Positions 1 to 64,000 of a DNA stretch of 64,000 nt are shown in pieces. The translations under genes were made by a program, and so were the position numbers. This DNA comes from Heterodontus francisci (lineage: Eukaryota), in the NCBI RefSeq assembly GCF_036365525.1, contig NC_090393.1, positions 22,063,804 to 22,127,803 of the forward strand. The letters run 5' to 3'. The notes beneath the pieces were generated by a model. It searched no databases, had not been told where the DNA came from, and saw only the letters and a program-made list of their open reading frames with translations. Positions within the stretch are counted from its first letter, which is position 1. Each line of letters opens with the position of its first letter.

Positions 1-261
1 TCTCCATGGCGCATGCCTGGGCGGATGTATAGAGGTTGTGAGTTGCCCATGCGTCAAAACCTAGCTCTCGGCCTTCCTGGTGGGGGTGGGGGGGAGGAGG
101 TGCGGGGGGGGGGAGCTGGGAAGGGGGTGAGGTGGGAGGGGAAAGGGGTGCAGGGGATGAGCTGGGAAGGGGGTGCGAGGGGGAGGGGGTGCGAGGGGGG
201 AAGGTGGTGGAAGGGGGAGGCATCCGGCAGGGGTTGCGACCCTGGCGACCTAATTTCGCCC
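1..261. mobile_element. Right part of a G-rich MITE-like element (truncated by window edge)
   Basis: G-run tract at 81-225; ends in CTAATTTCGCCC, loosely like the ...AGCCC termini of other MITEs in this window. Confidence 0.35.
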
Positions 262-479
262 TCATGAAACAGATTTTGGGATTCGCATTTCCAAGGAATG
301 TGAGTGTCCACCCAGACATACTGAAACTTCAAGCTCATTACATTGTAAGTGCTATTTACAGTCTGGCTACACGAGTAAATGGTTGAGATAAGTCACTTAA
401 ACCTGGATAGATGAAAATTATTGTGTTGTCTGATTGCATCAGCTATCTCTTGACTAGTATATTCATGAAGTCATTCGAT

Positions 480-1737
480 TGTGTCTGTTTCTGTTCTTAC
501 TACCAAAGTGAATTACATCACATTTCCCCACATTATACACCATCGGCCACATCGTTGCCCGTTCCTCAACCTGCCAATATCTGTTTGCAGTCTCTTTGTG
601 TCTTCCTCACAGCTTACATTCCAACCTAGTTTTGCATTGTCAGCAAACTTAGATACATTACTCTCACTCTCTTCGTCTAAGTCATTAATATAGATTGTAA
701 GAGTTCCCAAATAATAGATTGCAGTATCTTCCTGATGACTGATGTCAGGCTAACTGGCCGATAGTTCCCCATTTTATCCCTCCCTCCTTTTCTTGAATAG
801 CTTTGTTACATTTGCTAACTTCCAATCCACTGGGATCCTTCTAGAATCTAGGTAATTTTGGAAAATCATGACCAGCACATCCACTATCTCTGCAGCTACC
901 TCTTTAGAACCCTAGGATGTAGGCCATCAGGTCCTGGGGATATGTCAGATTTTAGTCCCTTAAGTTTCTCCAATGTTTTTTCTCTGCTGATATTAATTAC
1001 CTTCAGTTGAACACTCTTATTAGCCCCTTGGTTACCCTCTATTTCTGTAATTTTTGTCTTCTACCATGAAGACAGACACAAAATATCTGTTCAACATCTC
1101 TGCCATTTCCTTGTTCCCATGATAATTTCTCCTCTCTCTGCCTCTAAGGGACCAACATTTATTTTAGTTGCTCTCCTTTTTATATACTTGTAAACGCTCT
1201 TACAATCTGTTTTCATATTCTTGGCTAGTTTACTCTCATTCTATTTTTTCCCATTTTATCAACTTTTTGGGTGTCCATTGCTGGTTTCTGAAATACTCCC
1301 AATCCTCAGACTTACTACTATTCTTTGCAACATTATAAACTTCTTATTTTAATCTAATACTATCTTTAACTTCCTTAGTAAGCCACGGATGGATCTTTCT
1401 CACTGAGTTTTTGTTTTTTTAATAGAATGTATTTTTGTTCAATGTTTGAATTGTTTCTTTAAATGTTTCCCATTGTTTATTTACTGCCATATCTTTTAGT
1501 CTATTTACCCAATAAACCTTAGCTAGCTCGCCCCTTGTACCTATGTAATTGGCTTTGTTTAAGTTCAAAATTCTTGTTTGGGACTGGACTATGTTGCTCT
1601 CAAACTTAATATGGAATTCAGTTGCATTATGAACACTTTTTCCCCAGAGGATCTTTTACTATGAGATTACTAATTAAACTTGCCTCATTGCACAATACTA
1701 GATCTAGAATAGCTTTATCCCTAGGTGATTCCACAAC
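480..1737 (-). mobile_element. Degraded CR1 LINE ORF2 fragments
   Basis: Minus ORF 513-710 has RT motif [25 protein letters not shown]; 720-1737 resembles the CR1 copies at 29000-30000 and 33900-36690. Confidence 0.85.
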
Positions 1738-2199
1738 GAAAACAAGCATGTAAGACCCATGCATGAGGCAACACCAGCAACGAATGTCCACATTGAGGCG
1801 GCCAGTTCACATGCATCTAACTCCATTCTCAGTCATGGGTGAATGTTACAATGAGATGGCAGAATGACTGCCTCACCATGCTATGCCAGTGGCATGGTGC
1901 AGCACATTTAGGGCAGAAAATGTGAGCCTGTCACAGTGGCAGACCTGGAAATGTGTGCCGCTTCTGTTAGTCATGTGGGCGGCTGGCTCACTGCAATCAC
2001 ATGTCAGGCAGCCACTTTACATAAAGGAGGCAAGGACCCAGCCAATCACACAGCGGGGGCGAGATATGAGACTCCAAATACAGCATCAGATGACTCTGGA
2101 GCAGGTCCTGGCACCATGCTTTCATTGCAGCCTTGGACAGATTTGCTGCTAGCTCTTCACAACTGAGACTGGTGTTGCAGTGATTTCTGGATCCCCACC

Positions 2200-3990
2200 C
2201 CCTGCAGATGGATCCCGTGGGATGGCAGAGGCAAGACACAGGGTGGCCCCATGGTTCGGCAATGCCTCCCTCGAGCTTCTCCTCCAGGCTGAGGAAAAGG
2301 CATTCTTCCTCAACAATGGCAAGAAGAGGACCTCCCCACTGACCAAGCAAGCCTGAATGGAGATAGTTGGGAAGGTTAGCAGCCATGGGGTCACTGCCTG
2401 GACATGGGTACCGTGCCACAAGAGAGTCAACAACCTCCTTTGTTCTGCCAAGGTGACTGCTCCACAACTCTCTCCATTTTTAGGGACTGCAAGTGGCTAC
2501 GCAGGAGGAAGCGGGACATGGTGAGAGAGGCATTGCAACTTCACAGGCAGAGGGGGTTAGGCATTACCTCATCCCGAAAGATGCCACCTTCTTACACAGC
2601 TCACCCCCATTAACTCCCCTGAGAGCAAACGGGTGCACGAGTTATGCAGGATAGCCCAATAGAGGACAAGGGGCTGACACTAGTAGAACTGTTATGTTGA
2701 TCTCTCTGCAAAGTATGACGATCACCCTCTTTCCACTTGCAGGATAAGAGGGCTTATAACAGGAGGGAGACATCATGGACTGGCGGAGGCAGCCCGGATC
2801 TTCGGCCTCTCTCTACAGATGAGGAGGAGGCATTAGAATCGGTAGGAACCCAAGGTGGCTGCTCCATATCTGATGGAGAGACTGGAGTCTCCGCGCCAGA
2901 GAATGAGGATTGTTTTCCTTCGACATACGGTTCACTTCTGGAGACCCACAGCACATATGGTTAGCATGACGAGATCTGCACAGCCTAACCTGTACATGTT
3001 TGTGTTCTCTCATGCAGGTCGGCATCCACAGGAGACTCGAGCATAAAGGGAACAGCCGTCAACCTCTGAGGAGGATCAGCAGTTAAGAGGATGCATGGCC
3101 CCATGACTCTCCTGCAGCCTCCACCAGTGCAGATACTTTCACCTTGGGGGGGTTTCTGCTGTATAATCAGGGTCACAAGCTGGTGAAAGCACCACACCAT
3201 GCGCGCCCAAGAAGCTGGCTGAAACTGAGACAGCCGAGGTCACCGATAGTTGGAGTAATGTAGGTGGCCAGTCCCGTGCTGAGCCCCAGGCTGATGATGA
3301 GCCTCTGATGTCGACAGCATAGTGCATGCTGCAGTTATAGAGAGAGGCAGGGCAACATCTGGCAGAGATGCCAGAGATAATGCACAGCCATGAGCGGACG
3401 ATGGAGGAGTCCATCCATGCCATGAGTGCTGCCATGCCTCAGGCGTGTGAGCGCATGACTTCCTCCATCGAGTGGTTTGTGACCCTCATTGAGAGCCAGA
3501 TCCCACAGATGCACAAATATCTGCACACCATCCCCTTGGCCATAAGCTCAACACAGCAGTGGCAAGGCAAGAGAAGGACGAGGTGCCTGGAGTCTTCTCA
3601 AAGTGCCATCAGAAAAGTAGCAGATGCTTCAGCAGCTGTATCAAATGCGTGAATATCTGTCAGGGTTTCCAGAGACAGTGAAGTCCCCTGCACAAACAAT
3701 GGAGGAGTCCATCCGTGACATGAGTGGCTCCATATATCTAGCATGTGAATGCATAGCATCCTCCATTGAGTGGTGACCCGCATGGAGAGATGCAAGGAGC
3801 AAAGCACCAAGTGGATGCAGGGGGTACAGACCTCATCCATGAGATCAATGGAACGATGGGTGGGCGAGATGGGCCAGTTATGCATCTCCCTGTTGCCAGG
3901 AGCTCAATCACTCCAGGGGGTGCATGTGGGGCCTGAAAGGGCAGTCAAGGGGCAGGCTGAAGGCATTGAATTTCGTATCAAGGTGCTTTG
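2200..3990 (+). pseudogene. Harbinger Myb/SANT-like (NAIF1/MSANTD-type) DNA-binding protein gene, disrupted and apparently spliced
   Basis: RVAPWFGNASLELLL...W..CHKRVNNLLCSAK then GT (~2453); after an acceptor at ~2742, DKRAYNRRETSWTGGGSPDLRPLSTDEE (xTGGG motif after the Myb-like domain); coiled-coil-like C-terminal part; in-frame stops. Confidence 0.6.
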
Positions 3991-4431
3991 ATGGATGGAG
4001 ATGGATCCTCTTCCCCTTTGACAGTGACACCAAAGCTGCATGCTCGTCTGATGACTGAGGCAGCCCCTGCACAGAGGCCGGTGGCACAAAATGTACCAGG
4101 CCCCAGTAGGGCTCGGGCACCTTGAGGATGCAGGCCACAGCCATCTAATGCACTGGAGCAGGAAAGGCAGGAGCCTGCCCCCCACATTAGCTCCACACAC
4201 AGTGGGAGCACCCATAGAAGTGTCCGTAAGTGAATGGGTAAATGCATGGAATAGCACTTGGGGTTTCACTGGGTGATAATACTTTGTGAACTGCAGAAGT
4301 ATTTAATGTTTAATGAGAGTTAAAGGTCTTGACATGCAATGTAGCAATACTCGTGTTTCTATTTTGTGCAATAGTTGACAGTGACCAGATGTGAAATCAA
4401 ATAGATGGATAGTATGTAACGATGAGCGCCG

Positions 4432-4580
4432 TTTTATTAATTTCATGGGATGAGGCCGTCACTGGCAAGGCCAGCATTTGTTGCCCATCATAATTTCCCT
4501 TGAGCACGTGGTGAGCTGCCTGCTCGAACCACTGCAGTCCATTAGGTGTGGGTACACCCACTGTGCTATTAGGGAGGGAG
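4432..4580 (-). mobile_element. CR1-type 3' tail fragment inside the Harbinger relic
   Basis: Similar to 34180-34310 (GGCCAGCATTTRTTGCCCATC..TAATTKCCCTTGAG). Confidence 0.6.
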
Positions 4581-4759
4581 CCTGTTTGACAGAAGGCCTT
4601 GGCATATAACGCTGATAGGCACAGAGATGCGAAGGGTTTCTGATGAAAGACCAGCAAGGCCGCCTCTAGGAGAAAACTTCTTGGTTTGGTGGTCCTTTGC
4701 ACTTATCATGTGAAGCCTCTGCTGATCAGAGAGTTGCTAATCTCCCTGCCACATGTCAC

Positions 4760-5700
4760 TGTCCTGTGAACTGGGCCCCAGCATGCCATTTTCATCAGCT
4801 GGCACCTGTTGAGGTGCCTCATGTTTATCTTCCTCCAGAGAACGTGGCTTGCTCAATGTGTTCCTTTGGCTCCAGCACTACTTTGCTCTGGTTGTGCAAA
4901 GTGCAGCAGACAACAATATTGTGGGATACCCTTGAAGGTCCATTGCAGGGCCCCCCCAGATCTATCAAGGCATCTAAACTTAGATGGCCTATTTGATGGT
5001 GGCCTTTGTAGTCATATGGCAGCAGTTGTATATGTTCTCTGCCTGTGTGTTGGAGTTGCGAACAAGGGACAGAAGCTGTGACTTCAGTGGATACCCCTTG
5101 TCCCCCAGGATCCAGCCATTTTCAGGTGGCCTCATGAGCTGAGCCATTTGGGACTATCTAAGGATGTAGGAGTTGTGACAGTTTCCTCAAACCTCACACA
5201 CACCTGCATAATCTGCTTATTGTGGTCACAGGCAACATTAAGCAAGTGAAAGCCCTTCCTGTTCACAAAGGTGCCTGGCTGCTCTGAGAGAGCCTTGGTG
5301 GCCACATGAGTACTGTCAATGACCCCCTGCACCTGGGGGAATCCAGCCATGGCCCCGAAGCCAGTTGGCCTGATTGGTTGTGAACTTGATATATTGTCCA
5401 GCCCGACCGTACGTGGCACCCATGACCTCCTTTTATGAAGTGATGAGCCACTGACTGAAAAATGCCACCTAAATCTCCAGATAATCCCTGGAATGAACCA
5501 CTGGTGGAAAAGTTGAGTGTCAATGTCACTTTTAAGGCTACAGGCATTAGGTATATGCAACTTCCCATTGGCATCAACTAATGCTACAGCATGCTGCACA
5601 ACTCTGCCACCATCTCCCTGGAGAGACACAGTTCTCAAAGACATTGATGCTCAGACATCTGCATGAAGCTGAGCCTCTAACAGTACACCCTTTGAGTTGG
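4760..5700 (-). pseudogene. HARBI1-like DDE transposase remnant
   Basis: ORF 5132-5644 contains GFPQVQGVIDSTHV...FVNRKGFHLLNVACD (Harbinger GxIDxTH / NRKG signature); ORF 5263-5577 gives ALKVTLTLNFSTSGSFQ; frameshifted. Confidence 0.85.
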
Positions 5701-6329
5701 CGACCATGAGATTGCCCTCTTGCCCCCATGGTCCTCCTCATCCAATGGCTTCCTCAAGCCACTGGAGCACCCCTGGCTGCTACACAGTCACTCCATGTGG
5801 CTGCATCTCCATCTCTGTGCCACTTTGCTGCTGACTGAAAGACTCAAAATCTCGTAGCATTCACCCCATAGCCACTTGAAGCCTTCACTGCAATGAGGCT
5901 CTCCAGAACCTTGCCCTACCTCCAGTGGCTGCTGTGGAACTGGGAGGCAACTTTCAATAAGCAGCACTTCAGGTTGGCCTCACTCTCTGCAGTGCCTCCA
6001 AACTTGATAGCATTGCTTCCTGAAGATAGTGTACAGACAGCTTCACAGTATAGCTGCCAGTTACATCCACAACTCAACTGGCGATCAGATCTTGCCTCGT
6101 TTGAGTAGGCAAGACTCCAAGCCTCTGTGTGCTGTTGATAAAATCAGAAAAAGGTAGGAAGATGCCTGACGATTGGCTGTTTAATGACCTTAATAACCTA
6201 CCTGCCGCCAATCTGTCAGCCACTGATCTGTCCCACTGCCCACATCTGGTAAAATTGGTCAGCAGCGGGAAGATGTCAAGGAGCCGAACGCCATTTTACC
6301 GCCTCCATGGGGCTGGTAAATTCCCGTCC

Positions 6330-6716
6330 AACACTCTCGCCAGATGCTGCCTAACCTGCTAAGTATTTTCAGCATTTTCTGTTTTTGTTTCAGGTTTCCA
6401 GCATCTGCAGTATTTTGCTTTTTAAAAGAATTTTGGGGAAATGTGTTTGACGAAAGTGAATCACAAGTTGCAAGTGAGGAGGAACTCGGTATGAGCTGGC
6501 AGGAGTGGAAAACACAAATTTCTGGGCCAGGCTGTAACACCAGCTGTTATTCTGGGTCTTTCCCAGGAGTTGATCCAGAGGCAAAAGGCATCATCCATAC
6601 CTTTTGATAAAATAACAGCAAAAGACTGCAAATACTCAGCAGGTCAGGCAGCATCTGTGGAGAGAGAAGCAGAGTTAACATTTCTGATGAAAGGTTACTG
6701 ACCTGCGACATTAATA
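6330..6716. repeat. Inverted pair of short Penelope-like repeats (6330-6425 +, 6608-6716 -)
   Basis: CAGATGCTGCC.AACCTGCT.AGTATTT motif on both strands, the same family as 46689-46791 and 54681-54783. Confidence 0.6.
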
Positions 6717-7117
6717 CCTTTGAGTTCCCCTTTGAACAGCCATAGAACCGCCTGCAGCGGTGAACCACTAACGGCACTTAAATTCTACAGAGAGTGTAAA
6801 AGAATGTAGGATACAGTGGGGCAAGTGACATTGGTCACTCTGAAGAAAAAGCTCGAATGAATGATAAATGCGTGCTGATATTTCCCTATTGTTCTCAGCT
6901 GAAGGCTGTAATACATTGCCCCATCACAGGTACAAACACAGTGGATGCTTTGCCTGACCCCAGTTTACCGCTGTAAACACCAGCCTTCAAAATTTGGCGG
7001 ATAACGTCAATTTCGTTTTATTTACCCACATGAACTAAATGGTATTTCAAACATCTCGCACCTCCGCTGCTCCTTCAGCTTCGCGCCTGCGTGATGCGCT
7101 CACTGCCCGCGAAGGGT

Positions 7118-7134
7118 CATGGGATCTGTAGTTT
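7118..7134 (-). promoter_or_regulatory. ZNF143/THAP11 (ACTACAnnTCCCA) promoter motif
   Basis: Reverse complement reads AAACTACAGATCCCATG; a CRE-like TGACGTC follows at 7150-7156. Confidence 0.7.
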
Positions 7135-7157
7135 CTCTGTTCTGTTCAGTGACGTCC

Positions 7158-7300
7158 GCGGGCACGCCGCCGGATGTGGCGGTTGCTAAGGCGTCGCTCC
7201 GCCCACTTCAGCGGGCACTCGCCGGATGTGGCGGTTGCTAAGGCGTCGCTCCGCCCACTTCAGCGGGTAGTCCGCCGGATGTGGCGGTTGCTAAGGCACC
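7158..7300 (+). repeat. ~52-bp tandem repeat (2.7 copies); each unit has ETS-like CCGGATGT and an RFX X-box (GTTGCTAAGGC), and the two full units also have a GC box
   Basis: Units start at 7158, 7211 and 7263; X-boxes at 7182, 7234 and 7287; third reads GGTGCCTTAGCAAC on the minus strand versus consensus GTTGCCNTAGCAAC. Confidence 0.85.
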
Positions 7301-7312
7301 GCTAGAGCCGCC

Positions 7313-7618
7313 ATGGCGTCGGATGGTGAGGGTGCGTTGTTGTCGCTGCATTATGAAGTGTTTGGGAAGGTGCAGGGAGTGTTCTTCCGGAAACATACGC
7401 AGAAAGAAGCCAAGCGGCTGGGCCTGACGGGCTGGGTGCAGAATACGGTGCAGGGGACAGTGAAGGGCCAGCTGCAAGGAGCCGAAGAGCGGGTGCGGGC
7501 CATGCAGACCTGGCTCCGCAACACCGGCAGCCCCAAGTCCCAGATAGAAAGAGTCGAGTTCACCAACCAGAAGCGAATCCAGCAGCGGGAATACTCAGAC
7601 TTCCAGATCATCAAATAA
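7313..7618 (+). CDS. ACYP1: Acylphosphatase-1, single coding exon, 101 aa
   Basis: Kozak GCCGCCATGG; VFGKVQGVFFRKHTQ phosphate loop with catalytic Arg; GWVQNT with catalytic Asn; GSPKS; C-terminal YSDFQIIK resembles ACYP1 (YSDFQIVK) more than ACYP2. Confidence 0.95.
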   Translation: MASDGEGALLSLHYEVFGKVQGVFFRKHTQKEAKRLGLTGWVQNTVQGTVKGQLQGAEERVRAMQTWLRNTGSPKSQIERVEFTNQKRIQQREYSDFQIIK

Positions 7619-7740
7619 CCGGCGGCGGCATCATCGACTGCTGGACAGCCAGCGGCCAGGAACCCGCGTCGCCTCGCGTTTGTCCCGGCTCCGCTTCCTC
7701 GGTGGGTGGATACATGCAGACTCTCGGGAGCAATGGAGGG

Positions 7741-7749
7741 AAGGTGAGC
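7741..7749 (+). promoter_or_regulatory. Candidate 5' splice donor AAG|GTGAGC (exon end 7743)
   Basis: Near-consensus donor at the 3' side of the CpG island, 125 nt after the ACYP1 stop. Confidence 0.6.
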
Positions 7750-8335
7750 GTTTCCATGGGCTTCCCATCCCGTTCCGGTTGTTCTTTGCTCTTTAAACTG
7801 CTGCTCTTTCGGCTCGGTTCCCCTGTTTTGAATCTGATTCCACTCCGCCACCTGGGTTATTTATATTGAATGGAACTCGTTTGGAAACAATCCACCCACC
7901 ACCACCTGAACCAGTGGATTATCTCTGTCTCCAAAGTTTGTTTTCCTATGGATGTTAAGGATCTAATGTTGCAGTGATTCTTAGAGTTACATGTTGATGT
8001 TTTGTGTTACCAAATTGTATTTCAAGCAGGTTCCAATTATGTGTTTAATGTTCACGTTGTATCCCTGTTCTTGAGTTTGTTTCTTTTGGGATTAGTGGAA
8101 TCGCCGTCCAACTGTCGGTACCAGCTTTTGACTAATTTGGACAGATCCTGCATCGAGACTTCCCGTCAGCAAGTCAAAGGAACCTTGACTATTTATTGCA
8201 AGATTTGTGTTTGTTTGAATTGTCACATAGGTAGAATGTTTCTTCCACATGGACGCCACATTTCAGCTTTTGCATGACTTCAATGTGAAAAGATTCAGCT
8301 CGAATATAAATATTGATGTAAAATAACATTTAGAT

Positions 8336-8341
8336 AATAAA
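8336..8341 (+). terminator. Candidate poly(A) signal for unspliced ACYP1 mRNA
   Basis: First AATAAA noticed downstream of the CDS; further AATAAA near 8867 and 8982. Confidence 0.4.
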
Positions 8342-8359
8342 TTGTCCAAGGCTAGAGTG

Positions 8360-8720
8360 CCAGCTTCGCTCAGTTGAAAACTCTTGCATCTTAAGTGTGT
8401 TGCAAGGCGAGTACTTGGCACCACATGTAGTTGGTGCAGTAAATGTGAGTGTTAATATTAAGAGTAAATCTGAATGTTACTATATTGGAAGTGCTGTTCT
8501 CAGGACGAGATGTTATGCCAAGGCACCATCTCCCTGTTCCAACACTTCAGGTGGATGTCAATACATCCTATGGCACTAATTCACTGAGGACTACAAGGAG
8601 TTCTGGTATCATAGCTAATATTCCTCCCTAGTTGAACTGATCATCCAATTTCTGTTAGTGATGAATTGCTATGTGCAGAATTGTTGTTGTTTATTCATGG
8701 AACAGCAATCACTCCACGTC
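8360..8720 (+). mobile_element. Old DeuSINE/SacSINE1-like SINE
   Basis: Degenerate reverse-complement similarity to 49670-50040 and 56645-57085. Confidence 0.45.
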
Positions 8721-9369
8721 AAATTATTCAGTTTGAAACACTGAGTAATGCTCCAGATCAAATATTCATTTGGGTCTGTGGCAATTAGAATACCCCTGTT
8801 TAGCAAAGTTTTCTGTGAAGTTTAACAGTGTAACAAAAACTGATTTAGCAAAGTTAACTTTTTTGAAATAAAATGATTCTGCATTAAACATTCTCAAACT
8901 TAATATTTCTATGTGCTTGAGTCATTTGTGTGTCTGAAGCAAGAGTTCTGCTGGGAGAACTTTCTGCTGCACCGAACAGGAAATAAAATGTCATTACGGT
9001 TTGAAAGTTCCTGGACTAGAGGCTAATTTTCAGAAATAACCTGTAAATGACCTCTCAGTCACAAGGGTGCATTTGCAGGTGATAGTCTAAGACTAGGGTT
9101 ACAGCTCTGGCTGCTAACTGAGTTCTGAGAATTTTATGAGAGAACTTTCAACTTGAATGTCAGTTTTACCTCCAGAAAAGTGTTTAAGGCACTGAAAGTT
9201 TGGTCTTGATCTCTCACACCTGTTCCATGCACAGAATTTGCCTATTGCCATTTTGTATCAGGTGGCCATTGTGCCTGCCTGAAATTGGCTGATGTCCATC
9301 TAAATATTTTAAGTAGGGTTCCGTGCTTATTTTATGGCTCAAAAACCTTTTCATCTCTAAATCTGCCCT

Positions 9370-11632
9370 GGTCCTGAACTCATCTTTCCTTAGTTTCTCT
9401 CCTGTCTGCCCTCTGTAAACTCGTCTTGTCCATAAGACGCACCTCCTGCTGTTCGACCCTATTCCCAATAAACTGCTGGCCACCCAACTTTGCTTCCTGG
9501 CTCCCGTGTTATCTGATGTTATTGGTTCTCTTCTCTAGTACTGTTCCCCTCTCTTTCAAATCTGCATTATCACCCCTATCAAAAAGCCATTAAAACTGCT
9601 GCCCCATCTCCAACTTTCCTCTCCTCCCGAATGTCCTCAAACATGTTGTCACCCTCCAAATCTGTGTCCATCTTTCACGGAATGTCATGTTTGAATCCCT
9701 CCAGTCAGCTTTCCGCCCCACCGCAGTACAAAAACGGCCTTACCAAAGTAACACATGACATCCTATGTGACTGTCAATGGTAAACTATTGTTCTTCGACC
9801 GGTTTGCTGCCTTTGACGTGCTTCATCACACCATTTTCTTCCAGTGTCTCCCATTGTCATCCAGCAGGGTAGTACTGCACTTGCCTGGTTCCATTCTTAC
9901 CTATCCAGTGGTATCAGAGATTCACTTGGAATGGTTTTTATTCTCGCTCTTGCAATGTTACCTCTGGTGTTCCCCAAATATCTATCCATGGCCCCCTCCT
10001 ATTTCTCATCTACATGCTGGCACTCAGTGACATCATCCAAAAACACAACTTTAACTTTAAAAAGAGCAGATTTCAGTTAGGTGTGGGGTTTCAAGTCTTA
10101 AAAACCAAATTCTGGAACTAAACCTACCTCCAACCCACCCTCTTGCAGCTTTACCTGAGGCCGAAAGGGGCTGGGCAGCCAACCCGCTCCAAGGAGGCAG
10201 GTTGATACTTTAGTCAAAACAATGAGGCTGCAAGCCTCAGCGTCATTCAGCTTTTCGACTTTAACTCTGGTTATGTCCAGGTGAAGACTTGGCATATCCA
10301 GGAGGTTAGTGCCTGCCTGAAGAACCCCCATGATCGGGCACTCCAGCCCCCACTGACTTTGATCACCAGGACTCTGATCAATTTTCACACCTCTCCTGAT
10401 TCTCCCCATTCTTAGCCTCCAATATTCCCTTTGCACCACCATCACCCCCACGACCTTCCCTGGCCACTAGGACCCCTGGATTGGCAGCCCATTCAATCCA
10501 CTGCTACTGCAAACCCGCCCCCCCCCCCCCCACCGGCCCAGCCCAGCCCAGCGATCAAACATCCCAGGCCCTGGATTGCCTTCAGGAACCGATCGAGACA
10601 TCACTCGCATGCTTTGGCTCAAAAGTCCACAGCATGTGGGGGAATTCCAGATTCCTTGTGCCTTTTGGACCCCCCACCCCCACCATTGTTCCTAGCTGGT
10701 CAGGTAAGTAAGAATTCAGCCCACAGTTTGTTTCCCCAGGTATGCTGTTGACACCCAGCTCTACCCACTGTCTCTAAACCGCCAGATTGCTTATTCGACA
10801 TCACGTATTGGAGGAGCAGAAATTTCCTCCAACTAAATATTGGGAAGATAGACGCCATTACCTTCACTTCTTGCCACAAACCCTTCCTCAGCCACCAACT
10901 CCATCCTTCTCCCTGACAACTGTCTCAGGATAAACCAGATTGTTCGCAACCTAGGTATCATATTTGACTCTAAGACAAGCTTCCAATAACATATCCACAT
11001 CACTAAGACTGCATATTTCTGCCTCTAGCACCAACCAACTCCGCCCCTCCCTCAGCTCATCTGCTGCCAAAACCCTCATCCATGCCTTTGTTACCTCTAG
11101 ACCTGATTATTGCAACACACTCCTGGTCGGCCTCCCACAGTTTACCCTCCGTAAACTTGAGGTCATTTAAAACTCTGCTACCATGTCCTAATTTCCACCA
11201 AGTCCTGTTCACCCATCGTCCATGTACTCGCTGATCCACATTTGCTCCTGATTAAGCAATTAAAATTCTCACCCTTGTTTTCAAATCTCCTTAGACTCGT
11301 CCCTCCCGAGCACTGTAATCTTCTACAGTCCTACAACTCTCTGAGATATCTGCACTCCTCTAATTGTGGCCTCTTGAGCAGCCCTGATTTTAACCATTGG
11401 CAGCCGTGCTTTCAGCTGCCAAGACCCTAAAATCTGGAATTCCCTCCCTGAACCTCTCTGCCTCTTATCCTCTCTTTCCTGCTTAAAGATGCTCCTTAAA
11501 GCCTACCACTTTGACCAAGTTTTTGATCGTCTGCCCTATTATACCCTACGTGACTCAGAGTCAAATTTATAATGCTCATGGGCAGTGCCTTGGGACATTT
11601 TACTATGTTAAAGGTGCTATATGAATACAATT
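9370..11632 (+). mobile_element. L2 LINE 3' portion, interrupted by a MITE at 10048-10722
   Basis: Fragments FAAFDVLHHTI, STALAWFHSYLS, SSAAKTLIHAFVTSRPDYCNTLLVGLP; L2-type 3' end CCTTGGGACATTTTACTATGTTAAAGGTGCTATAT. Confidence 0.85.
10048..10722. mobile_element. Harbinger-type MITE remnant with internal poly-C
   Basis: Interrupts L2; right end TAAGAATTCAGCCC; ACA on both sides (possible 3-bp TSD); left TIR not recognisable. Confidence 0.5.
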
Positions 11633-11885
11633 TATTGAAAGAATTCGGTGAGTCTGTAGAGGGAACTTTGACCAAGCACCTCTTCTGATTCTGGCAAACT
11701 TCTAATTAAATGGGTTTGCTGCTTACACTGGTGGTGTAGCTGGAAGAGGGGGGGAAGTAGCAGGCTGAGGTTCAGGGAGCTACTCAGTGCAGGGATAGAA
11801 GAAGGGAAGCTCATAGGATGCCTTCTGTCCAGAACTTCTGATCTGCACAGCTCAATGAGAAGTCATCCGTGAGGAGGCTCAGAAC

Positions 11886-12218
11886 TCAGTGGTTAGCACC
11901 GCAGCCTCACAGCTCCAGCGACCCGGGTTCAATTCTGGGTACTGCCTGTGTGGAGTTTGCAAGTTCTCCCTGTGTCTGCGTGGGTTTCCTCCGGGTGCTG
12001 CGGTTTCCTCCCACATGCCAAAGACTTGCAGGTTGATAGGTTAATTGGCCATTATAAATTGCCCCTAGTATAGGTAGGTGGTAGGGAAATATAGGGACAG
12101 GTGGGGATGTGGTAGGAATGTGGGATTGGTGTAGGATTAGTATAAATGGGTGGTTGATGGTCGGCACAGACTCGGTGGGCCGAAGGGCCTGTTTCAGTGC
12201 TGTATCTCTAAACTAAAC
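11886..12218 (+). mobile_element. tRNA-derived V-SINE (shark HE1-like)
   Basis: A/B-box head CAGTGGTTAGC...GGTTCAATTC; V-domain TCCTCCGGGTGCT.CGGTTTCCTCCCAC; CR1-like tail GGGCCGAAGGGCCTGTTTCAGTGCTGTA. Confidence 0.9.
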
Positions 12219-13334
12219 TTTTATGCCTTGGGGTCATTCCAATCTGCAGTATGTGATATTTGCAACAGCAGCCCACCTGCTGTGCTGGTCTATACACAGT
12301 TCGCCAAAAGCCAATGACTTTATATCCTTCCCCATGGGCTCTGCACAGCCGGAAGACAGGGCTGAGGGCCTTGCCAGGATTGCAGACTTCCCCCTAGTTT
12401 CAGGGCATCATCAGCAGTACACACCTAGGCTTGCATACTTCAATATAAGAGCCTGGAGACTACAGGAATAGGAAGGAATTTCACTCATTGAACGCCCAGC
12501 TGGTACGCAATGACATGCAGTGTATCGCGTAGCTGTCATGAAAATTTAATTCTACACCAGACCACAATCCCTCCTCTCTTTGACCCCGAAAATCTGTTCA
12601 GAAGAGTCTGGCTGCTCGGGGACAAAAACTATCCATTCCAGAGCAATGCAGTTGTCCCACTTACATTGCATCTGTTTTAATTGTGAGTTGGAAGTTCGCT
12701 TCTATAGGTGAACTGAATTTCACTTCATCCACATAGAACGCTTCATCTTGAAGGTCTACTTGGACACTAAATTTCACCAAAAGCTCCTGTTGCTCACTAA
12801 GATATACCATTGCAAAATAAGTATATAATACTTTCTGAACTGATTTAAGTTCAATTGACAGCTATTTTTTGTTCTCCTGTATTGTGCTTCATCTGTAAAT
12901 ATAAATCCAAATAGTTTTACTCTGTACGTACTGCACTATTGTTTTTGTTATTGCTTTGTGGAAGTGAGGGGGAAATGCCATGGTACAAATAAGGAAACAG
13001 GTTTCTCATTACTGAATCTGCTACTATTTAGTTGTGAATATGAGAGCAGATATTTGAAGACAGCCTGAACTGTAGCAATATCATTGGAGCCTGCAGTGAT
13101 AGATGTAAAAAATATATCAGGTGTACTAAGCCACGGGAGGAGTACCCAATGTTAAAAACTTCCTCACAGCCAGCTGAGTATCTCCAATGGCACCATTTAA
13201 TATAATTGTTGCTTGTCAGAAGCGTTTTATGAAGATTTTATAAATGTATGAAAATAACTTTATTTAAGTTAGCAAATTTGGCCATTAGATCTTCTTGATG
13301 GGACAATCAGTATCCTGGATGGGCGGGGGTGGGT

Positions 13335-13990
13335 GGGATTACCATTGACCAGAAACTTAACTGGACCAGCCATATAAGTACTGTGGCTTCAAAAGCAGGT
13401 CAGGAGGCTGGGAATTCTGCAGTGAGTAACTCACCTCCTGACTCCCCAGAGCCTGTCCACCATCTACAAGGCACAAGTCAGGAGTGTGATGCAGTACTCT
13501 CCACCTGCCTGGATGGGTGCAACTCCAACAAGGCTCAAGAAGCTCAACACCATCCTGGACAAAGCAGCCCACTTAATTGGCACCCCATCCACCTCATTAA
13601 ATATTCACTTCTTCGACCACCAGTGCACAGTGGCAGCAGTATGTATCATATGCAAGATACACCGCAGCAACTCGCCAAGCTTCTTTCAACAGCACCTTCC
13701 AAACCTGTGGCCTCTACCATCTAAAAGGACAAGGGCAGCAGACACATGGGAACACCACCATCTGCATCTCCCTTCCAAGCCACACACCATTCTGACTCAG
13801 AACTGTATTACTGTTCCTTCACTATTGCTGGGTCAAAAACCTGGAACTCCCTTCCTAACAGCACTGTGGTGTACCTACACCAGATGGACTGCAGCAGTTC
13901 AATAAGGCAGCTCACCACCACCTTCTCAAGGGCAATTAAGGATGGGCAACTAATGCTGGCCTAGCCAGTGATGCTCACAACCCCTAAAAA
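13335..13990 (+). mobile_element. CR1 LINE 3' fragment (family B)
   Basis: GITIDQKLNWTSHI; MQYSPPAWMGATPTRLKKLNTI; same family as 34170-36410. Confidence 0.85.
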
Positions 13991-14029
13991 AATTTTTTTA
14001 AATATTGACAATTGCTGTACAAATGAGAT

Positions 14030-14460
14030 GAGGAATTACATGGATAGACTGAAGAAGCTGAGGTTATTCTCCTTCAAGCAGAGAAGGCTAAGGGTAAATT
14101 TGATAGGCGTGTTTAAAATCATGAAGGGTTTTGATATGGTAAACCAAGGAAAATTCTTTCTAATGGCTGAAGGATCAATAACAAGAGGGCACAGATTTAA
14201 GGTAGTTGGCAACAGAACCAGAGGCGATATGAGGAAAAGCTTTTTTATGCAGAAGTGGTTAGGATTCGGAATGCAGTGCCTGATTGGTTGGTGGATACAG
14301 ATTAAATAGGAGCCTTCAAATGGTAATAAGATAAACACTTTAAGAAGAAACAATTACAGGGATAAGGGGAGTAGGACGAACAGGATTGCTCTTCGTAAGA
14401 GCCAACGCAGGCTTGATGGGTTGAATGACTTCTTCGTATGCTGCACTATTCTATGATCCT
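14030..14460 (+). mobile_element. CR1 LINE 3' end fragment
   Basis: RLKKLRLFSFKQRRLRVNLIGVFKIMKG...TRGHRFK. Confidence 0.85.
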
Positions 14461-14775
14461 ATAAATTACAAAATTACCATAATGATATTGAATGGTTATT
14501 ACAACTACATTTCAAAGATAATTCTAATAATGAATACAACAATCTCTTCATTAATGAAAGCTATATGAACAGTAAAGAACATTATTATTTTAAAAAACTG
14601 ATTATTTTAACAGAGTAAGTTAGGTGAACATATTGATAAATAATGTGATACGAACACTGACAAATATGTCACAGTATGAGAGTGTTGATACATCTCGTCT
14701 TTTGACTCCTGTTCCGGAAGATTGGTGTATTACTACTGAGCAGATGGTGCTGGGATTGTGAAGGATTTAATTCGG

Positions 14776-14917
14776 ATGGAGCAGATTCCTCTACCAGCTA
14801 TGTCTCTGTACTCTTCTTTGCCTCATAATATCAGCCAGAGTCTGACCAACTTCAGTGGATCTCTTTTCATCAGCAATAAAACTCGGGACTGTGGTGATGG
14901 ATATAACAATATTCCAG
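14776..14917 (+). CDS. TMEM17: TMEM17 coding exon 1 (ATG at 14776 or in-frame ATG at 14800)
   Basis: (MEQIPLPA)MSLYSSLPHNISQSLTNFSGSLFISNKTRDCGDGYNNIP resembles TMEM17 N-termini; donor CAG|GTAAGA in phase 1 matches exon 2. Confidence 0.8.
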
Positions 14918-15479
14918 GTAAGACACATTAGCAGAAAATGGAGGCTTAGACATGTGACAACCAGCAATAACTCAGAACATGACAGGCATACAGAGAGAGT
15001 TCCCATGCAAGGTACTATAGCAATAACCCAAAGACTTACAAACACAACAAAGTTTAACAGGAAACTTCCACATAATGTTGGCAATAATCCAAAGACCTAC
15101 TGACGCAGATGCTTACACAGGAAGATACAATACCAGCAGTAAGTCACAGTGCATCTACTATAGGGAACTCCTATATATAGTAAAAGAAATAACGATTGAA
15201 AGAGCCATAAAAGAGGATGTAGTACTGGCAATAACTCAGATCGTCAAAACCTGAATAGCCTAATATAAGGATGTCAGAGATATAGTACTAAAGCAACCCA
15301 AGATCCTATAAGTTTTATGTTAACATTGTAGTATATACATTGCACTGTTTATACATTATACCATGGTATTGTGAAGATAATTCCAGTACTTGCAGTAACT
15401 GTCAAGTACAAATTGTGTGTGACTTTACACAGATATGTTAAAATGCAAGCAGTAACAAAGACTTGTACTTAAGACGAAA

Positions 15480-15680
15480 CAGCTTGCATTTCTATAGTGT
15501 CTTTCATCTCAGTATGTCCCAAGGTGTTTAACAGCCAATTAATTGCTTCTGAACTAATAACTATTGTTTTATAGGCAGATTCAGCAGTCAATTTGTGCAT
15601 AGCAAGGTCCCACAAATGGCAAATGATATGTGACTGGTTCATCTGTTTATGGTTGAGTAATGAATGGTCGCCAGTTACCA
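15480..15680 (-). mobile_element. DeuSINE/SacSINE1-like fragment
   Basis: CTTGCATTT.TATAG...CAGC..AATTTGTGCATAGCAAGGTCCCACAAA, shared with 49670 and 56645 copies. Confidence 0.65.
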
Positions 15681-16113
15681 CGCTGTTTTGCAAAAATAAA
15701 AGTATAGTGTGTTAATAAGTAAGTAATACCATGGGACAATTGGCATGGGTTGCTACACGGGCCTTTTCCTTCAGACTGTGGGTTTTAACATCTTCATTTG
15801 ATTTTTTTTTGTTTATCTGCAATATAAAACAAAGAACTTGCATTTATACATAGGATTAATTGTAAAAGGCTATTAAATAGTTTCGGACTTCAGGCACAGA
15901 GTAAAAGACTCTTTAGTTATATTAATAGCGACTAGCTACTTTTCACTGACTTCCCTGTTGTGTTATCACTTTTAATTGAGACTTGCCTGACTGTGCAAAG
16001 TGGTATGTATTGGGATTTACAGCTAAAACTATCTTGGCTGTGATAAGCTATTCTATAATGACCACTGCAAAAAGTTTAAAGATTCATTGAGTTGAGCTGT
16101 TTTCTGTTAACAG

Positions 16114-16217
16114 CTAATGAGATGGTGTCCAGTTTACCTTTGCAAATGGCACTGTATTTCAACGTGTTCTTCTTTCCATTCTGGTGGTTGTCAGAAGTGG
16201 CCATGCTTGAACTTAAG
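16114..16217 (+). CDS. TMEM17: TMEM17 coding exon 2 (104 bp)
   Basis: AG|CT..; (A)NEMVSSLPLQMALYFNVFFFPFWWLSEVAMLELK; donor AAG|GTGAGA. Confidence 0.95.
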
Positions 16218-16897
16218 GTGAGAATTAGTTCCGAGCGTCCAATAGCATCCAATGTGTCAGCCAATGAGTTGAAGGTGAGTGGGTATTATGGCAGGACTCA
16301 CAGCAACCAGACTATTTTACAGCAAAGTCTATTTACTCATTTGCAGCAACATCTCCTAATTTTAAAAAAACAGGGTGATTGCTCCAGAAAAATGCAGTGA
16401 GTGGAGGTGTATCTTTTATAGCTGATCTAATTTGTTAAAGGTTTTTGAGGATGGTGTTGAGAGACATATATAATTTCCATTCTGAGTTCGCAATTATAAG
16501 TGCTACCACATGGAAGTGCTAGATGGAGGTTAGATGCTACTCCAATAAGAGAAAGCCAAGATTAGAGAAACAGTGGTCTAGAAATTAATTCATGCTTGCA
16601 GGGGGTGTGGGAGGGGACGATTGGGAATGGGAGGAGGGATCAGGATCGACGATTGGGAAAGGCCCAAGTTAGGACTGGTAAAGGCCTTCAGCATTGCACT
16701 TTGCTTAGCCTAACATTGGAGCTCCTCCGTTTGTCCTGCTGCAGACATTAAGTGTGTAGATGTTTAGATATTTCTCATTTTTGCAGTTAAACCTGATTGA
16801 GATTCTTCTCAATCCTGCTTATTAGATTGCACTGAATTACAATGAGCAGTTTTGTACTTACTGACCTCTGTTTCTCCTCATCCCCTCCCCAAAGCAG

Positions 16898-17011
16898 TAT
16901 AGCATGTTACCAGGATACTACCAGTGGCTGCTGTTTGCAGCTGTGATAATTCTCACACTAATTGAATGTGTCCGACTTTCTCTAGGCTACACGGGAAACT
17001 TGCAAGAAAAG
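16898..17011 (+). CDS. TMEM17: TMEM17 coding exon 3 (114 bp)
   Basis: Polypyrimidine tract with AAGCAG (NAGNAG) acceptor; YSMLPGYYQWLLFAAVIILTLIECVRLSLGYTGNLQEK; donor AAG|GTGAGT. Confidence 0.95.
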
Positions 17012-18094
17012 GTGAGTGAATTAGAAAAGACAATTAACTGAAAATGTTTTCTCTGGGTGCCTTGCCAATGGCTCATTGGTTAAGTACACCACTTGATGTA
17101 CCAGGTACTCCCCAGTTTAAGGGATGTATACCTGTGTAAGCCGATTGAGGACAGGATCAGGTTCATCAATGACATTCCCTTTGGATCAATAGCTTGCTGA
17201 CATTCACAGTGTCACTTCATACATTGGAGGAAGGGCAGCCAGAATCTATAGAACAGTACCTTAGCATGATTCAGCTCCTGCAAGGGAAGAAGGGAGAAAT
17301 AGGTTTTCTCTTAAATTTATTTCTTGTTTCATTAGTAATGGTATTTTATTCCAAATGCCAATGCACCATTTCCGAATTGAAGGACGTAAAGCAACATCCT
17401 CTCAGACCTCTGCTGAAACTGTTCAGGAGCTGAATGGTAGGAGGAGCAGCCAAGAATTACTCTGAAACTAAGGTCACCTCCTCTTTTGTTGGGAAATGCA
17501 AGATCCTCCTCAGTGGAGCCAACCAAAATAGAAAGCACATCAAGTGGGGAATTGTATTACTCTGTTATCTTTAATCATTAAGGAAATGTTCATAGTAGTG
17601 CAGAAGACAATAAAAGAAAATCCCCCAGTATAAAAAAACCCAGAAATTACAAGTTAATTCTACCTGCAACAACTGTCAACCAACATAAAATGCTAGACTA
17701 ATCATATAAGTTTCTTTTTGATTATAAAAGAAGTCTCATATAAAGTGTAGTACTCTGAAGAAATGTCTAAGAGGCATACAATTTACAATGTTTCATTTAA
17801 GATAAATGAGGGTAATTTTGATGAAAGAGAAAATGTTTGAAATATATGCAATCAGCATCTGAAAGAGAAAGTTAGGTTGTTTCAGACCTTGCTCTTGGTC
17901 AGCAATCTGTTCTTTAATTCAAATTTCTAGCGTTCAGGATTTCTATCTCTCTAATGTAACCAAGGTGTATTATGTGAATTTACAATTGAACCCAATGTTA
18001 TTTGTTATAATAAGAGAAAATACTGTATAGATACTTCTCAGTTTTTCAGTTAAACATGATGGAGAATCTCCTCAGTCCTGCTTGATAGATCAAA

Positions 18095-18552
18095 ATGAAT
18101 GGTCACCGCACTTCGAAAGGATGTATTGGCCGAGGGCAGAATGCAGTACAGATTCACCAGAATGTTATCAGAGCTCCAGATGTTATATTATGAGGAGAGA
18201 TTACATAACTTAAGCTTGTATTCCTTGGAATATTGAATGCTGAAGGTTGATTTGAGTAAGGTTTTTAGGTTTTTTAAAGGAATTGATAGGGTAAAGAGAG
18301 CAACAAGGGGACATAACCTTAAAATCAGTGCCAGGCCAATCAGGAGAGAAGTTAGGAAACACTTCTTCACTCAAAGGGTGGTAGAAGTGTAGAAGTCTCT
18401 CCCACAAAAAAGCAATAGATGTTTTGCTAGCCAAGGGTATTAAGGGAAATGGAGCCAAGGCGGGTTGATAGAGTTAGGGTACAGATCAGTCAAGATCTCA
18501 ATGAATGATAGAACAGGCTTTAGGGGCTGAATGGCCTACTCCTGTTCCTACA
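18095..18552 (+). mobile_element. CR1 LINE 3' end in TMEM17 intron
   Basis: YEERL..L.LYSLE-type coding remnant; tail GGGGCTGAATGGCCTACTCCTGTTCCTA. Confidence 0.85.
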
Positions 18553-18631
18553 CTTAAATTTTGTTTAAGAGTTATAGTCATTATTATTGTGTACTAGCTA
18601 TTGATTCTGCCATTTGCATTTTGACCTGCAG

Positions 18632-18931
18632 CTGCCTGAGTTAGCTGGATTATGGTTGCTGTCCTTTACAATCCAGCTTCCTATTATTCTGTTCCTCCTC
18701 ACCGATAAATCCATCATCATCTTACCCCTGGAGCAGGCTGTTCATATTCTCTACTTCACCTTCCTGGTTTTCGAGTTGGTTGCGGCATTCCAGGCCCTAA
18801 GGAAAATGACAAACCAGTTGGCGACACGCTTCTACCTCCAGCAGTTTCAAGAGTCAGAATGTTCACAACGGCGCAACAGGAGCCAAGAAACTGGTATTCC
18901 ATATGGGAGGAACTCCATTTCCAATGTTTAG
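18632..18931 (+). CDS. TMEM17: TMEM17 coding exon 4 (terminal); protein 211-219 aa, tmem17a-like
   Basis: LPELAGLWLLSFTIQLPIILFLLTD...LPLEQAVH...LRKMTNQLATRFYLQQF...TAG. Confidence 0.95.
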   Translation: MPELAGLWLLSFTIQLPIILFLLTDKSIIILPLEQAVHILYFTFLVFELVAAFQALRKMTNQLATRFYLQQFQESECSQRRNRSQETGIPYGRNSISNV

Positions 18932-19187
18932 TGAGGCAACAACCTCCAAGTGTATTGATTTTTCCAACCATGTTACCAATCAGACCCAGCCCCACCAATG
19001 TTTCTGTGCGATTGCACCATTGCGAAGGTCCAGGCTTCTGTGCCACTGTTATTAGATGAAGGCTGTGTAAGAGAATTGATGGTCCTTCTTGTGTAATGTA
19101 GACTTTTTCATTAGCTGAGCAGGGCTAGGAAGGAATCAAGGATCTCTACTATTAACATACAGGAAATTGCCATTATGATTTTTTAAA

Positions 19188-19193
19188 AATAAA
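19188..19193 (+). terminator. TMEM17 poly(A) signal
   Basis: AATAAA, then ATTAAA (~19217) and a GU-rich element TTGTGTTGTGTG. Confidence 0.65.
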
Positions 19194-20736
19194 TTAACTC
19201 CAATTTCCTTGAGAAAATTAAATTGCTTGTGTTGTGTGCCTGAATTTTCTATTTTGCGTAATGAAAATGTCTTTCCAGTTTCCTCCCCTTGTTCCATCTC
19301 TTCCTGTGCCACTCCAGACGGTAAGTGCTATTCAAGTGTGTGAAAGGTTGTCAGGCAAGCTTGAACCTGACCTTTGCTTACATAAGCATTTTCTAGAATA
19401 ATTCACTGGAGAACATTTAGTAGCAAGTACCCTCAACAACTTTTTTTTTAATGTCCTAGCACAGAGACATTGAGCTAGTCTTTCGGCCTCTGCCCCACCT
19501 CCCTTCACCCCCATCCACCACATAGACAGGTTTTCAGCAGATCTGTGGCAGGCGCAGGCAGAACGAAATTCGAGGGCTGTTCTCCCGCCTGCCCATTGCT
19601 TTCCACTGCTGGATCCAACAGCATAAACAATGCCATCCCCAAAGACACACAAATGAGAGAAGCATGGCCTCTGCTGTGTTTCCCACTATTTGCAATACAG
19701 GAAGTATGTCTGCCAGCTGTGCCCCAGTGTTTGCGTGAAGGACTGAGGAGCAATTACTGGACCAGGAACCTGCACAAGCATTCATAATTCTGCTATGCAC
19801 AGGCTCAACTGAGAAAATTTTAAGTTTAAAAATAATGTTTTAGCACAGGCAACATGCTAGCTTCATTTTTCTCCCCCCCACAGCACATTTCAACACACGG
19901 CAACTGAAGCTTACTATGCTGAGTGCTCCTTGATGTTTGTGATATTGCTTAGATATTTATTTCAAATCTTAATTAATTTTGGACATTCCAAAGCTTAGTT
20001 ATTAATTTCATGGAATGCCAGCCCCACAATTACAGAGTACACGTGCCTGATAATAACAGATTGCTATTTTCAAATAAGTTAACCTTACCATGAGCTAGAA
20101 TTCAAAAGTGAATCCTATCCACTTTGTCATTTTGTATTGTCTTCCTTCTCTGCATCCCAGTAATTTTAACGGCCTTACAGGAACAATCAATTCAATTACA
20201 GGGTACATACTTTCAGAGAAACCCATGTAGTATTTTCATTTTTTGAATGTGTCTCTTTGTAACTTATTCTTTCTGAATCCTTAGTTTCTGTACATACACA
20301 AATATGCATACAAGAATGTACACACTTCTGTTTGTACACGCTCATGTGTCCTTTGTGTATATATACACACACAACACCATGCTATCTGAACTAACCTAAA
20401 ATTGAAGCCTTTAATTATAAGACTGATGGTATAGTAGGAGTTACACTCTGATGAAGGTTGACCAAAATCACAATTCTATTGAATCAGAATCAAGAATACA
20501 GCTCCCTGGTGGAGGATTTAAACAGTGAGCACAGTTAGATACCCGGCTGTGAGTCACCTGTTTGCTACAACGTCCTGTTTACAATTAAGTTTTTCTGTTA
20601 ACAATTTAATACTTCAGATAGTACAAGAAATGTAACTTACTGTAGTTGGATCAATTATAGAAACAATTGAAATCATTAAACTCAATGTATAAGAAGTGAT
20701 CTGAGAAGTTCAAAATGTAAACAGGGTAAAATGTAC

Positions 20737-21095
20737 AGGGATAGATTTTCCTCCCTCCCTTTGCACATGTTTGGGCAGCCAGTTAGTGGAATGTCCCAGC
20801 TGACTGCCCAATCATCCCAACGGGAGGCTCGATCCATTTTGAGGGCCAGACCTCTTCAGCATTCAGTCAGCGAGTTATGGCAGAAAACAATTTTGTGGAG
20901 GTCAGAGGAGCCCACCGATGCATGGAGATGCCGTCAGCCTCCTAGCAGTTTCGGGAGGGGGTCTTTCCTTTGAGGGCAATCCGTGGCCCTTGGAAGCCCC
21001 CCTGCCCCCCCCCCCCCACTGTGGCAATGGTTGCCCCCCCACCAAGACCCGCACCCCCACTCAGCAACCCCTCCACCCCCCCCCCCCCCTCACAT
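20737..21095. mobile_element. MITE-like fragment with poly-C runs
   Basis: Starts GGGATAGATTTT (resembles TIR GGGCTGGATTTT); C-runs at 20997-21090. Confidence 0.4.
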
Positions 21096-21749
21096 TTCGG
21101 ACGTCATACAACAGCATATTCCCAGATCATCGTGAGCAGAATCATGTGAGATCTACTAACATATATAATAAAAGCCTTGCTGTTAGCAAATACCTGTCAC
21201 ACACCAGGCATCACATCTCAAAGTGCTGCACTTTGTTACAGTTGCTGATTGTCTCAGAGTCTGAAAGTTACAAACAATTACAATTGCCTCTGATTGCCTT
21301 TAGCAACATCTAAGTAGACTCAACTATTTGGAGTTGTATGTTGTGACCATTAATGAAGACTAGCAGAAAAAATCACAATTGCATTCCTGACCCCAGATTA
21401 TGAACAATGTGATGGAAGATCTGATAGATAATATGCAATAGCAATCTCTTAGGCCAAAAACTCTCTTTTGACCAGACCAAGTTGAGTTTGGCCCGATGAG
21501 CTGCCTCCTCTCCCTGCATTCCACCATTGATAGCAGAGCCTTCAGCTGACTTGACTGCACTCTGAAACTTTCTCCCAAAATCTCTTTGCATTTTTACTTT
21601 CCTGTTTGCTGTTGAAAGCCTTCTAAATCGCCTATCACGTCTACTGATGTCTCTCTCACCTCTCTAACTCTTTTACTGCTGCTTGATACCTGTTTTCCCT
21701 AATTTTCTTTTGTGAAGCACCTTGGGACACCTACTGCCTTAAATATATT

Positions 21750-22212
21750 GGGCTGGATTTAAACAAGACCTCGTGGCGGTCAGCACTCACGTGCCTTCCA
21801 TTCCCTGTCCAGGGAAAGGCAGCGTGACACTGGTGGGGAGGGGAGAGGAGGTAGGAGTTTCAGTGCTGGGGGGGGAACGGGGTCAAATACACATAATGGG
21901 TGCAGGGATGATGGGAAGGGTTGAAGTTCAAACTTTGTGCATTCTGAGGGGGGGGGAGCGAGAAGGTCACATTTAAAAGGTAAGTGTTTTGGGGGAGAGG
22001 GCAATTAGTTATTGTAATTATTATTGGGAGGGGGGGTGGGAAAGGAGCATAAGAACTTTATTCATTTAATTTTGGGGGGATATTTCTTTAAAAATTTAAA
22101 TATTCCGGCAAGGCAGACTGCCCTTTAAAAATGGTGCGCAGGCAACTGACGCTATTGCCTGGGCTGGACAGCCAGCCCCCAGGATTGGCGGTGAGCTCTT
22201 AAAATCCAGCCC
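21750..22212. mobile_element. Harbinger-type MITE
   Basis: TIRs GGGCTGGATTT (21750) and AAATCCAGCCC (22212); 3-bp TSD ATT on both sides. Confidence 0.85.
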
Positions 22213-22539
22213 ATTATGTATCCATTTAAGTTGTTTTTGACTACCACCCCATTTGACAGATCACTCCATCGTTCATTGTTCTGTGAATAAAGTTCTTCGT
22301 AATATGTTTTAAAACCTACGCTTTATTAATTTAAATTTATGCACAAAAGCTACTTGTTGGGTGGGTGGTCCAGAAATTTCTAAAATTACTTTAAATTGGT
22401 TGCCAAAAATAATTAAAACAGTGTTCCAATTTTCCCATTGATGGAGGCATAGATCACAAGGATTTTCAGTTAATTTTTATCAGGAGCAAATGAACACCAG
22501 AATCCAAGCTGTAATCCCTACCTTTTTTTTGCATTTTTT

Positions 22540-23304
22540 TGCTGACCATGTTCTAACTCTCACCAAGTCCCATTCATCTATCACCCCTATGCTTGCTGGC
22601 CTACACTGGCTCCCAGTTAAACAAAGCCTACATTTTAAAATCTTCACCCTTGTTTTAAAATTCCTCCCATGGCCTCACCCCTCTCTAGCTCTGTAATCTC
22701 CTCCAGCCGTATAACCCTCTGAGATCTCAGTGCTCATCTCATTCTGGTCTCTTGAGCATCCCTGATTTTAATTGCTTTGCCATTGGTGACTGTGCCTTCA
22801 GCGTCAAGGCCCTAAGCTCTGGAATTCCCTCCCTAAACCTCTCCACAGCTGTCCTTTCTTTCATAGACTCATGTGATCATAGAAACTTAAGCACAGAGGG
22901 AGGCCATTTGGCCCATCATGCCTGTGCTGGCTCCATGAAAGAGCAGTTGTGTTTAGTTCTCCAGCCCCGTCTTTTGTCCATAACCCTGTAAGTTCCTCAT
23001 CCTCAATTACTTATCTATCTTTTACCAAATACCTTTTAAAATTATTTATAGAATCATCTTGCGCCACCTTTTTGGACGAAGAATTCCAAATCCCAACAAC
23101 ACTGAGTGGAAAAAAAACTCATCTCCTCTTCTGCCAACAATTTTAAATCTATGACTTCTAGTTATTGATGCACTCATCAGATTGACCCCCTTTCAAGACA
23201 TTCCTTAAAACCTACCTCTTTGACCAAACATTTGGTCATCTGCCCTAATATCTCCCGATGTGGCTTGGGGTCAAATTTTGTTTGATCCTGTAAAATGCCT
23301 TGGG
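22540..23304 (+). mobile_element. L2 3' fragment with a nested CR1 tail (22870-23180, minus); L2 end resumes at 24386-24432
   Basis: SITPMLAGLHWLPVKQ.LHFKI motif; L2 terminal GCCTTGGG|ACGTTTTA is split by an insertion. Confidence 0.8.
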
Positions 23305-24385
23305 TTTTTTTTTAAACTAAGTGCCCCTTTCAAAAGGGGCACCACTAATATAGCGTAACAAAAAAATTCCCAAAAACTTTAAAGGAAACTTAGCCAATCA
23401 AATTAAGTTGACATTTCCAGGGGTGTTAACGCACTCCATTGCCCCCGGTGCCCATTGGTTGCGAATGGCCTCAAGCATACTGGAGGACACTGAATGCTTC
23501 CTCTCCAGGGACACCTGGGCTTGGACATAACCATGGAAGAGTGACAGGCAGTTGGGTCGAACAACCCCCTCGATTGCCCACTGCCTGGACCTGTTGATGA
23601 GCACCTTTGACAGAGCCAGGAGCAGTCCCTTGAGGAGCTTCTCCGATCTTCCACTCCCCTCTGCACCGTGGCCAAAGATCAGTAGCGTGGGACTGAAGTG
23701 CAGCTGAAAATTGAGGAGCAGCCTCCTCAGATCATGAAATAGGGGCTGTAACATCACACATCCTATATAAATGCAAAATAAGGACTCCTCCAGCATGCCT
23801 GTAATTTCTGCAAATTCTGTGGTAATGACCTTGAACTCGCCGACCACAAGGGTGATGGAAGCGGAGACGATCACAATGACTTCAAGAGGAAGTCGAATGG
23901 CCACCTGAAAGAAATAGACTTGCAGGGTACGGGGATCTAACCAGGGAGTGGGACTTTCTGCATAGCTCTCTGAAAAGCCAACATGGACTCCATGGATTGA
24001 ATGGCCTTCTGTGCTGTAAATGACTCTCTGACTCGATTACACAGGACTGCCACATGCAACATGCCAAATCCCTAATGGACAAAGGGAGGACTCCCATGTG
24101 GAGAGCCTCTCACCATGGACCTCCATGTCTGGACAGCAGGATGGAATGCCACAGCGTGTTTGGATAGCAGATGAGGGCAAAGAAGTGGAGGTTGCGCAAG
24201 AACAGCCCGTACAGGAAACCCCTCTGGGCAGAGTGGAATGGCATGGAGGGAATTTCCGAGAAATAGCTCAAGTTGTGGGCAGAGACACCCAGGGGAGGTT
24301 TCTGGACCTGGCACCGATGAGAAATTTCGGCTGAACGGGGGTGAGCTCGGATGGGAGTATTACATACACCTGAGCTACCTCGACA
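23305..24385 (-). mobile_element. Tx1/L1-clade LINE ORF2 C-terminal fragment with poly(A) tail, internally interrupted (~23790-24030)
   Basis: Poly-T at ~23305-23313; minus peptides FSPTLLIFGH..LLLALSKVLINRSR..CLSLFHGYVQAQVSLER and GVLPLSIRDLA; 3' hairpin at 23321-23342. Confidence 0.7.
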
Positions 24386-26189
24386 CCTGGGACGTTTTAT
24401 TGCATTAAAGGCGGTATATAAATACAAGTTATTTGACAAAAGGTGGCAATCTCCGTGTGCATCCCGGTTTGTTCATCCTATCAATTTTGCTGCTGTCTGA
24501 TGTAATTCTCAGTTTTCCCACTAGAGTATGATGTTGTTTGTGGAAATTTCTCAGTTTCTGTCCTTTAGTAGGTTGCTGAAGTTTGGATTGGGTTCTTTGT
24601 GGCCACGGTTGTAATTCTGAGCTGTTCCAGCAGAGTATGTTGTGTTTGTAGCTGTGGGATTTTTTTTTGTTGATATTGTTTTTGTTTTGGCTTGGGAGTT
24701 GAGGGCTTGTCTATGACCCTCCTCTCTTGGATATCTGCCACGGAGTAGGTTGTCCCAGGTTTGGCCAGTCTGGGAGGAGGTGAAGGGTCAGAGTCAGGCA
24801 GGTGGAAATGGTGGAAGGCACAGAGGAGGTTGCAGCCCAGGGGAAGCGCCACGTTTCTCAGGTAAAGAAAGACAATTAAAGGGAAAGGAAAGCGGTTTGA
24901 TGCGAGGGACAATGTCGTGTCTGGGGACGGAGACGTTGGATTTGGACATTCCTTGACTTTCGTTGCCCCGAGAGCGTTCAAGGAAGTGAAGTTTGGGAAG
25001 AAAAGCCTTTTTTGAGAATTTAATGTGGAGAGTTTGGCGTCTACAAGCTGGTGTGGGGAAGAAATGTTTTTTCTTGACTCCGCCGATCTCCGCCTCCCTT
25101 ATCCCACCCCCGGCTCCGAAAGGGCTTTCTTTTAACCCCCATCACTGGGGGAGTGAGTGTGAAGGGCTAGAGACAGGGAGTTGATCAGTGAGTCATCGGC
25201 AGCAAAGAACTTTTGTTTCGTTCTTTTAAAAATTATTGTCTTCCCTTTGTTGTGTTTGCGTTTCACACAAAGCCAGAAAGGAACTGAGTGTAGCTTGTCA
25301 ATACTGCAAAACCAGAAATCGGTCTGAGCAATCGGCTTGGGGTGTTTTTAAAGACAGTTTCCCCCACTTTGGGAGTGTTTTTAAAAGGTCTGTGTGTTTA
25401 ATAAATTGACATCAATTAGCAGTGTGTCTGAAATGGGGCTTCTCTCACTCTCTCCCTCCCCCAGCTGTAGAGAATAGTCACTGCGCTGGATTGTGCTGGG
25501 ATTTGGAGGGCAATGTGTCCGTAATTCTAAAATACATTGTAATAGTCTTGTAAAGCCTCTCTTTTTCTGAGGATTGAGCATTTTGCAAGAATTTATTCAT
25601 TAAAAACTATTTTCTCATTGCGAGAAGCGGGATCTTGTTTTATAACTTTACCCATTGAAAGTAAGAGCAGGTCATTCTTCAAAACATTTTCGGGGGGAGC
25701 GGGGTGTTAGATGTACCATTTTATCAGGATTTTGTGATTTCTGGATGGGATTAGGTAAGGAAGTTTTCTTGCGGGGGGGGGGGGGGTAGCTGATTTTAGT
25801 CTGTGTGTGGATTTTTCTCATCCTGTTACAGTGGTCTCTGGGAAGTATTGTGTATTGTTTCTCTCTTATTCAGGGTAACTCCCTTGACTACGCCTTTCCC
25901 GAATGTTCAGTTGTTATATGAAACTACTAATTTAATAAGGCCATGCTTCAAATCCATTGTGTTCTAGTGATTGGGTAAGGGGTTTACCCCCCTTGTGATG
26001 TGTTTGCTTTTGGGGTGGTGAATGGTCTTTTGATATATGGTGTAGTCTGAACTCTCCGTTACAACCTTGTAAAAGGCTGCTGCATGTGTTTTGCCAAAAG
26101 TGCTGTCATTTGTTGTATAAAATTATCTAATCCTAACAGGACATCAGGCAGTGCATTTTATTCCACTCTACAAAAGTCTTGTGGTTGAA

Positions 26190-26405
26190 TAACTCAGCCA
26201 TGCAAACCAAGATGGCCAAAATTTGATTAGTTCTGAGTTAGCTGAGCAAGGTTGTGATGAGTACGATAATTGACCTCTGAGTTAGGTAGGGAGGAATCTA
26301 GCCAGACTGCCATCTTCTGATGGGTGGGCCCTCCTGGATGTGTAGATGTAGAGTGAGCTGAAGATTAGGTTGGTAGTGATACTCCAATAGTCGAATAGCC
26401 ACATT
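26190..26405 (+). repeat. Unclassified SINE-like dispersed repeat (related copies at ~17060-17300 and ~50560-50860)
   Basis: Shared blocks AGCCA.GATT.C, GATRCYC..A.GTCGAA.AGCC and AGCA...AGTCAGC.CCTTCAGG. Confidence 0.45.
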
Positions 26406-26409
26406 AGAT

Positions 26410-26980
26410 AGGTTATGTTTCAGCTATACAGGGTAGTGGTGGGACCACATCTGGATCACTGTGTACAGTATCGGTCACCTTATTTAAGGAAGGATATAAA
26501 CGTGTTGGAAGCAGTTCAGAGAAGGTTTAGTAGACTAATGCCTGCAATGGGCAGGTTGTCTTATGAGGAAAGGTTGGACACGCTAGGCTGGAGTTTAGAA
26601 GAATAAGAGGCGACTTGATTGAAACATATAAGATTCTGAGGGGTCTTGACAGGTTCGATGTGGAAAGGATGTTTCCTCTTGTGGGAGAATCTAAGGGTCA
26701 CTGTTTAAAAATAAGGGGTTGCCCATTTAAGACAGAGATGAGGAGAATTTTTTTCTGAGGATCCTGAGTCTTTGGAACTCTTTTCCTCAAAAGGTGGTGG
26801 AAGCAGAGTCTTTAAATATTTTTAAGGTAGAGGTAGATAGATTCTTGATAAGCAAGGGGGTGAAAGGTTATTGGGGGGTAGGTGGGAATGTGGAGTTGAG
26901 GTTACAATCAGATCAGCCATGATCTTATTGAATGGCGGAGCGGGGCCGAGTGGCCTACTCCTGCTCCTAGTTCATAGGCT
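26410..26980 (+). mobile_element. CR1 LINE 3' fragment
   Basis: QLYRVVVGPHLDHCVQYRSPYLRKDINVLEAVQRRF; tail GAGTGGCCTACTCCTGCTCCT. Confidence 0.9.
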
Positions 26981-27000
26981 TACATATAATGCATGAAAAG

Positions 27001-27505
27001 AAAGACTTGCATTTATATACCATTCGTGACCACCAGACGTCCCAAAGTGCCTTAAAGCCAATGAAGCACCTTCAAAGTGTAGGCACTGTTATAATGTTTA
27101 TTTTTTTATTTTATTTAGAGATACAGCACTGAAACAGGCCCTTCGGCCCACCGCGTCTGTGCCGACCATCAACCACCCATTTATACTAATCCCATATTCC
27201 TACCACATCCCCACCTGTCCCTAAATTCCCCGACCACCTACCTATACTCGGGGGCAAATTTATAATGGCCAATTTACCTATCAACCTGCAAGTCTTTGGT
27301 GGTGGGAGGAAACCGGAGCACCCAGAGGAAACCCACACAGACACAGGGAGAACTTGCAAACTCCACACAGGCAGTACCCAGAATTGAACCCGGGTCGCTG
27401 GAGCTGTGAGGCTGCGGTGCTAACCACTATGCCACTGTGCCTAGGCAACACAGCAGCCAATTTGCACACAGCAAGGTCCTACAAGCAGCAATGTGATAAT
27501 GTGAT
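27001..27505 (-). mobile_element. SacSINE1-like fragment interrupted by an HE1-like V-SINE (27097-27441)
   Basis: DeuSINE-like sequence breaks at AATGT and resumes at TAGGCAAC; the insert is the reverse complement of 11886-12218. Confidence 0.85.
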
Positions 27506-27659
27506 GGCCACATGGCAAGGTATGAGAAGGCCAGCAAACCTCTGCAAGGAGTCAATACCTGCAGGAAAGAATGAGGGGGCAGAAGATTAGCAGGAAAATG
27601 GTTTTTATTGCTATTTGCATGTTTCTGTCTGTTACAGAGACTGAGCAGCTGTAGCGACT

Positions 27660-30365
27660 GTCCTAGGAACATAGGAGCAGGAGTAGGCCATTCAGCCCCT
27701 CGAGCCTGCCTGCCATTCAATATGATCATGGCTGAACATCCACCTCATTGCCTTTTTCCCACACTATCCTCATAGCACCTTATGTCATTTTGTATTTAGA
27801 AATCTGTCAATCTCTGCTTTAAACATACTCAATGACGGAGCTTCCACAGCCCTGTGGGGTAGAGAATTCCAAAGATTCACAACACTTTCGTTAAAGAAAA
27901 TTCTCCTCATCTCTGTCCTAAGTGGTTTCCCCCTTACTTTGAAATTCTTTCCCCTGGTTCTAGACTCCCAACCAAGAGAAACATTTTAGCTGCATCTATC
28001 CTGTCCATCCCTTTAAATATTTTGTAGGTTTCAATGAGATCATCTCTCATTCTTCGAAACTCTAGAGAATACAGGCCCAGGTTCCCCAGTCTCTCTTCAT
28101 AGGACAGTCCCACCATCCCGGGTCTGGTGAACCTTCGTTGCACTCCCTCTATGGCAATAATATCCTTCCTAAGGTAAGGAGACCAAAACTGCACACAGTA
28201 TTCCAGGTGCGGTCTAACCAAGGTTCTGTACAATTGAAGCAAGACTTCACTACTCCTGTACTCAAATCCTCTTGCGATAAAGGCTAACATACCATTAGCC
28301 TTCCTAATTGCTTGCTGAACCTGCATGTTAGCATTCAGTGACTTATTGACTAGAACACCCAGGTCACTTTGGACATCTACACTTTCTAATCTCAACATTT
28401 AAGAAATACTCTGCACATCTATTCCTCCTGCCAAAATGGATAACCTCACATTTTTCCACATTATATTCCATCTACCACGTTCTTGCCCACTCACTAAGTC
28501 TGTCCAAATCCCCTTGAAGCCGCTTTGTATCTTCCTCACAACACACATTCCCACCTAGTTTTGAGCCATTGGCGAACTTGGAAATATTACATTTGTCCCC
28601 ACATCCAAATCATTGATATATATTGTGAACAGCTGGGGCCCAAGCACTGATCCATGTGGTACTCCACTATTCGCGGCCTGCCAATGCGAGAATGACCCGT
28701 TTATTCCTACTCTCTGCTTTCTGTCTGTTAACCAATCCTCAATCCCTGCCAGTATATTACCTCCTATCCCATGTGCTTTAATTTTACTAACCTGTGAGGA
28801 CTTTATCAAAAGCCATCTGAAAATCCAAGTATACCACGTCAGCCGACTCCCCTTTATCAATTCTGTTAGTAACATCCTCAAAAAACTCCAACAGGTTCGT
28901 CAAACATGAATTCCCATTCATAAATCCATGTTGACGATGCCCAATCAGATCATTATTATCCAAGTATCCATTTATCACATCCTTTAGAATAGATTCTAGC
29001 ATTTTCTTAATGACTGACGTAAGGGTCTGTAGTTCCGTGTTTTCCTTCTCCCTCCCTTCTTAAATAGTAGGGTGACATTTGCTACCTTCCAATCTGCAGG
29101 AACTGTTCCAGAATCTATAGAATTTTGGAAGATGATCACCACTGCATCCACTGTCTCCATAGCTACCTCTTTCAAGACTCTGGGATGTAGAATATCAGGT
29201 CCTGGGGACTTATTAACTTTCCGCCCCATTAGTTTCTCCAATACAACCTTCTTACTAATACTAATTTTCTTCAATTCATCATTCCCCCTAATCCCTTGGA
29301 TCTCTAATTCTGGGAGATTTCTTGTATCTTCCTCAGTGAAGACAAACACAAAGTAATCATTTGGCTTCTCTGCCATTTCTCTATTCCCCATTATAAATTA
29401 TCCTGATGCTGCCTGTAATGGACCCACATTTGTCTTAGCCAAATGTTTCCTTTTTACGTACCTGTAGAAGCTTTTACAGTCCGTTTTCATATTTTTTTGC
29501 TAGTTTACATTCATATTCTATTCTCCCTTTATCAGTTTCTTCGTCCTCCTTTGCTGTATTCTAAAATCCTCAGGTTTACTATTATTTCTGGCAACTTTAT
29601 AGGCCTTTTCTTTTATGCAATCCTTAACTTCCTTTGTTATCCAAAGTTGACTGCCTTTACTTTGGGGGTTTTTGTGCCTTGAAGGAATGTATAGTTGCTG
29701 CAACCTATGTAATATTTATTTAAAGACTATCCATTGCCAATGTACTGTCATACCTTTTAATGTATTTTCCCAGTCCACCTTAGCCAATTTGCCCCTCATA
29801 CCTTCATAATTTCCTTTGTTCAAATTTAACACCCTGGCTTCAGATTGAGCTACCTCACTTTCAAACATAATGTAAAATTCTATCATATTGTGGTCACTCA
29901 TCCCTAAATGTTCTTTTACAACAAGATTAGTAATTAGCCCTTTCTCATTACATAAAACTAGATCTAAAATAGCCTTTTCTGTAGTCGGTTCCTCAACATA
30001 CTGCTCTAGAAAACCATCCCTAACACACTCCAGAAACTCGTCCTCCATAGTATTGGTGCTAGTTAGGTTTACCCAGTCTATATGCAGATTGAAGTCACTT
30101 ATGATTACCATATTACCCATGCCACTTCTCTAATCTGACTAATACCTTGCCCACACTACCACTACTATTTGGCCTGTAAACAACAGCTACCAATATTTGC
30201 TGCCCCTTGCAGTTTCTTAGCTCCACCCAAACAGATTGCACATTTTGTTCTTCCGATCCTTTACTAATGTACTGATCCCATCCCTTCTTATCAGCGCAAC
30301 ACCACCTCCTTTTCCATTTTGTCTGTCCTTCCTAAATGTCGAATGTCCTTGAATACTCAGTTCCC
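27660..30365 (-). mobile_element. Long degraded CR1 LINE ORF2 (endonuclease C-term, RT, 3' end)
   Basis: Frameshifted ORFs [75 protein letters not shown]. Confidence 0.95.
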
Positions 30366-30367
30366 TT

Positions 30368-30600
30368 GTGGGTCTGGAATCACACGTAGGCCAGACCAGG
30401 TGTGGATTGCAGATTTCCTTCCCTGAAGGAGGGCAAGGTTTTTACAACAATCAATGATAGTTTCATGCTGCCCTAACTGAGACTAGTTCTCAATTCCAGA
30501 TTTTTATTAATTAATTGATTTTAAATTCCACCATCTCCCATGGTGTAAGCCTGGGTCTCTGGATTACTAGTTAATGACATTACCACTACACCACCATCTC
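30368..30600 (-). mobile_element. tRNA-headed SINE fragment
   Basis: Minus strand starts GGTGGTGTAGTGGTAATGTC..CTAGTAATCCAGAGACCCAGG (tRNA-like A box). Confidence 0.6.
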
Positions 30601-30614
30601 CCCTATATTTCATG

Positions 30615-31620
30615 TGTTATGAAAACCCCACATGCCAAATGGGAAATATTAATGTCATCAATTGGAACTTTGCCTGAGACTTTTACTGGAAATTGTTACA
30701 AATAACGTTTTAAAAAACAACAGCTAGCAGCCAGAATGGCCATGGACATTTGCATTTGAAACATCAAAGGATTAGACTGGAGACAAACATGATTGACTCA
30801 GTCTAGCCAGAACAATGGGGTGCTCTCTGATTCAGTTACCGGAGATAACCTTATCAATGTGGTCGTCAAGAGCCATCGACACCCATTGACTTTGAAAGAG
30901 CCAACCCCCCCACCAAGTATGTCTGGACAGCTTGAATTTCAGAGAAAATTCCAGTAGAACCTCATTAAAACACAAAGAAGTGGTCATGTCATGTGACTGC
31001 TTGTGCAACTCCGGTAGAATCAATGTTGTGATTCAGAAAGCAGACAGTAACAGAGCAGCCATCAACGGAGTTGGACTCGTTTCCCCTCTCTCCAGTAAAG
31101 ATCCAGAAAAGCCTCGGCTGAAACTGCTAAAGCCTCAAACCTACAGACCAGCACAGCCAGCAACTAGGGGACAAGGATAAAACCCCATCTTCTGCCTTCC
31201 AGAGTCTGAGAAGCAAACCTACAACTGTGCATGTGGCCCAGTGACGACCTCAGGACTACAATTACAACTAAGGACTCTGGGACTGAGATTCAGTATTTAA
31301 ATTCCATTTATTACAGACTCTATTCCAACCACCCAACTCTGTTTTTCCCTCTGTAATCTATTTGTGTGTGTGTCTCTCTCATGTGAATGTGAGCGTGGAT
31401 ACATAGCGTATTTTTAGTAACTTCAAGTGGTTTGGAGTGATAAAGATAATAAATTTACATCTTTCTTGTTTAAAATCAAGAAAACCTGTTGGGTTCATTT
31501 GCAATTATATTAGAGGAACAGGAGCAAGCGATCACTGAGGTTGTAAGTTCAATCACTGTGTTAAAAATGGATAAACCCTGTTGCAGTCAAACCAGAGAAG
31601 GGGCGAAACTGGTCGTAACA
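30615..31620 (+). mobile_element. Solo LTR (~1006 bp)
   Basis: Termini TGTTAT...GTAACA; 4-bp TSD CATG at 30611-30614 and 31621-31624; internal AATAAA ~31448. Confidence 0.85.
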
Positions 31621-33250
31621 CATGTATCCACTTGCTGAGAATTATTAATTACAAAGTGAGACCAGGTTACTGGCTGGCCAAGTGAAGAACAGGAAGACCT
31701 GTAAAAGGAAGGGCAGAGCAAGTAAGAGAGAAAAATAATTGCATCTGACGCCTTAATTGCGTTGTATTCAGTGGTGAGAGCTGTGGCAGCTGTGGATCTG
31801 ATAAGCTTGGTCTTTTATATTGTGTCAAATAATTAAAAACTCCTCTTGTGCGCATCACAAGGACCTGGCTGAACAACATTTTTTCCATATGCAGTCACTT
31901 ATTCTGCAAAAGAAAGATATGAACCTCTGTTCCGCCTTCATTGAGGGCATTTTAATCTTGTGGGTGTTTTCTAGTCTTTAAGCACATCATTTACATCAGG
32001 TAATCCATGTGTTTCTATAGGTGCTTTTAAGGATAAATATAAAGGGAAATTTATCAGTTGGTGTGAAATCAGCCAGTTGCAGCAACAAGCGTGACACATA
32101 AATATCAGCATCGACTGTTATGCCTGAAAGTGGCATATAAACTGTTGTGGAAACACTTGCGTTACTCTCTGTTGTTATGGGAGGGTTCCTGGTGGATTTT
32201 ACCAGTCAGCGTGAAATAAATTACTACTTTGTGCTATCTTGTGTTAAATCCCAGCCTCCTGTGGTAAATTATCAGTGTCTGCTGAATGCCTTTCACTGAT
32301 GCCATAACAACATTAGAAATAGGAGCAGGAATAGACCATACAGCCCCTCGAGCCTGTTCCGCCATTCAATATGATCATGGCTGATCCTCAGTCTCAACTC
32401 CACTTTCCCGCCCATTCTCCATATCCTTTGATTCCCTGACAGACCAAAATCTGTGTATCTCAGCCTTAAATATATTCAACGATGGAAAGTCCACATCCCT
32501 CTGGGGTAGAGAATTCCAAAGATTTACAACCCTTTGAGTGAAGAAATTTCTCATCTCATTGCTAAATGATTGACCTCATCCTGAGACTGTGTCCCTGTGT
32601 TCTAGATTCCCCAGCCAGTGGAAATGACCTCTCAGTGTCTACCCTGTCAAGCCTCTTCAGAATCTAGTATGTTTCAATGATATCACCTCTTATTCTTTTA
32701 AACTCCATAGAGACCCAATTTACTCAACAAGCTCATCATAGGACAACCCTCTCATCCCAGAAACAAATCTAGTGAGCCTTCGCTGTACTGCCTCCAATGC
32801 AAGTATATCCTTCCTTAAATATGGAGACCAAAACTGCACACAGTATTCCAGGTGGTCTCATCAAAGCACTGTACAATTGTAGCAAGGCTTCCTTACTCTT
32901 GTACTCCAATCCCTTTGCAATAAAGGCCGACATGCTATTTGCCTTCCTAATTGCTTTCTTTACCTGCGTGCTAACTTCCTGTGTTCCTTGTACAAGTATA
33001 CCCAAGTCCCTTTTAACATCAACATTTACAAGTTTCAAACCTTTTTTTTAAAAATTCTGTTTTTCAGTTCTAACTACCGAAGTGAATAACCTCAAACTTC
33101 CCCACATTATACACCACCTTGTTGCCCACTCACTTAGCCAGTCTATATCCCTTTGCAGCCTCTTTGTGTCCTCCTCTCAGTTTACATTCCCACCTAGCTT
33201 TGTATCGTCAGCAAACTTAGATACATTACTCTCGGTCTTTTCGTCTAATT

Positions 33251-33500
33251 CAGGGGTCGCCAACCTTTTCTTTATTGACAGCTACTTCAAATAAAGGAAA
33301 AATATCGCGAGCCACACCCCCGCTCACTCTCCCCCAACCCCTTGTCGCTCACTCGTCATGTTGTGACATCAGTACATGGTGATGTCAGGGTGCGCATGCG
33401 GGGAGTAATGCTGGCAGGATGACATGGGTGATCGGACTGCATTGTCGGGAGCTTTATGCAAGTTACCAGTAGCTCGCGATCAATGAGTTGGTGACCCCTG
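33251..33500. mobile_element. hAT (Charlie-like) MITE
   Basis: TIRs CAGGGGTCGCCAAC / GTTGGTGACCCCTG; 8-bp TSD GTCTAATT / GTCTAAGT. Confidence 0.9.
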
Positions 33501-34169
33501 GTCTAAGTCATTAATATAGATTGTAAATAGCTGAGGCCCCAGCACTGATCCTTGCCACACTTCACTAGTCACAGCCTGCCAGCTTGAAAATGCCCCATTT
33601 ATCCCTACACTCTGCTTCCTGTCTGTTAACCAATCCTCTTTCTGCTAATATATTACCCCCAACTACTTGAGCCCTTATCTTGCATATTATCCTTTTGTGT
33701 GGAACCTTATCAAATACTTTTTGGCTCCCTACTAGTTATATCCTCAAAAAACTCAAATTTGTCAAACACGATTTCACTTTTGTAAAACCATGCTGACTTT
33801 GTCTGATCATACTATGATTTTCTAAGTGCATTGTTAGAACTTCCTTAATAATAGACTCCAGCATTTTCTCAATGACTGTTTTCTGTCTCCCACCTTTCTT
33901 GAATAGCAGTGTTACATTTGCTAACTTCCAATCTGCTGGGACCCTTCTAGAATCTAGGGAATTTTGGACAGTCATAACCAGTGCATCCACGATCTCTGCA
34001 GCTACCTCTTGTAGAACTTGAGGATGTAGGCCATCAGGTCCTGGGGATTTGTCAAATTTTGGACCCTTAGGCTTCGCCAATGCTTTTTCTCTGCTGATAT
34101 TAATCACCTTAAGTTCCTCACTCTTATTAGCCCCTTGTTTGCCCTCTATATCTGGTATTTAATTTGTAT

Positions 34170-36410
34170 TTTTTTTTATTCATTCATGGGATGTTGGCAT
34201 TGCTGGCTAGGCCAGCGTTTATTGCCCATCCCTAATTGCCCTTGAGAAGGTGGTGGTGAACCGCTGCTGTCCTTGGGGTGTAGGTACATCCACAATGTTG
34301 TTAGGAAGGGAGTTCCAGGATTTTGACCCAGCGACAATGAAGGAATGATGATATAGTTCCAAGTTAGTGTGTCTTGGAGGGGAACTTGCAGGTAGTGGTG
34401 TTCCCATGCATCTGCTGTCCTTGTCCTTCTAGGTAGAGGTCACAGGTTTGGAAGGTGCTGTCGAAGGAGACTTGGTGAGTTGCTGCAGTGCGTCTTGTAG
34501 ATGGTACACACTGCTGCCATTGTGCGTCAGTGGTGGAGGAGTGAATGTTTGTGGATGGGGTGTCAATCAAGCGGGCTGCTTTATCTTGGATGGTGTTGAG
34601 CTTCTTGAGTGTTGTTGGAGCTGCATTCATCCAGGCAAGTGGAGAGTATTCCATCACACTCCTGACTTATGCCTTGTAAATGGTGGAGAGGCACTGGGGA
34701 GTCAGGAGGTGAGTTATTCGCCACAGAATTCCCAGTCTCTGTTCTGCTCTTGTAACCACAGTATTTATATGGCATCTCCAGTTCAGTTTCTGGTCAATGG
34801 TAACTCCCAGGATGTTGCTAATGGGGGATTCAGCGATGGTAATGGCATTGAACATCAAGGGGAGATGGTTAGATTCTCTCTTGTTTGAGATGGTCATTGC
34901 CTGGCACTTGTGTGGCGCGAATGTTACTTGCCACTTTATCAGCACAAGCCTGGATGTTGTCCAGGTCTTATTGCATCTGGGCACAGGCTGCTTCAGTATC
35001 TGAGAAGTCGTGACTGATACTGAACATTGTGCAATCATCAGTGAACAGCCCCACTTCTGACCTTATGATGGAGGGAAAGTCAATAATGAAGCAAATCAAG
35101 ATGGTTGGGCCTAGGACACTACCCTGAGGAACTCCTGAAGTGAAGTCCTGGGACTGAGATGATTGACCTGCAACAACCACACCCATCTTCCTTTGTGTTA
35201 GGTATGACTACAACCAGTGGAGAGTTTTCCCCCTGATTCCCATTGACTCAAGTTTTGCTAGGGCTCCTTGATACCATACTTGGTAAAATGCTGCCTTGAT
35301 GTCCAGGGCAGTCACCCTCACCTCCTCTCTTGAGTTCAGCTCTTTTGGACACAGGCTCTAATGAGGTCAGGAGCCGAGGGCCCTGGCGGAACCCAAGCTG
35401 AGCATCAGTGAGCAGGTTATTGCTGAGCAAGTGCTGCTTGATAGTATTGTCGATGACACCTTCCATTACTTTGCCAATGATCGAGAGTAGACTGATAGGG
35501 CGGTAATTGGCCTGGTTTGATTTGTCCTGCATTTTGTGTACAGGACGTCCCTGGGCAATTTTTGACATTGCCAGTGTTGTAGGTGTACTGGAACAGCTTG
35601 GCTAGGGGCTTGACTAGTTCTGGAGCACGTCTTCAGTACTGTTGCCAGAATGTTGTCGGGACCCATAGCTTTTGCAGCATCCAGTGCCTTCAGCCATTTC
35701 TTGCTATCACGTGGAGTGAATCAGATTGGCTGAAGACTGCCATCTCCTCAGGAGGAGGCCGAGATGGATCATCCACTCGGCACTTCTGGCTTAAGATGGA
35801 TGTAAATGCTTCAGCCTTATCTTTCGCACAAATGTGCTGGGCTTCCCCCATTGTTGAGGATGAGCCTCCTTCTCCTGTTATTTGTTTAATTGTCCACTAC
35901 CATTCATGACTGGATGTGGCAGGACTGCAGAGCTTAGAGCTGATCCGTTGGTTGTGGGATCGCTTAGCCCTCTCTATCACATGCTGCTTCTGCTGTTTGG
36001 CAAGCAAGTAGTCCTAGGTTGTAGCTTCACCAGGTTGACACCTCATTTTGAGGTATGCCTAGTGCTTCTCCTGGCAAGCCCTCCTGCACTCTTCTTCCTA
36101 GCTTGATGGTTATGGTAGAGTGGGGGATATGTGGTTGAGTACTATTCTGCTGCTGCTGATGGCCCACAGCACCTCATGGATGCCCAGTTTTGAGTTGCTA
36201 GATCTGTTTGAAATCTATCCCATTTAGCACAGTGGTAGTGCCACACAACACGGTGGGTACCCTCAATCTGAAGACGGGACTTAGTCTCCACAAGGACTGT
36301 GTGGTGGTCACTCCTACCAATACTGTCATGGACAAGTGCATCTGTGACAGGTAGATTGGTGAGGATGAATTCAAGTAGGTTTTTCCCTTTTGTTGGTTCC
36401 CACACCAACT
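34170..36410 (-). mobile_element. CR1 LINE family B ORF2 fragment nested in family A
   Basis: SGVPQGSVLGPTI, LFTDDCT, NYRPISLLSIIGKVMEG, IGRSDHHTVLV; T-rich tail at ~34170. Confidence 0.9.
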
Positions 36411-37559
36411 GCTGTATCTTCTACTGTGAAGACAGACACAAAATATTTGTTCAATGTCTTTGCTATTTCCTCATTCCCCATGATAATTTCTCCTGTCTCT
36501 GCCTCTAAGGGACCAACGTCTACTTTAGCTACTCTCCTTTTTATGTATTTGTCAAAGCTCCTACAATCTGTTTTTATATTGATGGCTAGTTTACTCTCAT
36601 TCTATTTTTTCCCTTTTTATCAACTTTTCGGTGGCCCTTTGCTGATTTCTAAAACACTCCGAATTCTCAAGCTTACTACTATTCTTTGCCTGGGTGTAGT
36701 GGGGATCTTGCCACATGAGGAAATCTTGGGTTTTGACTCTGTCTTGTTGCTCTTCAACAACAATGTGCCGTTTTATTGTTCCACTTTTTTTTTTAACTTA
36801 TTCACTTGTTTTATGGGGTGTGGGTGGAATATTTCAGCTCTTCCTGCACTTTGTCCAAACTCCTGGTAATTCCATACACAGCTTCTGGGTCTTACCTGTA
36901 TCATATTACTGGGCGATGGCCAGGCCCATTGTCGTACAGTCTGACAGAGAAAAGGAATTGGGAAAGAGGGTCACTGCACAGGCTTATATGCACTCCCTAG
37001 CAGCCAGCTGTAGAGCAGTATTGGTTGAAGGCTGAGGCAGTCTGTCTGCTCCGATGGGGTCATACAGGGGTTTTTGCTAGTCTTGCAGTGTTGTGATACC
37101 ACAATACAAGAACATGACCTGAGAGTGCAAAGTGAGGGCACTCACAGAGACTGGTGATCACTGGAAGTGAGGGTGGAAGGCATTTTGTAGAAAAGGTTGG
37201 ACACAGACTGAGCATTTTTAGTGTAAGTAATGCAACACTTTTTTCAGCAATGTATCACAATAGATTTGGGTGTTTCCTGCTTTCCAGTTTTTCTTCTTCC
37301 TCTTTTGTATCTGGTGCACTTTTGAAAAGTTGAGTGCAACAAGACCTCCTTTGGTTTGTTTTTGCACTGTGGCGACTAATGATGTATATTCACGATTACA
37401 GGAAATTTCTTAGCACTGCATAGGTGCCAATGTGACTCACAGTAACTGAGAGGCCTCCATAAACAATCCTAGCTTACAGTGAATCCCTAGGACAGTATTA
37501 TCAGACTGTTAACAACCTAGACATCCTAACTGACTCTGAGATTAGTTTCCAACCAAACA

Positions 37560-38160
37560 TCAGCTCCAAGACCAAGATCGCCTACTTTCACCTCCATAAC
37601 AACGCCTCTCTCCACCCTACATTATCTTCATCAGCTGTTGAAATCCCCATCCATACCTTTGTTAACCACCAGACTCGACTACCCCATTGGCCGGCTGCCC
37701 TCCCACTTCCACCCTCAATAAACTTGAACTCATTCAAAACTCTGCTGGCCATATCCTAACTCGCACCAAGTCCTGTTCACCCTTCACCCCTGAACTTGCT
37801 GACTGACAGTGGGTCCTGATCTGACAACATTTCAATTTTAAAATTCTCATCCTTATTTTCAAATCCTTCCACAGCCTCACCCCTCCCTATCTCTATACCT
37901 CCTTCAGTTCTACAATCCTCCAAAATCTCTGCCCTCCTCCTATCCTGGACTCTTGTGCATCCCTGATTTTAATCGATCTGCCATTGGTGGCCGTGCCTTC
38001 TGCTGACTTAGGCCCTAAGCTCTGGAATTCCCTCCCTAAACCTCTCCACCTCTTTACCTACTTTCCTCCTTTAAGATAGTCCTTAAAACCTATCTTTTGG
38101 TCAAATGTTCTAATATTTCATTATGTGGCTTGGTGTCAAATTTTGTTTGATAATGCCTGG
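37560..38160 (+). mobile_element. L2 LINE 3' fragment
   Basis: Colinear with 10980-11570 (CTCTGGAATTCCCTCCCTAAACCTCTC etc.). Confidence 0.8.
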
Positions 38161-40169
38161 TGCAATATTCTGATTAACAATACAGTCTCTCTGCAAAGCT
38201 TGTATTCTGCCATTCTGGACAGCTTTCATTCATCTGTAGCCACATGTGCTGAGGAACTTGGGTGGTTTGACTTACACACCACATTCCTCTTAGATCTTCA
38301 GCTACGCAGAGGAACCTGTGTAATGTGTTGACTGCAGAAACTGAAGTTAGTGATCTCTTCTTATGAAAGGAGTTTGTCTAACTGGTAAATGTTTGGCAAT
38401 GAATGGGGAAGCATAAAATCTCTGGCCTTTGGATGCATGGGGAGGAGAGTTGATTTACAAATACTCTGAAGAATGTTTTCCCCACCCAGCAGTGAGTCAC
38501 TGCTGCTGATCAAGTTGAACTTCTGCTCATGACAGTGTGCTTCAGTTCACCAACCCACTGTGTTGCCATACCTGGTAACTGTGGGATGTTGCAGCCAACA
38601 ACATCAGGGACACAAATACAACATTGCCTGACTGTCTCCTGGCATTTCTCTGTTTGTAAACTTATTAAAGTTTGCAAACTAAAGAACTCATTTTTGTAAA
38701 ATTTCCAGAGGGCTATATTTGAATAAGTGAAACCATGTTTTGTGAGCATGTTTTTCTGTAGTAAATATTTACATATTAACTTGTACTTGTTCTAAAACAT
38801 ATGCTGATTGTGAGGGGATTTTTTGTACATGGTGGGGACTGGCAGAGGGGTTGTGATCCTTCTATTTGCCACAATACTTAACCTTTTTTATTTTCCAATT
38901 TGTGTTATGCTGTGAGGTATTTTCCATTAAATGAGGAGTATTGCATCAGTGTACCAGAGAACTGCCAACATTTTTGGAATCCTTCCATATGTGTGTGGTT
39001 TTGTGGCATCTCTTGGGAATCCCTCAGTGAGATTTGATTTTGTTGGTCGGTGATATGTGATGTGAGTGAAGCATTTTAATTTCTGCAATGAGAAAGATGA
39101 AGGCCAAGACACTTTCAAGGAAATGCCTACTTCATACTTAAGTTTTGGCTTTATTGATAGGAGAGAATTTGTATTTTCCACCCTATGTCTGCAAAGACAT
39201 TGCATGTAGTATTGCTGAGGACTGACTATAAATAGGGAGCTCACACCAGAACCAATGGGGCAGTCTCTGGCAACTGATTCTAGATGATCAGTATCTCTGA
39301 TCAAACTCTGCTCTGAGACATTTCATATCTAAATTACTACTCGTAACGAATAATCATATGCAACAGGTCACCTAGTTCTCGTCACGCATGGCTTGGAAAT
39401 TTAATTAAATCAGTTTATGATTGTAAAAGGATAAATCTCTTCAAGCAGGGGCAATAAAGGAGACAGCAGAGAGTGCACTAGTGCTACTATCTGGCTGCTT
39501 CTCCCAAGTTAAGTCAAAGATTGTGTATTAGATTTACCTGTGCTGGATAAACTCCTGATTGGAGATTTTTTTCAATTGCGATCTCTGTGTGGTTCTTGAA
39601 ATATATAGGGAGCTTGCTGCGACCCCGCTACTCCCATCTCAGACTGGTTGATATTAGGTGTCCTTGTATTAATGACTGGTTAGACAGAGCATAATGGACC
39701 TTGGAACTGATTGCATTGAGGAGTCTGGAGAATTATCATGGTTACCTTGGATTGAGGTACAGGTTGGAATCTAACTCGGGTATTCAGATGGGTTATTTGT
39801 AGAATACTAGATATCCAGGAATGAGTTACTGTAATCTAATCGCAGGATTTGGCTGGTATCCTAAACCATGACAAGAGAGTTTGGGAAATACATTATATGT
39901 TTAACAGCAAAAAATGGAGGTACGAAGTATTTTGGTCTAGGCAGGTGTTTCTCTTGAGGAGGGAGGGGAATAGGGAGAATTGGGAAAGTCACTACAGGCT
40001 GCTGTGGAGATATTGATACGGTTAAAGCCTCAGGGTGTTTGGCAGTCTCAGCTGAGGGGAAAAGAGACCTTCATAAAAGGAGAGTAAGTTTGTTCTAGTC
40101 AACCATGCAACAGTGTTGTGCTTTGCTAAACAGATGTTCAGAGTAGTGTTAGAAATACAGGGTTAGAAA

Positions 40170-40530
40170 TCCAATGTAAGGACTTAGGTCGCAGATCAGT
40201 CATGCTCTCCAAAACAATTACCAATTAGTCCCACTGCCCTGCTCGTTCCCCTAGCCCTGCATACTTGACCTTTTCAAATGTATATACTATTCCCTTTTGA
40301 AAGTTACCTTTAACTCTGCTTCCACCACCCCTTCAGGCAGTGTATTCCAGATCATCATAGCTTGCTGAGTTAAAATAAAATACTCCTCATTTCCCCCTGG
40401 CTTTTTTGACAATTATCTTAAATCTGTGCCCTCTGGTTACTGACCCTCCTGCCAGTGGAAACAGTTTCTCCCTATCTATTCTTTTAAAACCCCTCATGAT
40501 TTTTAACACCTCGATTAAATCTCCCCTTAT
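40170..40530 (-). mobile_element. CR1 3' fragment
   Basis: RGDLIEVLKIMRGFKRIDREKLFPLAGGSVTRGHRFK. Confidence 0.85.
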
Positions 40531-43119
40531 CTTCCTTGTTGTATGGAGAAAATGTTGACAGTATCCTGCTGTCCTGTAAACAATTGCGTCTCCTAGTCGT
40601 GGAGAATCTCCAGCACTGACCATCCAGTCATCCAGCATGAAAAGGACACACAGTTACAATGAGCTGAGAACCTAACGGGGAGAAATGGGGCTGTGAGCAG
40701 TGTCACTGTTATAATGAGTGTGTGGGACTTGTATGTTACAACAAGCTGTGTGTCATGTTTCAGTAATGAGGGAGCTGTAACCTAGGTGATGGCTTATTAG
40801 TTCCTTCATTAATGAAGGTGTGAGCTGTGTAGGGTATATCCACTAATGTATGATTGGAACATGTTTCTCCAAGCTCTTGCTCCAGCAGTGGTTAACTGAA
40901 ATAATAGTGATAATTTAAATACTAATGTTTATAGAAGATTTTATTTTCTTCAGAAATGTTTAAAGTTGGAAATTGTTGCAGTTAATTTCCTGAAATGTAA
41001 TTTTGATTAAAATGAAAGTATTTTAATGAATAGCATTGAAATGCTGCTTGGTATTGAAGGGTCTGCATGTTAATCATTGAGGCTGTAAAGCCCACAATTT
41101 GCATCAGTTCTCTGTCAATTAACTAATGCCTAGTTCTCATTTTAAAAACTCCTAAACAATATCCTTTTGCCGCTGATGTTTTGGCATAACCATCAGTGAT
41201 TCCATCAATCCCCATAAAATCAACTTGTATTGGTTTTGCTCGCTGGAACTGAGAAGAAAGGGAGAGGAAGAGTGAGTGAGCTTGGTTACTGAGTGTAACA
41301 CAAAGCGACAGTAATGCCAGTTTCTGCTGTTCAGCTTTGTGTTTCTATCACTGCTCAAAGTTCGTTTTGTTTTCACATTGTAGTCTCTGTCTTGCTTTCA
41401 GCAAGGGAATGATGACATGAAACACTACTGAATGAACAAACCCTGACATGAGGCAAAGCTCTGTCGAGGGAAGACGCTTACTGTTCAGGATGGCCAAGAA
41501 AAGCCCTCCCCTTAAATGGAACCAAAAGGCTTCTCCACAGTGGGTACATTTATTGGGCTAGTTCAGCCCTCCCACTCCTGGTCACACCTTCCTGTGGCCT
41601 GTTTACAGTCCAGCTTTGGCAATGGGTGATAGGAGGGCACTTTCAGCCTGAGAACTTTTTTTTTGGAAAGGTTATTCACTTGTCACATGCGGCATTCTGA
41701 GCTGTTATATAGCATGCTGACTGTGCATGTTGGTCAATGGATTTGTAGAAGCTTTAGCAGTTCCATGTCAGAGATTGTACAGAATCTTGAGTCTGTTTGA
41801 TGTCATCCACCCACAATACAAACCTTACAGCTTTCGCATTGCAGTGTCTTAACTCTTACTTAAACAACCCCACTGTCCTACCCTCATCCACTTTTCCTGG
41901 GGTAATCCATTCAGCTGTTGACTATCCTCTATGTAAAGAGATACCTGATGTCTGACCTGAAGTTTCTGTTTCCATTTGGCATGGTGAATGAGCTTTACAG
42001 TCAATGAAGTACTTTAAGAAGTGCAGTGACTGTTGTTGTACTTTAGAAAACTTAATTGATGTGACCTATAAATTTACCTACTGTTCATTAAGATTTCAAT
42101 TATAGGTCATGTTTGTATAGGAATCTGGTTAGCTTTCTATGGAGCTGCTGGAAATCTCAGTCGCAGAGTAAGTAATTTTCATCCCACCTTCATATAGGTT
42201 TCTAAATTTTTGCCAACAGAAGCTGATTTCAGGGATGTTCAGTTTGGGCACTTGTTGGCATTTGCTTTTCAACCTGAATTTTGTCCGTATGACTGGCATT
42301 TCACAGATCAAAAATTACTTAAACTTGGATAATTTCCCCTTAAAACTTTTAGAAAGACCTTCATTCCAGGATGGGGTTTTTTTTTAAGGTCGCCCCTTAG
42401 TCTTGTCGGCCCTAATTTCTCATGTTTCTCTTCATCTTCAGCCTCTCATCCCTGGTGACAACTGAGTCGCTGTACTGAGATAGGGTCTGGGTTTAGCAAT
42501 AGTCTGAGGAAGATCCCGGGGTCTGTAATCACAACAAAGGGGGGGCTAATATTCCAGAAAAACTGTGGAGACGGTTTTGGGAGATATGGAGATGATCCCG
42601 AGATCTGGAATCGCTGGAAAAGTAAGTCGTAGAATCGGAGCACTGAAGAGAGAAGTCCCAAGGTCTGAGAACATTGATGGTTAAGGAGCACCAAGAGTGG
42701 TGTATGTGTTTATGAGCACTGGGGATTGGGGGAGACACTGAAAATTGGAGAAGATGGTGAGGGAGGCTCGAAGCTCCAGGAAAATCGGGGAAGCACAGGT
42801 CTGGCAGTATTGGGGGATGGGGACTGAGGCCTGGCAGCCTTGAGCAGGAAGGGAGCTGGGAGAATAAGTCTTGAAGATCAAAAAGGGTCAAGGGAATCAT
42901 CAGACTGCTTTTCCTGTCATCATTTGGTTCCTGCCTTAAAGCACTTAGTATGTTTGCTACAGTGGAAAAACTACATAGTCTTTAAAAGCATAAGTTTCCG
43001 GTAACTAAAATGTGTATAATTCATCATTTTCACAGTTACAATACAAAATTCTTGCTGTCATTCTCGAGACAAAATTTTTAATTGAATTTGGATTGAAAAT
43101 AAGACTTTTCATGATTGAC

Positions 43120-44140
43120 ATGGACAGCAGCCAATTGGTTGGCATCCTTCCATCTATGAAAGATGATAGACACGCAGCAAGCAATCCATTTAGGTGTACA
43201 TTTGTTGATGGCTGTGAAGGCCATTCCTTGAGAGGCAGGTTCTGCCACCACTGCTGCACGTGAAGCTGCCAAGTGATGCCATGAGTTGTTTTTGACATTG
43301 GCGCTTGTTGCCAAGCTGGTCATCATGGTAGTGCACACCAGTCCACAGAATGTGACATTTCCCTCTTTTGCCAGCTAGTGACTCCCGGGTGCGCTAGTTG
43401 AAGCTTAGGGCCTTCATGTCACGTTTGCAAGCATCCTTGAAGCAGAGCTTTGGGTGTCCTACTGGTTGTCTGGTCCAGGCTACTTCACCATACAGAAGGT
43501 GAATGGGTATGTGATCGTCTTCTATCCTGCAGATGTGCCTAATCCACCAAAGCCGCCTCTGTTTCATTAGTGCCAACACACTTGGGAGCTCTGCCTTTGA
43601 GAGGACTGCCACATTTGTGATTTTGTCCTGCCAGGATATACCCATAATGCGCCACAGACAGCAAAGCTGGAAATTATTGAGCTTATTTTCCTGGTAGCTG
43701 TAAGTTGCCCATGTTTCACAACCATACAGCAAGGTGCTGAGAACACGGGCCTTATAAACCATCATATTGGCCCTAAGGGTCAACTTGGTGTTATCCCTGC
43801 GCGTTTTGCAAGTTGGCCAAAGGTGGTAGCTGCTTTACCGATGCGTGTATCAATCTCTGCATCAAGGGGTAGATTGTCTGTCACCGTGGACCCAAGGTAG
43901 CAGAATTTGCCAACCACTTCCAACCTGCATACGACAAAGGAAATCTACAAGCCATGTACGAAGTAACCATGAGGGCAGTTGGCCTTGCCATCACCAAAGT
44001 TGCTCCCCTGAAGTCGGCATAAGTAAGCAGATGTCCCACTGGGCTGATTAGATGAAGAACCCTCATCACTGTAGCCATTGACTGCCTAGCGAACAAAAGG
44101 GAACCCGGCAAGGACAGAATCCCGGCCAAACTGCTCAAGC
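43120..44140 (-). mobile_element. RTE-clade LINE fragment
   Basis: VYKARVLSTLLYGCETW...LWRIMGISWQDKITNVAVLSKAELPS...RRLWW. Confidence 0.85.
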
Positions 44141-44351
44141 AGCCAATTGGGAGAGCCCAATGTTTCAAATTCAATTCCCAGCTAGGTTTGAATTACTTAG
44201 AAAAACAAAACTAAATGCCGTTTGTCATTTTCATTGAGAAAAAGAAATCCGAGCTGGATCTGTTTTCACCTGCTTTATAACTGTTGTTGTTAATTCCAGA
44301 TGTGTCTAATTATGTGTGAGGTTAAAAATTGAGCAATTCAAAATAGAAAAG

Positions 44352-46215
44352 TCATAGAGAGTCACAGCACTGAAACAGGCCCTTCGGCCCACTGAGTCTG
44401 TGCTGACCATCAACAAAGCGAGAGAGGAAATAGCTGGGGCTTTAACAGATATCTTTGCAGCATCCTTAAACACGGGTGAGGTCCCGGAGGACTGGAGAAT
44501 TGCTAATGTTGTCCCCTTGTTTAAGAAGGGTAGCAGGGATAATCCAGGTAATTGTAGACCGGTGAGCCTGACGTCAGTGGTAGGGAAGCTGCTGGAGAAG
44601 ATACTGAGGGATAGGATCTATTCCTATTTGGAAGAAAATGGGCTTATCAGTGATGGGCAACATGGTTTTGTGCAGGGAAGGTCATGCCTTACCAACTTAA
44701 TAGAATTCTTTGAGGAAGTGACAAAGTTGATTGATGAGGGAAGGGCTGTAGATGTCATATACATGGACTTCAGTAAGGCGTTTGATAAGGTTCCCCATGG
44801 TAGGCTGATGGAGAAAGTGAAGTTGCATGGGGTCCAGGGTGTACTAGCTAGATGGATAAAGAACTGGCTGGGCAACAGGAGACAGAGAGTAGCAGTGGAA
44901 GGGAGTTTCTCAAAATGGAGACGTGTGACCAGTGGTGTTCCACAGGGATCCGTGCTGGGACCACTGTTGTTTGTGATATACATAAATGATTTGGAGGAAA
45001 GTATAGGTGGTCTGATTAGCAAGTTTGCAGATGACACTAAGATTGGTGGAGTAGCAGAAAGTGAAGGGGAGTGTCAGAGAATACAGCAGAATATAGATAG
45101 ATTGGAGAGTTGGGCAGAGAAATGGCAGATGGAGTTCAATCAAGGCAAATGCGAGGTGATGCATTTTGGAAGATCCAATTCAAGAGTGAACTATACAATA
45201 GATGGAAAAATCCTGGGGAAAATTGATGTACAGAGAGATTTGGGTGTTCAGGTCCATTGTTCCCTGAAGGTGGCAACGCAGGTCAATAGAGTGGTCAAGA
45301 AGGCATACGGCATGCTTTCCTTCATCGGACGGGGTATTGAGTACAAGAGTTGGCAGGTCATGTTACAGTTGTATAAGACTTTGGTTCGGCCACATTTGGA
45401 ATACTGCGTGCAGTTCTGGTCGCCACATTACCAAAAGGATGTAGATGCTTTGGAGAGGGTGCAGAGGAGGTTCACCAGGATGTTGCCTGGTATGGAGGGC
45501 GCTAGCTATGAAGAGAGGTTGAGTAGATTAGGATTATTTTCATTAGAAAGACGGAGGTTGAGGGGGGACCTGATTGAGGTGTACAAAATCATGAGAGGTA
45601 TAGACAGGGTGGATAGCAAGAAGCTTTATCCCAGAGTGGGGGATTCAATTACTCGGGGTCTTGAGTTCAAAGTGAGAGGGGAAAAGTTTAGGGGGGATAT
45701 GCGTGGAAAGTTCTTTACGCAGAGGGTGGTGGGTGCCTGGAACGCGTTGCCAGCAGAGGTGGTAGACGCGGGCACGATAGCGTCTTTTAAGATGTATCTA
45801 GACAGATACATGAATGGGCAGGAAGCAAAGAGATACAGACCCTTAGAAAATACGCGACAGGTTTAGATAGAGGATCTGGATCGGCGCGGGCTTGGAGGGC
45901 CGAAGGGCCTGTTCCTGTGCTGTAATTTTCTTTGTTCTTTGTTCACCCATTTATACTAATCCTACATTAATCATATATTCCCTACCACATCCCCACAATT
46001 CTCCTACCACCTACCTACACTAGGGGCAATTTACAATGGCCAATTTACCTATCAACCTGCAAGTCTTTGGCTCTGGGAAGAAACAAGAGCACCCGGCGGA
46101 AACCCACGAGGTCACAGGGAGAACTTGCAAACTCCGCACAGGCAGTACCCAGAACCGAACCCGGGTCACTGGAGTTGTGAGGCTGCGGTGCTAACCACTG
46201 CGTCACTGTGCCGCC
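44352..46215 (-). mobile_element. HE1-like V-SINE split by a CR1 insertion
   Basis: SINE sequence GACCATCAAC|CACCCATTTATAC (intact at ~27165-27186) is broken between 44414 and 45944. Confidence 0.9.
44415..45943 (+). mobile_element. Young 5'-truncated CR1 LINE with uninterrupted RT-containing ORF2 C-terminus (ORF to 45866)
   Basis: ~483 codons without stops: QHGF, DFSKAFDKV, GVPQGSVLGPLLF, SKFADDTK, RPHLEYCVQFWSP; (TTCTTTG)n tail. Confidence 0.95.
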
Positions 46216-46688
46216 ACATGGATGTTTTTAATATATCAGTTGCAGCCTTGCTTACCTGCTAGTTTTGTTCTGTGGCAGGTCTAACCCTAGCACTAAAGCA
46301 GATTAACCCCAATGTGGGTGCCCGAAATTCTAATATCCTCAATCCTACCATGTACACTGATCTTCAGTCTGCTCAAACCAAAACCTAAAATGAATGCATC
46401 CAATTATCCTAACTGTAAAACAGACCCTCACCTAGTCCTGTGTCTAAAGTGAACGTGGAACCAAATTCAATCCTAAACTGACCCAATCTCTGATCTCTGA
46501 CCTCTGACCTGTAGGTTAGTGAACCCCAACCCTCATCCTAACTTCTCATGCAGACGTTAACTTTAACATGAACTAAACCTACACCTCACCCTGATCACAA
46601 CTGTCACTGTAATATGGATCCTAACCTTGCTCTCAACCATCACCATACAGTTTACTACAACCCAAAACTTAACATGGATTAATTCCAA

Positions 46689-46791
46689 AGTAAAAAACAG
46701 AAAGTTCTGGAAATACTCAACAGGTCTGGCAGCATCAGTGGAGGGAAAAAGAGTTAACGATTCAGGCCTGTGACCTTTCATCAGAACTGAC
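46689..46791 (-). mobile_element. ~103-bp Penelope-like mini-element with degenerate hammerhead head
   Basis: Direct repeat TAATTCCAA at 46680-46688 and 46792-46800; minus strand AGTT CTGATGA A AGGTC ACA GGCCT GAATC GTT AACT. Confidence 0.65.
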
Positions 46792-49669
46792 TAATTCCAA
46801 CTGTGCCTGTGATTTGTTGCTATTTTATCAATGCAAAATTTCAGCCAATCAGTTGCCTGTGTGATGCAGCAATTTTTCCAGGTTACATAGTGCGATGCGG
46901 GACATGCATTGGAAAAAAAAATGGAAGCTAGATTCAAGACTTTAATATATTAAGATTGATTTGATAACTCTTTTTTGTGGAGCCTGTAGTTTGTGAACAG
47001 ACTGTTTCTTCAGAATGAATAGAAAACAAAGGCTGAATTTTGTGGCTAGAATTTATTTGTGTGAGCAATTTCTCTTTTTTTTTTGCCACAAGTGATTCTT
47101 GCGGTCCTGTTGGTGCTGGTGCATGTTTTAGGCTGCATTTTTCATGGTCAGGGTAACCAGTCAGTACTGTGACAGGACCAGTACCTGATACTTCAGCTCG
47201 GCAAATTGCCATGGAAACGGATGGCTGTATTCAACAATAACCTGCTTAACCCTGGATTTAAATAACAACAAAAAAATTCAAGATCCGGGAGTGCACATAA
47301 AGCACAGAGGCTAACCAAACAAAGCTCGGCCATTGTCTCCTTCGCCCACCTTCCTTTCACAGAAGCCTGACTTTATCTAGAAAGTAACCCTTTCTTGCCT
47401 AAATGGGCTAAAGCAACTGTATGAATCGTCAGTTTTATAAAACTAATTTTTTCCTGTGACAAATCGAATGTGATTATTACCCTATCTCCCTCCCCCCAAA
47501 AATATTGTTAGAATTTGTAACTGTAACTTGGGAAGTTGGAGAGATCCAAAAATGGCTTCAACATTGCAAATGCAAGAAATTAAAGTAAAACCTTATAAAT
47601 CATAATTTAGAAACCTCCCTGCGTACTTTTTTTATTATCATGTTATTGCACATGCAAATCTTTGAGGCTAAGGCCATTGTAGAAATCGAAAACATAGAAC
47701 ATACTAGAAATGGGTAGCAGATCCATCATGATGGAAAAAGTAAAGGCAGGTCAACATTTCATCTGGACCTTTCTTCAAAGCAGAAAGTGAAACCCTATTA
47801 TAGGACGGATCAAACAAAGCAGATCAGTCAAGAGTTCTTCACCATTTGCTATTTCACTGTTACTGTTTCATAGGAATCTATATTCTATCGACACTTTTGC
47901 CTGACTGTTCAGAGTTTGAGAGATTGATGCTATACCAATTTCTTGGCACTGCCCTCCCCATTGGTATTCCGAGCTGGTGCTGTTTTCCCTTGGGTGCCAG
48001 GCAGAAGCAAGGTCAGTGAACTTGATGATATTTACAAAACCCTCGAAAAAGTGGGTGTCCGAACAAGGTAAAATGGTGCTTTTATATCCCAAATAGAGCT
48101 GATAGCTTGTATGAGATTAAAACACTTTTGGGCTTAGTGCTTGCCATGCAACAGTGTCATTACATTGGTGAAGAAGGGGCAGTGAAGTAGACCACATAGT
48201 TGCTGAGGTGTGGGCTCCCAGCCGTTCAGTGTCACATCACTGATAACAGTGAGCAGTAGCGAAAGGAGCTTATTGGTCGCCAAGCTACTTATATTGATCG
48301 CCTACACCTTCAGTGGAAGTTTGATGTTGTGTGTGCAGTGATTCCAGCTACTGTGTGTGTGTGTTTGCGTGCGTGCGCGCGCAGTATTGTGCAATATGGA
48401 AGCTAAGGCTGATGGAAGAAAATCACATTGGAGACCCCAGCCTGGGAAAAGCTGTGAAGATGATGACCACGTTTTGTAAATAAGTTATATATTGAACATA
48501 CAATATCTGCCTTGCCATGTTTTGTTGAGGAGAAAACTATCATCATGCCTCACCTTGGAGTATAAGTTTAAAAAGAATGATCTAAGGTGTTTGGTTGCTA
48601 AATTGGGTAATTTCATCCAATGCAGTGCATTATGATATTTTTATTTTCTGAGCATCATTGACTTGTTCCATTTCTTGGCAGGTATGCAAACTCATCTATT
48701 GGGCGCAGTTCAGTTCGACTGAAAACCTTGTTCACAATGAGCTGTTGTGAGACATGTTTAATATAGATAAAAGGAACTGTGATGCAAAAGCATATTGATG
48801 GTGGATTGTGTCCAGGGTCTTCCATTTGTTAAAGTTCTGATCTTGGCTGCGTTGAATGAGTGGAAGGACTATGAAACTATCAGACTGTATCACCACCCTC
48901 ACTCTTAGAGATTGTATAAAACATGAAGACGACCTTAAAAAAATATGGGGATAAACTAAGATGTCCAGGTTGCTCACGTAGAAAGCATCGAGGTACCTGG
49001 GAAATGAGAGTTTATAAGCTATGTTTTAATCAAGCCCAATTTGCACCTGCAACGTAAAAGCCCTTGAGTGTCTAATCTCCACAATGATGCCAGACCAGTG
49101 TCTGCTAAGTTCTTTAAACACCTTTTGTTTATCTTCTTTGATGAATTAACAGTTAAATATCTTTTGCAGCCCACCAGTAATTCCATAATTTATTCAGTTG
49201 CATTTTTCCATAGTTATTCACTGATCTAGCTATTCACCAATGCAGGGAATTTCCTTTAGTAGGAGTGGGCATGTTGTGGGCAGCACTGAGCTCCCATTGT
49301 ACTTGGGTTTGAGAGATTGTTTAAATATAATAACTGAACACTGGCATTCTACAGGAGTGAAAATTCAAATACTATAGAATTCTGAGGCATAAACAGAAAA
49401 CGCTAAAAACACTCAGCAAGTTGGATAGCAGCTGAAAAGAAAGGGCAAATGTTGAGGTTTCAGGCATAGACCCTCAAGAGAACTGGAAGATGTGCAGATG
49501 AACAGCCTATGAGGTGGCACATAGCGAGGGAAAGGGGGGTGCTCTCCAACACCCAGGCTGCAATACAAAAATAACTTTTGATTCATATGGTACTTGCAAA
49601 AGCAAACATCAATAAAGGAGTCTGTTAGCATCACTGTAGTACAGTAATGTCGTAGTCTTCAGCAATGAA

Positions 49670-50040
49670 AAGAAAGATTTGCATTTATATAGCGCTTTTC
49701 ACAACATCAGACATCTCAAAATGCTTTACAGCCAATTAAGTACTTTTGAAGAGTAGTCACTGTTGTAATGTAGGAAACGTGGCAGGCACTTTGCAAACAG
49801 CAAACGCCCGCAAACAACAATGAGATAATGCCCAGATAATCTATTTTTGTGATGTTGATTGAGGGATAAATATTGGCCAGGACACTGGGGATAACTCCTC
49901 TACTCTTCTTCCAAATAGTGCCATGGAATCTTTAACATGCACCTGAACAGGTGGATGGGGCCTCAGTTTAACTTCTCATCCAAAAGACAACTCCGCAGGC
50001 AATGCAGCACTCCCTCTATTGCACTGAAGTGTCAGCGTAT
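49670..50040 (-). mobile_element. DeuSINE/SacSINE1-like SINE
   Basis: L2-type tail (TTGCATTTATATAGCGC) and a core shared with 56645-57085. Confidence 0.75.
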
Positions 50041-51496
50041 ATTCTGGCTGATTTGTTCTTGCACATAGGACAATCCACATTAAAAGATAGAGACATAAAA
50101 TACCGCCCTGAAGCTTCAATTACCACCTCCCTGTCCTCCCCCCAACACCCCTGAAAAATCCAAAGCAGGATTTGCTGTTGTGTGTGCTATACAGCTGGTA
50201 ATGAACCCTGTGTTGTTCCTCCCAGTGGAGAATGTTAGTGTGGGAATTCTCATTGGCATGAAGTTCAGTCCTTTGCAGAAATATGTGAAGCTTGCGATTT
50301 GTGCATAGTTTGGAATCCAGTTACAGTACATTTCAATCTGATCTTTAACATTGAGTGAGTTCTTATTGACAGAATTGTAAGGAATGTCAAATCCTTAGAG
50401 GATTCCTTGCAGGAGCGGCATTTAGAATCTGCGAAAAACGTCCTAAAGCTCTTTAAAAATTGTCCATATTGAAGAGATTGTTACCATGACAGTTTTAAAA
50501 ATGGTCATAAAAGCACCTATGCTAACAACATTACAAAAACTGAAGACCAGAAATGTACCAGAAGCGGTTAGTGGTGACTGTAGTTTACCTCAGCTCCCTC
50601 AGATAGAGGATAAAATTAGCCAAGATTCCTGATTCTAACCAAAGTGACTCCTGCTGGACGCTTTGTGTGTGTGTGTATGGATGTTGTGTGAAGGCTGGGT
50701 GATACTCGGTGATGCCCTCATTGTCGAACAGCCTGCCAATAGTTATCCTCTACCTGATGAATGAACAATTGGCCAATAAACTGCAGTGTTGCCCATGACA
50801 CTGGAAATGTAACCCAGCATAAGTCAGCACCTTCAGGATTGGAGGACACAAATGAGGAGAACATATTCTTGTATGCTGCAGTGAGGGGCCACTATTATAA
50901 GCTGCTGTTAAATTGATTTTCTTTGAATCTACTAGTTTGGAAACCTGTGAATTTTATGGAGTTGTGTTACTGTGAAATGCTTACTTGGGAAGTTCTGCTG
51001 TTTTATTGCTTCAGCCTTTATTGGCTATCAGGGAACTTTGTCTTAGAGAGAGAGACTGAACCAAACGGTGCTAAGACTAGGGTGGTCCAGAATATAAACT
51101 TGATATTGGTAATCATTAAAATCCTTCTTGCCTAAATAGTATACATCCAGAACTCTGACACTAACAGTACACTGAACAGCTGCTTATGAAACCTAATGTT
51201 CAAAGTCCAGAATTTTGTAGCTCACCTGTTTATATGCTACCCTGTTTTTTTTTAAACGGATAACAGCATGGGTTGGAATAGATAACACAAGGACCTAAAC
51301 TGAAGTTCAAGACTTGACCTCAATAGGAAGCAGAAATGGGTTTAAGATTCGCTTGCTATTTAAAGTGGGATCTTAACATTTTGCACATATATTAATAGAG
51401 GAGTCATTGCTGGTTGGAATTAATTTTGCTGTTGATCTTTCAAGGAGAGATCTTCCTGCACTATGTAGCCACCAACACTCAATTCAGTGAAGAAGG

Positions 51497-52130
51497 ATGC
51501 CTGCTGCTCCCCAATCCGCTCCCTGTACCTCCCTGCTGCTCCCCAATCTGCTCCCTGTACCTCCCTGCTCCTCCCCAATCCACCCCCCCACTCCGCTCCC
51601 TGTACCTCCCTGCTGCTCCCCAATCTGCTCCCTGTACCTCCCTGCTCTCTTACTGCTCCTCCCCAATCCACCCCCCCCACTCCACCCCCCCACCACTCCG
51701 CTCCCTGTACCTCCCTGCTCCTCCCCAATCCACCCCCCCACTCCGCTCCCTGTACCTCCCTGCTCCTCCCCAATCCACCCCCCCCACTCCGCTCCCTGTA
51801 CCTCCCTGCTCCTCTCCAATCCACCCCCCACTGCCCCCCACTCCGCTCCCTGTACCTCCCTGCTCCTCCCCAATCCACCCCTCCCCCCACTGCCCCCCAC
51901 TCCACCCTGTACCTCCCTGTTCCTCCCCACTCCACTCCCTGTACCTCCCTGCTCCTCCCCACTCCTGCCCCCACTGCTCTCTACTCCACTCCCTGTACCT
52001 CCCTGCTCCTCCTCACTCCACCCCCCACTGCTCCCTACTCCACTCCCTGTACCTTCCTGCTCCCTCCCTGCTCCTCCCCACTCCACTCCCCCCCGCCCCC
52101 CCCCCCCCACTCTGCTGCCTGCTGCTCCCC
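51497..52130. repeat. C-rich minisatellite, units ~30-55 bp, core CTCCCTGTACCTCCCTGCTCCTCCCCAATCCACCCC
   Basis: About 13 visible copies of CCCTGTACCTYCCTG. Confidence 0.95.
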
Positions 52131-54109
52131 TCTAACTGTGTTCACCATTGCCAGTCGCTTGATACTAGCAAAGTTTGAGATCTTTCGAGTGGCTTTTTAT
52201 AGGTATGAGGTCTAGGCATCTCATGGTGGAAGACAGAGTGTTGCTTTTTTTTTTGAGATTAGACTCCTTATGCATTTTCCCCTCCCCTTTCTTCCTCTCC
52301 CTCTCAGAAAGCACTAGCACTCTGCTTGTGCCTTGGCTCAGTGGCTACCTAAACTACACCAATCAGGTATGTGGGGGAACACAGATGTGAATTCACATAG
52401 TATCCCCACTGTGTCATTCTGTTTTAGTGCTCTACTCTTTCCAGTTAGTCTAGCAAAACTGGGAGAAGGCACATTACTTGTGATTAAATCCTGGGAATCT
52501 GCTCTGTCCCCCACCACCACTTCACACACATCAAAGGGGATACATGCATCTCTCCTATCTGAACTAGACCAGGCCCTTAAGGCAAAGGATGGACAACCTG
52601 CCATCCAGTCTCATTTAGACTTGTCTGTTCTGACCCTGGTGGCAAAATTTTGTCTTAGTTAATACAAGGTGTATATTCTTGTTACAGAGAGCAGAAATGG
52701 CATTTTACATTTTCCTCTACAGTTTTAAATAGCTTATTATAATCTCTTTCTGTGGCCATTGCACCCACAAAGTCTCCTCTTCAGTTTACAGCATACTTGA
52801 GTTTCAAGGCATATGACAATGGAGCAATTAGTGAGAAAGTAACTGATATTGCACAATACATTTTTGACCTTTCAAGATCACTTTGCTAAATTCAAGTTAC
52901 TGAAGTCCTACAATTATTTGTGTTGAGTCTTCAGAAATATTTTATGACTTAAGGATTTTCAGCTACACTTAAAAGCTTGAGTGCACAAGACAGAACATTA
53001 CCATACTTATACATTTATATATGGCACAATGAAGGCTTTTGTCTCCCAAAACAAGTACAGCAAACAGCTTGACAGAAAAATGAGTAAGCAAGTCGTATAG
53101 ACAAACTGAGAACATTTAAATGATAAATATGAGAGAAATGAGGCATAAGAAGGTTGCTGAGGGAAGTTTTCGATTACTGCTTCCAGTACATATGGAAGGA
53201 TGAATGGGTCTGGAGGAACCCTACCTGATTAAATAAGATGATATTCAAGGGTTTTTGGGGAATGTGACAAGGGCAGTCACTCAGAGTTGCTGTTAAACAT
53301 CTCTCTCCGACAACGTATGTTGGCAGTTCTGAGCATGAACCTATGTCCTATGGCTCCATAACACAATATCGAATATCTATACAATGATTTTGCTTCCCCA
53401 CCATGGTGCATTGTTCTGCAAATAAAACTTTATAAAAGCTGCCCTGCCTTTACTCAATGCTGATCTGTTTTAGAGGTCGGTGTTTGAGGTTGGTGTTGAT
53501 CGAATGTTACCTTTGACACTTGTTGAATAAATCTTCAGTGGAACCCTGTTCAATCACAGTGATGGTGTGCCTTGTTGCCCCTTCGTTACTTTTAGCTGCA
53601 GCTAGTGTGCTTTCTATTGGCTTATATTCAACCGGTGAGAGGCTGTTTGGTATTTGCAGGGTTAATGCACACCAGTTTGAATTGTTGGCTTAGATCCAAT
53701 ATTTGGATCTGCAGAATACAAGATGACTGACCAGCTCAGATGAAAGAAAATGTTTAGCAGAAGAAAGGAAAAGCTTTTCACGTCTGGTTCCTTGGCTCTT
53801 TGATGGCATTAGTGGTTTTTGAAGAGCAACTGAGCTGGCCTGAGTTAAAGGGGCAATCTCAGTAATAACTCACTGCTAATATATAAATGTTGGAAAGGAT
53901 GAAGAGAAAAGCAGCAAGACTGATCTCAAGTGTAAAGGGGGCAGAGTAAGGAGACAATTTGAAAAGATTGAGGAGATGATCATTGAAATATATAACATAT
54001 TAAATGATAGGGTTAACAAGGATATTACTCCAAAGTGAATTGGGGTATAGGACCATAGAATAATTGAAATTGCTGTTACTTGTAACTACTGCTACCAGGA
54101 GATCTGCTG

Positions 54110-54920
54110 TCATGGGAGGCTACACTCGTCTTTCTTGCGCCATCTTCATACATCCGCTAACTTGTCTGCAGCCACTTTGTGACGTCCATCATCTGTGCCT
54201 AGGTTGACCCCTCTTTCTGCTGCCCGCTACTTTGCCCTCTAGAAGAGATCGCTGCAGCTTTTCAGCTCTGATCAAATGGCCGAATTACTGACATTTTCTT
54301 TTCTGGATGTCCCTTTTTAGAGTTCTTTTTGCTCTTGCAATTTCAAGCACCTCTTGATTTGTCTTATGGTCTGTATAAGGAATTTTAAGTATACACCTTC
54401 GCATCCACATTTGAAAGACTTCTATTTTCTTCCACGGATCTTTACTTATTGTCCAGGTTTCTAAGGCATACAGGAAAGTGGATAGAGTGTAGCATCTTAT
54501 GAGTATTTTCCTTGTTAAAACTTGAGCTTTCTTGTTAGCACAGCCATCGTCTTTACAAAATTACTTCTATCTCTATTCTTATTCCGACTTCGGCATCACA
54601 TCTACCATCTTCTGTTATCATTTGTCCTAAATAGATAAACTTGTTTCATCGCAACACCATCCACTTCAATCTTCATTCTGCCAGTTCTGATAAAGGGTCA
54701 CTGACCTGAAACGTTAATTCTGCTTCTCTCTCCACAGATGCTGCCAGACCTGTTTAGTTTTTCCAGCACTCTTCTGTTTTTATTTCAATCTTCACTCTGA
54801 TTTCTTCTAATGTATTCATTCTAACTACCATTGTTTTTGTCTTTTTGGTGTTTGTACTCAATCCATATTCTAAACTTCTGGATTTTACTCGCTCTACAGT
54901 TTTTTGTAGGGTCTTTTCAG
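54110..54920 (-). mobile_element. RTE-clade LINE fragment interrupted by a mini-element
   Basis: Minus translation gives CYTLSTFLYALETWTI..MWMRRCILKIPYTDHKTNQEVL..FGHLIR. Confidence 0.75.
54681..54783 (+). mobile_element. ~103-bp Penelope-like mini-element with degenerate hammerhead head
   Basis: 16-bp TSD TTCAATCTTCA(T/C)TCTG at 54665-54680 and 54784-54799; AGTT CTGATAA A GGGTC ACT GACCT GAAAC GTT AATT. Confidence 0.7.
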
Positions 54921-56644
54921 TAATTAAAATTACTGAAAAATAAATGTAAAACCCATATCGGGAAGAAATTATTTAGCTGCAACGATAAATGTGTGAAGTA
55001 ATCTGCTTTCGGGGGGAGTAGAGAGGAAAGCATTAGGGACGTTCACAGTGTAGTTGTTTGCGAATTAGGGAATTGGAGGGATGAACTTTGGGCCAGCTGG
55101 GAGTTTTTCATCCTTGACTTTTCCTTTGCTCTTTAATTACTGTGAATTTATTATTCCACCAAGGGTGACCGAAAACTTTGAGCATTATCTTTATATGTAG
55201 TCAGCAATGGGTGGGGCAATGTGTTTGCGCTGTTGAACTATGAAAGTCTGATAACCTGTACAAGTCACACAAGTGAACTAACTTTATAGAAGTTCCTGCT
55301 ATGGGAAGTGTTGAAAGAGAGCTGCTTAAAAATGGATGATTGGAGCTAGGTACCAGTGGCTAGAGGTGGGCTTACTGAATTGGAGGCTGTGCATATTCAT
55401 TCCAGGGTCTCTGGACAAAAGAGGCCTAGTGGTATCTAATGATTACTTCAAACAACTCTCCTGATAATTAATCCTTTTGGCAGGGGGAAGGGATATATCA
55501 TGCTATATTTATTGTGTCTGTGCTTCCACCCTTTAAAACACTCGGGGCTCTGTATGGTGGACCAGGAAGCAAAGCTGGTACTGTTAATATGCTGTTCTGA
55601 AGACAGAAATATTAAAGGTTTTACCTTCTGGTGTAATTAAGTAAGAATATCAGGTAATGCCTCTACTGTACAGGTTGTTGAAGGCAGGCCAGCTAATTCA
55701 CAATCATATGGTCCATTTAGCTGCTAAGCCATCGGGGGAGCTATGCTGAGCTGTGTAGCATCAGTAAACTGCACTTGAGTGTGAGTATGTTGAAGGGGTG
55801 GGGGAGACTTGGATTGAGCACTTTAATTATTCAAGTCTCTCTCTGCAAGTTGAGGATACTGAAGGTAATTATCTTTGGCCTTGTTCCCTAGCAAGTTTAA
55901 CTTTAAATAAACAGCAACAGTATTCCTCGAAATGCTGTGTTACCATGGGATTTCAGAAAGGGTCAGTTCCTGCAATAGCTGGTTCGAAAGCTGGTCCTCT
56001 TAGGTCACTTTATTAGATGCTGAGGCTGATATTGTATCAGTTTAGTGTGGATACTATGAGATATGCCTTTGGCAATTCTGTTTTTTAAAATAACTTTGAA
56101 ACTGCAGTAGTCAGTAATGCTACACCAACCCCTAGAAACCATGTGACAACCACTGGAGTAATTGGTAAGGTTTAATCAGAGATGTCTGTTCCACCTAATC
56201 CTGCTGATTACTCAACAAATCATCTGTTGTGCTAAGCGGAGAAAGAGCTTTCTTTCCAGCTGGTAGAACTGTGAGCTCCTCCCCAGTCAGCGCTGTACCC
56301 ATGAATAATAGCATCTGCTACAGCTGGCTGGTGGCAGGCTCGAAAGACAATGCACAGCATGTGTGGTTTCTGATGAGAGTCCTGACGGGTGCAGCGACTG
56401 AGGGGCAGTGGGAGCTGATCTTAAACCATAAGACCTGACCTAGCAGCAGTCTGTAACCTCAGGGGGCTGAGGAGTTCATTTCCTAAATTGGGGACCTGGA
56501 GTCTGTAACTGGAGCCACTTCTGTATTGTTCTTTTAATGTGAATGCTCGGAGCCTGGATTCTGTAAGCCGGCTTCTGACTTTTGTGCTACTGAGTCAGGT
56601 TTTCGATGACCTGTGTCAGACTAGAGTTGTTTTATTATTAGTAA

Positions 56645-57085
56645 AAAAGGACTTGCATTTATACAGCATCAATCGTGACCATAGGATGTCCCAAAGTGCT
56701 GTACAGCCAATTAAATATTTTTGAAGTGTAATCACTGTTATAATGTAGGAAACGTGGCAGCCAATTTGTGCACAGCAAGCTCCCACAAACAGCAATGTGA
56801 TAATGACCAGATAATCTGTCCTTGTGATGTTGATTAAGGGATAAAGATTGGTCAGGACACTAGGGAGAACTCCCCTGCACTTTCTTGAAGAAATACCATG
56901 AAATCTTTTACATTCACCTGAAGCCTTGGTTTAACATCTCATCCAAAAGATAGCACCTCCAATAGTGCAGCATTCCCTCAGTACTACACTGGAGTGTCAG
57001 TTTTTTTTGTGCTCAAGTCCTGGATTGGGACTTGAATCCACAACCTTCTCACTCGGAGGCAAGAGTGGTACCAGCTGAGCCAAGT
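56645..57085 (-). mobile_element. Near full-length DeuSINE/SacSINE1-like SINE
   Basis: tRNA-like head on minus strand (GGCTCAGCTGGTACC...GGATTCAAGTCCC), conserved core, L2-like tail. Confidence 0.8.
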
Positions 57086-58539
57086 AAGTCTGCTGGAGTT
57101 CCTTAAGTGCGGCTCTTGCACAGCTTGTTGCAAACCCTGTGTAAAACTGCCCAGACCCACTAAGAATCCTTGTTTGGAAAACGTGTCCAAAATGTGAGCC
57201 TTCATGGCAGCCAGTCTTGGTGTGCCCCAACGGTCTTGCATTTGGCTTGCAGCAACCTATACACAACCTGCAATTGGAGAATCTGGCAGCAATCGCTGAG
57301 CTCTCCTATAATATAAAAGCACATTGATTGTGAGTCTGTTGCTGATCTATGAAGACCGGTTTAACAGCATAAATAGCAGGCACCTGCTCCCAAAAGAAGG
57401 CTGAACCGAGAACCTGGCCCCTTAGCAGGACAAGGAGGAATTGATCTTTTACTGAGCACAAACTCACCCATTTTAAATGTGACATTTGTCAGGCTCTTGT
57501 GATGCACAGGGCAGTCCAACAGGAAGTTTAATGATGTGAAACTGAAATGTCAGAGGCTAGATTCTGACGTGCCTGTGGTGGCTAATTATTTTCATGGCTA
57601 TTGTAAGTTTATCCACTCCTATGAATCGTACCATTCTGTTTTTGTTTTCCCCACTCAAACAAAACTGTCAGAGGAAAGAGTACTGCACCTAAAAAAAGGG
57701 GAGCTTGACTGACTGTGGTTGGAGGTTGGAAAATGTCATCAGGAAGCTGCTATAAACTGAGCTGTGTGTTTGGAGAACCCCAGCAGTGTCAGGAATGCAG
57801 AGCCTTGGTTAATTAAAACTTCAATCTCCTTGTGATATCAGTGAATCTGCAGAAAATAACTCGTCAATTCACTCTGGCATCTGGATAAGAGTTTTTTCTG
57901 TGTCTTGTTGCCTCAAGAGTTTAATGACAAATCATTAGAATCTAAATGTGCAGCTGGAAGAGGTGTAGTCTGTTTTCAGACTCCTTGAAAACCATGCCCC
58001 CTCTCCTTTCACTCTCGCCCGTTCCAGAAGTGTTCACACACAACGTGGATGAAGACAGCTGTGTAAATCAAGGGCCAACTAAGATTGGAGTCCTGCTTTG
58101 ACTAAGGGCTGGCAACTTACTGGATGTTGACTTAATTATTCCTGTCACATTAATTCTTCTCACAGATCTGCTCATTCTGGCTGGTTGTGTGTTTGTTTTT
58201 TCTGTTGGTTTTTAGATACCAGAGCTGAGATGCACATTGCCCATTTTTTAATACCTTACATTATCATGTTAGTTGTGAAGTGATGCTACAGTAACTGAAT
58301 AAACAACAGTAGTGTTGCCATTGGAATGAAGAATGCCCTATGTTAACATAATAGATAATTCCTTGGATGTTATTACATTGCATATGATACTGATTGGGGT
58401 TGGAAGGAACGAGTGTGAAGTAGGTTGATATGTTGATCTGTCTGTTTTGAGTACCATACTTGTGGCTCAAAGAATGTTGTCTTCCTTTAAACCATTATGT
58501 AAATGATGAAATCTGGATTATAAATTGCTTGACTATATT

Positions 58540-59320
58540 TTATGGTCACCCACTCCCCATTTTCAACCTCTCTCTCCTCTCCAAAGTTCTTGCAGTGTTG
58601 CCGCCTCCCAAAATCCATACCGATCTTTGTTGCAATTCCATGTTTAACTCTCTCCAATCATGTTTCTGCTCCTGCCATAGTACTGCAATGGCCCAAATCA
58701 AAGTCACAAATATGTCTGTAACTATGACCATAGTGTATTTTCCTGCCACATTCTCCTCTACCTCTCCTGCAGCCTATGGTATGATCGACCACATTATCCT
58801 CATTGAATGCCTCTCTTCCAATGGCCAGTTCAGTGGGCCAGCCCTTGTTTGGGTCCATTTTTGTCTTTATTTTTATAACCAGAGCATTTCCAGCAATGAT
58901 TTCAATTCCTACCCTTGCACCATTACCTCTGGAGTCTCCCTTTTCCCTTCCTCTCCCCTCCCTCATCCACACACTGAGCCCCTGAGCAACATCATCTTAA
59001 GAAACGCAACTCGGTCTCTCGACCCCTTCTTGCAAAACCTCCACAGCTTCTGTGCAGTAAGACTGATTGTCCAATATCTTGTTGTGAGTGAGCCACAAAT
59101 TCCTCCAGTTAAACCTTGGGAAAGCCGAAGCTAATGTCTTCGGCCCTTACCAAAAACTCTACATCTTTGCCACCGATTCCATTCTCCTCTCCGGCCACTG
59201 TCAGATTGAACTAGACTGTTCACAACTTCAGTGCTCTATTTCACCCAGAGCTGAGCTTCAGACCCCATACTCTCTCCACCACAAAGACAGCTTACTTTCT
59301 TCTATGTAACACTGCCCATC
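58540..59320 (+). mobile_element. Old L2 LINE fragment
   Basis: PIFNLSLLSKVL, LQSCFCSCHSTAMAQIKVTN, IDHIILIECL, HKFLQLNLGKAE. Confidence 0.75.
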
Positions 59321-59649
59321 TCTGTACCAACATTAAGTACTCTCAGGTCAGCTGCAGCGCATGTTACTTTTCCATTTTCCATATCAGCCATCCTGTGGCC
59401 TCTCACAGTGAGGTTGTCAGTGCCAGATTAGCAATAAGTTTGTGCTGTGGCCTTTGCCGATTTGGCTGGATTGAGACTTGGGCCAGAATTTTACACCACC
59501 TCAGTTAGCCGGATGGAAGCAGGGAGGGTGGTGTAATGTAGACGTGAAAGACCATTCAGGAATACCTGGCGGCCTTCCAGCGAGCTGGGGCGCGGGAGCC
59601 TGACAATCAGGCACAGGGTGCTTCTGCAATTATCCCCATGACCCTAACG

Positions 59650-62600
59650 CCTCCCCCCTTCCACCTCCCCCCCCCCCCCCCCTCCACCCACAGGACCCGA
59701 GACGCTTCCCCCCTCCCCCCCCCCGTCACCCACAGGACCCGAGGTGCTTCCCACCCCTTCCCCCTTCCCACCCCTTCCCCCTTCCCACCCCTTCCCCCTT
59801 ACCACCCCTTCCACCTTCCCACCCCTTCCACCTTCCCACCCCTCCCCCTTCCACCCCACCCCTCCCCCTTCCACCCCACCCCTCCCCCTTCCACCTTCCC
59901 ACCCAACCCCTTCCACCTTCCCACCCCTTCCACCTTCCCACCCCTTCCACCTCCCCACCCCCATCCCCCTTCCCACCCCTCCCCCATCCCCCTTCCCACC
60001 CCTCCCCCATCCCCCTTCCCACCCCCCCATCCCCCAACCCATCCCTTCCCACCCCTCCCCTTCCCCCCCACCCCTCCACTTCCCCCCCACCCCTCCACTT
60101 CCCCTTCCCCCCCCTCCACTTCCCCTTCCCCCCCCTCCACTTCCCCTTCCCCCCCCTCCACTTCCCCTTCCCCCCCTCCACTTCCCCTTCCCCCCCCTCC
60201 ACTTCCCCTTCCCCCCCCCTCCACTTCCCCTTCCCCCCCCCTCCACTTCCCCTTCCCCCCCCCTCCACTTCCCCTTCCCCCCCCCTCCACTTCCCCTTCC
60301 CCCCCCCTCCACTTCCCCTTCCCCCCCCTCCACTTCCCCTTCCCCCCCCTCCACTTCTCCTTCCCCCCCCTCCACTTCTCCTTCCCCCCCCTCCACTTCC
60401 CCTTCCCCCCCCTCCACTTCCCCTTCCCCCCTCTCCCCTTCCCCCCTCTCCCCTTCCCTCCCTCCTCTCCCCTTCCCCCCCCCCTCCGCTCCCCCCCCTC
60501 CTCTCCCCCGCTCCCCCCCCTCCTCTCCCCCGCTCCCCCCCCTCCGCTCCCCCCCTCCCCCCCTCCTCTCCCCCGCTCCCCCCCCCCTCCTCTCCCCCGC
60601 TCCCCCCCCCTCCTCTCCCCCGCTCCCCCCCTCCTCTCCCCCGCTCCCCCACCTCCTCTCCCCCGCTCCCCCACCCTCCTCTCCCCCGCTCCCCCACCCT
60701 CCTCTCCCCCGCTCCCCCACCCTCCTCTCCCCCGCTCCCCCACCCTCCTCTCCCCCGCTCCCCCACCCTCCTCTCCCCCGCTCCCCCACCCTCCTCTCCC
60801 CCGCTCCCCCACCCTCCTCTCCCCCGCTCCCCCCCCTCCTCTCCCCCGCTCCCCCCCTCCTCTCCCCCGCTCCCCCCCCGTCCTCTCCCCCGCTCCCCCC
60901 CCGTCCTCTCCCCCGCTCCCCCCCCGTCCTCTCCCCCGCTCCCCCCCCGTCCTCTCCCCCGCTCCCCCCCCGTCCTCTCCCCCGCTCCCCCCCCGTCCTC
61001 TCCCCCGCTCCCCCCCCCCCCCGTCCTCTCCCCCGCTCCCCCCGTCCTCTCCCCCGCTCCCCCCCTCCTCTCCCCCGCTCCCCCCCCTCCTCTCCCCCGC
61101 TCCCCCCCCTCCTCTCCCCCGCTCCCCCCCCTCCTCTCCCCCGCTCCCCCCCCTCCTCTCCCCCGCTCCCCCCCCTCCTCTCCCCCGCTCCCCCCCCGTC
61201 CTCTCCCCCGCTCCCCCCCCCGTCCTCTCCCCCGCTCCCCCCCCAGTCCTCTCCCCCGCTCCCCCCCCCCCCGTCCTCTCCCCCGCTCCTCCCCCCCCGT
61301 CCTCTCCCCCGCTCCCCCCCCTCCTCTCCCCCGCTCCCCCCTTCCTCTCCCCTCCCCCCTTCCTCTCCTCTCCCCCCTTCCTCTCCTCTCCCCCCTTCCT
61401 CTCCTCTCCCCCCTTCCTCTCCCCTCCCCCCTTCCTCTCCCCTCCCCCCTCCTCTCCCCTCCCCCCTCCCCTCCCCCCTCCTCTCCCCTTCCCCCTCCTC
61501 TCCCCTTCCCCCTCCTCTCCCCTTCCCCCTCCTCTCCCCTTCCCCCCCCTCTCCCCTTCCCCCCCCCTCTCCCCTTCCCCCCCCCTCTCCCCTTCCCCCC
61601 CCCTCTCCCCTTCCCCCCCCCTCTCCCCTTCCCCCTCCTCTCCCCTTCCCCCTCCTCTCCCCTTCCCCCTCCTCTCCCCTTCCCCCTCCTCTCCCCTTCC
61701 CCCTCCTCTCCCCTTCCCCCTCCTCTCCCCTTCCCCCTCCTCTCCCCTTCCCCCTCCTCTCCCCTTCCCCCTCCTCTCCCCTTCCCCCTCCTCTCCCCTT
61801 CCCCCTCCTCTCCCCTTCCCCCCCCTCTCCCCTTCCCCCCCCTCTCCCCTTCCCCCCCCTCTCCCCTTCCCCCTCCTCTCCCCTTCCCCCTCCTCTCCCC
61901 TTCCCCCTCCTCTCCCCTTCCCCCTCCTCTCCCCTTCCCCCTCCTCTCCCCTTCCCCCTCCTCTCCCCTTCCCCCTCCTCTCCCCTTCCCCCTCCTCTCC
62001 CCTTCCCCCTCCTCTCCCCTTCCCCCTCCTCTCCCCTTCCCCCTCCTCTCCCCTTCCCCCTCCTCTCCCCTTCCCCCTCCTCTCCCCTTCCCCCTCCTCT
62101 CCCCTTCCCCCTCCTCTCCCCTTCCCCCTCCTCTCCCCTTCCCCCTCCTCTCCCCTTCCCCCTCCTCNNNNNNNNNNNNNNNNNNNNNNNNNNNNNNNNN
62201 NNNNNNNNNNNNNNNNNNNNNNNNNNNNNNNNNNNNNNNNNNNNNNNNNNNNNNNNNNNNNNNNNNNNNNNNNNNNNNNNNNNNNNNNNNNNNNNNNNNN
62301 NNNNNNNNNNNNNNNNNNNNNNNNNNNNNNNNNNNNNNNNNNNNNNNNNNNNNNNNNNNNNNNNNNNNNNNNNNNNNNNNNNNNNNNNNNNTCCTCTCCC
62401 CTTCCCCCTCCTCTCCCCTTCCCCCTCCTCTCCCCTTCCCCCTCCTCTCCCCTTCCCCCTCCTCTCCCCTTCCCCCTCCTCTCCCCTTCCCCCTCCTCTC
62501 CCCTTCCCCCTCCTCTCCCCTTCCCCCTCCTCTCCCCTTCTCCCTCCTCTCCCCTTCTCCCTCCTCTCCCCTTCCCCAGCCCCCCTCTCCCCTTCCCCAG

Positions 62601-63335
62601 CCCCCCTCTCCCCTTCCCCAGCCCCCCTCTCCCCTTCTCCAGCCCCCCTCTCCCCTTCTCCAGCCCCCCTCTCCCCTTCCCCAGCCCCCCTCTCCCCTTC
62701 CCCAGCCCCCCTCTCCCCTTCCCCAGCCCCCCTCTCCCTTCCCCAGCCCCCCTCTCCCTTCCCCAGCCCCCCTCTCCCTTCCCCAGCCCCCCTCTCCCTT
62801 CCCCAGCCCCCCTCTCCCTTCCCCAGCCCCCCTCTCCCTTCCCCAGCCCCCCTCTCCCTTCCCCAGCCCCCCTTTTCCCTTTCCCTCCCCAGCCCCCCTT
62901 TTCCCTTTCCCTCCCCAGCCCCCCTTTCCCTTCCCCAGCCCCCCTTTCCCTTCCCCAGCCCCCCTTTCCCTTCCCCCCACACCCCTTTCCCTTCCCCCCA
63001 CACCCCTTTCCCTTCCCCCCACACCCCTTTCCCTTTCCCCCCCACACCCCCCTTCCCTTTCCCCCCCACACCCCCCTTCCCTTTCCCCCCCACACCCCCC
63101 TTCCCTTTCCCCCCCACACCCCCCTTCCCTTTCCCCCCCACACCCCCCTTCCCTTTCCCCCCCACAGCCCCCTTTCCCTTTCCCCCCCACACCCCCCTTT
63201 CCCTTTCACCCCCCACCCCCTTTTCCCCCCTTCCCCATCCCCCCTTCCCCATCCCCCCTTCCCCCTTCCCCATCCCCCCTTCCCCCTTCCCCATCCCCCC
63301 TTCCCCATCCCCCCTTCCCCTTCACCCCACCCCGG
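59650..63335. repeat. Compound C/T-rich tandem repeat array
   Basis: Successive blocks of CCCACCCCTT, CCCCTCCACTTCCCCTTC, CCTCTCCCCCGCTCCCC, 18-bp CCTTCCCCCTCCTCTCCC, CCTTCCCCAGCCCCCCTCTCC and CCCTTTCCCCCCCACACCC. Confidence 0.97.
62168..62391. other. Assembly gap (224 N)
   Basis: Run of N inside the 18-bp repeat block. Confidence 1.
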
Positions 63336-63769
63336 GCTGCAGCCGATCTGCCCAGTGAAGCAAACCAAACTTACCCCAGTCCCAGCTCCATGTCTTCAGC
63401 TGGGATGCTGTTCCAGCCCTGGCCATCACTCCCAGTGGCGCTTCTGGGACTAAGAGCTGCTGGCCCAATGATTGGGTGGAAATCCCACCTCTGAACAGTT
63501 GCAGCCAGGGGCCCATAAAATGCGGCCTAGATTCCCAGGCTGGGCGGATGCGGGATCGCCACCGACTTTTAGATTGCGGGCCAGCTCCCATCTACCCGTA
63601 GTAAAATCCAGCCCTTGGTAAATGTCAGATTGTTAGTCAGCAGGGAGAAAAGACCTTTACCTCATTTGGATTGGGATCGATTTAAACTTTGGTTCCAAAG
63701 CTCAATGTCTAACATAATAAATTAATTAGTTCCCCACCTTTTCTTGCTAATATGCCACTATATCTTAAC

Positions 63770-64000
63770 ACGAGGCTTGTATTCCTTTGAATATGGAAGA
63801 TTAAGGGGTGATCTAATTGAGGTGTTTAAGAAGATCAAAAGATATGCTGGAGAGAAACTATTTCCTCTGGTTCGGGAGTCCAGAAAAAGGGGGCAAAGCC
63901 TTAAAATTAGAACTAGGCTGTTTAGGGTGATCTCAGAAAGCACTTCTTCACACACTGTCTGGTGGAAATCTGGAACACTGATGCCAACCGCCCCTCCTCC
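63770..64000 (+). mobile_element. CR1 3' fragment
   Basis: GLYSFEYGRLRGDLIEVFK..GEKLFPLVRESRKRG. Confidence 0.8.

Follow-up and report, generated by a model that had tools for sequence, protein, structure and literature searches.

An intact, single-exon ACYP1 gene lies upstream of a TMEM17-like gene, on the same strand, in the 64,000-nucleotide stretch of Heterodontus francisci DNA analysed here (the window), and the sequence is best read as one CpG-island promoter common to both genes, from which a first exon would run to the splice donor at 7743. We give this arrangement, one island promoter for both genes with splicing from 7743, about an even chance. The original prediction had joined the shared promoter to a bicistronic ACYP1-TMEM17 mRNA; the promoter part stands as the best reading of the sequence, while the full-length bicistronic template is argued against by nonsense-mediated decay (NMD) and the need for reinitiation. 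The relevant features are as follows (+, forward strand):

6901–7950: CpG island (GC 0.56, CpG o/e 0.87, 73 CpG)
7120–7156: a reverse-strand ZNF143/SBS-like motif at 7120 (1 regex match window-wide) and a CRE at 7150 (3 matches)
7158–7297, +: promoter repeat, 2.7 copies of a 52-bp unit
7313–7618, +: ACYP1 coding sequence (CDS), one exon, 101 aa, intact reading frame; probable retrogene
7323–7331, +: donor ATG/GTGAGG (7325/7326) inside the ACYP1 CDS, phase 1 from the ACYP1 ATG
7619–7743, +: first part of the ACYP1 3′ UTR, in which TMEM17-like exon 1 may end
7741–7759, +: donor AAG/GTGAGC (7743/7744) at the 3′ edge of the island
7744–14720, +: candidate first intron, ~7 kb, with repeats and a strong donor (10703/10704) within
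8336–8990, +: putative poly(A) signals of ACYP1 (AATAAA 8336, AATAAA 8867, ATTAAA 8883, AATAAA 8982)
14460–14725, +: candidate local-promoter elements (TATA-like 14460, donor AGA/GTAAGT 14614/14615, CCGGAAG 14714, ATTGG 14721)
14696–14720, +: best acceptor ahead of the TMEM17-like ATG exon (pyrimidine tract and AAG; its score of 0.8 is among the top 10% for AGs in the window)
14776–14917, +: TMEM17-like coding exon 1, with ATG 14776 (RefSeq X2 start) and ATG 14800
16114–16217, +: TMEM17-like coding exon 2, with an in-frame alternative donor at 16274
16898–17011, +: TMEM17-like coding exon 3, with a tandem acceptor 3 nt upstream
18632–18931, +: TMEM17-like coding exon 4 with stop
19188–19222, +: TMEM17-like poly(A) signals (AATAAA 19188, ATTAAA 19217)

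Scanning of positions 1–24,700 (GC > 0.5 and CpG o/e > 0.6) returned the ACYP1 island as the sole stretch passing, as had been claimed; the TMEM17-like ATG exon has this single island in its 14.7 kb of upstream sequence, and the window extends just 7 kb further upstream than the island. Three elements recur in every 52-bp unit of the promoter repeat: CCGGATG, which is ETS-like, an ATG, and a half-site of the RFX X-box (7182, 7234, 7287). Translation from each of these ATGs gives MWRLLR, a peptide also found where ACYP1 of other sharks and rays is annotated with an N-extension, with RLL[RWK] present in 5/6 shark and ray N-extensions versus 0/44 bony ones. From these translated N-extensions, the X-box-bearing promoter unit appears to be conserved across sharks and rays. 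MWRLLR was also considered as a mitochondrial presequence. In the window the peptide is either out of frame or closed, and 4/10 other named entries lack it, so conservation at the DNA level is preferred, though the peptide may act as a presequence in some species.

X-box matches are no more numerous than chance would give: 3 were counted, the shuffles averaged 1.19 and 12/100 of them reached 3. All three matches come from copies of a single repeat unit; the site at 7287 has 3 mismatches to the palindrome. Four of the five plus-strand half-sites in the window fall in the island and none in 14300–14950, by a pattern chosen after the sites had been seen; a fourth X-box-like half-site, at 7750, is just 3′ of the 7743 donor. 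In the supplements of PMC7498320 and PMC4498915, mouse Acyp1 is on the RFX1 and RFX3 promoter-peak lists (the RFX1 list having at least 1790 rows), RFX2-bound and mildly RFX-dependent. Mouse Acyp1 being itself RFX-bound, the X-boxes need not serve TMEM17, and the RFX argument of the original prediction is weaker than it was put there. A head-to-head partner gene was not found by a search that short exons would escape. Apart from ACYP, TMEM17 and LINE domains, the 382 open reading frames of at least 55 aa in 1–59,500 (without the low-complexity stretch) gave sub-threshold matches only; 12 candidate pieces and one Atlas query named no gene, and Rfam gave no match.

The product of 7313–7618 is assigned on sequence grounds to acylphosphatase-1, with the phosphate loop and the catalytic Arg/Asn intact. 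It matches PF00708 (E 5e-26), its top protein matches are named acylphosphatase-1(-like), and in ungapped alignment it is nearer to ACYP1 chains (118–132 bits) than to 1aps (109 bits), a muscle-type acylphosphatase (ACYP2). Its start codon has the context gccgccATGG, bearing out the "perfect Kozak" described earlier. Identity to 10 other named chondrichthyan entries is 71–82% (lowest 69%, Leucoraja) among the best 120 of 436 ACYP matches.

By its appearance, this gene is a retrocopy whose move took place among cartilaginous fishes. Bony ACYP1 presumably carries a coding intron, and amniote isoforms (Condylura, Cricetulus, Varanus, Laticauda, Pogona) part 3–5 residues ahead of the start Met, the mark of a 5′-UTR intron, which the shark locus appears to lack. 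As looked for in a retrogene, the locus differs from the bony position: ACYP1 is linked to the TMEM17-like gene here and shares one chromosome with it in Narcine (321,486,706), and the two are on different records in 9/9 bony species comparable for both. At 321 Mb, the Narcine chromosome provides weak evidence of adjacency, and the direction of the move rests on intron loss. No run of six or more A was present in 7619–9300 as a poly(A) relic, which is expected for an old insertion yet lends no support; a target-site duplication would not be expected to outlast such an age either. Each cartilaginous-fish species has one ACYP1-like entry among the best 120 of 436 matches, and a parent ACYP1 may survive beyond these.

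The four spliced TMEM17-like exons give exactly P0001, a H. francisci RefSeq protein; for RefSeq isoform X1, use of an in-frame alternative site, either 16274 or 16894, would be explanation enough. TMEM17 and TMEM216 belong to the same Pfam family. In a tree of 31 of 120 rows, hand-picked and without an outgroup, a branch of 0.73 (support 100/100) sets the 8 mammal-type rows apart from the shark rows (10) and the 17A/17B-like rows (13); this placement identifies the gene as a TMEM17A/'17B-like' paralogue and not mammal-type TMEM17, a correction to the earlier name "TMEM17". Identity to 11 other cartilaginous-fish entries is 68–88%. Annotated starts lie inside the ATG exon in 11/12 cartilaginous-fish entries, six of them at the equivalent of Met 14800, the start in common with bony-vertebrate orthologues; 5/12 begin upstream of 14784, and 0/12 start at the ATG 7714 peptide or the ACYP1 N-terminus. 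ATG 7714 had been put forward as an in-frame TMEM17 start through acceptor 14784. The frame is correct (also via 14763), but the acceptor score of −4.1 and the annotated starts speak against the combination, which we reject. Fusion of the two proteins was not seen: PF00708 was absent from 14/14 TMEM17 matches, from the best 120 of 213 and from 5 long low-identity representatives of the 150 listed, and BLASTP of ACYP1 against those 120 entries gave no match at E ≤ 1.

The proposed donor is where it had been reported, with its last exon base at 7743, 125 nt past the ACYP1 stop and ahead of the first AATAAA, which, counted from 7000 on, is indeed at 8336 (next 8867 and 8982); the U-richest downstream element belongs to AATAAA 8867 with ATTAAA 8883. 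With an approximate matrix, the donor scores 6.3, compared to 6.5–8.0 for the real TMEM17-like donors, and the purine fraction falls from 0.54 before it to 0.32 after it, a shift to pyrimidines. An equal or better donor arose in 9/1000 dinucleotide shuffles of 7619–7950, 40/1000 of 7619–8335 and 72/1000 of the whole island; 59 kb of plus strand contain nine donors as good. Two further donors, 7325/7326 and 10703/10704, had been overlooked by the original prediction. The acceptors named earlier (14720, 14743, 14784, 14797) all end in AG, and 14720 alone among upstream candidates scores within the range of the three real TMEM17-like acceptors (0.8–2.6), with 14743 at −2.5 and both 14784 and 14797 (−4.4) scoring poorly. 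Repeats of the candidate intron also occur elsewhere in the window (10936–11505, 11864–12217, 13334–13989, 14089–14343), and its open reading frames of at least 55 aa had no Pfam match.

The shared-promoter explanation builds on what was observed: how the two genes are structured, the island, the scores of donors and acceptors, the pattern of linkage at chromosome level and the apparently conserved promoter unit. It would run as follows. In the cartilaginous-fish lineage, a reverse-transcribed ACYP1 would have landed at an RFX-type CpG-island promoter upstream of a gene of the TMEM17A type. It would probably have taken the place of the original ACYP1, and the island would now serve both genes. 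Unspliced RNA would yield ACYP1 after cleavage in AT-rich sequence 3′ of the island, where the signal at 8867 is the best, and RNA using the 7743 donor, spliced to ~14720, would carry TMEM17-like. The TMEM17-like protein would come mostly from spliced RNAs starting behind the ACYP1 frame (7620–7710), with reinitiation on a full-length, presumably NMD-prone bicistronic form contributing a small part at most. Taken whole, from retrocopy at an RFX-type island to 7743-to-~14720 splicing, we hold this explanation to be just short of evenly likely.

A true bicistronic mRNA, starting above 7313 and carrying both frames, with ACYP1 as a 101-codon upstream open reading frame (uORF) throttling TMEM17-like, appears unlikely to us, and a working mRNA of this kind rather improbable from sequence. 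Since the apparently conserved promoter unit precedes the ATG of ACYP1, the main start is probably upstream and splicing from 7743 would take in the whole frame; known human bicistronic transcripts have protein-coding uORFs, 14.3% of those intronless (PMC13303939). However, the 7743-to-14720 form has seven AUGs between 7313 and 14776, besides the three repeat ATGs; the first is in perfect context. Within 7619–7743, ATG 7733 has strong and ATG 7714 weak context, the latter opening a 45-codon frame that enters the TMEM17-like exon out of frame. The ACYP1 stop is 125 nt above one junction with three more after it, which under the 50–55-nt rule would make it an NMD-type stop. The NMD and reinitiation problem raised by the original prediction is real and counts against the full-length mRNA as a working TMEM17-like template. 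Both obstacles would be escaped by a shared start codon, with splicing from the 7325 donor, 13 nt into the ACYP1 CDS, so that one ATG gives ACYP1 when unspliced and N-extended TMEM17-like (235, 234 or 216 aa) when spliced to 14740, 14743 or 14797. This donor is in frame for 3/7 acceptors tried, and residues 5–7 are donor-compatible G-E-G/A in 9/10 other named shark and ray ACYP1; yet Heptranchias has D at residue 5, the three acceptors score −2.5 or worse, the ACYP1 N-terminus opens none of the 12 TMEM17-like entries and 204/1000 CDS shuffles yield as good a donor. The 7325 donor is probably chance, and we regard a shared start codon as very improbable.

Two independent tandem genes are a more credible alternative, although one we still consider to be well below even. 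ACYP1, whether a retrogene or not, would own the island, and TMEM17-like would have an AT-rich, tissue-restricted promoter at ~14.45–14.75 kb, possibly with a short intron (14615–14720), leaving the 7743 donor as chance or rarely used. Consistent with this are the TATA-like 14460, the 14615 donor (score 3.4) and the CCGGAAG/ATTGG pair at 14714–14725, found as described earlier. Starts within the ATG exon in 11/12 entries call for no upstream exon, ACYP1 alone accounts for the X-boxes, and poly(A) signals behind ACYP1 are usable. It also counts against the shared promoter that the 7743 donor is exceeded by 10704 and matched in 72/1000 whole-island shuffles. Against it, the 14.7 kb region has neither island nor X-box half-site (GC 0.35, CpG o/e 0.41 in 14400–14950), although mouse Tmem17, the paralogue, has RFX1/RFX3 peaks at +313/+375; the window as a whole has 179 matches to CCAAT/ATTGG and 31 to the TATA pattern; and the same-strand position of the retrocopy just upstream is left unexplained.

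Retroposition-born bicistronic genes ('gene symbiosis') are already described (STREMI-SLC35A4, MIURF-MIEF1, PYURF-PIGY, ASDURF-ASNSD1; PMC13303939), recognised by both frames on one RNA in long reads, ribosome footprints on both and conservation of both proteins. Conservation of both is found here, in the identities of ACYP1 and TMEM17-like across cartilaginous fishes. As in those genes, two unrelated older proteins occupy one locus, one partner is intronless and a small frame precedes a larger membrane-protein frame; STREMI-SLC35A4, where the uORF throttles its partner, would be the model. There the SLC35A4 retrocopy is downstream, and joint transcription is shown by long reads. In the shark the intronless partner is upstream and a classical enzyme, poly(A) signals of its own lie within the putative intron of the host, and joint transcription is a candidate reading of the DNA. 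Like orphan retrogenes and retrocopies on host or CpG-island promoters (PMC4772013, PMC3548309), the shark ACYP1 appears to be an intronless copy at a new locus with a CpG-island promoter, apparently the sole ACYP1 among the matches listed per species. In the mammalian host-gene cases described, the retrocopy either lies in an intron and is joined by splicing to host exons upstream of it or forms a head-to-head pair; the shark copy would sit in its host's first exon, on the same strand. TMEM138-TMEM216, a head-to-tail pair co-regulated by RFX4 (reviewed in PMC3631122), likewise joins a ciliary TMEM gene to an unrelated same-strand neighbour, RFX control being putative in the shark; it is described as having separate transcripts and a common intergenic element, without a retrocopy or shared exon. 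The mouse Acyp1-Zc2hc1c promoter region also places ACYP1 beside an RFX-controlled gene and is RFX-bound (PMC7498320, PMC4498915, supplements). Its neighbour and chromosome differ from those of shark ACYP1. The mouse pair is head-to-head, with a multi-exon Acyp1.

Should TMEM17-like turn out to have a promoter of its own, the finding would come down to a putative ACYP1 retrogene of the shark lineage, apparently not reported before. If a joint transcript exists, the locus would be a lineage-specific test of 'gene symbiosis', in a rarer form with the retrocopy as uORF and with bony vertebrates, where the genes are unlinked, as control. We hold it to be unlikely, though possible, that across cartilaginous fishes an orphan ACYP1 retrogene sits in a TMEM17A-type first exon, that the RFX promoter gives either enzyme mRNA (poly(A) in intron 1) or a bicistronic mRNA whose enzyme frame, as uORF, controls how much of a ciliary transition-zone protein is made, that competition between U1 binding at 7743 and the poly(A) site decides which of the two forms, and that ACYP1 left one RFX-driven neighbour (Zc2hc1c) for another. 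Such a move would hint at a ciliary role for the enzyme, and a retrogene replacing its parent yet still under RFX control would bear on the presence of ACYP1 in RFX target and CilDB lists.

Two genes lie head to tail in this part of the window, namely a single-exon acylphosphatase gene and a four-coding-exon TMEM17-like gene.

6901-7950, CpG island, the sole one from the start of the window to 24,700
7158-7297, 52-bp unit in 2.7 copies, carrying an ETS-like word, an ATG and a half-site of an X-box
7313-7618, + strand, ORF encoding a 101-aa acylphosphatase, ACYP1 (Pfam PF00708, E 5e-26)
14776-14917, 16114-16217, 16898-17011 and 18632-18931, + strand, TMEM17-like coding exons, translating exactly to P0001

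The ACYP1 ORF was nearest to ACYP1 structures (118-132 bits versus 109 for 1aps), and P0001 carries the name 'transmembrane protein 17-like isoform X2 [Heterodontus francisci]'; the catalogued records of the two were equal in size (83,741,193). In a tree of 31 named, hand-picked proteins with no outgroup, mammal-type TMEM17 was set apart from the shark gene and bony-vertebrate TMEM17A/'17B-like' proteins by a long branch (support 100/100), which identifies the window gene as the second TMEM17 paralogue. A ciliary role would follow from family membership. A mammal-type TMEM17 of Polypterus (P0236) is annotated with a fused histone H3 domain, which probably reflects two gene models run together.

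The original prediction placed both genes under one promoter, with a possible bicistronic mRNA, and its coordinates were all correct on rechecking. With an approximate matrix, the candidate donor 7743/7744, 125 nt past the ACYP1 stop, scored 6.3 compared to 6.5-8.0 for the three real TMEM17-like donors. Shuffled sequence contained a donor at least as good 9 times in 1000 for 7619-7950, 40 times in 1000 for 7619-8335 and 72 times in 1000 for the island. The signal exceeds chance without being strong, and a stronger donor lies at 10704 in the candidate first intron (7744-14720). Past 7743 the purine fraction falls from 0.54 to 0.32, which may resemble the start of a first intron. Of the four acceptors put forward, 14720 held up (score 0.8), being the sole AG in 14400-14800 within the range of real acceptors (0.8-2.6), while 14743, 14784 and 14797 did not (-2.5, -4.1 and -4.4). 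The most favourable ACYP1 poly(A) context was at 8867/8883. An exon-like stretch at 10400-10740, with usable acceptors and the strongest donor of that candidate intron (CAG/GTAAGT, 10703/10704), gave no Pfam match and could be a cassette exon, a piece of a repeat or an alternative exon of the 5' UTR.

Annotated TMEM17-like starts in cartilaginous fishes (12 entries, 11 species) fell at the equivalent of Met 14800 in six entries, 14776 in two, 14770 in one and 14758 in two, and the Callorhinchus model was without the first coding exon; among bony orthologues, the 14800-equivalent Met is the start nearly throughout. In four species, the annotated starts speak against use of acceptors 14784 and 14797. 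Neither the peptide from ATG 7714 nor the ACYP1 N-terminus opened any of the 12 entries, protein models being silent on non-coding first exons, and no ACYP-TMEM17 fusion protein occurred among the best 120 of 213 TMEM17 matches. Starts and absence of fusions together argue against in-frame chimeras, and the proposal that ATG 7714 is joined in frame through the poorly scoring 14784 is not borne out. In-frame alternative splice sites at 16274 and 16894 mean that RefSeq isoform X1 requires no upstream exon. The alternative donor AAG/GTGAGT ending 16218-16274 (8.0 versus 6.5 for the annotated one) would lengthen exon 2 by 19 residues and a tandem acceptor 3 nt 5' of exon 3 would add one residue; X1 could be the product of either.

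The ATG of the 52-bp unit translates to MWRLLR, and the same six residues open the annotated ACYP1 N-terminal extensions of Hypanus, Mustelus and Scyliorhinus, while that of Cetorhinus opens with MWRLLW. The pattern RLL[RWK] was present in five of six named shark and ray extensions versus none of 44 from bony vertebrates, a count that leaves out seven unnamed rows. Since none of the three unit ATGs in the window opens a usable reading frame into ACYP1 (each is out of frame or closed) and four of ten named ACYP1 entries carry no extension, conservation of a DNA motif appears likelier than that of a peptide. The weight of the unit comes from these extensions rather than from the number of X-boxes, which was not above chance (3 versus a shuffle mean of 1.19; 12 of 100 shuffles); the full palindrome at 7287 has three mismatches, with ten matches of that grade versus 7.5 expected. 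The extension of P0025, a Leucoraja ACYP1-like protein, holds VSMTT besides an RRLLR unit, and VSMTT would be the translation expected of a near-perfect X-box palindrome. In P0019, an ACYP1-like protein of Hemiscyllium, a 12-residue C-terminal extension resembles read-through of the window 3' UTR (homologous to 7616-7650), and sequence just past the stop therefore seems to be kept between the two sharks. X-boxes had been taken as a pointer to TMEM17. This argument is weakened, as mouse Acyp1 is itself RFX-bound: it stands beside Zc2hc1c in the promoter-peak tables for RFX1 and RFX3, one knockout block of the same supplement marks it 'Down low' (-0.62, p 3e-6; PMC7498320), and it is listed as bound by RFX2 in testis (PMC4498915).

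With mouse Acyp1 RFX-bound, the X-boxes are no proof that the island promoter drives the TMEM17-like gene. For that gene, a promoter of its own in AT-rich DNA at 14.45-14.75 kb is a real, if lesser, possibility. A working bicistronic mRNA, which overlaps with the shared-island reading, is unlikely. In the form spliced from 7743 to 14720 and begun above 7313, AUGs at 7313 (perfect context), 7323, 7353, 7502, 7714, 7733 and 14744 precede 14776/14800, and that at 7714 opens 45 codons entering the TMEM17 exon out of frame. Stops more than 50-55 nt above a junction provoke NMD, and by this rule the ACYP1 stop, 125 nt 5' of the candidate junction, would be such a signal; the full-length RNA is predicted to be a poor TMEM17 template. 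Donor 7325, missed by the original prediction, puts the ACYP1 ATG in the TMEM17 frame via 14740, 14743 or 14797, yet a start codon common to both genes is highly improbable, with no such N-terminus in the 12 entries and an equally good donor in 204 of 1000 shuffles.

With a start within 7620-7710, all that would remain is an AUG in weak context and two short ORFs, of 9 and 5 codons. Given this and the poor bicistronic template, our tentative preference is for a shared island that gives rise to two mRNAs, an unspliced one for ACYP1 that would end near 8890 and a spliced one for TMEM17-like, for the most part without the ACYP1 ORF. U1 binding can compete with poly(A) site use, and the switch may lie between U1 at 7743 and poly(A) sites 0.6-1.2 kb downstream. 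Overall, the predicted shared first exon has about an even chance of being real, and a functional bicistronic mRNA is on balance doubtful.

The surrounding sequence contains mobile elements and low-complexity DNA.

27,900-30,100 and 34,300-36,500, broken LINE copies
44358-45866, open LINE reverse-transcriptase frame, 502 aa (RVT_1, E 5e-35)

By eye, about 2000-6300 resembles a decayed transposon, presumably PIF/Harbinger, with transposase-like frames at 4825-5650 (- strand) and a Myb-like partner near 2150-2500; Pfam gave no match to these frames. Two + strand exon-like pieces with good splice signals at 47090-48070 (about 47092-47150, hydrophobic, and 47874-48068) lacked a continuous open frame and matched nothing in the databases. 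C/T-rich low complexity extends over about 4 kb at 59550-63450 and includes an assembly gap (the window has 224 N); it is a CpG island by formula only, and 51400-52200 is a smaller, similar stretch. A weak PRY match at 38177-38377 (- strand; E 7e-4) was under the curated cut-off, with no supporting exons.

Record sizes for both genes were listed for one further cartilaginous fish, Narcine bancroftii, where they were identical (321,486,706), and for nine bony species (Podargus, Aegotheles, Strix, Eublepharis, Sphaerodactylus, Tiliqua, Leptodactylus, Pyxicephalus and Staurois), in all of which the two genes were on different records, those of Staurois being small scaffolds and the Strix value the longer of two contigs. 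Chromosome sizes in related-species pairs were alike for Rhinoraja/Leucoraja (34.8/33.3 Mb), Hemitrygon/Hypanus (109/112) and Rhincodon/Stegostoma (47/52), agreed more loosely for Carcharodon/Cetorhinus (147/126) and two Scyliorhinus (426/314), and disagreed for Chiloscyllium and Hemiscyllium (104 versus 60), which makes this soft evidence.

The TMEM17-like gene has three coding introns and ACYP1 none; bony ACYP1 presumably has one, homologous to position 7402. Amniote ACYP1 isoforms within species part 3-5 residues ahead of the start Met (Condylura, Cricetulus, Varanus, Laticauda, Pogona), the apparent mark of a 5'-UTR intron, whereas in the window the promoter unit continues directly into the ACYP1 ATG. 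One ACYP1-like entry per cartilaginous-fish species was seen among the best 120 of 436 matches, and loss of the parent gene in this group is plausible. Arrival of ACYP1 by retroposition is the simplest reading and one we hold with fair confidence; such a retrogene origin, absent from the original prediction, is likely.

Fourteen human bicistronic transcripts, with a proposed origin via retroposition and read-through, are described in PMC13303939, where 50% of the downstream ORFs and 14.3% of the upstream ones have no intron; its main text does not contain 'ACYP'. Retrocopies driven by host or CpG-island promoters are reported in PMC4772013, including ten orphan retrogene families, nine with a CpG-island promoter, and a review (PMC3631122) gives the head-to-tail pair TMEM138-TMEM216 as co-regulated by RFX4. 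The present locus was not found among the titles and abstracts listed from the literature searched, most subscription journals being outside its coverage. The ACYP1-TMEM17-like arrangement is real and probably specific to cartilaginous fishes, and it works like a retrogene settled on a host promoter.
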